Of a stretch of 64,000 nt of DNA, positions 1 to 64,000 are shown piece after piece. This stretch comes from Geosiphon pyriformis uo1 (taxonomy: Eukaryota > Fungi > Glomeromycota), in assembly GCA_016748015.1 (NCBI GenBank), contig JAAOMT010000777.1, positions 252,347 through 316,346 of the forward strand. The letters run 5' to 3'. The position numbers and the translations under genes are program-made. Below the pieces are notes generated by a model. That model saw only the letters and a list, made by a program, of their open reading frames with translations. It had not been told where the DNA came from and did no database searches. Each line of letters starts with the position of its first letter. Position 1 is the stretch's first letter.

Positions 1-1477
1 TGTTTCAATTTGGAATCCAATTCAGATGATTCATTCATGACCAGGTTTATAGCTTGAGCATGATTGGCTTCTAGTTCAGCTGCTTCGAAATCTTGTACAT
101 TGGTAACTGTGTTTTGGAGAGTTTGTGGGTGCATTGGGCGTACGTGTTGAAGGATGCTACTGTACAACCCATGGATGAACTGGTTTAGAATTTGTGGCAC
201 TGTAAAATAGTCAGCTTGGATTGCTTGAATTTGGTAAAGGTGTTGGCTAACTTGTTGATGCTATTATTGTTACTAAAGTACCTCAAGAATTTGGTTTTAA
301 ATTCATTAAAATTTTGGGGTTTGATGGCAAGGCTTTGGTACCATGCATCAGTGATGTCCTGAAGAAAGTAGGGAATTGCTTGCATGGCTCTAGCATTGTC
401 CCAATTATTGGCTGTAATTGCTTTAACTACATCATTCAGCCAGACTTAGGCATTGTCTTCTTTGCCAGTGAATTTATCGAGCTTCACGATTGGTGCATAT
501 GTTATTTGTTGTTGTTGTTGCAGTACAGGTGGCTAATGAATTTGTTGAAGTAGTTGTTGGGGTGGCTGTCATATGAGTTCGGCTAGTGGCTGATTAATGA
601 TGATTCCAGGAAATAAGTTTTGTTGATTAATTAAGTCAGGGTTTTGGTCATTCTGATTTGGCTGTGTTTGAAAATTCGGAGTTTCAATTTCCAGATTTTC
701 TAAATTTAGATTTTGCTGAGTCTAGAAATTCGGGGTTTCAATGTTCAGGTTCTCTGAAATCGGGTTCTGGTAAGTAAATTTTTGATCTTCAGATTTTTCT
801 TCCTCTTCTTTTTGTTCTTCCTCCGATTCTATTACTTTCCAGAGACTTGTGGTTCCGAAATCTGATTGGGATGGCAAAGATTGAAATTTTGATGGCGTTG
901 GCAATTGGGACTTAAATCCTTCAAAATATGTGTTATATAGTCCTATAAGATCTTTTTTCCTTTGTTTACTCTGAAATGGGAATCATTCAAAGGTTGATGT
1001 CACATGTGATGTGGATGCACCTGTTGATGTGATGTTGATGGTGCTTCCAAGTGTATAGTGGTATGATGGATTTGTTGGTAATTCAACTCTGGTTTTCTTC
1101 CAAGTGGGTGGTTGTATTTGTTTTGGTGTCACTACTGGTGTTTGTAATTTTTTTTTGCCTTTACTAGCATAAGTAATTGGATATCTTTGTTGTGTGTGAT
1201 GTTCAATTTCTTTATTAATCTCAGTAATAATGGATGTGAAATTATAATTTGTTGATAGGCTGGTGTTTTGGATTAATTTGTGGTAAAAAGTTTCTCTTGC
1301 TGATTCAGTGTTTACTGATGTTCTTAACAAATATGCAATTCTTTTGTTGATGTAGAAATTGAAGGCTAATTCCATTAATATATGATTTTGGTTTAATTCT
1401 AAGTGTTAACAGTAGTGTTAAAATAAGAATTTCACAAATCCTAAATGGTTTGCTCCTATATTTTCTGATTTTGCCAC
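1..1477 (-). pseudogene. gag: Family-A gag (N-terminal extension plus capsid-like region), decayed
   Basis: ORF fragments 983-1375, 722-904 and 185-385 (QAIPYFLQD..WYQSL..NNNSINKLANTFT) match the gag of copies A1 and A2. Starts at a GTG (1477-1475). Confidence 0.85.
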
Positions 1478-1521
1478 TTTTGGGATGAGTGTAGTTGGTG
1501 CTGGTTCTCTGTAGAATTATA

Positions 1522-1538
1522 TTTCACAGGGAGCACTA
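1522..1538 (-). promoter_or_regulatory. Primer binding site of A0
   Basis: TAGTGCTCCCTGTGAAA, 2 nt from the LTR end; a G>A-mutated version of TGGTGCTCCCTGT(G/A)AGG seen at 16214. Confidence 0.75.
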
Positions 1539-1540
1539 AA

Positions 1541-2441
1541 TGTTACAGATGATTATTTGGAGTCTCAAGTCAAATAACAAATCCATAACTTGGTGCTGGG
1601 TTTGTATTCTGGTGTCAATATTTGAAGGTTTTATTGTGGAGTTTTTTGTATAATGGACAAAGATTCAAGTGTTGTCTTTCTCGTAGCCTCCTAGAATTGC
1701 AATTCTATCAAATTTTTTTCTCAGTGTGGTGGCTGGTAATCTTGGCAGAGATGCACTTCTGGTAAGCTATTTTTAAATTCTCAATTCCTATACCCTTCCT
1801 TTGGGGTCTTTTACTAGGCTATCCTTGACATCAATAACTCAGCACTTAATTTTTAATTAGTTTAGTAAAACCAACAAAATGACAAAACAAAGAAAATAAA
1901 AAACAAAAATAAAGAAATAAATGAAAGCAATTACAAGTTAGTATCCTGTCAATAGTCATAATTAAGAGCTATTGTTCTTATGTGATTAAGTATTACTTAC
2001 TATTAACATGAAGTGTTGATAGTAGAGAGTGGATTAAGATGGTGAATAATTATTTATTGATATTGGTAAATAGAAAGTTGCTTAAATCAAATCTAAACTG
2101 AGAGGTCTGTCTTTTCTACTTCTAATGCTACCACTATATATACATAATTTGGATTCTATGAAATCACTCACATTCTTAAGCAATGTGCTATAATTTCTCA
2201 AGCAATGCTTATATTGCTAAGCAATGCTTACATTGTTAAGCAATGTGCCATATTTTCTTGACATTGCTTCACATTGCTGAGTAATGTGCCATGATTTCTA
2301 ACATTGCTCTACATTGCTGAGCAATGTGCCATACTTTCTAACATTGCTCCACATTGCTGAACAATGTGCTCATGTGCTAACTACTATTTTCCTATTGGTC
2401 TTCTATTTTCCTATATCTGTTTTCTTTTTCTATGAGTAACA
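1541..2441 (-). repeat. 5' LTR of A0
   Basis: TGTTACTCA...TGTAACA termini. TATA and R/U5 match the LTR at 30121-30992. U3 has CAATGT/ACATTG tandem repeats (~2165-2370). Confidence 0.9.
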
Positions 2442-2941
2442 ATGGCAACATTACCAATAGAAACTGATATTGAAACAATACTTTTTGAAGAAATCACAAT
2501 AGAAAATTACAAAAACATTTTACAAAGAAGACTTGATATTATTCTTGACTCATTGGTAAAAGCATAAATAATTGCCTTTAAAAAGGTAAAACAGTTCTAA
2601 GAAAAGCTTAAGAAAAAGAAAACTTATAAAACATTTTCTTTAAGTATTGATAACTTAATATTAGAATACTATTTAGATAAAAACAATGTCTATGATGATA
2701 AATTTTCCAGCTGATGGAAAGAACTCTTTTTAGTCAACAAAGTTTTGAACAATGATTCATATATTCTTTAAAATCAATTCAAAACAATTTTCAATGATTG
2801 TTTTGTTCATGACACATAACTTAAAAAATATTATAAATGATCTGATTGGTTGTTTATTATGGTAATACTGACTCAAATGATCAGCAAAAATTAAGTATAA
2901 ATAAATGCATCATTTCTAAAACAGAGGTATTTTCAATTAAT

Positions 2942-3598
2942 ACAAATAATTATTTTTTAGATCAAACCATTCAAAACACCTTCTATATTCTTCATGAATA
3001 TTGAATCAAAAACTATTTAAATATTACTTTGACTATTGGAAAACAGACTATTATAACTGATAACAATAGAACATATACTGTTATTAGACCCAAGAAAACC
3101 ACTACCAAAAAAGAAAAAATTGGTAACAAAATAGATAAATATCTGTTGAAAAGTATAACAGCAGCTATACTTCTATCTTCCAATACAGTTGAAAAAACAC
3201 TCTAAAAAATTTTGCTTATAAACAAAAACTTGTCATATAGAAGGCAATTGGAACTCTATGGTCACCTTGGTGAAATTATAGAGAATATAAAACTCATAAA
3301 AAAAACAATTTTAGAGATACAGGCAGAAATTTTGGGCATTATATAGTTAAATATCTCAAGAGTTTTAACTATTGCTAAAAAAGCCAAAACTCTAATACAA
3401 AGATTTAGTCTCTTGAATACAAAACTCATTTCATCTCAAATATTATATATTTTATCTACAAAAAACTTCAACAAACTAGTTAGTTTTGAGTTAGACAAGA
3501 CCTTTTAATTAGATTATTCCATAAATAGCTTGATTTTGCCAGAGCTTAATCTCTTTGAAAAGAATGATGTTATGATTGAAACTTATACTTTTTATTAG
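2942..3598 (+). pseudogene. Family-B ORF3 (accessory ORF of unknown function), decayed
   Basis: Homologous to 14471-15127; contains LELYGHLGEII and reads into the LTR. Confidence 0.7.
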
Positions 3599-4256
3599 TT
3601 ATCATATATATTAGTTATTGATGTTATATAATTAGCCACTCTATTTTTAGATAATAATCATTGACCTGATCAATAACCTGATTATAGATCTGATCATTGA
3701 CCTGATCATTGATCTGATCATTAACTATTTTTAATAGCTATATAAGTGATAAATCTCTTAGCTGTAAAAATACATATCAGAAATCAAGAAAATAAAATAA
3801 ATAAAATAATAACTTTTATCTCAATTTTTCTTTTATTACTAATTTTTTTTTCTACTTTTAAGTATCTGAACATCTTAGAATAAAAAATTATTTATTGGTT
3901 ATTTTTTATCTTTTTTTAAAATGTGTAATTATAGTATTTAAAGATTATTGAATAAAATGTGACTGAAAAGTACATCTGATATCTGATATTAAATTCTAAG
4001 AGCACTGACATGAGACATAGAATTATATCAGTGTATGATTATTTGTTAACAGTATGGACTATCTTTCTACTTTCAGATTCTCCAGTTATCTTTTAAAAAG
4101 TATAGTAACTGAGATATTTTATGAGACTAATTTTACACATTAAATTCATACTCATTTAATTCACTCTTTGAAGTTGAATTCCCTTTGATTTTTTTCATTA
4201 CTCTACAATCTTGTTCTCTTTTGCTATTTATTAGTTTGTTACTCTAATCTGTAATA
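3568..4256 (+). repeat. 3' LTR of B0
   Basis: TGTTATGATTGAAAC start; end GTAATA (CA>TA); 12-bp TGACCTGATCAT repeats. Matches 8075-8792 and 15097-15848. Confidence 0.9.
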
Positions 4257-5023
4257 ATACTAAAAAAACATTTTTGCAAATACATATAATTTTACAAAAG
4301 CTTAATTCTAAAAGAGAATAATAATATTATCTGAGTAAAAAACCAATTTAAAGCAATTAAAAAAACATAATTGATATGTGATAACATAAAAAAGTATAAT
4401 AAATACAAAATAATACAGAATAATATATAATAATTCAAAATAATACAAAATAATACATAATAACATAAAATAACACAGAATAATTAGCCATAACATAAAT
4501 AACTAATTATAATATAAAAAAATAAAGCAATAACAAATATAATAAATGATAACTAGTAATAATAAACAATTAAAAACAATCTTGTAAAACTAGAGAATAT
4601 GTATAAAAATAAGTAATTTTAGTAAATAAAAAAAACAGATAAAAACAAAAACTTGTTTTCTTAAAAACACTTTTTATCTTTAACTTAATAAAACTTTTTA
4701 TTTTAATTTTTCACTATTTTTATATTTACTATTAAATAAAATATTATTTAATTTATTTGTATATAATTTTAAAATTTGTGTTGTTAAAATCAAATTAATT
4801 GTGTCTCTTATTTTTATTTTAAGCCAAATGTTTTTAACATAAACAGTTTTAAAACTCTAATAACTTAGACCAATTGCTCTTAATTATAATAATTAAAAAA
4901 AAACTTCTTTCTTTTTTATCTTCAAAAATTCTTAAAAAGTGCATTTTCTGTAAAAAGAAATTTTTTTGTTTTTTAATCTATACCAATATTTCTTTACCTA
5001 ATAATAACCCATTTTTTGTAGAT

Positions 5024-6895
5024 ATGAAGGCTACTGCTAATAGCACCACATCTAAAAAGAAGGCTCTTAAAAGCGCTTTTTATGGTCCTGCTGGTGGTTT
5101 TTTTTCTCAAAAGAAGAAAGTTGTCATTGGTAATGTCAAAAACTTTGGTAATAAAAGAGATATATCCTTAAGCAGATCTGGATTTGATAATAGTGTTTAT
5201 TCTGATGTGGAAAGTTTTTCTGGTGAAGATGAAAATGTTAGCATGTTTGGTATAGATGATGGGTCTTTTTTGGGCTCAGCTGCTACTATACTCAAGATGA
5301 AGCAAGTCAACACTAGTGCTGTTTTTGGTTTTCCACTCAGCTCTCCCAACTTTCATATGGATGATGATAAAGTTGTGCTCTCTTCTTGCTTGCCTATCTC
5401 TCTTAACAAGAAGTGGATTGACCCAAAAATTATCAAGACTCCTGTAAAAGTGTCAATTAAAAAGTCATTTGCTTTGAATATTAATCTTTTAGCTGTGGAA
5501 GATAAATTGGCAATGGCAAAAACTCAGTTGATTAGAAAAAATTTTTCATCAGTCAATGGTTTTGGGGGGGCCACTACCCTCTCAAAATTTGAAGAGATCA
5601 TCTAATCAACATTTACTTCAGAAAAAAGCATGAAAATAGCCACTTTATTGGTCAGAGAAAAAAGGATTATTGTAAACAGTGATTTTAAGAAACAAGGAAT
5701 TTGTTCAGATTGGGCTGTGGTAATTAAAAAAATTTCCATGAATACGCCAAAGGAGATGATCATTACTACATTAGCTGAGTTTGGTAAAATTAAGTCGATC
5801 AAAATTCAACTGATTGGAATGTAGCAAAAAGCTGTGATGGAGTTTGCTAAATCAGACCAAGCTAATTTGTTGGCCTCTAAGTGGTCATTTCTAATTGGTA
5901 AAGATTCTGTGTGTGTAGCCAAAGCAGTGGGAGATCATAAGACTTGGGCTTTAAAAAATCAGTTCAAAGCACTTTTGTTTACTTTACCAGTGGAAATGAT
6001 GGCACATGATCTTGGAACTTTTCTGGAAAGGACTGGTGTGAAAACCTGCATTATAAACAGATCTCTGGAAACTGGTAATAGGATTTGCTGTGCTGTGGTT
6101 GGTTTTGAATCTGATAATGATCTGGAATCTGCTTTTTATACAGAACCTATCTATCATGGTACTAAACTGTCTTGGGCTAGGATAAATTTGATTTGTTGTA
6201 TAAAGTGTGGGCATTTTGGACATTCAGCTCTTGAATGTGATGCTTTAAAAGTACTTGTGCTGCCATCATTTAAGAAGTTATATAAAAGGGTTGCTTTAAA
6301 GGAAGCTTACTTTCGACTTGCTAAGTTGTATGAGAAAAAAGATGTTCCAATCTCTTATCCTGCTGTCTTTGGTGGCAAATCTTGGGTCCAAGTACTAGCT
6401 AATTCTTTTAGTGGTGTTTGCTTCAAGTCTGATTCTATTTTCTCTTCTCTTGGCATCTCACATTTGAGTAGTATTCTTTCTTTTACTTCAAATAATAACT
6501 CTGGTTTGAGTGATTGTTTAGCAGTATTAAAATGTTCCTTGGAGCTTTTGTTAAATCAGGTTTCTGTTTTGTTGAGAAAATTGAGCTTTGTAGAGTTAGT
6601 GTCTTTGATTGTATCTTCTTCTGCTCCCCTTCCAGTTGCTCCTGTTTCTTTAACTCTTATTCTGGATTTGGATATGGTTTTGAACAATGTGTTGGTGTCA
6701 TTCACTCTTTTTCCCTCTGTTGGTTCAGACTTGGTGGCCAATTTTAGCTCTGGTAGTTCTAAGGTTCTAACCACCAAAGTGGATGGATTGGAATCCAAAA
6801 TGGTGGCTTTGGAGACTTCTATTAATTTGGTTTTGGGAAGGTTGAATTGTTTGTGTTCTGGTTTGGGTTTGTCAACTCTTTTTTTATTTCAATGA
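5024..6895 (+). pseudogene. LINE ORF1 (RRM-like domains plus CCHC knuckle), two in-frame stops
   Basis: ORFs 4874-5605, 5630-5824 and 5834-6895 share one frame, with stops at 5603 and 5822. Knuckle CIKCGHFGHSALEC (CX2CX4HX4C). Confidence 0.85.
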
Positions 6896-7538
6896 TAGAT
6901 TTTGTTTGAAAAATTGCTATGTGCAATGTCTGAGGTATGAACAATCCTACAAAACAAGAAGACATTGTTCGTTGGCATAAGGATATGAGCAATTTGATTT
7001 TGATCATTACTGAGACTAAGTTGAAGGATAAAGTCCATCTGTGGATCACCAACAAGTTTGATGGTGTCTGTGTTTTTACTTCTGGTTTGGATTTTGGCCA
7101 CTTGGGTTCTAGTATTGCTATTGTTATGAATTCTTTTTTGGTAAAACATGTGTGCAAAGTTTCTGAAGTGCCTGATCAGATCCTATCCATTAGACTTCTT
7201 TTCAAAAATAAACTTTCTGTGTTGGTCTTAGGACTTTACACTGGTGCTTCATCTGAAGTTCGGTTTTCACAGACTGGTGAGATTAACTCTCTTATTGCAA
7301 AGACTGTTAACAAATTTTTTTTTATCATCCTTGGTGGTAACTTCAATGAAGATGATTTGCGGAAATATGCTAGTTTTAAAAAATGTATTAGTTTGGGGCT
7401 GGTTAATTCTTTGATGGGTAGTTCATCTGTGAATTGTCCTACATGGAGTAATATAAGGGGTGCAAGAAAGACAATTGATTATATTTTAGTTTTATCAAAT
7501 TTAATTAATGCAGTTATGAGTCGTGATGTCATAAATAT
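6892..7538 (+). pseudogene. LINE ORF2, APE endonuclease part
   Basis: CNV*GMN, ITETKL, ILGGNFN, PTW and TIDYI motifs. The ATG overlaps the ORF1 stop (ATGA). Confidence 0.9.
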
Positions 7539-8074
7539 TGTTACTCATAGAATATAAAAAGGATATTAGCATATAAATTAGCCAATCAGAAGTAGGCACA
7601 GTAAATGTGCAATTCCAGGATTTTTTTCAGAAGAATTGCAGGATTTCAGGAATTTTAGAATTCTCATACAAGGAATCACAGGATTCCAGAATTCCAGGAT
7701 TTCTCTCAAAGGAATTGTAGAATTCCAAGAATTACAGAATTCCTGGTGTGAAGAATTGAGGAATTGAGAAATCTCAATTATGTATATATAGCAATAGTAC
7801 TAGAAGTAGAAAGAGAGAATCTTTTAGTTAGAGACCTCTTAGTTTAGATTTGATTTAAACAATCTTTCACATCACAAATATTAATAAATAATTATTCACT
7901 ATCTCAATCTACTCTCCACTATTAACACTTCATGTTAATAGTTTTGAATACTTAAACCATGCTAGAACAATAGCTCTTGATTATGGCTATTGATGAAATA
8001 CTAACATTTATTGCCTTGGCTTATTTCTTTTATTTCTTTTATTTATTTTTCTTTTCTTTGATTTTGTTGTATAC
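7539..8074 (+). repeat. A1 5' LTR, left part (U3 with GAATTCCAG-type repeats, CCAAT, TATA)
   Basis: Matches 38571-39050; interrupted at ATAC by element B1. Confidence 0.9.
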
Positions 8075-8792
8075 TGTTATAGTTGAAACTTATACTTTTT
8101 ATTAATTATTACATGTATTAGCCACTGATATCACATAAATTAGCCACTCTATTTTTAGAAAGTGATCATTGACCTGATCAATGATCTAACTGTTGACTTG
8201 ATCATTGACCTGATTATTGACTTAATCAATGACCTAATCATTAACCTAGTCATTGATCTGATTATTGACCATTTTTGACAACTATATAAATAATGAATCT
8301 TTTAGCTGTAGAAAAGCATGAAGAAATTAAGGAAATCAAATAAATAAAATAACAACTTTCATCTCAATCATTCTCTTATTGCTAATTTCTCTTTCCCTAT
8401 CTTCAAGTATCTGAACATCTTAAAGATAAAAAATTACTTGTTGGCATTTACCTAACTTTTTCCTGAAATGTGTAATTACAGCATTTGAAGATTATTGAAT
8501 AAAACGTGACTGAAGAGCACATCTGATGAATTCTAAGAGTGCTGATGTAAGGCATAGAATTATACCAAGTGTGATCATTTGTTGACAGTACAAACTATCT
8601 CTCTATCTTCAGATTCTCCAGTTATCTTTTGAAAAGTACAGTAACTGAGATATTTTATGAGACTGATCTTGTACATTGAATCCATACTTATTTAATTTGC
8701 TTTTTAAAATTGAATTCTCTTTGATTATTTCCATCACCCTACAATCCTGTTCTCCTTTGCTATCTGTTAGCTTGTTACTCCAACCCATAACA
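8075..8792 (+). repeat. B1 5' LTR
   Basis: TGTTAT...ATAACA; 12-bp TGACCTGATCAT tandem array; TATA at ~8284. Confidence 0.95.
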
Positions 8793-8798
8793 TAAAAG

Positions 8799-8815
8799 TA
8801 GTGCTTTCTGTGAGG
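8799..8815 (+). promoter_or_regulatory. Primer binding site of B1
   Basis: TAGTGCTTTCTGTGAGG, same type as the family-A PBS. Confidence 0.7.
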
Positions 8816-8844
8816 TTGTCAAATTCCACTTTGTTTCCTATTAT

Positions 8845-10385
8845 ATGGGTGATTATTTATACTTGTCACAACAATCAGAAGAACACTTTGAAACACATAA
8901 CAAAAACAATCTAGACTTTATTAAACTCAATCCTTTGCCCTCCTGCTTGATTTGCTTCCTTATTGAAGAACAATCCAGCAGACAATTCCAAGACTTTTGG
9001 AACTGGTTTCTGAACAAACATTCAGCTGAAACCTACACAGTTTATACAACATATTTTTTTGACCAAGCTTATTTTGAAGACAACTTTGAAGAAAGAAACA
9101 ACAGTATCAATCAGTTCTTATATTCCACAACCTTTGAACAACAGCCCCCTAATTTCGAATATCTGAACCATCAAATTCACATTTGGATTGCTGCTCATTA
9201 ATCAGCTGAAACTCTTTTTGAAACAGAAGAAGAAAGCTATCAAACTGCTCTTGTTTTTGATTTTTTTTCAAGTGAATCAGAACATTCCACACAAACAGTT
9301 ACACCTGAACCAATGGCTCAAGACTCTCTACAACAAAACATTTTGATTGCCCTCCAAGGTATACAGACTGCTTTAGGGCAAAGAAACAATACTCCATTAC
9401 CATTATTCAGAAGTAATGTTCAAGATCCAATTGAATGGTTGAATGACTTTGAAAAAGCTGCCACAGCCAATCAATATGATGATGAATACAAGTTTCAAAT
9501 TGTTGGTGGCTATTTCCAAGGCTCTCCTGCTATCTGGTTCTCACAAAAAACAGATGCCAATGCTCATCAAAAAATTATTAGATGGATATCTGAGAAATCA
9601 ACATCTTCTTTACTACCCAGTTTGAAAATAAGTTCAGAACTCCAATCTTAATATCCAAGTGGCATATAGAATTAGAAAAAAGAACTCAAAATCCTGGTGA
9701 GGTTGTAACAGAATATGCCAAAGCAATAAAAAAACTTATTAAATGAATAGATTCTAGAAGAAATTAGACAGAAGAGCAGAAAATACATTCCTTCACAAAA
9801 AGACTGAGAACTGATTTATTATATGCTCTTTGGTCTTTCTTGGCCTTGAAAGATAATCTCATAATGGATATGGCTGTTGAATTTACTCAAAGAATAGAGG
9901 ATAACCAAAAGATGCATCTGGAATCTACTCTTCCAGTTTTTGCTCCTGCTTCTTTTATGGCTTCTGCTCCACAAATGACTGCTACCTCTTTTGCTGCCCA
10001 AACTCAAGACTCAAATAAACAGTTAATAGATAGGCTTACAGCAAATTTTGTCCAGTTACTGGAACCTTTGGCCCAAGCAGTTAGAGAAAATCAACAACCC
10101 CAAAGACCCAGATTTGAACTCCATTTCAATCAGCCCCAACAACCATATTAAAGACAGCAAAATCACGGCCCACCTGTGTACTATCACTGTGGACTAACTG
10201 GATATTTCTCCAGAGATTGTAACAATCCTCCCCTGCCTCTTCCAGCTCCTAGAAACAATGACAATCAAAACAACAGAACCATTAACAATAATGTCCCCAA
10301 TCAAAGACCTAATCATGCTAACATCAATTTCTTTGGAGAGGATCCCTTAGTTGAAGCCACTGTTTATTAGTCTTTAAACTGGTAG
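8845..10385 (+). pseudogene. gag: B1 gag
   Basis: Capsid-like QDPIEWLNDFEKAATANQY; degenerate knuckle YYHCGLTGYFSRDC; stops and one frameshift. Confidence 0.85.
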
Positions 10386-10411
10386 GTGCACCTCCAAAGG
10401 GTGAGAGTGCA
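10373..10411 (+). promoter_or_regulatory. Putative -1 ribosomal frameshift signal (T TTA AAC plus downstream stem/pseudoknot)
   Basis: The heptamer is phased in the gag frame, gag stops 2 codons later, and the -1 frame continues as pol (LVGAPPKGESASQPEEN...). Confidence 0.7.
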
Positions 10412-13048
10412 AGCCAACCAGAAGAAAATTCTTTTTACACTTTTAATTTAACTAATGATGACCATGACATAGATGAACTGGCAATCAACACTTCTGAACC
10501 AACAAGAAAGAAGAAGAAAGCCAAGGTTGATTTCGTTATAGATCCAAAGAAAGCCTCCACATCAACTGTTGATAACAATGAACTACCAAAAGCTAAAGTT
10601 TTTAAAAATCCTCCAAAGTTGGAACCTCCAGAAATTGTACAAAAATCTGGACTATATTCTGTTGTCAAAGATCTTATAAAAACTCCTGCTCACATTATTT
10701 TTGGCCAGTTAATAATCCATCCCCAATTCAGAAAAGACCTTCACAAATCATTAATACCAAAAAAAAAGACTTCAAAAACCAACAAGTGCTCTCATCAAGC
10801 TGGACTTGCTGACAACAGCAATGTCACTCCTTTGATTTGTAAAGCTCAAGTGGCTGGTTATTTTATTGATCTGATCCTAGACAGTAGATCATCTGTAAGC
10901 GTCATTGCCAAACACTTTTTAGAAGCAATTGGCAGAAAGATTGATGAGCCCTTCACAAGACCAATGACCAATATACATGATAACAAAAAGAAAGGCCTGG
11001 ACATAGCCAAAGCTATTCCTGTCTGCATCAATGGCATCAGCATTGAAACTGACATAAAAGTATCTGAAACCAAAAAATACACCATAATAGTTGGCAATAA
11101 ATGGCTTAAGAAAACAAAAGTCTTGCTTGATTATGAACTTTGCAAGCTAATCATCAAATGTGATGAAAAACCCATTGTAATTAAATGCTGTTATTGGACA
11201 ACTTTTCTAATAACCAACCAGAACCAAAAAAAAGAACAATCAGATGAATCAGATGATGATAAGAGCAATGATAAAGAAGATCAAGAAAAACAAGAAGAAA
11301 CTACTGAACTTACTTATACCATTTTTACCAGCAATGGCAAGCCACTGGACAATGTTAAAGCAGATAAAGAAGGAATCATGGTAAATGGCAAGCTGATTTG
11401 CTGGTCTTACTATAATATTTTCAGAAAAACCTTTGACAGAAAACCTGGCAAGAAAACCAAATACAGTTATTGGTAACATGGCCTTTGTGCATAGTGCTAG
11501 TGTAATAAACTTTTGTATTCACCAAGTGATGAATGCAAATCCTGCCTGATCTATTACAAAGATTGGAAACCAATTAGCTTGATACCCAAAGAAGAACTAA
11601 AAGAAGTACAAAAGTCCTTTGAAAATGAAATGCCTGAAATTCAATCCTTAGTTATAGAACAAAAAAAACCTTCTCCTGAAGAAAGAAAAATGGACATTGA
11701 AAATCTGTTGGCTAAGAATAGTCCAATTATCTCAAAAAAAGGTGATACCCTTAAACAAACCCATGTGATACAATACACTATTACCACCAAAGAAACTTGT
11801 CTCATCTATTTGAAGCCTTATCAATTCAATTGACACAATGATGAGTTTATCAAGAAAGAGATAAACTGGATGAAAGATCTTGGATTCATACAAAAAACCA
11901 AGAGTGAATAGGCTTTTTCAGTTGTAATAGTACTCAAAAAAGGTGGAACTCTATGCTTCTGTGTTGACTATTGCCAATTAAATGTCATCACTATAAGAGA
12001 CATGTACCCACTTCCCAAAATTAATGCAATGCTAGATAAATTCAATGGTGCTGCTTTTTTCTCAACTATTGACTTAACTGCTGGATTCTGGCAAGTAGAG
12101 ATGGATCCAAAAAGCAAAAAAAAAACTGTCTTCATTACCAAGTATGAAACCTATGAATTCACAGTCATGTCTTTTGGTCTTATCAATGCTTCTCCTACTT
12201 TTCAACACCTAATAAACAAAGTATTTGAATTAGTAAAAAAAAACTTTGTTCTTGTCTACTTAGATAACATAATAGTCTACTCAAAAACATGAAATGAATA
12301 TCTTGAACATTTACAGAAGGTTTTTAACCTGCTCAGAAATGCTGGCCTTAAAATCAACCCAATCAAATTTTTCTTTGGATGCCAATTCACCCAATTCTTT
12401 GGTCATCTTATTACAAAAAATGGAATCTTCCCTGACCCAGCTAAAGTTGAAAAAGTTCAAAACATTAGACAACCAATAAATATTTCTCTTTTCTTAGTTT
12501 GGCCTCTTACTATTGCGAATTTATTAAGGATTTCTCCAAAATCACCTTTCTTCTCAATCAGCTACTCAGGAAAAATGTCAATTATTATTAGGACACTCAT
12601 CAACAAAAAGCTTTTGAAATTCTGAAGGAAAAACTTGTTACTGAACCAATTCTCAAGCAACCTAATCTAATTTTTTATCTTCCACATTGATGCATCTGGC
12701 TATGAACTTGATGCTGTTTTTTCACAGGAAGATGAAAATGGCAGAGAACATACCATAGCATATGTCAGTAGATCTCTCACACCAGCAGAAAAAAACTATT
12801 CAGTTACTGAACAAAAATGTTTAGCAGTAATTTGGGCTATTAACTATTGGGATCAAAATTTTCTTGGTGCAAAATTCTTAGTAGTAACAGATCATCAAGT
12901 CTTGGTTTGGCTGCACAATAAAAAAAAGCTAGAACACAAACAAATAACTTGCTGGATACTCTATTTGAATGAATTCAACTATGATATTCAACACTGCAAA
13001 GGAGCAAATCATCAAAATGTCAATGCTTTTTCTAGACTTACCATTTAA
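10379..13048 (+). pseudogene. pol: B1 pol: aspartic protease, RT, RNase H
   Basis: LILDSRS (PR); FSTIDLTAGFWQV and LVYLDNI (RT); HIDAS, NYSVTEQKCLAV and VTDH (RH). Ends TAA TAA TAG. Confidence 0.9.
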
Positions 13049-13109
13049 TAATAGTACAACTTCCCAAACCAAACCAACTTAATTATTAGTAACTTTTTTA
13101 CAACCAAAC

Positions 13110-14405
13110 ATGATAATGGACTTGGACAACTACTCTGCCTTAATAGAATTTTTGGATAAAAGACAATATCCACCAGAATACATTCAACAGCAAAGAGAAC
13201 ATTTGTGTAAACAATCAAATTTCTATTTGATTCACCAGAACCAATTATATAAAAGAAACAGAAAAGATCCTGACTGTTCTCAAAGAGTCATAAGATTTGA
13301 AGAAAAAAAAATTGTGATCTATAATATGTACACTGATCTATTAGCTGGACACTTTGGAAAAACAAAAACAATTCAGAAAACTTTAGCTTGTTATTATTGG
13401 CCTATCTTGGGAAAAAACATTGCTGAGTACATAAAAACCTGTGATATCTGACAAAGAAGAGAAAAACCCAATTGAAAAGAAGATATCCATCCAATCTTTG
13501 TTGGTCAACTATTTGACAGAATTGGTATAGATGTTGTTAGATCTTTAACAATAACTCCTGATGACAACAGATACATTATCACAGCTACTAACTATCTTAC
13601 AAAGTGGGTAAAAGCAAAAGCCACTCCAGACCAAACAGCAGTCTCAATAGCCAATTTCATTTATGAAGATATTATCTGCCATAATGGCTGCCCCAAAGAA
13701 CTTTTATCTAATAGAGGAAGAGCTTTTCTTAGTACACTGATTGAAGAACTTTGTAGAAAAATGGGAATATGTCATAAACTTTCTTCCTCTTATCACTCCT
13801 AAACAAATAGCTTAGTAGAACATTTCAATAAAACATTATGTGAAACCCTAGCCAAAACCAGTAAAGAAACAAACTTATGGGACAAAGTACTGCTTTCAGC
13901 TTTGTTTGCTTATAGAACTGTGAATCATAACATAACAAGTTATGAACCTTTTTATCTGCTCTATAAACACATAGCAACATTACCAATAAAAACTAATATT
14001 GAAACAATACTCTTTGAAAAGATCACAATAGAAAATTACAAAAATATTTTGCAAAAAAAACTTGGTACCATTCTTAACTCTTTGGTAAAAGCATGAATAA
14101 TTGCTTTTGAAAAAATAAAACAGTTTCAAGAAAAGCTTAAAAGAAAAAAAACCTATAAAACACTTTTTTTAAGTGTTGATGACTTGATACTAGAATACCA
14201 TTCAGACAAAGACAATATTTATGGTGATAAATTTTCTAGCCAGTGGAAAGAACCCTTTATAGTTAACAAAGTTTTGAACAATGGTTTTTATATTCTTCAA
14301 AATCAATTTAGAACAATCTTCAATGATTATTTTGTTCACAGTACATGACTCAAGAAATATTATAAACGACTTGATTGGTTGCCTGTTGTGGTAATACCAA
14401 CTTAA
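13110..14405 (+). pseudogene. B1 integrase, separate ORF
   Basis: Own ATG; GHFG..TCDI zinc-finger remnant; RIGIDVV and FNKTLCETL core; ends WLPVVVIPT*. Confidence 0.9.
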
Positions 14406-14470
14406 ATGATCAACAAAAATCAAGTATAAATAAATGCATCATTCCCAAAACAGAGATATCTTCAATTAAC

Positions 14471-15127
14471 ATGGACAATTATTTTCTGGATCAAAACATT
14501 CAAAACACCTTCTATACTCTTCATGAATATTAGATCAAAAACTATCCAAATGCTACTCTGACCATTGGAAAACAGACCACCATAAATGATAACAGTGGAA
14601 CACATACTGTTATTAGACCAAAACAAACTACTACCAAAAGAGAAAGAATTGGTAGCAAAATGGATAAATATCTGTTGGAAAGTATAACAGTAGTTATACT
14701 TTTACTTTCTAGCACAATTGGAAAAACACTCCAAAAAATCTTACCTATAGACAAAAACTTGTCATATGAAAGGCAATTAGAACTCTATGGTCATCTTAAT
14801 AAAATTATAGAGAATATGAAACTCATAAAAAAAACAACTTTAGAGGTACAAACAGAAATTTTGGACATTATATGATTAGATATTTCAAGAGTTTTAACTA
14901 TTGCTAGAAAAGCCAAAACTCTAATACAAAGATTTGGTCTCTTGGATACAAAACTCATTTTGCCTCAAGTGTTATATACTTTATCCACAAAAGACTTCAA
15001 CAAACTAGTTAGCTTTGAGTTAGATAAAACTCTTTAAATAAATTACATCATAAATAGCTTGATTTTACCAAAGCTCAATCTCTTTAGAGAGAATGATGTT
15101 ATGGTTGAAACTTATACTTCTTATTAA
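14471..15127 (+). pseudogene. B1 ORF3 (219 codons, unknown function), reads through the PPT into the 3' LTR
   Basis: MDNYFLDQNIQNTF...LELYGHLNKII...LSTKDFNKLV...LFRENDVMVETYTSY*, a single frame with a few nonsense changes. Confidence 0.75.
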
Positions 15128-15848
15128 TTATCACATGTATTAGTCACTGATGTCACATAAATTAGCCACTCTATTTTTAGAAAGTGATTATTGACTTGAT
15201 TAATGACCTGACCATTGACCTGATTATTGACCTGATCATTGATCTGATTAATGACTTGATCATTGACCTGACCATTGACCTGATTATTGACTTAGTCATT
15301 GACCTAATTATTGATCACTTTTGACAACTATATAAGTAATGAATTTTTTAACTGTAGAAAAACATGAAGAAATCAAAGAAATCAAATAAATAAAATAACA
15401 ACTTTCATTTCATTTATTCTCTTATCACTAATTTTTCTTTCTCTATCTTCAAGTATCTGAACATCTTAAAGATAAAAGATTACTTGTTGGCATTTATCTA
15501 CTCTTTTCCTAAAACGTGTAATTACAGCATTTGAAGATTATTGAATAAAATGTGACTGAAGAGCACATCTAATACTTGATATTGAATTCTAAGAGCACCA
15601 ACATAAGACATAGAATTATACCAAGTGTAATTATTTGTTAACAGTACAGACTATCTCTCTATCTTTAGATTTCCTGGTTATCTTTTGAAAAGTACAGTGA
15701 CTGAAATATTTTATGAGACTAATCTTGCATATTGAATTTATACTTATTCAATTTGCTCTTTGAAATTAAATTCCCTTTGATTATTTCCATCATCCTACAA
15801 TCCTGTTCTCTCTTGTTATTCATTAGCTTGTTACTCTAATTCATAACA
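15097..15848 (+). repeat. B1 3' LTR
   Basis: Homologous to 8075-8792; preceded by the purine tract AGAGAGAATGA. Confidence 0.95.
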
Positions 15849-15852
15849 ATAC

Positions 15853-16211
15853 TAATTAATTGAGGATTAAAGTGCTGAATTATTGATTTCACAGATAGTC
15901 TGGTAAAAGACCCAAAAATAAAGGTAAAAATATATATATTAACAGATAGCTTACCAGAAGAGCACAACTGCCAAAATAAACCGGCCACTATACTGAAAAC
16001 AGAAATTGGGAAACTACTCACCAACCAAACACACCATTATTAAATCTCTGTCTATTATATAAAGAACTTAATCTAAACCTTCAGACAACAACATCTTCAG
16101 ATAATAAAGACAACATACCAATACTACCAACATCATCCATCTTAGTAGTTATTAAGCACCAAGTTACAGATTTGTTATTTGATTTGAGACCCCAAATAAT
16201 CATCTGTAACA
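15853..16211 (+). repeat. A1 5' LTR, right part
   Basis: Matches 39051-39409; ends TGTAACA. Confidence 0.9.
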
Positions 16212-16213
16212 TT

Positions 16214-16230
16214 TGGTGCTCCCTGTAAGG
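16214..16230 (+). promoter_or_regulatory. Primer binding site of A1
   Basis: TGGTGCTCCCTGTAAGG, 2 nt after the LTR; complementary to a tRNA ending ...GGGAGCACCA (elongator Met or Ile-like, inference). Confidence 0.8.
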
Positions 16231-16273
16231 TATAATCTTACAGAGAACCAGCACTAACTACACTCATCCAAAA

Positions 16274-19200
16274 GTGGCAGAATCAGAATCAATAGAAGCA
16301 AACCATTTAAGATTCACAAAATCCTTATTTTAACACTACTGTCAACATTTGGGATTAAATCACAATTACATATCAGCAGAATCAGTTTTTAATTTCTACA
16401 TTAACGAGAAAATTGTCTATTTGTTAGGAACACCAGTAAATACTGAGTCAGTAAGGAAAATCTTTTATAATGAATTAATTCAAAACACTAGCCTACCAAC
16501 AAACCACAATTTTGCATCTATCATTATAGAAATCAATAAAGAAATTGAACATCACACCCAACAAAGATACCCAATTATATACACTAGTAAAGGAAAAAAA
16601 AAACTGCAAACACCAACAGTAACACCCCAAAGGATACAACTACCGATTTGGAAGAAAATCAGAGTTAAGTCACCAAACAACCCATTCTACCACTATACAC
16701 TTGAAAATACTATCAACATAACATTAGCAGGCACGTTCACATCAAACATGACATCAACATTTTGCCAATTTTTATTTCAGAGTAAACAAAAAAAAGCAGA
16801 ATTATTAAGAACCTATGACAATTATTTTGAAAAATTTAAATTACAATTGCCAATACCATTAGAATTCTGATCACTGCCACCTTAACCAGATTTCGGAAAT
16901 GCAAGTTTCTGGGAGATAACAAAATCAGATAAGAAAGAAAAAAAAAAAGCTGAAAATCAAAAGTTTACTTATCAGAACCTGATTTCAGAAAATCCGAACA
17001 TTGAAACCCCAAATTTTCAGACTTAGCAAAATCCAAATTTAGAAAATCTGGAAGTCGAAACTCCAAATTTTCAAACACAGCAAAATCAGAACGATCAAAA
17101 CCCCAACATTAATAACTAACAATACTTACTTCTAGTAATCATCATCAACCCCTCACCAGTTAACACACTACAACAACCATTATCACTACAATTTCTGATT
17201 TAATTACTATCACAACAACAACTGAACTTGGATCCAATGGTCTACACTCCAATAGCAAAACTCAAAAAGTTCACCAGCAAAGAAGATAATGCCCAAATAT
17301 GGCTCAATGATATTGAAAAAGCCATTACAGCCAATGGATGAAATGACGCAAAAGCACTCCAAGCCATCTCCTATTTCTTACAAGATACTGCCAACTCATG
17401 ATATCAAAGTTTAGCCACTAAACCTCAAACATTTTAGGAATTTAATATTGCATTCTTAGGATATTTCAGTAATAATAAGAGCATTAATTGCCTAGTAAAC
17501 ACTTTCATCACCATCAAACAAGGAGAAAATGAAGCAGTCACTACTTACTTAAGATGCTTTCACAGAAATCTGCACCAAATTCAGGCAATCCAGACTGATT
17601 ATTTTACAGCACCATAAATCTTAAATCAATTTATTTGAGACCTATGCAGTAGCATCCTCCAGCGTGTATGCCTGATGCATCCAGCAGACCTTCAAGCTGC
17701 AGTTACCAATGCCAGAGATTTTAAAGCAGCAGAATTAGAAGCCAATCACATTTAAGCTGTTAATCTAGTAATGAACAGATCATCTGAATTGGATTCTAAG
17801 TTAAAACAATTCAGTAATTCCATTAACCAAAAATTAGAGAGATACTTAGCTAACAATCAGACAATTTATCAATCTCTATAATGATGTAATAATCAAGAAA
17901 ACGTGAATTGTTTCCAGAATTAGTCACATTCATTATCCTCAACCAATTAACAGTAGTAGCAAAAGACATGTGTTTGCCACTATTGTAGTAAACAAGAACA
18001 TCTACAAATTGACTGTTGCCATTGCTTAAATAATCAATGATCAAAGAATCAATATTGAAACTCCGATTGCTGGTTTTAAACTCTGAATAACCCATCAAAC
18101 TCAGAACCATATCATCAAAATTACCTACCTATAACACAGCAGCAAATTTATCAACCACCAATTTATCAGCTCTCAGTACTCATCATTTATCAACTGTAGT
18201 CCCAACCTATCTATTAGTTGCAGCCTTAAGTAATCTATCAACCCCACCAGATTCAAACACTGTCACAAAACTTACATTAAAATGGAACCCAAAGGCTGAG
18301 ACTAACACAACAAAGCTGGAGATTGTCAATAATAGTCCATTAACCAATCCCCAGTCCCTTCACACAACCATCAAGATTACAACAATGGAATTTGGGCACT
18401 GGGTACACCCAAAACTCGAATTTCCAGAACTATTTAAGTCTCCTGGTTACTTTAGAAGACACCACATCTAACAATTCGGAACTCAACTAGAAGCAGCCAC
18501 TTACCAGTAATATTCTACCAGCAACTATCTCCAATAACAAATCTTTAGCAGCTATCTTTCCTTTTGAACTCGAGAAAACCATACCAGTCTCATTATTCAG
18601 TGAAGCTGCTCTTAACACCAAACCAATTACCACCATGTACACTAACATGAAAGTTGATGGCCATGTCATCAAACTGATCCTAGACAGTGGATCAGCTAAT
18701 AGCATTATTATAAGACAACTCATGAACCAATTAGGTCGCCAAGTTGATCATGCTACCAGTGCTAGGATTATAACCACTGATGGAGCAACCAAAACTTCTA
18801 TTGGCAAGATTAATGACTTCCCCATCAAAATCAATGGTATTATTGTCCTAATCAAAGTACTGGTCATGGAAGCCATCTAATACCAAGTACTTGTAGGTAA
18901 TAATTGCTAGATTGGAATACACAGGAGCTTCAACTCAGCCAAAATGGCTGACACACATGTGTACCAGTCACGTGTGGCCATTTCAAGACCACCAACACAC
19001 CAGTACCACTTATTGACTTTAAGGAAAAAGAAAAGAAACCTACCTGAGAAGCCTATCAAGTATTATAGGCTGAAAAGAACCACAATAAGTTGCTGCCAAT
19101 ACTCTCTTGAGATAACAAGGGAAAAAAAAGACAACAGAAAGAACTTATCTGAAATACCAACCAAGCCCGGGAAACCAACAATGATCAAGACGAACTAACC

Positions 19201-19648
19201 TGGAAGTAGAAAGAAGATAATAATAAAAGAAAAAGAAACAACACTTACCAACAACACTTATAGTCCATACACTTATACTACATTATAACCATCTGACTAT
19301 TGCCAACCAAAATTGGTATACATCGATTGTGACATGAAATTGTCATCAATAGGTACATGCTATGGCAATAACAAAAAATACTCCACAGCAACCAGATTCT
19401 ATTGTTGCTTATGCATCATAGAGTGCTTTGAATGACCAAAACAGCAAGGAAAATGGGACAATAAACCATGTCTCGCATGTAAAACTATTTTGCCTGACAA
19501 AGGAATGTGGAATGACATTTCTGGATAAGAAGAAATGTGCAATAAGATGTGTTAGTATATGATTCTAATCAATAACTGGATATGCAAGGAAACACTAATT
19601 GACAATGCCTGAAAATGAGTGTTGCAATGATTGGAAAGATATTCCCAT
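16274..19648 (+). pseudogene. A1 gag, protease and Cys-rich region (5' part of the polyprotein)
   Basis: GTG start; MVYTPIAKLKKF capsid start; CHYCSKQEH..DC knuckle; LILDSGS protease (~18674). Interrupted by element C. Confidence 0.85.
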
Positions 19649-20620
19649 TGTTACCAGAGGTTTTTGGTCTCTTTTCTTAAATGTTGTTGATGCTTGTTTG
19701 CTGTTTTATTCACGACTAGAGGAAGTAGTTGAACCTTCGATAACTGAATTTATCTTCAAATTATCTCCTATAATTTGAACCGCTGGGCTTATAAGTGGAA
19801 TGGCCAATTCCGTGCCAGTTACTTTATGTAGTTACGTTGTAGTAAACGTCAACTCTTTCCCAGGAATTGCTCGTCTGGAAGCTCACTAAAAATGTGTAGT
19901 TACTTTGCTGTGAAAGTCAACTCTTCTACAGGAATCTCGTCTGTAGGCTACCCAAATGATTATGATAAGAAAAGAAAGAGAAAAATAAAAGAAACGTAAA
20001 GAAATAGAATTTTGTCAAGGAAACGTTTTCTATCCAGGCCTGGAGTCACTAACAGATTACTGAAATTGGTAGCTAATCAATTTCAAAATGTTAGTTGTGT
20101 TGAGAGAATTTCAAGTGTAATAATCAAAGGATTTGGTTTTCGAATATTTAATTTTTATTTGAGATATGTAAAAAAAGTGATTTGTTCTAATTAAGATACC
20201 TAAAGTAAGATACTATGGTAGGATATGAGAAGATACATTTTCTTGAAGAGAGAAGCTCTTCTTTTATACAACTTGTTGTAGTACTAGTCTTTGAACTTGC
20301 ACTTTTTCTTTTTTCTAGAATTTCGGTGAACTAAAGATACATTTCGGCGAACTACAAGTTATTTCGCTGAACTATGAATTATTTCGGCCAATTTTCATTA
20401 ATTTCGGCGAATTTTGGCTATGTTATATGGTTCAGGGTATTGTGTAAATTGATCATCTCAATTTCTATGGTCCAAATCGGGTTATTGATTAAATGATGAT
20501 AATTGCTAATTTGATTAAATAATAAGTGAAATTCGAAACGATAATAATATATGCTAATTAATGATAGGAATTATAAAGGAAATTTCATGCTAATTAATAG
20601 CTAAAATTCTACTGGTAACA
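19649..20620 (-). repeat. Element C 3' LTR
   Basis: TGTTACCAG...CTGGTAACA; near-identical to 23438-24408; ~19-bp ATTTCGGCGAA repeats in U3. Confidence 0.97.
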
Positions 20621-21308
20621 TAATCTCCTCCTCAAGACTGAGCTCCGTCGAAGTCCAAGCACTATCTGTGATATTAAGATAGTAGTCAAAAATGATTGAA
20701 GTGATCTGGTCTGAAAATTGTTGAAATTTCAGTTCTGTGAGTTTTCCAATATACTGAATCTTCATTTGTTGAAGTATTGGGTTTTGTAGGACATTTTCGC
20801 AAGTGTTGAACAAATCATAGAGTCTAAAAGCTGCTCTAAGTTTGTAGCGAGTGTTTGTTGGTCCAGCTGCTGTCTTGAATTCGTTATGAATTTGTTTTTG
20901 TATAGCTTCAGGAGTGAGGTTTGTTGCTTCAAGTTCCAGTTTTCGTTCATAAAGTGTTTTTCCAATATGAAAGTATCTATAAATAAGGGTATGTTCATTG
21001 TTTTGTTCATTAAGCAGTAGTAGAAGTTTTTGTTGGATTGTGGCATTTGGTGAAATGTCAATAGGAGCAAATAAGAGGTTTTCTTTTAGCGCTTGCTCTA
21101 CAAGTTCTGGTAATTGTTTTCCAGACTGACTTCTAGCTTTTCTTCTATAAGGGTGATAATTCTGAGAATTGTTGACTGCTGGGGCTGGGGTTTCTTTTTG
21201 AATGTAATTAATTTGACTTCCATTAATTGTTATGGATAAGTCAGGAAGTGTTCTCAAGGCTAACATTAATTTTTTGGATATTTGTTGAATATTTCGGGGG
21301 ATAATCAT
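20601..21308 (-). CDS. Element C ORF3, intact 235-aa protein of unknown function
   Basis: Uninterrupted ATG-to-stop ORF; the last codons cover the PPT and the first 20 nt of the LTR; similar to family-B ORF3. Confidence 0.85.
   Translation of the reverse strand: MIIPRNIQQISKKLMLALRTLPDLSITINGSQINYIQKETPAPAVNNSQNYHPYRRKARSQSGKQLPELVEQALKENLLFAPIDISPNATIQQKLLLLLNEQNNEHTLIYRYFHIGKTLYERKLELEATNLTPEAIQKQIHNEFKTAAGPTNTRYKLRAAFRLYDLFNTCENVLQNPILQQMKIQYIGKLTELKFQQFSDQITSIIFDYYLNITDSAWTSTELSLEEEIMLPVEF
20621..20633 (-). promoter_or_regulatory. Polypurine tract of element C
   Basis: GAGGAGGAGATTA immediately 5' of the 3' LTR on the minus strand. Confidence 0.8.
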
Positions 21309-21448
21309 GATAAAAATGACTAAAAGAATAAAGAAATTATTTTTGGGTATAGGGTTTTTATTTGTTTTTGGTTTTGGGTTTTCTTTTGAATTTATTTACT
21401 ATTTTTTTCTGTATTATTAAAGGGGTTATAATATGCTAAATTAAGTGT

Positions 21449-23392
21449 TCAAGTTTGGTTGTTTGTAGAAGGGTTTTGTCTTGGTGCTGCAACTTCACCT
21501 TCAAAAAGTGCAGTTTGTTGAAAATTCTGTTCCTCTGGCATTGTTAAGTAACTTGGTTGTGTTTGGTAATGATTATGTCTCTGTTGAATCGGATTTCTGG
21601 GTACCAATTGATTGTTGGAGCTAGTTCTGTTGTTGTTGTTTTGAAAACGATTTTGTGGTGTGAATTGATTTTGTTGAGTGATTCTCCTAGCAGGTACTTG
21701 GTATTGTTGAACCGGAGGTGGTTGTTGATATTGTGCAATTGGTGGAGGTTGTTGGTATGGCTGTTGCATTAGTTGGGGAGCGGGTTGATAATGGTTGTTC
21801 TGGTACTGTGGTCTTGGTGAATAATAAGCTGGTGGTGGTGGAGATTGATAGTACGATTGTTGTGGTTGGGAATAACGTTGATTATTCCTTTGCTGCTGGT
21901 CTCTTTGCAACTTCCTACAATCTCGTTTCCAATGTCCTGGAATTCCACAATAGTGGCAATTCTGGGGTTGACCAATGGGTGCTGATTAGAAGTTTCCTTG
22001 GTTCCGTCGTTGGGGTGGTTGATATCTTTGCGATTGTTGCTGCGGTTGTTGTTGATTGGTGAAGTAGTTTTCAACTTTCTTGGTAAGCTGGTCAATTTTC
22101 TCTTCAGCTGCTGAGCTGGTTTCACCAATGGCAAGGTTAACAAGCTTTGTGCGGTTAGCTTCTTTCATAGCCATTTCGTAATTTTTCGCATGGCGAATGG
22201 CAGTAGCTAAATCTTCTGGGTTGTGTGGGCGAACTTTCTTGATCAGTTTGTCCTTTAGTCCAGCAATAAATTGATCCAAAATCTGAGCGTTGGAGTAATA
22301 TTCATCGGTTTCCAATTGGCGAATTCTTCTGAGTAGTTTGTTGAACTTTCCAAGGTAGGTCATGACTGATTCTGATGGATCTTGCTTAATGTTTCGGAAT
22401 CGGTTTCGGAGTGTGATAGAGGTGTTGTTGTCGGTGAACTGTTGAAGAAAAGCATCTTTGAATGCTTGCCAGTTTTCAAATGGTCCTTCCAAATTTTCGA
22501 ACCATTCTCCGGCCGTTCCTTGGAGAAAGTAAGGAATTGCTTTGAGCATTCTGGCTGCATTCCATCCATTCGTATCTCCTGCTTTCGAAACTTTGTCAAG
22601 CCATTCTTGAGGACTGGTATCGCTATCTTCACCAGTAAATTCGGGAATTTTTGCAATATAAGCGGTTGCCATTTCTTCGTTTTCAAGGTCTTCTGGTTCT
22701 TCCTGTTCTGATTCAGTTCCTTCGCTTTCTAGGTTCTCAGAATGATTACTTTGATTTTCTTGTAAGTAATCAAGAAGGTTGGTGCTAGTTGATATTGGTT
22801 CCTGCTGTTGAGTAGGATTCTTTGGTGACTGAAAATCTTCTATTCTCAAGAACCGGACAAGTAGTGAATCTGGTGTCTGTGGTTGAGCAAGTGAAGCAGG
22901 AAACGGTGTAAGGGATAGTGGTAGTTTGATATTGGTTCTTTGTTCTGGTGTTTGTAGATGTTTGGCAGTTGTCTTTGGAGTTTTTGGAGTATTGGGGGTG
23001 GTGCTGAAAAGTTGTTTCTGTTTCTGTTTGCCTTTATTGCTTGTTTCTGTCTCTGATTCGAAACCTAGAGAAAATTGTTGTGGGACTGGGTATTTTTCTT
23101 CACAGTATTGGATGATATTAAAATCAAGTTCTTGAAAGTAGGTGGCAATTGTTTCACTGTTGAGCTCCTCAGTATTTAGACGAGAATAGTGTAGTAAGTT
23201 GTTGTAGAGGTTGCTTTTGACTTCAGTAATGTTGTAATCTCCAAATAGGTAGTTGTTGAATCGGTTTTCGATGTATTGGTATAATGATTTCTTAAATGCC
23301 TCAATTCCGTCTTGGATGTTGAATCTTTGCTTGCAGTGAGTGTAAATCGACTGGTAGTACTCTAGAGTTGTTATGTCTGAAGCAGACGCCAC
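21449..23392 (-). CDS. gag: Element C gag (647 codons, one in-frame TAA at 21988-21986)
   Basis: ORFs 21986-23392 and 21449-21910 are in the same frame. Capsid-like AYIAKIPEFTGED..PQEWLDKV; the knuckle CHYCGIPGHWKRDC follows the TAA; GTG start. Confidence 0.9.
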
Positions 23393-23417
23393 TTTGAAGT
23401 TGTTGTTGCTGTGTTGT

Positions 23418-23435
23418 TTCCGTGGGAGAGCACCA
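23418..23435 (-). promoter_or_regulatory. Primer binding site of element C
   Basis: TGGTGCTCTCCCACGGAA, 2 nt after the 5' LTR. Confidence 0.85.
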
Positions 23436-23437
23436 AA

Positions 23438-24408
23438 TGTTACCGGAGGTTTTTGGTCTCTTTTCTTAAATGTTGTTGATGCTTGTTTGCTGTTTTATTC
23501 ACGACTAGAGGAAGTAGTTGAACCTTCGATAACTGAATTTATCTTCAAATTATCTCCTATAATTTGAACCGCTGGGCTTATAAGTGGAATGGCCAATTCC
23601 GTGCCAGTTACTTTATGTAGTTACGTTGTAGTAAACGTCAACTCTTTCCCAGGAATTGCTTGTCTGGAAGCTCACTAAAAATGTGTAGTTACTTTGCTGT
23701 GAAAGTCAACTCTTCTACAGGAATCTCGTCTGTAGGCTACTCAAATGATTATGATAAGAAAAGAAAGAGAAAAATAAAAGAAACGTAAAGAAATAGAATT
23801 TTGTCAAGGAAACGTTTTCTATCCAGGCCTGGAGTCACTAACAGATTACTGAAATTGGTAGCTAATCAATTTCAAAATGTTAGTTGTGTTGAGAGAATTT
23901 CAAGTGTAATAATCAAAGGATTTGGTTTTCGAATATTTAATTTTTATTTGAGATTGTAAAAAAAGTGATTTGTTCTAATTAAGATACCTAAAGTAAGATA
24001 CTATGGTAGGATATGAGAAGATACATTTTCTTGAAGAGAGAAGCTCTTCTTTTATACAACTTGTTGTAGTACTAGTCTTTGAACTTGCACTTTTTCTTTT
24101 TTCTAGAATTTCGGTGAACTAAAGATACATTTCGGCGAACTACAAGTTATTTCGCTGAACTATGAATTATTTCGGCCAATTTTCATTAATTTCGGCGAAT
24201 TTTGGCTATGTTATATGGTTCAGGGTATTGTGTAAATTGATCATCTCAATTTCTATGGTCCAAATCGGGTTATTGATTAAATGATGATAATTGCTAATTT
24301 GATTAAATAATAAGTGAAATTCGAAACGATAATAATATATGCTAATTAATGATAGGAATTATAAAGGAAATTTCATGCTAATTAATAGCTAAAATTCTAC
24401 TGGTAACA
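23438..24408 (-). repeat. Element C 5' LTR
   Basis: Near-identical to 19649-20620; adjacent to the PBS. Confidence 0.97.
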
Positions 24409-24412
24409 CCAT

Positions 24413-27196
24413 GATGAAAATGAACTCTGGAGAATGGCAAGTGCGAAAGCAGAAGGTGCAACAACTAGTGAACTACTGGAAATCAAAAACAACTCTCTAT
24501 CTCTTTTTGAACCTGAATATGTCCAAACTTTTGATGTCTTTAGCAACATTGAGGATAACCCAGAAGAATTCTATGAATATTATCAGCAATTAGCACCCAC
24601 TAAAGAAGAACAAGAGCAGCATTTAGAGCAGTTGCATACTCAATTATGTCAACATTGTTTGATTCCCTGTGACTTTCAATATTGTAATAAGTGTAATCTC
24701 ATTTACAATCTACCAATCTGCATGATTTATACAATTCCAGAGGAAAAGAAACCAATCAGCAGCTATGCATCAGAATTGGAATCAATTTTCAATTCTGATT
24801 CAAACTCTGACAACAATGATGACAAAAACAATGGTTCTAACTCTACTCAATATGGCAATGAAAATAACAACAATTTGGACTCCAATTTAAACCCTAAAAG
24901 ATATATTGTACTCCCTGATCTTACCAAGGAACAAAAACTGAAATGGTTCAGTGATAATAACAAAGGTATCATGCTTGAACATGCACATAATACTGATGCA
25001 GAGTTTGATTTGAGATATCCAGGAAAAGATCTTATCAAATTGAAACCACATTTGCACACTTGCATTAATCTGAAAATAGTACTGGAAATTTTAGCAATAA
25101 TAATGGTTCAACTAGCATCCAGGAGTAGTTTAGCAAAAAAGAGGATCAACATTAGAGAAGGAATAATTGATGCAGAATACATAAAAAATATCATTGCTAT
25201 GCTATAAAATAATTCAGAAAAGGTGTATATCATAGATCCAAATGAAAAGATAGCACAAACAATATTCTTACCTCTGGTAAAAATAACTCAGCTAGTGTTA
25301 GTGGGAAACAGGGAAGAATTAGGAATCACAGCCAAAGGGATACAGAGATTCAGATCAACAGGTAAAATAGATATACCAGTTAATATAATGAAGGAAGAGA
25401 TTATTGACAAAGAAAAAATTATCTCAACTCGTCAATTAATTTCTATTCCACCATATGATCAGTATATGTTAGCCATAAAAAGAGAAGTAAAAAATCAAGC
25501 TCAGTTGTTTGAAACAGAAGCCACCATTTGCAAATCAGAAAAGATTGGATTCACTAATCTCTATATATTAGCCAAAAGCCCCAAAAACATCAAAATTCCC
25601 ATCTACAACACAACGAAAAGTGTCATTGAAATACCAAAGAGAACTATTATTGAATATTTAACCACTAAAGTTGAGAATCAACCACCAAACCACATTCCAG
25701 ATTTTCTACAGCTTTGCAGATATGTGGACATTACATCACAAACCATCTACAGACAAAGTAAATATTATCTGCTCCAACCAGAACAATTGGAACAAATAAA
25801 CATGGGGAATCTAGACCCACTCTAACAGATACAACTAAAGATGTTACTCAGCAATTTCAATGACATTTTTGCTAGCAAAAATGAATTTGGCTGCACCAAT
25901 ATTATCCAGCATTAGATTAAGACTGAAGATGCAATGCCAATTAAACAAAAAGCATACAGAGTACCATCAACTAGCCATAAGATCATTTGTCAAGAAATCA
26001 ATTGGATGCTTGACAATGGGCTAATTCAGCTATCAATGAATCCATAGTCATTACCAATGGTACTAGTTCATAAAAAGAATGAAAAAATCTGCTTTTGTGT
26101 AGATTATCAAAAACTCAACAGTGTTACTCATGGAGACAGTTATCCAACTTCATGGATTTAAGAATTATTCAATGCTTTTGGTGAAAATAAATGGTTCTTA
26201 ACATTAGATCTAAATAGTGGTTACTGGCAAGTAGTCATGGATCCAGCCGACAAAGAAAAGACTGCATTCACAACAAGAGAAAAAAATTTTGAATTTGAAG
26301 TAATGCCATTCAGCTTAATGAATACTCCAGCCACATTCCAAAGATTAATGAAAATCATTTACATAGAACTATTATAGAAATCAGTAGTTGTATACTTGGA
26401 TAACACCAACGTATTTTCAAAAACATTTGACAATCATTTCTATTATCTACAGCAAGTGTTTGAAAGACTCAGAAGAGCAGAATTAAAGTTAAATACAACC
26501 AAGTGTTTCTTTGAAAAAACTGAACTCAAGTTTTTGGGACATGTCATAAGCAAGGACAGGATCAAAACAGATCCAGACAAAATTGAAGTTGTCAAGAACT
26601 TTTCAGTACCAAATAATCTCATAGAATTAAGAGCATTTTTGGGATTTACAGGGTATTATTGCCATTTTATTAAAGACTTTTCTAAACTAGCTCAGTCATT
26701 GCACCAACTTCAAAACAAGAATGTGAAATATGAATGGACAAAAATCTAGCAAGAAGCTTTTAATACACTAAGAAGAAAGCTCATTCAAGCTTCAGTGTTA
26801 ATTTATCTGAACCATAACAAATCATTCATCATCACCACTGATGCATCAAATCAAGCACTGGAAGCAGTACTATGGCAGAGAAGACCAGATGAAAGAGAAC
26901 ATTCAGTAGCATATGCCAGCCAAAGTTTGAGTCCAGCAAAAAAGAACTATGAGACACCAGCACTAAAACACTTAGCTATTTACTGGGCAATAATAAAATA
27001 AAAAGAATATTTGAGCCAAAAATTTGACATTTACACAGACCATAAAGGATTAACTTTAATCCAGAAACAAGAATTTGAAGATGACTGCCATGCTCAATGG
27101 AAGATAGAACTTTTAGCATACAAATATACAGTACATTACAAAAAGAGAAAAAAAAATGGAAATGCCGACAGTTTATCACAAATGAGACAAATCTAA
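24413..27196 (+). pseudogene. pol: A1 polyprotein, 3' part: zinc ribbon, dUTPase, RT, RNase H
   Basis: CQHC..CNKC; dUTPase motifs; LDLNSGYWQV and VVYLDNT (RT); ITTDAS and YTDH (RH). Ends NADSLSQMRQI*. Confidence 0.9.
24940..25365 (+). other. dUTPase domain in A1
   Basis: All five trimeric dUTPase motifs in order, with G>A erosion: DAEFDL, ASRSSL, GIIDAEY, KIAQ, KGIQRFRSTG. Confidence 0.85.
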
Positions 27197-27226
27197 AAAT
27201 ATTTCAACCCAAAAATATAACAAAAA

Positions 27227-30026
27227 ATGAATACACAAAAATACTAACAATTCCAACATTATATAAAAACTCAATTATTTAAGAAGAAATTATCTCAAAA
27301 GAAACAAAACAACATAAAACAGTAATCAAAATATTTTATTAACCATTAAAATATACTTTACTGAAAAAACAAAAAAAATTCAGATCAACCAATCAGAGTA
27401 ATCACAGAACCAGAAAAAAAGACAATATTATTCAAAATGCACTCAGATCTAATAGCAAAATATTTTCATAAAAAAGCAATCATAGAAAGAACCAGAAAAA
27501 GATACTATTGGCCATTAATATATTCAGATATTATCCAATATGTTCAAAATTGTGATGCTTGTCAAAGAAAAGGAGGAACAAAACCCAGTGAACCATTGAG
27601 CCCAATTAAAGTAGAACAACTATTTGACCGCATTGGAATTGACTTAGTTGAACCACTATCTATAATCAGCAGAGGCAACAGATACATTGCAGTAGCCATG
27701 AACTATCTCACAAAATGGCCAGAAGTAAAAGCCATTCAAAAAGCAGATGCAAAATCTGTTGCCGAATTCATTCATCAAGATTTGATTTGCCGACACAGAT
27801 GTCCAAAAAAACTGTTATCAGATCAAAGAACTCACTTTGTGAATAAAACATTAGCAGAATTAAGTCAAAGATTTGGGATAAAAAGACCATTATTATCACC
27901 ATACTATCCACAAACAAATGGGCTAGTTAAAAGATTTAACAGAATATTATGTGAAGCAATAGCCAAGATCAGTCAAGAAAACCAGGACAAATGAGATTTG
28001 TTTATACCATCAGTATTATTTGCTTATTGAACAATGAAGCAAGACACTACACAAGCAACACTATTTGAATTAGTATATGGTAGAACAGCAATATTACCAG
28101 TTGAGATAGAAGTCAACACTTATCTAACAGAACCAATAACTGAAGACAATTTTCAGGAAACATTGCTAAGAAGAACATATAACTTGATGGAAACACTAGA
28201 AAACAAATGGCAAAGAGCAGCTGATAACATCTAAAAGTCACAAGAGAAACAAAAAGAAAAACATGATAACCAACTACCAGACAAACCAGTTGAATTCAAA
28301 ATTGGAAACAAAGTACTTTTATATTGTATCAAAGCAGAAAAACAATGGAATAGAAAATTTGACCCCAAATAGAATGGACCATTTCACATAGAAAAAATTC
28401 TTGGAAATAGAGCTTATAAATTAAGATATGACAACAAAATCTTAGCCAAAGCAGCACATAGTGATCAACTGAAACCATATCATTATTGTTACTAGGTGAA
28501 AGCTATGGATTTGTAACTTCTTAGCAATGACAATAACTTTCACCTGGAACACACATTACCATAATTATGCTACTGACTATAATATATCATGGGTGTATAG
28601 ACTATTTCAGTAGATGGGAAAGCAAAAGGAATACATGATAAGGTCATTAAAAGTGAAAGAAAGTATTGTCATTATTATTTGTTTTTGAGCAAAAACCAGT
28701 CTTAGGTATTTGAAAAAGGGAAAAAAGAAGTCACATCTCTTTATATGTATTAGAAACACAACCAGCAACAAAAAGTGAAACCAACTACTCAAAGAAATAT
28801 GTAACCAGAATTCTTTCAATTAGTCATTGAAAGAGTGTGGTGTTTAAATACCTGCTTTAAAAATGAAGTTATAAGAATTATATAAAGAATTATGAAGGTC
28901 AAACATAACTGAAATAGATTTTGCTTAAACTTTTTATTGTTGAGACTACTCTCTAACAATATAATACTTTATTACTTATTTTTATATTTAACAACTTGTT
29001 TGGTGAAACAAGACTTAATGTGAAATGATAATAACACATGATTTAAAAGATCAGAAGTAATAGAACAACTTAAAATGGTGATAACAAGTAAGTAAAAGAT
29101 TATAAACAATGTGATTCCAAATGGTGATAAGGAATATGGGAAGACATATTTGAGATTGTGATGACAAGTATTTAGAGCATAGAAAAAAGGAGGGAGAGTG
29201 TAAGGAGTAGAGGAAAGGACTAACTGCTCACTATAAAACTATAGCAAAAAGTTGACTCAGTATTGAACTGATACTTTCCTGAACTGACAAAGGAGCTGTA
29301 TATATAGCTAAATTATATCAGATCTACATATTATATTAGAACTATTTAAAATACATCAATTATTTATATACATTTAATTAATCAATTTATGATGAGCTTA
29401 CTTGGCCTGTTATTCATCCAAGAGCTAATAATTTAGATGATTAGATTTAGATGGCTGAATCTAGAATATTGATTGTAAATCAATGATACCAATTGTGATT
29501 ATGATCAACATAATCAGAAGTAGATCAATTGATTACATTTCTTAGTAACTACTTTTAACCATTAATTGCAGATCTGAAATATTAGATTGTTTCAATAAGG
29601 GCATATGAGAATTTTAGAGCATAACAAAATCTGTTGTTATTTGATTACATGTATCAATCATTCATTTCCATTGGTGTTTCTTAGTTTGCCAAGATTTCTT
29701 TGTATCCAACTTAGTTAAACTGTTGGATTGTGCTATATTTCTTTGTTGTAATTGGATTAATTGCTGATCATTTATTCTCAAATTGCCAGCTGATTTTGTT
29801 GATTAAGTGTGATAATGTAGGTTTTTTTTGCATGATTTTGATGTTAATTTTTATTGTATGTGTTGTAATTTTTGCATTGAAAAGTGTGAAAATCTTCTAG
29901 TAACACCATATAGTGTTACTATCTACCAGTAATATTCCACAATTAGGAGTACAGAGAATACTAGTCCAACCAGATGAGATTTCATAAGATCTGGAACCAG
30001 TCATAATCATTAAACCAAACACATAA
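27227..30026 (+). pseudogene. A1 integrase, separate ORF, C-terminus split by solo LTR D
   Basis: Own ATG; HSD..H..CDAC zinc finger; RIGIDLV, LLSDQRTHF, PQTNGLVKRFN. Resumes at 29910 and ends DLEPVIIIKPNT*. Confidence 0.88.
28487..29905 (-). mobile_element. Solo LTR of a fourth family (D)
   Basis: 9-bp inverted termini TGTTACTAG/CTAGTAACA; TSD TTAT/CCAT (C>T decayed); integrase frame resumes after it; TATA then TCAGT on the minus strand. Confidence 0.8.
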
Positions 30027-30035
30027 AATGAAACA

Positions 30036-30120
30036 ATGGAAAGAATATATAAAGACATAATAGATGTAATAGAAGACATCAGAAAAATAGAAATTACCAA
30101 CAATATCTACTCACTAATGC
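30036..30120 (+). pseudogene. Probable start of family-A ORF3, truncated by the A2 insertion
   Basis: MERIYKDIIDVIEDIRKIEITNNIYSLM begins 9 nt after the integrase stop, at the same position as ORF3 in family B. Confidence 0.45.
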
Positions 30121-30992
30121 TGTTATTCATAAAATATAGGAAAGATATTAGTATATAAATTAGCCAATCAGAAGTAACCATAGTAAATATGAAATTCTAA
30201 GATTCCTCTCAAGAGGAATTACAGGATTCCAGGAATTTCAGAATTCTTGTACAAGGAATCGCAAGATTCCAGAATTCCAGAATTCTTCTCAAAAAGAATT
30301 GCAGGATTCCAGAAATTCCAGAATTTCTGGCATAAAGAATCAAAGAATTGAGGAATCTCAATTATATATATATAGTGGTAGTATTAGAAGTAGAAAAGAC
30401 AGACCTCCCAGTTTAAATTTAATCTAAACAACCTTCCACATCACAATATTAATAAAATAACTATTTGTTATTCTAATCCACTTTCCACTATTAATACTAC
30501 ATGTTAATAGTAATTCATACTTGACCATATTAGAACAATAGCTCTTGATTATAGCTATTGACAAAATACTAACTTGTAATTGCTTTTACTTATTTTCTTA
30601 TTTTTCTTTTATTTTCTTTTATTTCTTTTGTTATTTCTTTGGAGTTACTAATTGATTAAAGATTAAGTGCTGAGATATTGATGTCAAGAATAGCCTGGTA
30701 AAAGACTTCAAAGGAAGGGTATAAGAAGTATATATATTAATGGATAGCTTACCAAAAAGGCATCCCTGCCAAGATTACTGGCCACTATGCTAAGAAAAAA
30801 ATTCGATGGAATTGTGATTCTAAAAGACTACTGGAAAGACAATAATTGAATCTCTGTCTATTATACAAAAGACTTCAACTCAAAACCTTCAGATACAACC
30901 AACATACTAATATTACCAGTATTATTAAGACATTGAGCACCAAGTTATGGATTTGTTATTTGATTTGAGACCCCAAATAATCACCTGTAACA
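30121..30992 (+). repeat. A2 5' LTR
   Basis: TGTTATTCA...TGTAACA; followed by PBS TGGTGCTTTCTGTAAGG (30995-31011). Confidence 0.9.
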
Positions 30993-31054
30993 TTTGGTGC
31001 TTTCTGTAAGGTATAATCCTACAGAGAACCAGCACTAACAGCAATCATCCAAAA

Positions 31055-34000
31055 GTGGCAGAACCAGAAAACACAAAAGCAAACCATTTAAGATTTGCCA
31101 AATTCTTGTTTCAACAATACAGCCAACAATTAAGATTAAACAATAATCATTTCCCAACAAAATCAGCTTTCAACTTTTACATCAATAATAAAATCACAAA
31201 CTGCTTAGAAGAGACAGTTAACATCAAATCAGTAAGAGAAAACTTTTACACAGAATTATTTCAATACACCAACTTATTAAGAAATTACAGTTTTATATCA
31301 ATCATCAGGGAAATTAATCAAACCATTAAAAAGTACACCCAACAACAATTTTCTATCACATACACAGACAAAGACAAAGAAGATTGCAAACACCAGTAGT
31401 AATACCCAAAACAATACAACCACTCACTTAGAAGAAAAACAGAGTTGAATTGCCAACAAATCTATCATATCACTATACACTCAGAAGCACTATCAACATT
31501 GTATCAACCAGCATATTCACATCACACATGACATCAACATTTGGACAACTTCCATTTCAAAATAAACAAAAGAAAGCAGAATTACTAGGAACCTATGGCA
31601 ATTATTTTGAAGAATTTAAATTACAATTGCCAATGTCATCAAGATTTCAATTACCACCATCTCAACTCGATTTCAGAAATACAAGTTCTTGGGAAATAAC
31701 AAAATCAGAAGAAAAAGAAGAAAAAGAAGCCAAAAATCAAAAATTTACTTACCAGAAACCAATTTCAGAAAATCTGGACATTGAAACCCCAAACTTTCAG
31801 ATGCAGTAAGATTCTAATTTAGAAAATCTGGAAATTAAAACTCCAAACTTTCAAACTCCTCAAAATCCAAACAATACGAACTCTGAAACAATTAATCAGC
31901 AAAACTTACCTCTAGTAATCATCATTAATCAACCACCAATTGAACCAATTATTGAACCAATCCAACAGCAGCCACTTCAACCACCTCAACAATCACAACA
32001 GCTGCTTCAACAGCCACAACAGCAATTACAACCACCACAACAGTAACAACAACTGAACTTAGATCCAATAGCCTACACTTCAATAGCAAAACTCAAGAAA
32101 TTCATTGGCAAAGAAAATGATGTTCAAATATGGTTCAACAATATTAAAAAGGCCATCACAGCCAATGAATAAAATGATACAAGAGCCCTCCAAGCCATCT
32201 CTTATTTTTTCCAGGACATTACTGACTCATGGTATCAAAGCTTAGCCAACAAACCCCAGGATTTCAATGCATTCAAGCTTGCATTCCTACAATATTTCAG
32301 TAATAATAATAGCATCAATCAATTGGCAAACACTTTTACCACCATTAAGCAAGGAGAAAATGAAGCAGTTACTACTTACTTAGGATGCTTTTACAAAAAT
32401 CTGCACCAAATCCAGACCATACAGACTGATTATTTTACAGTGCCACAAATTCTAAACCAATTCATCAAAGGTCTGCACAGTAGCATTCTCCAATGTATAT
32501 GTCCAATACATCCAGTAGACCTTCAAGCTGCAGTTACAAACACCAGAGATTTTAAAGCAGCTAAACTCGAAGCTAACCATGCCCAAGCCATTAATCTAGT
32601 AATGAATGAATTATCTGAATTGGATTCCAAATTAAAACAATTTAGTGATTCCATCAATCAGAAATTAGAGGGATACTTAATTGACAATCAAGCAATTTAT
32701 CAACCACCACAATGACGTAATAATTCCGAAAACATGAATCATATCTAGAATCAGTCACATCCAACATCTTCAACCAATTAACAGTGACAGCAGAAGATGC
32801 GTGCTTGTCACTATTGTGATAAACAAGGACATTTACAGTTTGAATGCCATAAACAGCTAAATAAATAAAGATCAGGCTATTAGTATCAAAACTCCGATTG
32901 CTAATTATGAACTTAGAATTACATTAGTAATTAATCACCAGAACTGTATCAACCAAATTACCTACCTATGACACAACAACCAATCTATTAACTACCAATT
33001 TATCAGCCAACAATACTCATCATTTATCAACTGCAGTCCCAACTCACTTATCCACTGCAGCCTTAGGCAATTTATTAGTTTCAACAAATTCAAACACTGT
33101 TATAGAACTTACTTCAAAATGGAACCCAAAGACCATGACTGACACAACAAAGCTGAAAATTGTCAATAGTAGTCTATCAACTCATTCCCAGTTCCTCAAA
33201 CCAGCCATCAGGATCTTGACAATAGAATTCGGGCACCGGGAACCCCCAAAACCCGAATGCTCAACACTATTTAAGTCTTCTGGTTATCCCAAAAGATGCC
33301 TTACTCAACAATCAGGAACCTAACCAACACAAATCACTTACCAGCAATATACCTCCCACCACCATAACAAACAACAAATCATTAGCCACAATTTTTCCAT
33401 TCGAATTTGAGGAAACCACACCAGTTCTATTATTCAGTGGAGCTGCTCTTGACACCAAACCGATTACTGTTATGTACACTGATGTAAAAGTTGATAGTCA
33501 TGCCATTAAATTAATACTAGACAGTAGATCAGCTGGCAGCATTATTACATGACAACTTATAAACCAATTAGGTCACTGAGTTGATTGTACTGCTAGCACT
33601 TGCATAATCACCGCTGATAGAGCAACCAAAATTCTTATTAGTGAAATTGATAACTTCCCTTTTGAAGTCAATGGCATCATTATTCTCATTAAAGTCCTAG
33701 TGATAAAAGCAACTCAATATCAGACATTAGTAAGAAATAACTGGTTATCTAAAACCAATGCCATACTTGACTAGACAACACAAAAACTTCAACTTAGCCA
33801 GAATAGTTAACACACATATGTACCAGCCATGTGTGGTTACTTCAAACTAACCAATATGCCAGCATTACTTATTAAATTTGAGGAAGAAGAGAAGAAACCT
33901 ACTTGGGAAGCCTACCAAGTTTCCTGGGCTGACACAAAACACAATAAGCTGTCACCAATACCTTTATGGGATGACAACAGTAAAGGAAAGCAGAGAGAAG

Positions 34001-37000
34001 AACTTACCTGGAATGCCAACTAAGCCTAGGAAACCAACCACAATTCAGAAGAATTAACAACTTGGGAATGAGATGAGAGAGAGAAAGAGAAAAGAAAAGC
34101 AAAGAAAAAAAAACCACTACTAACTGCCAGTTACACTCCTTACACATATACACCATCACAATAATCAAGCTATCATCAACCAAAGCTAATATACATCGAT
34201 TGCAGCAAGAAATTGTCATCAATGGGTGCATGCTGTGGCAATGATGAGGAATATCAAATGGCAACCAAATTCTATTGCCGTGTGTGTATCATAGAACACT
34301 TCGGATGACCAAAACAGCAAAGAAAATGGGACAACAAACCTTGTCTAGCTTGTAGGAAAACCTTACTTAATGAAGGAATGTGGAATGACATTCCTGGTTA
34401 AAAAGAAATGTGCGACACTTTGTGCCAGTACACAATCCTTACCAGCAACTGGGTTAAGAAAGAAACACCAATAGAAACCATTTAGAAAAGAGCTATACAG
34501 TGATTAGACAGTTGTCCACATAACAATAATAAGATATAGAGAATGGCAATAGCCAAGATAGAAAGAGTGTCATCTGAAGCAATCAAAGAAATCAAAAACA
34601 ACTCACCAGAATCAATAGAGCTTAACTGGGACTTAGAACCAGTTATTAATCTTCTAGATCTGAAACAATTCTATGAATACTACTAGGAATTAGCACCCAC
34701 TAGAGAAGAGCAAGAGCAATGCTTAGAACAATTGAATACTCAATTATGTCAACATTGCTTAATTCCCTGTAACTTCCAATATTGTAATGAGTGTAACCTT
34801 ATTTACAATCCACCAACATGCATGATCTACACAATTCCAGAAGAGGAAGAACCAATCAACAGCTGTGTATCAGAATCGGAATCAAGTTTCAATTCCAATT
34901 CAAACTCTGACAATAATGATGATGAAAATAGTAGTTCTAGCTCTGTTCAAAATGGCAATAAAAATAACAATAATTTGGACTCTGATTCAAATCCCAAAAC
35001 ATTTATTACACTTTCTGACCTCATCAAGAAACAGAAACTAAAATGGTTTAGTGATAACAACAAAGGTATCATGCCTGAATGTGCGCATGATACTAATGCA
35101 AAGTTTGATCTAAGATATCTGAGAAAAGATCTCATTAAATTGGAACCACATTTGTGCACTTGCATCGATCTGAAAATAGCACTAGAAATTTCAGCAACAA
35201 CAATAATTCAACTAGCATCTAAAAGTAGTTTAGCGAAAAAGAGGATCAACATCAGAGAAGAAATAATTAATGTAGAATACATAGGAAATATTATTGCTAT
35301 GCTACAAAATGATTCAGAAAAGGCATATATCATAGATTTAAATGAAAAGATAGCACAGGCAATATTCTTACCTCTGGTAAAAATAACTTAGCTAGTGTCA
35401 GTGGGAAACAGAAAAAAATTAGGGATCACAGCCAGAGGAATACAGGGATTCAGATCAACAGGTAGAATAGATATATCAGTTAATATAACAGAAGAAAAAA
35501 TTGTTAACAAAGGAGAAATTATCTCAACCTGTCAAGCAATTTTCATTCCACTATATAACCAGTATATGTTAGCCATAAAAAGAGAAGTAAAGAATTAAGC
35601 TCAGTTGTTTGAAGCAGAGGTCACCATTTGCGAATCAGGAGAGATTGGACTCACTAATCTCTACATATCAGTCAAAAGCCCCAAAAACATCAAAATTCCC
35701 ATCTACAACACAATGGGAAATGTTATTGAAATACCAAAGGAAACTATCATTGAATATTTAACCACCAAAGTTGAGGATCAACCACCAAACCACATTCCAG
35801 ATTTTCCACAGCTTTGTAAATATATGGACATCATATCACAAACTATCTATAGACAAAGTGAATGTTATTTGCTCTAGCCAGAACAATTGGAACAGATAAA
35901 CATAGAGAATCTAAACCCACTCCAACAGATACAACTAAGGATATTACTTAGCAATTTCAATAACATCTTTGCAAGTGAAAATGAATTTGGCAGGACTAAC
36001 ATCATCCAACATCAAATCAAAACTGAAAATGCAATGTCAATTAAACAAAGAGCATACAGAGTAGCACCAGCCAATCATAAGATTATTCGTCAAGAAATCA
36101 ATTAGATGCTTGACAATGGGCTAATTCAGCCATCAATAAGTCCATGGTTGTTACCAGTGGTACTAGTCTGGAAGAAAAATAGGAAAATCCGATTTTGTGT
36201 GGATTACTAGAAACTGAATGGAGTAATCAAAAGAGATAGCTATCCAACACCCAAGATCCAAGAGCTGTTTGATGCTTTTGGAGGAAATAAATGGTTTTCA
36301 ACACTAAACTTAGACAGTGGCTACTGGCAAGTAGCTATGAAGCCAGAAGACAAAGAGAAAACAGCTTTTACAACTCAGGAAGGAAACTTTGAATTTGAAG
36401 TAATGCCATTCAGCTTAATGAATACACCAGCAACATTCCAATGGCTCATGAAAATTGTATATACCAGACTATTATGGAAATCAATAGTTGTATACTTAGA
36501 TGACACAAATGTGTTCTCTAAAACATTTGATAACTATCTATATCATCTTCAACAAGTATTTGAAAGATTAAGAAAAGCAAAATTAAAGCTGAATGCAAAC
36601 AAATGTTTCTTTGGAAAAACTGAATTAAAATTTTTAGGACATGTGATAAGCAAAGATAGTATCAAGACAGATCTAGACAAAATTACAATAGTAAAAAACT
36701 TTTTAGTACCAACCAACTTGACGGAACTAAGAGCATTTTTGGGATTTGCTGGATACTACTGCTGCTTTATCAAAAACTTTTCCAAAATAGCTTAACTCCT
36801 ATATCAATTCTAAACAAAGAACACCAAATATGAATGGACTGAAACTCAACAAAAAACTTTTGATACATTAAAAAGAAAGCTTATTCAAGTCCCAGTACTA
36901 ATATATCCAGATCATAGCAAGCCATTCATAATTACAACTGATACATCTGGCCAAGCATTGGGAGCAGTACTATCACAGAAAGGATCAGATAGAAGAGAAC

Positions 37001-37296
37001 ATTCAGTAGTATATGCCAGTAGAAGCTTAAGTCCAGCTGAAAAAAATTATGGAACTCCAACACTAAAGCACTTAGCTATCTATTGGGCTGTTACCAAATG
37101 GAAAGAATACTTGAGCCAAAAGTTTGATGTTTATACTGACCACAAAGAATTGACTTTAATCCAAAAGCAAGAATTTGGGGACAATTGCCATGCCAGATTG
37201 AAAATAGAACTTTCACTATTTAATTATACAGTATATTATAAAAAAGGAAAAGACAATGGAAATGCCAATGGATTGTTGTAAATAAGACAAATTTAA
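31055..37296 (+). pseudogene. A2 gag-PR-Cys-rich-dUTPase-RT-RNase H polyprotein
   Basis: ORF fragments from 31450 to 37281 are all in one frame; LILDSRS, VVYLDDT, ITTDTS, YTDH; many nonsense transitions. Confidence 0.9.
35041..35465 (+). other. dUTPase domain in A2
   Basis: NAKFDL, ASKSSL, EIINVEY, KIAQ, RGIQGFRSTG. Confidence 0.85.
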
Positions 37297-37326
37297 AAAC
37301 ATTTCAACACAAAAATATAACAAAAG

Positions 37327-38570
37327 ATGAATATACAAAAATACCAACAACTCCAACATTATATAAATACCCAATTGTTTAAGGAGAAATTATCTCAAAA
37401 AGAACAAAACAACATAAAACAACAATTAAAATATTTTATCAATCATCAAAATATACTTTACTGAAAAAACAGAAGAAATCCAGATCAACCAATCAGAGTA
37501 GTTACAGAGCCAGAAAAAGAGACAATATTGTTCAACATGTATTCAGATCTAATAGCAGAATATTTTCATAAAAAAACAACCATGGAAAGAACCAAAAAGA
37601 GATATTATTGGCCATCAATATATCCAAACATCATCTAATATGTTCAAAATTGTAATGCTTGTCAAAAAAGAGGAGAAGTGAGACCAAGTGAACCATTGAA
37701 ACCAATCAAAGTGGAACAAACATTTGATCAAAGTGGAACAACCATTTGATCGAATTGGAATTAATCTAGTCAGACCATTAACAATCACTAGCAAAGGCAA
37801 CAGATATATTGCAGTAGCCATGGATTATTTTACAAAATGGCTGAAAGCAAAAGCCATTCAAAGAGCAGATGCAGAATCTGTTGCTGAATTCATCCATTAA
37901 GATTTAATCTGTTGACATGGATGTCCAAAAGAATTATTATCTGATCAAGAAACTCACTTTGTGAATAGAACATTAGCAAAATTAAGCCAAAAATTTGGAA
38001 TTAAAAGACCATTATCATCACCATATCATCCACAAACAAATAGATTAGTTAAAAGGTTTAATAGAACATTGTGTGAAGCAATTGCCAAAATCAGTCAAGA
38101 AAATTAGGATGAATAGAACTTGTTCATACCATCAATACTATTTGCTTATTGGACAATAAAGCAAGATACCACATAGGCAACACCATTTAAATTGGTATAC
38201 GGTAGAACAACAACATTACCAGTTGAGATAGAAGTCAACACTTATTTAACAGAACCAATAACTAAAGACAATTTTCAGAAAACATTGTTGAGAAGAACAT
38301 ATGACTTAATAAAGACACTAGAAAACAAATGACAGAAAGCAGCTGATAATATTCAAAAGTCACAAAAGAAACAAAAAGAAAGACATAATAACCAACTAGT
38401 AGACAAACCAGTTGAATTCAAAATTGAAGACAAAGTACTTTTACATTGTACCAAAGTGAAAAAACAATGGAGTGGAAAATTTGACCCCAAATAGGACAAA
38501 CCATTTCACATAGAAGAAATTCTTGAAAATGGAGCTTATAAACTAAGATGGGACAACAAAATCTTAGCCA
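37327..38570 (+). pseudogene. A2 integrase, separate ORF, with a 22-bp frameshifting duplication and 3' truncation
   Basis: Collinear with 27227-28450. Confidence 0.88.
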
Positions 38571-39409
38571 GGCACAGTAAATATGGAATTCCAGGATTCC
38601 TCTCAAAAAAATTGCAAGATTCCAGAAATTTCAGAATTCTCTTACAAGGAATTGCAAGATTCCAGAATTTCAGAATTTCTCTCAAAGGAATTGCAGAATT
38701 CCAGAAATTCCAGGATTTTTGGTGTGAAGAATTGAGGAATTGAGGAATCTCAATTATGTATATATAGCAGTAGTGCTAAAAGTAAAAAGAGAGAATCTTT
38801 TAGTTAGAGACCTCTTAGTTTAGATTTGATCTAAACAACCTTCCACATCACAAATATCAATAAATAATTATTTACTATCTCAATCCACTCTCCACTATTA
38901 ACACTTTATGTTAATAGTCTTAAATATTTAAACTATGCTGGAACAATAGCTCTTGATCACAGCTATTGATGGGATACTAACATTTATTGCCTTGGCTTAT
39001 TTCTTTTATTTCCTTTCTTTATCTTTCTTTTTTTTGATTTTGTTGTATACTAATTGATTGAGGATTAAAGCACTAAATTATTAACATTATGGATAGCCTG
39101 GTAAAAGATCCAGAAATAAGGGTAAAAATATATATATTAACGGATAGCTTACCAGAAGGGCATGACTACCAGAATAAACTGGCCACTACGCTAAAGACAG
39201 AAATTGGAAAACAACTCACCAACCAAACACACTGTTATTGAATCTCTGTCTATTATACAAAGGACTCAACCCAAATCTTTAAACAATAACACTTTCAGAT
39301 AATAAAGACAACATATCAATACTACCAACATCATTTACCCTAATAGTTATTAAGCACCAAGTTATGGATTTGTTATTTGATTTAAGACTCCAAATAATCA
39401 TTTGTAACA
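38571..39409 (+). repeat. A1 3' LTR lacking its first ~56 bp
   Basis: Carries A1-specific segments (GAGAGAATCTTTTAGTTAGAGACC; CTCACCAACCAAACACAC) that are absent from the A2 LTR. Confidence 0.9.
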
Positions 39410-39413
39410 ACAT

Positions 39414-42400
39414 TGGCAATCACTTTGACACTGATCATCATGCTGTTTCTATTTTGGTAGGTCTGAGTGGTTTGCTGAACACTCAGTTGAACTCTCTTTA
39501 CAAGCAGACAAATAAAAATTGCTGGAAGTTTGATTTTAATGATGCTGATAATGCAAAGTGGGGTGAGTTTAAAGATGCTATGACAGCCAATACTACTGTG
39601 TTTTCTGATAATTTTACCACCACCAAGCATCTCTTGAACTTGAATGCAATGTGGAGTATGATTTGCAAAGTTATGTTACTTTCGGTTGATGAGATGATAT
39701 TCAGAAGAAAATGGTTTAAGAGCTTTGATGGTATTTTCATCAAGGAATCTTCTAGGTTTCATAAGCTCAAGCTTTTGGTTTCAAAGATCATTAAGGTCTT
39801 TTGTGAGGAGGATAGCAATAGATTTGCTTTTCTTATGAGATGTTGGGATTCTTTGAACAATGTTAAAACTTCAATTGTGCAGGAAATTGTGGTCTTTGGT
39901 GCAAGTTTTAATTATGTTTGCTTGGCTCTTTTCAGTATATAAAAAACATATCATGCCTCCAAGCTTGCTAAGTCTTTGCGAGCTGAAGAATCAAGAATAA
40001 GATTGGCTATTAATAGGCAGATGAAGAATTTTGCAGTCAACAAAGACTACACAATTAAGAGCATGCTAAAACATTCTTTTTAAAAAATGGTTTTGGACCA
40101 TCTGGTGGTTGGAGATGAACTGATTCTGGAACCTGATCTGGTTAAAGCCAAGATTGACATTGTTATAAAAGGCTGGACCAAAAAATGCAATGTGGTGAAG
40201 AATTTTTCTAATGATTGATCTCGTCAATATTAGTTATTAGAAAATGTTTTTAATAATGCTTTTTCAAATGTAATGTGCTCAGTTAGTTTTGATGAGCTAC
40301 TTGAGATGGTTTCTAATCTGTCTGATAACAAAACTGCTGGTCTTTCTGGGGTGTCAAATAAGCTTTGAAAGCATTGTGATGATTCAGTTTTATATATGTT
40401 TTTAGTGCTTTTGAACTCCTGTTTGTTTCATAAATTAGTGTCTAGTGCTTGGAAGGAAGCTTGGGTCTTGATGATTCCAAAACCATATAAGTGGGAAGGA
40501 GTTCTTACGAACACTCAACCTATTGCCTTGATTGAAACCACCTGCAAAATCCTATTCAAGATTCTCTTGGACAGGATTTCTTTGGCATGCAGCTTTTTTG
40601 ATGTCTTGTGCAGAGACAATTTCTCAGTTCTAAAGAGTACGACAACACAATCTCCCATTTTTGCCATTAGTTCAGTTATTGAGGATATCTTGGAAAAGAA
40701 CTGTGAACTTTGGCTGGTCTTGTAGAACATATGAAAGGCTTACGATTCTGTTAGTTGAGAATATCTTAAGAATAGTTTGGTTAGAATAAAGATGTGTAAC
40801 AAGTTCATTAGATTTTTTGGTAACATTCACAATGATCATGTTAACAGAGTGATAACAGATTTTGGTTTGACAAATGGATATCAAGTACATGATAGTCTGG
40901 ATCAGGAAAAAGTGTTTTTACTGCTTTTTTGGTGCATATTTTATGATCCTCTTTTGTGTAAAATCAAAAGACAGGAGAACATTTGTAAATATAGACTGAA
41001 CTGTTATTTTGTTACCAAGACTGGTCATTTGGAATCTCAAGCTGAATTAACATTTTTTCTCACTGCTGGTGCTTTTGTTGATGACACAATTTGGATTGGT
41101 AGCAGCCGAGCTGCAATTCAACACATTCTTGATGTTGCTAGCAAATTTTTTCAGATCAATGACATATTTATTAACAATGACAAGACAGTGGCAATTCCCA
41201 TTAATTGCAGAGTTACATGTCCCAATTTGTCTATCAGTGGTTCGTCTATATTCATTGCCAAGAGGGAAGAGTCTCATTGCTACCTGGGGATTTTTTTGTC
41301 AATTGAGGGTTTGTCAAAGCCTAGTTTGGTTAAGACCAATACTGATGTTAGATTTTTTGCCAATCTGGTTTTAAGAAAGACCATTTCTGATAAACAGTTT
41401 TTGTATCTAGTGTTGGCAGTTCTCCAACCCATTGTCAGCTACAGAACACAGTTCAGTTTTGTTCTTATCAGTATGTGTGATAAGTGGAACTCTCTGATTC
41501 ACAAAGGCTTAAAGCTAAAGTTCAGTTTATCTCTAGATTTTCCCAATGATGCACTTTATCATTCTTCATTATATAGTTTGAAGACTTTCAAGCAAGTTCA
41601 AGTTGAAAACAAGGTTGCTTCTATTGTGTGCTTTGCAAATTTTCTTGGGATTTTGGGTCAGTTGTTTTTGTACAGGTCTTATGACTTGCAGGTTCTGTTT
41701 TGGAGTCCATTCCACCTGTTGGTGTCCCCAGTACATATAAAAGTCAGTGCTTCTAATAATTTTTTGGTGGGTGTGGTTCATATTTTTCTTGGGTGTGGTC
41801 TGTTTCTGGATGGTCATGTGAACAATTTTTTCCATTTTCGTGATGGAACTTCTATGTCTTTTGTTCTTGGCAAGTTTGATTATTTTAAGTTTCTTCCATC
41901 TCTTCAGAGATATGATATTGCCTTTGTTGACCAACTCCATGGTAAAAATAGAGCTGTTTTTGAGTGGAAAACATTCAAACGTTGGAAAAAACTAGACTTA
42001 TATAACCCTATTCCTGAGTAGTTTAGACTCTTTGTTGACTTTCTTAATGGTGTTGCTTCTTTTCCTACCTGTTTTTCTTCTGTGGGTACTGCTGAGCCTT
42101 TGGATATTTTGAAATCTAGTAAGTTTGGTTTGATTTATAATCAGTTACTGGGTCTCAAGGCTGATAGCTTTTCTGTCTATACAGATGAATTTCTAAGAGA
42201 CTTGGGGAGTGTTAACATAAAAGCTGGTACAGCAGTCTTTTTCGAAAACATAAGCTTGGGTTTGGGGGTCAGGGTATTTGGTTTAATGTCTTCTACTTTG
42301 ACTAAGCTGCAGGCCATTGCATTAGCTGTTAAGTGTGTCTTTCTTAATAGCTCAGTTGGTGTCTTTACAGACAGTTAGGCTGTCTTGGATGCATGCAAAT

Positions 42401-43458
42401 CAGAATTGAGTCTGGTTTATTCAAACTTTTGGAATTGCTGTTGGGTTAAGTGTCAGCACATTGTAAACATTATCAGAAAAAAGAATTTGAGTGTTAACTG
42501 GCACAAGGTAAAAGGGCATTCAGATATCATGGGCAACAAATATGCTAATGTACTTGCTGATGTAGCATCTCTCTCTCCCTAGTGTCTTAGTCTTTATGTA
42601 AAAGAATGTCGTATTTTAGCTGGAGGTAATGTTGTTTCTAACAACTCCAGGCATTTTGTTTGTGGGGTCTTTCGATCTATTTTTCATGCATGCTGGGAAG
42701 TTGGTTCAGGTTCTAGGGTTTTAGATAATAGTTTGTGCTTAGACATTGGCTGGCTTAACTCATTGTTGGTGTAGCATCCAAACTTGCACATGACTGTTGG
42801 CTTTACCAGTAAATCTATGGCTGGCACTTGCACATATTTTATGAAAGCTTTATACCATTGACTGCCAGTTGTTGTTTGGAAGCAATTATATAACAGATGC
42901 TATCCAAGTGTGCTGTGTCTATACTGTGACAAAATTGAAGTTTCTGATTATGCTTTTTCTTGCATGGTTGATAATTCTGTTTGTTGTTGCCTGTTAGATG
43001 CTTATACTACTACTTGGGGTGCACTTTTTGGTCTTTCCATCTCATCTTCAAGTATTTTTCACTTACTGTCTTCCTGTACCTCAAATGTCATAGTTTGCAC
43101 AGCTTTTTGCAAGAGATTTGTTTTTAAAGAATGGCTTTGAAAAGCTATATCTGTCTTTGGAAGTGCAAAGTTAGCTGATCAGAAGATTGTTGAATTTGTC
43201 CATAACTTGTGTTTTGCTTTTAGAAACAAGATTTGGTTGGTCTATGCTAAGCATTAAGCCTGTATGAAGAAGAGTGGGATAATACCATAGGACAGTTCAG
43301 CTCTGGCTTTAGTTTCAGGGCTGTCTGCAGTACTTTCAATGGGTGTTGTTAGGTTACTGAATATTGCTAAGGCAATTGGTGTTGGTTTTGGATTTTGCAA
43401 GTCTTGTTTGTTTTTTTCAGGTATTGGGAACTTAGTTTCAGTACATATAGACATTTAG
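39414..43458 (+). pseudogene. LINE ORF2 remainder: end of APE, RT, RNase H, C-terminal zinc finger
   Basis: FDTDH; IPKP..QPIALIET; KAYDSV; AFVDDT; CYLGIF; RNase H VYTD, LQAI, FTDS, KVKGHS..GN; CLYC..E..D.AFSC. Confidence 0.92.
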
Positions 43459-43600
43459 TGTGGTCCTAATTGGTCCGAGTGGCTGGTTGCATGTAAAAAA
43501 TGCATGATTCACATCTAGTTTAGATCAGTTTATTTGATGTATTGTACTAGGTAGTGTTTGGACCTCACTTGTAAAATGAATAAAAAAATAATAATAATTA
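39414..43600 (+). mobile_element. LINE 3' segment with 3' UTR and A-rich tail
   Basis: Continuation of ORF2; stop at 43458; ends AATAAAAAAAATAATAAT. Confidence 0.9.
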
Positions 43601-44459
43601 ACAATATTTTTTTCTTTTTTTCTTTTTTTGGTAAAATAGTAATATTAAAAAATTAACTGTTTAAAAATAGACTTTATAATAGTCTGGTAAAAAAAAAAAG
43701 TTTTTTCTAAGTTTGAATATTAACTTTATTTAGTTAATTTACCAGAAAAATAAAAAAACAACACTAGATTCTAATAACTATACTTAATTAACTCAAAAAA
43801 ATAGCTTACATATACTTAATTACAAACAGTTTAATCATATTTTTGTGTCTTATAACCAAAAAACTTCATAAGTAAATTTACATATATTAGAAACCTTTAA
43901 AAATTGATCACACTAATTTATTACTTATAACAAACAAAAAAAACTTTTAAGCTCTTTACTTAAATATAGAGTACTAAATATTATTATCATATTCTATTAA
44001 GTTTACTTATAATAATAGTTTTAAGTTTAGTATAAATGTATAATTTAATCTTAATTGACTTAAGTAACCAGTTATATATAGTAAGCAAATAAGTTATATT
44101 TAGTTTGAACTACTTAGTTTGTTTTTGTATACTAGATAATAATTAAGTTATACTTAATAATAATAATAATAATAAATTAAACATATTTAGTTTTTTAAAG
44201 CTTTTAATATTATTTTTGCTTATTAATTAGTTTTAATAAAAAAAATAATTGTTTATAATATAAATAAATTAAATTAAATAATTTTTTTGGTTGTATTGTT
44301 TTTAAAATTAGTAATTTGTTTTATAAGATTTGTTTTATTTTTAGTTTTTTGATTTTAATAATTATTAAAAGTTTATTTTTGTTTATTAATTTAATATTTA
44401 TGTTAAAACTACTACTTTTTTATTGTTTTATATTAAACCTGTTGTTTTTTAGTATTATT

Positions 44460-46700
44460 TTTTTTTATTAAATATTTAACAAATATGGTTTATTCATTAT
44501 TTAAAAGTTAAGAACAAATTAAATATTCTAATACTAAATAAAGTTTACATATTTTTTACATATAATCAGCTATTTATATCAGTTTAAGCTATATTATATT
44601 AATATAATAAAAGAAAATTTACTCAAAAAAAACATCTTTTAAATTATTTTAAACAAAGTAATACTATAAGAAACCAATTTAATCAGCTATTTAGCTGTTT
44701 TTAAGAGATTAGTCTTAATTTTAACAGATTTATAAATCTAAAGTAATATTAAATTAGAAAATATCTTATTGTTAATAACAACTTAACTTACAGAATTACC
44801 AAATATGTTAACATTATTCATGGAACATTTTTTTTTAATAATATTATCTTTCTTTTTAACTTATTAACAACTTTGTTAAAAGTATTTAAATATATTACAA
44901 GCTTATTAATCTTAAAATTAAAAATATTGCTTAAAACAAAATTATTTTTAACAAATTGTTTAAACACAACTACCAGAAAACCAACAAATTCAACAATAAA
45001 TTTAACCAAAATAGTTAATTTGGCCAAATTAGAATCCAAAAAAACCAATTGAAAAAAAACCAGAGAATTATTAATAATTACAGAAGAAAAAACAAGTGCT
45101 GCCAAAAGAAAAAAATTAAAAGTATTTACAAGAATAAAAGTCTTGACATAAAACTTAATATTTATAAAATAGAGTACAAATATTTTATAATTCATAATAA
45201 GATAGTCTATTTTTTAAAACCTAAAACAGTATTAATAATTAGGGATTTTTTATTAAATATAACACTTTTTTAGTGTATTAGTTTTGACTACTATACTATT
45301 TAAATTAGCTTAAAATTTAAATATAATTAGAACAAACTAGAAATAATAATCAAAATTAAAAAAGCAAAAAATAAAACATGTCTGATTATTAATTTAAAAA
45401 ATCATATTATTAGTTTCAAAAACAATATAGCCAGAAAAAAGGTTAACCAACTTGGCTTTAAATCTATTATAAAACAAAATAATTTTATTTTGATTTATTA
45501 AAAAAAGAATTTTTATTTATCAATATTGATTAATAACTCAAAACAGATATAATAGTATTTAGTTCTTTAAAATAAACAACAATATATTGTTAAACACTAA
45601 CAGATTTCAGCATAATACAGGTAACCTTACTAAAATTACTAAGTGCTGTTTTAATATTAGCAACAAATATATTTAAAAACATATTACACAATACAACAAT
45701 AGCAGAAAAAGAACCAGTTTTAAAAATCACTAAAAATTTGGTAATTTTAAAAGTGGCCAGATAAACAGAGCTCATAAACTCAACCAAAAAAGCAGCTTTT
45801 AAAGACTTTTGAAAAACAAATTTTATACAGAAAAGCTTTATATTGTTTTTTAATACTGATTTTGCACCCAAAAAACCATGTACAGATTGAAAAACAGTTT
45901 TAATATAAGCCAATTTATTCTTAAAAGTTGTATTAAGCATTAGAGTAAAAACCACCTATTTAGCAAACTTTTAACAATTAATAATAGTTTTCAAATATTA
46001 TTAACAGCAATACTAAAAATCAGAAAAAGTAATAATAAATCAGTTTTTATTTGGTCAGCTTAGTTTTCAAGAACAGATAACTTAACAAAAAACTGTTGTT
46101 TTGTTTCTAAAACTGGTAAAAATTTACTAAAAAATATTACATTTGGCAATATAATTAGTATTTAATCTTGGTTTATTTTAGATAATATGTTAAATAATAC
46201 AATAGAAATTTTATTCAAAATCTTATTGAAATCACCAAAAAATTTGGTGTAATAATAGCAAAAGCAAGCAATTGCTCTTGCTTTTTAAAATCTTTGGTTT
46301 TTCTGGTCATTTTTAAAAAAATGATATTAGTAATATTAGGTATAACAGAAATAATTAGGAATATTAACTTATTAACTGGCCTACTATTAAAAACTTTTAA
46401 ATTCTTAGTAGAAATAAAAACAATATTAAGATTAACTTAAGTGTGTCTTTTTAAAAAAACTTTGACTAATAAAAAACCAGCCAAAAATGAAAAATGTGCT
46501 TTAATAATTATTAAAAACAGCTTATTATTATTATTATTTAAAAGAAAAACTTTTAAGATATTTTTCTTAACAGCTTTTATAACAAAAAAAACTTTTCTGG
46601 TTGAAACTTTATTAAATATTTTAAAAAAAATATTAGGCATAGTTTTTTTATTTTTTGCTTTAGTTGTGATCATAAAATTAAAAAGACAAATAGTTTTTTT
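44460..46700 (-). mobile_element. ORF1-only LINE derivative, copy 1 (heavily mutated)
   Basis: MITTKAKNKK start at 46673; VFQSVHGFLGAKSV; collinear with 47026-49320. Confidence 0.75.
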
Positions 46701-47025
46701 TAGTATTGTATATTATTAATAATATATTTATATTTAAATTAAATTTATTATATTAAATTATTAATATTATTTAATTAATAAAATAAAATAAATATCAAAT
46801 ATTTATTTATAATATTTAATATAGTATAATTTTAATATTTAAGTAGTTAATTATATATAAAAACATATAAACTAAATTTAATATTAATTAAATTACAAAT
46901 ATAATAATAATTTTATAAATATATATTATTAAATTAATTATATTTATGTATTTAAAAAAATTATGTATTTAAAAAACAATTAATAATAAAATAAATATTG
47001 TTTTATAGTAAATATAATTTATGTA

Positions 47026-49320
47026 TTTTTTTTTTAAGTTTAATGAACAAGATCTAATTACTAATTAGAAATTAGGAACAAACTAAGTACTTTAGGGCTA
47101 AAAGTGGTTCACACACTTTTTATATGTAACCAGCTATTCAAGCCAGTTTAGCTTATACTACATTAATATAATAAAAGAAAACTTATCCAAAGATAACATT
47201 TTTTGAACAATATTAAACAAAATAATACTATTAGAAACTAATTCAACCAGCTATTTAGCCGTTTTTAAGAAATCAGTTTTAATATAAACAGACTCATGGG
47301 CCCAAAAAAACATCAAGTTAAAAAATGTATTATTATCTATACCAATTAGATGTCTCAAATTATTAGATATATTAATATCTTCCATGCACTACTCTTTTTT
47401 TAAAGAGACTATTTCTCTTTCCAGCTTATTAATAGTCTTATTAAAAGAATTTATATGCATCAAAACCTTATTGATCTTAAGACCAAGAACACTATTTGAA
47501 ACCAAATTTCCATTAATGAACTGTTTAAAAGTTGTAATTAAAGAGCCAATAGGCTTAACAATAGACTTAACCAAAACAGAAAGCTTAGTTAAATCAGATT
47601 CCAAAAAAAACAATCAAAACAGTATCAAAGAATTACCAATAACAACTGAAAAAAAGACAAAAGATAACAGAAGTGGAAATCCAGAGGAGCTTAAAAGAGC
47701 AAAAGTCTTGACATAAGACTTGGGACCAATAAAGCATAATATAAATATCTTGGAAGACTTAGAAGGGAGAGGTGGAAAAACTTTACAGTCTGCAGCCAGA
47801 TGGCCTAACTCTTGACACTTAAAACAATGTTGACAACCAAGAATTTTTTACCAAATATAACATTTCTTTAATGTATTAGTTTTGACAACAGCAGAATTCA
47901 AATTAACTTAGAAACCAAATGTAACCAGAGCAAATTGGAAATAACAACCAGACTTAAAAAAACAAAGAATAAAACATGTCTAATTACCAACTTGAGAAAT
48001 CATATCACTAATTTTAAAAGCTGTGCAGCCAAAAGGAAGATTAATCAACTTGGTCTTAAATTTATTATAAAACAAAATAGTTTTATTCTGATTTACCAAG
48101 GAAAAAATCTTAATATTATTTTTGCTTACCAAAACTGACCAATGATTCAAAGCAGATACAGCAAAGTCCAACTTATTAAAATAAACAACCACATACTGCC
48201 AAATGCTAGCAGACTTCAACACAACATGAGTAATATTATTAAACACATTGAAAGCTATCTTAATATCAGCAGCAAACACATCCAAAGACATATTATACAG
48301 CACAACAGTAGTAGAAAAAGAACCAGACTCAGCAACCACCAGAGACTTGAAAATTTTGAAAGTGGTTAAATAAACAAAGCTTGTAAACTCAACTAAAAAT
48401 GCAGTTTCTAAGAATACTTGAGAAGCAAACTCCATACAAAAAAGCTTTACATTGTTCTTTAACACTGATTTTGCACTTAAAAAACCATATACAAACTGAA
48501 AAACAGTCTTAACATGAGCCAATTTGATCTTAAAAATAGTATTAGGCACTAGAGTAAAGGCCACCTACTTAGCAAATCTTTGATGACTAGCAATGGTTTC
48601 CCAAGCACTATCAGCAGCAGTACTAAAAACCAGAGAAAAAAATAATTTAGTTTCTATTTGATCAGTCCAGTTTTTAAGAATAGATAATACCACAAAAGAT
48701 AATTGTTTTGTTTCTAAAATCAGTAATAATCTGTTAGAAAATACTATATTTGACAACACAGCTAGTAGTTAATTTTGGTCTATTTTGAATGATGTATTAG
48801 ATAATGCTATAGAAATCTTATCTAAGATCTCGCTGAAAACCACAAAGAAGTTCAGTGTAACAATAGCAAAAGCAAGTAATTGCTTCCACTTTTTTGAATT
48901 TTTGGTTTTTTTGACCATTTTTTTTAGAAGAAGTGGTACTAGCAGCACTAAGTGTTAAAGCTATAGAAAAAAAAACCAGCTTGTTTACTAGTCTATTATT
49001 AAAAACTTTTGGGCTCTTAGTTAAAGTAAAGACAACACTGAGATTAACCCAAATGTGTTTCTTTGAGAGAACTTTAACTAGTGAAAAACCAGCCAAAGAT
49101 AAAAAAGTTGCTTTAGTAGTTATCAAAAGCAGTTTTTTATGATTACTAGATAAAAAAAAACCTCTAAAACATTTTGTCTAGTTGCTTCTACAATAGAAAA
49201 AGCTTTTCTGGTTGAAATTTTATTAAGTATCTTAAGAAAAATATTAGGTGCAGCTTTTTTACTCTTTGCTCTGGTTGTAGTTATAAAATTAAAGAGACAA
49301 AAAGTTTTTGTTTTTATTTA
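47026..49320 (-). mobile_element. ORF1-only LINE derivative, copy 2, with poly(A) tail
   Basis: ORF1-like protein (WSVLVSK, FKTKLINLP, CFKCQELGHLAADC); stop near 47158; short 3' UTR; A10 tail at 47026-47035; no ORF2. Confidence 0.8.
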
Positions 49321-49389
49321 TTGTATTTTTATATATACAATTAGTTACTAAATTAATTAAAACAATAATAATTGTAATATTATAAAAAA

Positions 49390-51620
49390 TAAAATAAAAA
49401 GCTTTTTTTTTTAATTTTATAATTATAATTAGAACAAAGAGTAAAAAAAGTTTTAAACATTATTTTTTTTATAATAACTAATAAAATTTTAACAAAAAAA
49501 AGTTTTTTTATTGTTAAAACAACTATACAAATATTTTAACAATATTTTTCTTAAATATTAATAGTAAAAAACTGTTTTTAATTGCTTATAAAGTATTTTT
49601 TTATCTTTAATTAAAAGTTTCTCTTTAGTTAAAGTTTCTTTTAAAAAATACATTTAAATTAATTCTAATGTTGTTTTTACTTCTTTTAAAAGTCTTTAAT
49701 TTTTTAATAATAGATTAATTAACAAGCTGGTTTTTTTTGTTTTTATTACTACTATTATTACTATTATTATTTTATAAATAACCAAAAAAACCAAAAACTT
49801 AAAAAAACAATAACAGTTGCTTGTGTTTGTTATTATTACACTAAATTTTTTTGTGGTTTTAAATAACTTAGAAAAAAATTTTCTAATAACAATTAGTTTT
49901 TTTTTTTAATATAGATAGTAATAATAATAACATATTTTTCAAGATAAATCAAAATTAATTACTGATTAAATTGCCAAATATAATATTTTTTAACAGATTT
50001 TTCCCAGTTTTAAAGTAAAACAACTTATTAAATTACTTAATTTTAAGAATTAGACCAATTAAATAGAAACAAAATCAATTTTTTTTTTAATATTATCTTT
50101 AATAATATTTAAAAAATAATTTTTAATTATTAAAAATTCTTTGAATAAATAGCTTTTTTATTATTATTTGGTTTTACTTTTAAGATTAAATTGGTTTTAG
50201 TTAATTTTTTGTTTTATTTTTGTCTGGTTTTGTTAAATTTAAATTTGTTTTAAAAAACAATATTAAGTTATTTTGTATAAATTTTGTTTTTAAGACTTTT
50301 TTGATTATAATTATTAAAATTTTTATTGATGATTCTTTTTTTTTGACTATACTTAAAATTGCAAAATATTTTGCAATAATTTTTGGCTTTTTTTAATTTT
50401 TATTGTATTTTATTGTATTTTATAATATTTTTTAAGTATGTTTTTAATAATATAAAAATGTTTTTGGTGTTTTTAGTGTTATTAATTTTATTAAGTTAAA
50501 GACTACTGACTTGTAACAATATATTATTGTTATTTTTAAGAACTTTTTTTTTGCTGTTGCTGTTCTTAATAACTGGTCTGTATTGATTAAAAAAAATAAT
50601 ATTCAATTTTTCTTATTTTTAATTAAAAAAAGATTATTATCTTAAAAAAGATATTTAAAACCAAATTAATTAACTTTTTTTTGGTTATACTGTCTTTAAA
50701 ATTAGTAATATAATTTTTTAAGTTGGTAGCCATATTTGTTTTATTTTTTATTTTCTTAATTTTTATTATTGTTAATGGTTTATTGTTATAATATTTGATT
50801 TTTATAAGTTTTTAAATCTTGTTGTAATTAAAACCAATATTTTATTTAAATATTATATCTAATAAAAAACTTCTGAATATTATTACTGCTACATATATTA
50901 AGTTTAAATTATTTGTCTGCTAATTACAAAGTGTTTTTATTTTTTATTTTTAAGTTATCTGTTAAGTTTTTTATTAGTTCTAAAACTTTTATATCTTTTA
51001 TAATTAGTAGAAAATTTTATACTAAAGTTTTTGTTTTTTTGACTTTTTTTTATGTTGTTTCTGTAATTACTTTTGTTGTTAATTTTAAATTTGATTTTAA
51101 GTTGATTTTTTTAAAATTTTAAATTAAAAGTTTGGCTAATTTGGTTAAATTTATTATTAAACTTATTAATTTTTTGATTATTTTAATTATTTTTTTGTTA
51201 TTTAAAGATATATACAAAAACTACAAAGTAAAAAAAAATTGTTTATTATGCTTAATATCTTTTAGAGTTTTACTCATTTTTTAATTGATATTTCTAAAAA
51301 TTTTACTAGTTTTAAAACTAAAATTAAGTTTAATAATATATATGAAAATAAATTTAATGTTATCAAAATACTTTCTTTGAATAAAAATAAATATAATTAT
51401 TTAATAAGTTTATTTTTAATAATTGAAATTTAAATGATATTATTAAAAAAATTAGTAAATTGAATTTACTTTTAGTCTTTTTTAATTCAATTTAGCTTAA
51501 CTTAAACTAAGATTTATGTTTGGTTACATATAAAAAATATATATTTTTATATTTAATTTGTTTTATTTAGTTTGATTTATAATATTAAATAATTAAACTA
51601 TATATTAAAAAAAATTAAAA
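49390..51620 (+). mobile_element. ORF1-only LINE derivative, copy 3 (very decayed, head-to-head with copy 2)
   Basis: Collinear traces (AGAACAAAGAGTAAAAAA; AACAAGCTGG; AACTGGTCTGTATTG; TGGTTACATATAAAAA in the 3' UTR). Confidence 0.65.
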
Positions 51621-52937
51621 CAATTTAAACAAAATTTAAATTATAATATATAATTAAATAAATATTATTATAATTAACATAAAAATAAAAATAAAAATAA
51701 TTAATACAAAAATAATTATATTATAATATATAAAAAATATAAAATATAAATTTAAAAAATTATATAAATTATAATTTAAAATAATACAACTAAAACTTAT
51801 TTTATTTGTTAAAAAAAATAAAAAATAAAGCTTAAAATTAAATACAGTTTATGTATTTTTATATAATTAACTATTTAAGTTAATTAAAACCATATTAAAA
51901 ATTAAAAAAGCTAAATCTGTTTAAATAGCATTAATAAATATTATAAAATTAAAATAAATATTAAAAACCAAGTAATTTAATTATTTAAGTATTAATGAAA
52001 AGCTTTTTATAATAATAAATTTATAAATTAATATATAAATAAATTAAAATTATTAAAAAATACCAATTAAAAATTTAATATAAATATTTTTGTTAATATA
52101 ATTTTTTTAAAAGTTTATTTAATTGTTAATTCAAGTATTATTTTAAATAGAATTTATTTATTTATATATAATAAAAAAATTTAATATCTGTTTAATAATA
52201 TTTAATTTAATAAATATTTTTATATTGGAATTTTTTTTAAATTAAAAACAAATTTAAATTATTAATAGATATAAACTACTCAAAATAAAGCAATAATTTT
52301 TTAATTATGTAATAAAGATTTTATTATCAATTAATTCTGGAATTAATATTTTAAAAACATGATTTTTTGTTTTTAATTGGAAAAATACACCTGAATAACC
52401 ACAGAAATTTGTATTAGATTAGTTTTTTCAATTTATATAATAATTAACTTGAAGTTTAGCTTTAAAAATTGGCAAAATTAGGAATAGTATATATAGCAAT
52501 ACTTTATATTTAGCTTATTTTCATTGGTCATTATAATTTTTATAAATTTTCTTACTGATAAAACTGCATTAATTTAAACATTGTTTTTAGAAGAGGTAAA
52601 ATTTGATGAGAAAATATTATACTAATAAATATTGGTTTCTTGAATAATATCAAGGACGGCGAGTTATTTAATTTTGTTTTTCAAGTTAATATGAACAATA
52701 AATTTAGTGAGCTTGATCTTAAAAATTTGTATTCAAATTGATAGAATTTTCGTTTGTAGAATCTCGGGATCCTATAAATTTTGTTTAGGGATTTTGATAA
52801 TTTCATAAATAATTATCACATATACATATATATTCAGTTTTTTGATTGCTAGTGCAAAGGTTCTTTGCAAGAGAAAATCTTTAATGTTTTAAGTTTACAG
52901 AAATAATGTCAATATTCATATTTGGACTACCGATTCA

Positions 52938-55900
52938 TTATTGTTGAGCTAACAATGAATGATTTTGAGCTGGTGACCCTGGCACCGCTCTTTCTTTTGT
53001 TTCATGTGGTTTTTCACCAAGAGCACTGGTAATTTCCGCCGCTTTCCCTGGATCTTTTACAACTGACCTGGTGATTGCATCCACACCTATATGATCTCCC
53101 GCGAACCTTGAAATATCTTGTGTTCTTTGGGAGGTTATATGGCCTTCTGGAAGGAAAGGATCCCCGTTTGGAGAGTTGAAGACTCCTAGTGGCATATGGT
53201 AATTGGATGAAGGGATATAAGCGTTCGAGAATTGATTGCTTGTTTGACAATTATTAAGTGAAGTATATCTTTGGGCATCTCTTTGTCCTGGGATTACGGG
53301 CGGAACATGTTCATGCAATAGAGGAATAGGAAAGCTTGGAGGCGGAAGTGAAGCAGGATTTTCGTGAAAAATATCATTGCAATATGAAAGATTGGTGCCC
53401 GGATACACTGAAGGGGCGGTAATTCCTGGAGCACCCATGAATGAAATTGGCGGGGCATAAGGAAAAATTGGCCCCTCCGGAGTTTGAATATAGGGAGCCG
53501 CGTAATACAACAATTCTTTTTTAGGTTAAAAAAAAGTACAGGAAGGTCCATGATTGAGAGGTGGATCACTTCATAGAAAGGGAGTGGAGTTTTTACCATG
53601 CGGTATAGGGAACCCCTCGTTTATTCCATATGATGTCATTTGCAACGGATCAGGTCCAAACTAAAAGATGTTTAATAATGAAAGAATATTTAAAGGAAAA
53701 TGCTTGGCATTAACTGTTATTAAAAGTTTAAGATACCGTCATTGGGACCGCCATTGATTGTTGGTAATTCTATTGTTTCAAAAAGAGTCATAGTCATTAA
53801 AAAAAAGCTCGCGCAAAAGAAATAATTTAGGCCAAATACCGATATAGGGATTGCCATTGGCGGTTGATAATTCAAGTAATTTGATCCCGGAGGAACCGAA
53901 TTATTAGCCCCTTGAACAGCTGCGGATTGCTTTATATCCTGTAGGGGGTGCGAGTTGAGGTCTTGTATGGGTGTGGTTTCAGTTTTTTCTATGTATTCGG
54001 AAGTTTCGATTTGCTCTTTAGGTTGTTCAGTTCTTTGCTCTTTGTGGAAATTTGAAGATATTTTCTCATTAATTGCCCTTAAATCCGCCCCCTTTCCCTT
54101 CAATCTTTGAGGATTTGCTTTCGGTTCCTTTAATGAAATGTTGAAGGGTCTACTGCCATTTGATGACTTAGTTGCAAATGGCGGGATTGATGTAAATGTC
54201 GGCTGCCGCGGCAGTGGAATCGGGTTCGGGGCGACAGAAAAGTTTGGTGACCATTGGGTGGCTCGGGTGCGTAACAATTGTTGTTGTCTGATAAGTTCTG
54301 ATTGTAATTGACGGAATTCGGGGGATTGTTTTGGCTCAACCCGAATTGTTCGTCCAAGGAATAGTGAATGGTTCTGCCAATCAATAATAAAATATATAAT
54401 ATTTTAAGGGTAAATATTCTGAAAATACAAAAGATTTTGTACCTCGTTATTTAAAGCCTTTTGGGTGGAATCCTCATTTTCGTACTTGATAAATGCAAAG
54501 GCGGGACGGGGGACTGGAACGTTAAATTTAGATAATAGTGATTCAAATCAAAAAATACACAAGATCGAATGCAAGGAAAAACCGTTTGTACTTTGACCAC
54601 GTGATGGACGTTTTATTAAGTGTAATTCCACAATTTTGCCATATTGCTCAAAGCGTTGTTGAAGCAATTCTTTAGTAATTGCGCTCTCATTAAGGAGGCC
54701 GACAAATATTGATAAGTTGTCGATATCATCGGCACGAGGAATGGCGCGTTCGATGTTGGTTGCCCATTCGGTGATGTATGCCAAATTCTGCTTGAGTCCC
54801 TTTCAAAATGAAAAAAACAGATTAACCATTTCTTCTGTCCAATCGATGATACAGAAAGAAAATGTGTGTTACCATATACGCCCTAATTGCATCATCACGA
54901 AAGCCGAATTTAACAAAGGCACAGCATTTCGAACGACCGGTATAATTATTACGCAAGAGGTGGATATCTTCGGTGTCTCCATAAGGTAAAACGAGACGCT
55001 TGACATCCTATTGAAAGGTTGATAAAAAAAGTCAATTCGATTTTACATAACTTGATAGAATTTATAATAAATACTCCCAAAGATAAAAGTCTACCTCTTC
55101 TTGAAAATTTCTATTCAATCTTCCGAGAAATAAGGTTCTATTTACTCGGGCTTGTTCCACACGAATTGGCCGCCCTTCAACAAGAGTGTTGGGTGCTTGA
55201 AGCAAAGCACGTTTTGCGTCTTCAATAGCCTATAGTTAATTGATAGAATAACATTAAGCGTTAGGAAGTTTTTATTTTTCAGTAAAATGGCTAGTGCCGA
55301 AAAGAACATTCATTATATAGCATAAAACCAGAAGTTTGTACAAACTCAAATCATCATCAACCTTTGTTCTTATGGGATATAAAACCATACCTCATATTGA
55401 ACAAAGGCGTAAGGACGTTGTTGTGGGTCCTTGAGGACCTTTACATTGATAACTTTGCCCCACTTTGCGAAATGTTCGGCAACTGCTTTTTGAAGTTGCG
55501 AGTCACTTCTATTCGACGCCAAACTAATATTTTTCATAATATTAAATAAATCCGGGTTATTCAAATTTGAGAAATGATGCGAGACTCCGATGAAACAGAA
55601 TTTTACCTTGCAACAAAAAGACAGGCAGCGGGAACTCCCCGAACTCCCTTTTCCTCGAAATCCTCATTTGGAAAGTCATCCGCCTTAGAAGGTTTGTGGT
55701 TTTTTTCAGAAGAGAGATTTTCCCCGACCTCTTCCGGAGTTGGGGGCCTCTCGTCGAGTTTAAAAGTTTTTGGACTAACCTTGGAAGCACTTTTGGGGGC
55801 TTCTTCCTTGCGGACAAGAGGAACCTTGGGGGCATTTAAAGCGGGGGAATTATCGGGAGTTACTATCTTTTCTAAGGTAATGTCCATGTATGCTGTGGTA

Positions 55901-55959
55901 TGATTTTCTCTTTTGATTAAATTCATCGCGGTGACAGTAAGGGGTGGGGTCGAAGACAT
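52938..55959 (-). CDS. RIM4: Rim4-like RNA-binding protein, three RRMs plus low-complexity P/Q/N-rich tail, ~10 exons
   Basis: Spliced product RGVPAACLFVASLAS..VKVLKDPQQRPYAFVQYE..RPIRVEQARVNRTLFL matches my recollection of the Rim4 RRM1 signature. GT-AG exons: 55959-55607, 55523-55391, 55229-55095, 55007-54873, 54799-54592, 54513-54443, 54373-53840, then three more. Confidence 0.85.
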
Positions 55960-57089
55960 AATATTTAGAGCTCTTAATAAAAGGTTGCATATGATAGGTT
56001 TTGGGAAGAGAATCGCCACAGTTTAAAATTTTTTGGATCAGTTACCAAATATTTTTTATTGCCATTTTTTATGACAATCGTATGACATCAATCTTTTCTC
56101 GTCATTGATGAGTGAATGGTTGAAGGCGAGGTTTTATACAATTTGTCACGATAAGATATAGATATATTTTTAATAATATGATCTACAAAAAGGATAAGTT
56201 TAATGATAAAAATTAGAGATTTTTTAATACACATTTAACCGCTCAATTGATTAATTAGCCTTGAAAAGGCAGGACAGTTATTTACACATCAAAAGAAAAT
56301 TATTTGCCCAAGTTACCAAAATTAGTAAAAATTATTTTAACTGAAACTTTGACATTAATTTAAAACTGGAGTTGATTACCGATTTGGCAGGTTAAAAATT
56401 TAAACATTTGATAAGTTTATAACCATTTAACAAAATACCAAAAAGGCTTACAAAAAAACTAATCAAGCGTTACAACAATAAAATTAATTTTATTTTAAAT
56501 GATTAATATCAGAAAATATTATAAACAATTAAATTAATTTTTTTTGTAAGTTAAATTTTATATTGATTTCAAATTTTTTACAAATAGTTAAAAATTAATA
56601 TAAAAATATAAGAAATAATAACTGATATTAATTAAATTAAATATTGTGTTAAATATTATAAGTCATAATATATTTTAAACAAAACCAAACAAAGTAATAT
56701 AATATGGCTTAACAATAAAATAATATTGGTTTGAAATTTTTTTTTCAATATTTGATTAATATATTTATTAAACCATTTTTACATTCTTATTTCATTGAAC
56801 TTGTAATAAAAAACTAAAATAATAAAGTTTTTTAAAGTTATATTAGAAATTATTAATAAATTAACTTGTTATAAATAATATATTATGGTTTTTATTTAAT
56901 TTTAACTTTAATAACAAAAAATTAAAGTAAATAGTTTTAAATTAAATTAATAAAAACTTTATTAACTTTTATTTTATTTTATTTATAAATAAGTTTTAAT
57001 AAATATATTATAAAATACTTATAATATATAAAATAAAATATGTTTAAAATTTTAATATATTTATTAATTTATATTAAAAAATTCTTTTT

Positions 57090-58700
57090 TTTTCTTATTT
57101 TTATAACTATATTTAAAATAAAAAATAAAAATCATAAACATTATAATATTATTTATAGTTATAAAAACTGTTTAATAGCATTTTATAAAAATATTTTTTT
57201 AAATAATATTATAGTAAACCAGTTTTTTATTAATTCTAAAATATTTTTTTGGTTTTAAGTAAAAGTTAAAATATTATACTAAAAATAATTTCAATATAAT
57301 TGCTATTATTTTAAAAAGTTTCAAAGTTTTTAATTATAAGCTAACAATTAAGTTATTATTATTATTATTATTATTATTATTGTTGTTGTTGTTGTTGTTA
57401 TTATTATTATTTAAATAACAAAAAAAACCAAAATAATTTTTTTTTCAATTTTTTCAATTAGTTATTAATCTTTTTATAATATTAAAAAACTTTGTTTTTT
57501 TAATATTTTTAATAATACTTTAGTTTTAATAAAACCAATTTTTTTTTAGCTTTTTTTATTAATTTTAATACTAATTATAAATAAAAATTAATTATTTGCT
57601 TTAAACAATAATAATAAAAATATATTTATTAAATTTATATTAAATTAATATATGGTTTTGTTTTTTAATATAAAATTTTTGTTTTATAAATTTATTTTAT
57701 ATTTATTTTAATTATTTTAATAGGTTTTATAAATAATATATAAAAATTTAAAGTTTTAGTTTTTAATTAAAGTTTTGGTTTTTTATTTATATTTATAAAA
57801 ATACAAAATAACTATATAATAAGTTTATATCTTTATTAAAATATTTTTATTTTTTCTCAAATAATAAATAATACTTAAATTTATTAATTTTATTAAAAAT
57901 AATAACTTTTTATTATTGTTGTTTTTATAATAAAAAACCATAAAAAAATTTATATTTTAAAAAATTTTATAAAATTAATTAATACAATATTAATAAATTA
58001 ATAAAATTTATTTATTAATTAAAAATTAAAGTTTTAAATAAAAATTTAGCTTATTTAAATTTTATTGGTTTTTTTATTTTTTAATATAACAAAAAAATAA
58101 ATTATTATTAAGCTAAAAAAAAGTAATTATTATATATTAATAATAAAATAAAAAATATTTAATATATTAAAACAAAATTTTATTAGAATTTACTGACTTT
58201 AATAATAATAATAATAAATTTTTTTATGTATTTTTGTTTAATAAAAATAATAATTTTAATTTATTAAAAATAATAATAATATTTATATAATAAATTAATT
58301 TGTAGAAAAAAATAGATATAATTGGCTTTAATTTTTATTAATATTTTATAAAAATTATAATAGTAAATTTAAATAATTTTATTTTAGCAATTTTTTATTA
58401 AAAAACAAGAATATTAAAATTTTTTAATTATGCTTTTAATATAATTTAATTATTATAAATTTTAAATTTAATATTATATATAGAATAATTTAACTAAAAC
58501 AATTTTATCTTTTATAAAATTAATACAATTAAAATTTTTTTATATGCAAAAATAAAAATATTTATTAATAATAATTTTATATTTAATTAAAATATATTTT
58601 GTTATTTAAGCATTATTACTTAATTTGTAAAGCATTGTGTTAAAAGTTATTTAAACATATTGAATAATATTTTTAAAAACCAAAATAACAACCATTTTTT
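57090..58700 (+). mobile_element. Extremely eroded AT-rich relic, probably another ORF1-only element
   Basis: 57311-57355 reads LKSFKVFNYKLTIKL, resembling TKSPKVFNNRLVNKL of copy 2, followed by the AAAAAAACCAAAA block also seen in copy 3. Confidence 0.4.
57353..57411. repeat. Compound (ATT)n(GTT)n(ATT)n microsatellite
   Basis: Directly visible. Confidence 0.95.
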
Positions 58701-59140
58701 TATATTTTAATAAAAATTTCTACTAAGCAAACATTAATTCATAAAAGCTTACCAAAAACAAACAAATAATTTTTTATTAATGCAAAGTAAATTTATTTTA
58801 CTGCATGATTAAACACAATGCCAACTCTTATTCAATCTTTGAATCTTAAATAATTTTAACTAAAAAATTTCTGAAAATTTGGTTTTCAAATTTACCAAAA
58901 TAGCGAGTTTTTACATTTTTTTACCTCTTCTTGACAATACCAGATGTTTCAACACAAATCCTATATCATTCAACTGAAACTAAACAAATGTGATATCTGA
59001 TTGCCTTTGTATTGAATCCATGTTTCTGTAAAAAATAAAAATAATTCTAGTTCTTATAATACAAGTACAACTCTAATCAAACTAATCTTAAATATCTCAA
59101 AAAATTCTTCACTGCCTGAGATAAGCACAATAAATGATTA

Positions 59141-62018
59141 CTAAGAGTCTGTCCCATAATATCGATCTATGATAATAAAGGCAGAATATTGAAAATGAAT
59201 AAACGATAGTAAAAAACCTATTAGAAAAAGAACTATCAATACCTCCAAAATTCCCCATGCCTGGCATGATGTATAGCGTTGTTTCATCAATTTTGGGATC
59301 GACCATTGATGTACAGACTTTCACCTTTGGAAAGGCATTTGATATTACCTGTAAACCCTGAGGAGTGGCCAAGAATGTCAAAAATATTATTCGATCCTAC
59401 AGAAATAAGATTTGAGAATTTTAAACATTTAAAAAAGGCAGACCAAATTAATTTCTTAAATATATAAACCTCAGGCACGTTGTGATCCAACAAAACGCGG
59501 ATTGCCATTAATCCGGCGGCACCTGTTGCAATTTGTGCATCCTTGAGGAGCAAAAATTAATTTTAGCATAAATATCTAGTCACAAACTCGAGGATTTTAT
59601 GTGAACAGATAAAATTAATACTTTCCATTAAAAGTACAAAACATTGGTTTATGTTACTAGGCAATTTGATATAATGAAGCTTAAAAAATCGACACAGGGA
59701 ATTTTAGAAATTGTTTAAAATAAGGTCAACCAAACCTAGAAGGTAGAATTCATGAAGAAAAAGTTACCTGAGGTTCTCCTGTATGTGGATCTGATTGTAT
59801 AAGAATTTTCCCAATAAGAGCATCCTTGAAAACACGTCGTAGACCTGTTTCCATGGTTCCACCGGCGCGAAGGATAGAGACTCCACATACCTAAAAATTA
59901 CAAAAAGAAGTCATTGGATCATTTCATGCAAGCCAAATATATGAAATTACAAAACCGAAGGAAATACTTTTTTTTTTATTTTAGCTTGAGTAATTTACCT
60001 GAGCGTCTAATTTCTTCCCATTATAAGAAACATTCGGAGGAATAATTACCTCACATTCTCGATAAGGCAATTCTTGCAATCCACTATAGAATTGAAGATG
60101 TAATATTCGAATGGGTTTTAAGAATCTCACGAATTAAGAAATGATTCAATGATTACCGTTCCACCACTAATGTTGCGAGTCTTTCGGCGTAGAAAATAAA
60201 ATTATCCCGTTGTGTAGATCTGTCACGTATTGTGGTATGTATACTCTGTAAAAAAAAGGGTTTTAAAAATGTATACCTCGTCATGAATCATATAAATAAT
60301 CCAGATTTCCATCTTTGTTAACTTACAGATAACTGTGGAGTTTTTTCAAGAACGATCACGTTTTCAGGTATCTCTCCATCACACTCGATTTTCGCCAAGT
60401 CCCAACGGAAACTTAATTTTCGTTCATGAAGTTGACGTTGGATATGTTTTGTAATAAGGTCAATTGCCACTAGATTTTCAAAGCCTCGAGGGATAATCTA
60501 ATATATTGAAAAAATTAGGCTTCGAATCGCTTCGTGATTTGGTTTATAGTTGGGAGAGACTTACCACATCAGCATTTTTTACCGTTGGCTGAATATGATC
60601 ATCAAAAGATGGTTTCACAAAGCGTGTATATTGCTGCCAAGAATTTTCATTAGTTAGAAATTTGGTTAAATCTAAGAATTGATCGAGAGGCATACCTGCA
60701 ATACACCATGAAGCTCGCGGCCACGCACACTGATGTCTCTCTTCACTTAAAAATAAAAAATAACAACCTTGTGATAAATTATGTCTAAATTGAACGTGTG
60801 TCATTTAAATACTTACATCGACGAGCAAGTCGAATGTCAGCATCTGTATCTACAAAGATCTTTATAGTAAAAAAGATTCTTCTCAGCCTAAAATTTCTAG
60901 CTCTCTTATTTAAAAAAAACAAATGCATGCCATTAATATACCTTCAATTCCATTAGATCCATGATCCTTTTATCATATAGGGCAAAAATTCCCTCAAAAA
61001 TAATCACATTCGCACCATAAACTGTCGTCATTTTAGGGAGGCTTGGATCAGAATATAGAAGTAAATAGGTATGATGAAAAGAATTCCCAAGATAAGACTG
61101 TTGCGACATCCAACAAAATTGTGTAGACTAACCGAGAATGGGTAACAAAGTCGTATATAGGAATCTCAACACTTTTTCTGAAATGAAATTTATTTTAAAG
61201 GTAAAAATTCTGTGAAAACTTGGGAATTTGCAAAAAACTTACCCCTCTTTCAAATTCTTGAGAGTTTCCAATAATGTGTCATAATCAAATGCGTTTGGGT
61301 GATCAAAATTGTGGTCACTAAAAGTAGGATTATGGAGAACCGCTCAGAGAAATCCATCCAATAAGCACACTTTTTTTTAAAATGTAGCGGTGTAGTAGGT
61401 TTGATTTGAAGATTTACATAGAGTGTACCTTCTATCTGCTGCTGCTTTTTGTTCCAATGTCAATGGTTTGTAAAAGGAATCCATGCTCAACAAAATCACC
61501 CATGGTACATTAAGGCTTTTTATAATTCGCCTAATAAATTTAAATTAACTTAATGAAGAGATGACAGGAAATTAAATATGTAAAAAAAAAAGGAGAACCT
61601 ACTCGGCAACACTAGTTTTCCCACTAGCACTCCCGCCTTATTCAAGTTAAAAATCAATGGTATAAAATTTATCATAGTTACAATTGAATAGAAGCGGTAA
61701 ATGTAATACGATTTTTAGTTAATACTGTTCTTTTATTTTGAATTTAACCTGCGACGCCAACCAGATAAGGCCGAAAAGTTTTTCCGTCAGGCCTAAATTT
61801 ATTATAACATTATTCGAAATGAAAGTGAAGCTTGTGAAAAAAATGGGAGGGATTCTAAATATAGGGGTACCTATACCAAGGACTATTGACAAAATTTTAG
61901 GAAGAATAATGAGTATTTTTAATTGAATTTCAACTCTAATTTTTTTCTGCTGGCTTTTAATTGATACTCACAACCTTCCTTCCCCTGTTAAGAAGATATT
62001 TTTTTTGTACTGCTGCAT
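59141..62018 (-). CDS. URK1: Uridine kinase with C-terminal UPRT-like domain, multi-exon
   Basis: Spliced motifs [94 protein letters not shown]. Start codon approximate. Confidence 0.92.
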
Positions 62019-62590
62019 AACTTTCTATATGTAGATAAAAGAATCAATGAAAAACGTTGCCAGAGAGAATTTCTATGTCATTTGAATCTATTGATCTGAT
62101 AATCTCTATCTAGATTTTTTAACTTTTATTTTTTTGAACGCAGTTTTAGAACTCATAAAACGTTTTATGCGCAGTCATTTATCAAGTCCCAAAGCGGATG
62201 GTTTTATCGAGTGTAAAATAAAGTTGTATGTACACTACAATCAGTACCAAAATTTCTACGCGACTAACTAGGTAGTTAATGTAATTTCGGTGTGGATGTA
62301 GCGAAGCTATAGGCAGTTATCTAAACTTGGATAGTATAGTCTATGACGTTTCCTGCGTCGAAAAACCAGGCATTATATCACAAGTTGACTTGATTCAAGG
62401 AAATCTAACAAGACTTGGTGTGTTGAGAATTGAATGTGATTCGTATTAGCTTTGAATTGTGGGATTTTATTTGCCCATTAAGAAAATAGTAATGAATAAT
62501 TGTGCAAACATTAAATCCGCAGCTTGGGGCATATATAAACGACTGTCACAGAAAAACCTTCATGCTTACGCTGATTCTCCATTCTTCATA

Positions 62591-64000
62591 ATGGCCTTTA
62601 CTCACAATTATCCCAAACTCAAATATGACCAGCGAGAGCAGGAAGAAGTTCATCAGCTCGTGGAGACTTTGCAACACAGTTTAGGCGGTGAGGTTGGTGA
62701 TTCAAAGAGAAAACGCCATAAGTCTATTAAAAGGTCTTGTTTCGCTACAAAGACGTCGGGGACGATGATTTCCTCCTGGAGAATGAATGATTATGATTAC
62801 AAAAAAGCAAATTTACCCACAATGGCAAGAGGCCTTTTCACTAGGGCGGGAGAGGGCGGAAAACACGAAATAGTCTTACGTGGCTATGATAAATTCTTCA
62901 ATATTGATGAAGTCCAAGAGACAAAGGTAAAGCTTCAAAAACTCTAAAACAAAAGTATTTCTTACAATAACTTGATTGCTAAGCTTTATTCTAGTGGGAT
63001 AATATTGTCGCAAATACAATTGGCCCTTACGAAATAACCCTCAAAGAAAATGGATGTATTATATTAATCGGTGGTCTACAAGATGGGGAGATTGTTGTGG
63101 CTAGCAAGCATTCCCTCGGACCCAGGTCTGATAAACTTGTTTCACATGCTGAAAATGGAGAGCAATGGCTGGATAAACATTTGGCTAAAGTTGGCAAGTC
63201 TAAGAAAGATTTAGCGAGGTTTTTGAATGAAAATAAAATCACAGCTGTAGCAGAGGTACGTGAGAAGATATATTTATTCAGCAAAATTTCCTATGTATAA
63301 ATTTTTATTTTTCTTAATAGCTTTGCGATGATTCCTTTGAAGAACATATCCTACAATACGACACTGAGCGAAGTGGTCTTTACCTACATGGTGTCAATTT
63401 CAACACAGTAGATCTTAAGACCTGGCCTAGTGACCAAGTCACAGCATTTGCAGGTGAATGTGGCTTTTTCCCAACGAAATATGTAGTCAAAGGCACTGCT
63501 GAAGAAACTAATAACTTTATTGAAGAAATAAAAACAAAGGGAACATGGAATGATTTGGCGATTGAAGGTTTCGTTGTGAGAACAAAAACAAAGAAAACAC
63601 ACGAGGACTTTTTCTTCAAAGCCAAATATGATGAACCATATTTGATGTATCGTGAGTGGCGCGAGATCACCAAATGTATCCTCGCCAAAAAGCCACCTCG
63701 GTCAACCTATCCCCTTAGCAAACACTACATTGAATGGGTAACAGAAAAAATTAGATCCCAACCTGAGCTGTTCAAAGAATATTCCCAGGGACATGGTATA
63801 ATTAAGGTTCGTGAAATGTTCGTTGAGCAATTGGACGCCGAAGGAGGTCAAGACAAAGCAAAAAAAATCCCCAAAGAAGAACGCCATAATTTTAAGAAAA
63901 CTCTGTTAATGCCGGTTGGAACGGTAGGATGTGGTAAGTTCATAATAGAGAATCATTTGTCAATTTCAAGACATAATCCCATTACGTTGAAAAAATATAA
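62591..64000 (+). CDS. TRL1: Fungal tRNA ligase, 5' part (runs off the window)
   Basis: ARGLF, RGYDKFFN, TLKENGC (adenylylation K), SKHS, ELCDDSFEEH, EGFVVR, FFKAKYDEPY, then kinase P-loop start PVGTVGC. Exons 62591-62926, 62995-63255, 63321-63933. Confidence 0.95.

Follow-up and report, generated by a model that had tools for sequence, protein, structure and literature searches.

TR-GAG elements are plant non-autonomous LTR retrotransposons, defined by a length of no more than 4 kb, by gag as the sole ORF and by a genomic copy number of two or more (Chaparro et al. 2015, PMC4350172). The element described here, which lies on the minus strand of Geosiphon pyriformis contig JAAOMT010000777.1 at positions 19649-24408 of the window (the whole stretch of 64,000 nucleotides that was analysed), resembles them in that it keeps LTRs, primer-binding site (PBS), polypurine tract (PPT) and gag but no pol, and in that its genome also harbours autonomous relatives. 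Unlike TR-GAG elements, it measures 4,760 bp, above the 4 kb limit, it contains a second, conserved ORF of 235 aa (ORF3), its gag is interrupted, its host is a fungus and not a plant, and it is so far single-copy across nine fetched loci and the annotated proteome.

As described by Novikova et al. (2010, PMC2864245), some fungal Ty3/Gypsy elements carry a dUTPase, an "additional ORF of unknown function" or both. Similarly, the family from which the window copy derives has a dUTPase, located between PR and RT, and an extra ORF between INT and the 3′ LTR; unlike those elements, no chromodomain was seen at the C-terminus of its INT, which ends after a Tf2-1-like SH3 domain, and ORF3 has no Pfam model. 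The position of ORF3 between pol and the 3′ LTR, together with a plausible spliced subgenomic mRNA, also recalls the env-like third ORFs of errantiviruses and of Athila-type Gypsy elements of plants; however, an env-like nature of ORF3 was rejected, since it contains no hydrophobic segment, has no Pfam match and gives no significant fold match in PDB or BFVD.

Structure and insertion of the element

The element is delimited by a 3′ LTR of 972 nt (19649-20620, minus strand) and a 5′ LTR of 971 nt (23438-24408, minus strand), with TG..CA ends and 7-bp inverted termini; alignment of the two LTRs revealed three substitutions and one 1-nt indel, corresponding to 99.6% identity. The 3′ LTR contains 3.4 tandem units of 20-21 nt with a CpG core at 20320-20388. 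Alignment of the flanks and comparison with an uninterrupted paralogous site identified a target-site duplication, CCAT, at 19645-19648 and 24409-24412, which is a perfect match although only 4 bp long; paired TG..CA LTRs flanked by such a short duplication are a feature of Ty3/Gypsy elements. An old, paralogous Gypsy copy at 33487-35488 has the two flanks joined without interruption, and therefore the element is a true insertion.

The PBS, TGGTGCTCTCCCACGG (23420-23435, minus strand), is 16 nt long, starts with TGG and is found 2 nt after the 5′ LTR; no tRNA genes, as candidates for a match to it, were found in the window or in the fetched loci. The PPT, GAGGAGGAGATTA (20621-20633, minus strand), abuts the 3′ LTR on its upstream side and falls within the last codons of ORF3. 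All the cis signals for mobilisation are thus kept, namely LTRs, PBS, PPT and the leader/gag region. Conversely, the domain search of the internal ORFs returned solely Retrotrans_gag/Ty3_capsid and zf-CCHC matches, with PR, RT, RH and INT all absent. Since pol is missing here and is found in the order PR-RT-RH-INT in two relatives (L002 and L009), the window copy is a deletion derivative of a Ty3/Gypsy family and not an autonomous member of it.

The copy is young and was inserted recently, as indicated by the LTR identity and by the preserved CpGs: the observed/expected CpG ratio is 0.65 in the element and 0.9 in its LTRs, compared to 0.04-0.17 in the flanking repeats, where TpG/CpA is raised. 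Changes private to the window copy are just a handful, and CpG transitions are present in its LTRs. These data agree with the preliminary description of this DNA, which had proposed a recently transposed LTR element with near-identical LTRs, a perfect duplication, PBS and PPT, devoid of PR, RT, RH and INT, and with intact CpGs amid eroded neighbouring repeats.

Parent family and deletion junction

The parent family has the layout LTR - gag-PR-dUTPase-RT-RH-INT - short spacer - ORF3 - LTR, and L002 and L009 are full-length relatives in which pol separates the same gag and ORF3 sequences. Closer pol-bearing relatives, at 97-98% nucleotide identity, are L005, L007, L008 and L001, whose 3′ LTRs diverge from that of the window copy by 0.9-2.1%; their PBS shows at most one nucleotide difference, and the ORF3/PPT end is identical. 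The autonomous partner anticipated in the preliminary description, with matching LTR, PBS and PPT, was found in these relatives. The “family A” Gypsy copies of the window were considered as partners and rejected, as they lack an ORF3 homologue and share only about 36% identity in gag.

Comparison with relatives placed the deletion junction at 21453-21463 (minus strand), in a microhomology of 11-12 nt whose form in the relatives is CAACAACCAAAC. The junction is flanked by gag on its 5′ side, while from base 21452 on the sequence matches what follows the pol stop in the relatives, including an A-rich spacer (21309-21448, minus strand) that derives from the interval between the parent's pol stop and ORF3. 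What sets the window copy apart from the 98%-identical pol-bearing copies is one deletion that removed about 5.1 kb from between two repeats of CAACAACCAAAC; both parental sites have this 12-nt motif, and the window has it once. The left repeat is in the gag-PR linker, about 57 codons ahead of the protease active site, and the right one is just past the pol stop. Indeed, in L005, the closest copy, gag continues into PR in one frame at the point where the window copy jumps to the post-pol spacer, and in L001, L007 and L008 the same spacer is preceded by the INT end and the pol stop. The microhomology and the two parental breakpoints are thus directly readable, making this an unusually clean internally deleted LTR element.

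An interrupted gag

The gag ORF starts with GTG in all copies, the first in-frame ATG being found only at codon 243. In the window copy it is split by an in-frame TAA (21986-21988, minus strand) into a proximal part of 468 codons (21989-23392, minus strand), with the Ty3 capsid domain at residues 285-410, and a distal part of 178 codons (21449-21985, minus strand), with a CCHC zinc knuckle and, after it, a Q/P-rich tail; the distal part ends at a TGA created one codon past the deletion junction. The two pieces, one on each side of the in-frame stop, were searched separately and matched PF03732 (2.3e-16), PF19259 (3.2e-10) and PF00098 (1.9e-5), so that the Ty3-type capsid and the CCHC zinc knuckle typical of Ty3/Gypsy elements are both found, though the stop divides them here. 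The earlier statement that gag had been kept holds for the capsid and zinc-knuckle coding sequences, but not for a single intact ORF. The TAA is private to the window copy, and both 98-99% identical copies covering that position have a sense codon there; the nonsense codon likely arose after insertion.

ORF3, a third gene of the family

ORF3 (20601-21308, minus strand) comprises 235 codons and a stop, the latter reaching 18-20 nt into the 3′ LTR. The frame is open and equal in length to those of its relatives, confirming the absence of lesions noted previously. ORF3 is the standard 3′ gene of the autonomous family, with more than 200 annotated copies; homologue searches found the ORF3 family only in G. 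pyriformis and in a few environmental contigs, one of which contains a homologue with 28% identity in the same position. The PPT-encoded peptide SLEEEIMLP is kept even in the 28%-identical homologues. Comparison between subfamilies gave a dN/dS of 0.19 for ORF3 and of 0.14 for gag, whereas ORF3 values among the 97-98% identical copies range from 0.45 to 1.3 and are indistinguishable from neutral. Thus, the dN/dS analysis suggested in the preliminary description reveals purifying selection across the whole family, but not separably from neutrality among the close copies. To judge from these sequence comparisons, ORF3 is a genuine accessory gene that selection maintains in the autonomous lineage.

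The spacer ends in a pyrimidine tract followed by TTAG (AG at 21321-21320), a candidate splice acceptor, and this motif is conserved in L001, L002a/b, L007 and L008. The RNA that expresses ORF3 is probably subgenomic and spliced, and we infer that it uses this acceptor.

The encoded protein is predicted to be soluble, mostly helical and without transmembrane segments; the AlphaFold2 model has moderate confidence (pLDDT 62.6), and the maximum Kyte-Doolittle value over 19-residue windows is 0.83. Searches against Pfam, PHROGs and PDB sequences, using both the single sequence and a profile, gave nothing significant, and neither did Foldseek with the model, the best E-values being 0.7 for PDB and 0.17 for BFVD. 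A profile match to FtsQ (E 0.02) was taken as due to chance, the model being helical. ORF3 is a candidate for a new accessory protein of retroelements, and a tractable one.

A benefit for the pol-less copy, which the preliminary description had deduced from the retention of ORF3, is not supported. The right-hand 12-nt repeat lies upstream of ORF3, and therefore this parental gene fell outside the deletion and was kept passively; at the age of the copy, the probability that ORF3 is still open by chance is 0.88-0.94. Moreover, an older, independent pol-less derivative (L010) has lost ORF3 codons 1 to about 159, i.e., two thirds of the gene.

Search for further copies with the junction

The gag/ORF3 junction was found in none of the four close copies with an assembled junction region (L001, L005, L007 and L008), which contain pol sequence there instead, and a second junction-bearing copy was not found among the nine fetched loci or the annotated proteins. 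No other protein of the annotated proteome joins the gag tail to ORF3; the query included the stored protein P0244, which is the annotators' spliced model and was used as stored in the database. An exact-pattern scan of JGI metagenome contigs gave no hits for the junction, and likewise none for a control motif of the full-length copies. The deletion is younger than roughly 1-2% divergence from the pol-bearing copies, and thus any sister copies are expected to be at least about 98% identical; the only annotated ORF3s at such closeness, P0242 and P0243, both follow pol sequence, namely the integrase end and the pol stop.

Two candidates for a second deleted copy were considered. L005, which the first BLAST suggested to carry the junction, was rejected, as its gag runs into PR and the rest falls in N gaps, which are numerous in the young copies of the family in this assembly. 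L003 has a gap whose nominal length is closer to the deleted than to the full form; however, gap sizes are inconsistent across the assembly, and this length was not trusted as evidence. Shared derived sites also place the window copy nearer to L005.

Origin of the pol-less copy

RT template switching usually yields large internal deletions with short direct repeats, both in retroviruses and in LTR elements. Proviruses and LTR cDNAs deleted in this way share with the window copy one large deletion with a short direct repeat at its ends, here of 12 nt, intact LTRs and cis signals, and a target-site duplication; differently from those cases, it is for the window copy that we infer an origin of the deletion during reverse transcription. 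The reading preferred here, with a probability of about 0.55, is that the window copy is a single young member of an autonomous Ty3/Gypsy family with a dUTPase, and that it lost pol in one step and retained ORF3 passively. The loss of about 5.1 kb between the two direct repeats (CAACAACCAAAC) would most likely result from a template jump of the reverse transcriptase in the replication cycle that yielded this copy. The cDNA would have been already deleted at integration, and the parent's own integrase would have inserted it into the old Gypsy copy, generating the CCAT duplication; after insertion, decay would have begun, with the private gag nonsense codon and the CpG transitions in the LTRs. 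The same junction signature, and its restriction so far to this locus, would also be produced if a full-length copy had been inserted and had later lost pol from chromosomal DNA, either by slippage in replication or by microhomology-mediated (illegitimate) recombination, in both cases between the 12-nt repeats. Illegitimate recombination between short repeats is a documented source of internally deleted LTR elements in plants, and recombination is invoked also for TR-GAG elements (PMC4350172). Such a post-insertion loss is possible but rather doubtful, as the three substitutions and one indel between the LTRs and the handful of private changes leave little time for it, and genomic DNA rarely loses 5 kb between 12-nt repeats in a given span of time.

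The preliminary description had instead proposed a satellite, a parasite mobilised in trans by an autonomous Gypsy element, in which ORF3 is kept because it benefits the element; the copy would then belong to a non-autonomous lineage that the autonomous family mobilises repeatedly. The intact cis signals, the recent insertion, the existence of partners with 97-98% identical LTRs, the purifying selection on ORF3 across the family and L003 as a possible second copy would fit this proposal. It is nevertheless improbable: the count of junction-bearing copies has so far returned this locus only, within the fetched loci and the annotated proteins, an outcome that the preliminary description itself had named as a refutation, the equally close annotated ORF3s follow pol sequence, gag carries a nonsense codon, ORF3 evolves among the close copies in a way indistinguishable from neutral, and L010 exists as a pol-less derivative despite its loss of ORF3. 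More speculative is a version in which the gag+ORF3 copy founded, or belongs to, a lineage mobilised in trans and ORF3 is an undescribed accessory gene of Glomeromycotina Gypsy elements, with its last codons shared with the PPT and the LTR end, whose function would pay also for a non-autonomous element, or in which the truncated gag would regulate the copy number of the parent; if this were true, counter-silencing, nuclear import and particle assembly would be candidate roles for ORF3. An assembly artefact, i.e., the collapse or mis-join of a full-length copy, might be suspected from the many N gaps in the young copies elsewhere, but is very improbable, given that the window copy contains no Ns, that a 12-nt repeat is far below the k-mer or read-overlap length of assemblers, and that the precise, microhomology-mediated junction points to a biological event.

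Viewed as a transposon, this copy is largely ordinary, one more internally deleted LTR element; it brings to light, in Geosiphon pyriformis, a large Ty3/Gypsy family that has a dUTPase and a third, conserved ORF and has been active recently. The NCBI gene models of this genome include chimeras of transposable elements, such as G9A89_023646, which is composed of a gag tail and ORF3; models of this kind inflate the tally of “hypothetical proteins”.

Structure and insertion site of the element

The pol-less LTR retrotransposon at window positions 19649-24408 (minus strand), whose boundaries are exact, is provisionally regarded as a single copy of an ORF3-bearing Ty3/Gypsy family that lost pol and integrated recently, a one-off that is well observed and largely ordinary. 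Its LTRs (19649-20620 and 23438-24408, minus strand) run from TG to CA, with inverted termini of 7 bp; the two are 3 substitutions and one single-base indel apart, two of the three substitutions being CpG transitions. The 4-bp target-site duplication CCAT is found on both sides, a 16-nt PBS starting with TGG lies 2 nt past the 5′ LTR, and a purine tract adjoins the 3′ LTR. The near-identical LTRs, perfect duplication and priming signals reported in the preliminary description are thus confirmed. It was also correct in describing a fresh element among eroded neighbours, since the CpG observed/expected ratio is 0.65 for the element and 0.9 for its LTRs, versus 0.04-0.17, with raised TpG/CpA, in all flanking repeats.

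The left flank (18650-19602) matches positions 33487-34475, and the right flank (24564-25388) positions 34664-35488, of an older Gypsy paralogue that also lies in the window; because these stretches adjoin in the paralogue, the element has inserted cleanly into an old one, where it separates the protease region from that of the dUTPase. In this old host family (24434-25825, 34732-35391) a dUTPase domain also follows the protease, and no ORF3 homologue was detectable in it. Each LTR of the inserted element contains about 3.4 tandem units of 20-21 nt (20320-20388 and 24108-24176) with the CpG-containing core ATTTCGGCGAA, which may be regulatory repeats in U3.

Gag and the loss of pol

The interior of the element codes only for a gag frame and ORF3; no PR, RT, RH or INT domain was found there, as had been claimed. 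Gag shows similarity to Retrotrans_gag and Ty3_capsid over residues 285-410, with a CCHC zinc knuckle downstream, and more than 500 homologues were found for it. The statement that gag was kept holds for these domains but not for the frame, which is broken between capsid and zinc knuckle by an in-frame TAA (21988-21986). This stop is private to the window copy, since a sense codon occupies the site in L005 and L004, the two 98-99% identical copies at other loci that cover it. In all five copies compared (window 23392, minus strand, and the homologous sites of L002-L005) the gag ORF opens with GTG and not ATG. No in-frame ATG occurs before codon 243, and the codons that precede it (1-242) are nonetheless constrained (dN/dS 0.20 versus L002); a start by non-AUG initiation or via an upstream exon is suggested.

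On the gag side, the closest copy is L005 (about 98% identical, with 13 derived sites shared with the window copy), in which the gag tail continues straight into the protease in a single reading frame. On the ORF3 side, the closest copies are L001, L007 and L008 (97.7-98.1% identity), in which the integrase end and the pol stop sit upstream of a spacer common with the window copy. These relatives carry the 12-nt motif CAACAACCAAAC at both sites; the window has it once, at 21463-21453, and lacks all the sequence between its two positions. An 11-12-nt match at both deletion ends is far above chance (about 4^-11 per breakpoint pair). Judged from the sequence, pol was lost in one step, by a microhomology-mediated deletion of about 5.1 kb. 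Most likely, reverse transcriptase jumped template between the 12-nt repeats, so that the element would have been born deleted; its integration is recent, and its decay is already under way.

ORF3 in the autonomous family

ORF3 (21308-20604, minus strand) is an open frame of 235 codons that crosses the polypurine tract and ends 18-20 nt inside the 3′ LTR. The relative L002 (77-82% identical) comprises an LTR, gag, 5.1 kb of PR-dUTPase-RT-RNase H-INT, an intact 235-aa ORF3 and a second LTR, while the environmental contig L009 has a 28%-identical ORF3 homologue after gag-PR-dUTPase-RT-RH-INT, its stop likewise inside the 3′ LTR. These layouts indicate that ORF3 is a regular component of the autonomous lineage. 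At L002 9833-13592 the segment of ORF3 and 3′ LTR is present in two tandem copies; the second ORF3, with 9 stops and just 60% protein identity, is with its LTR probably what is left of the 3′ end of an older neighbouring copy.

More than 200 ORF3 homologues were found, the best 120 listed being all "hypothetical protein" of Geosiphon pyriformis, and no relatives were present in Pfam, PHROG or PDB sequences. The AlphaFold2 model has moderate confidence (mean pLDDT 62.6, about 85 in core residues 81-160) and predicts a helix and hairpin at the N-terminus, a linker that is basic and disordered, and a bundle of helices; Foldseek gave no significant match to it in PDB and BFVD. With a pI of 7.8 and no hydrophobic segment, the protein appears soluble, and the absence of such a segment rules out an env-like product. 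The best-conserved stretch, the C-terminal SLEEEIMLP, is kept even at 28% overall identity and is encoded by the polypurine tract and the first LTR bases, which indicates a dual constraint. A pyrimidine tract and TTAG, common to the subfamilies, lie 12 nt 5′ of the start codon, and translation from a spliced subgenomic RNA is inferred from these signals. Our best guess is that ORF3 is a non-enzymatic accessory factor in the replication cycle of the parent.

Retention of ORF3 and the question of a satellite lineage

The preliminary description had proposed that an intact ORF3 implies a benefit to the element. Selection is evident between subfamilies, where dN/dS is 0.19 for ORF3 and 0.14 for gag (0.06 in the capsid), but not among the 97-98% identical copies, where the ORF3 value is 0.45-1.3 with few changes behind the figure. 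At the divergence of the LTRs just 1-2 substitutions are expected in ORF3 and 5.8% of those possible are disabling, so that under neutrality the frame would stay open with a probability of 0.88-0.94. Moreover, L010 (JAAOMT010000597.1, 5857-9760), a pol-less derivative that arose earlier and independently in a related subfamily and has 5% diverged LTRs and the TSD TTGT, carries a deletion from the Q-rich gag tail to mid-ORF3, which removed the gag tail and pol and took ORF3 from codon 1 up to about codon 159. Its different endpoints show that internal deletions recur in the ORF3-bearing family and do not systematically spare ORF3; a benefit is thus not implied. Of the two 12-nt repeats, the right-hand one follows the pol stop and precedes ORF3, and this position alone suffices to explain the survival of ORF3 in the window copy.

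For a satellite mobilised in trans, no evidence was obtained, a provisional result. On either side of the junction the sequence shares about 98% identity with pol-bearing copies; the deletion is thus very recent, and sister copies, if any, should match the window copy at about 98% or more. All close copies with an assembled junction region (4/4) have pol sequence on one side of it, and among annotated ORF3s this degree of similarity is reached only by P0242 and P0243, both of which have the pol stop and the last part of integrase ahead of them. With the stored protein P0244 as query, no further protein turned up that links gag tail and ORF3 in this manner; the gag-tail motif was present elsewhere only in the L005 model, running into PR. 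No second copy sharing the junction was therefore found among assembled close copies and annotated proteins. By its length and its second ORF, the element falls outside the operational definition of TR-GAG. Metagenome scans gave no match to the junction and likewise none to a control motif, so they carry no weight. The L004 sequence stops about 50 nt before the junction, and in L003 the interior after gag position 1894 is a 2,610-N gap (11901-14510) followed by the 3′ LTR. This copy is about 97% identical, and its nominal gap length is nearer to the deleted than to the full-length form, assembly gap sizes being unreliable.

Annotation and surrounding window

In the contig of the element (JAAOMT010000777.1, assembly GCA_016748015.1), G9A89_023646 (P0244, KAG9284389.1; window 20601-21770) is an ab initio prediction, a chimera in which splicing fuses the transposon's gag tail to its ORF3, and ORFs of the ORF3-bearing Gypsy family account for many "hypothetical proteins" of G. 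pyriformis. Elsewhere in the window, stretches of 8-18% GC (43500-47000, 49000-52900, 56000-59000) alternate with blocks of about 35-40% GC and near-normal CpG (observed/expected 0.8-0.9; 52900-56000, 59000-64000), the latter being presumably unmethylated host genes. An ORF at 62459-62947 contains an RNA-ligase domain.
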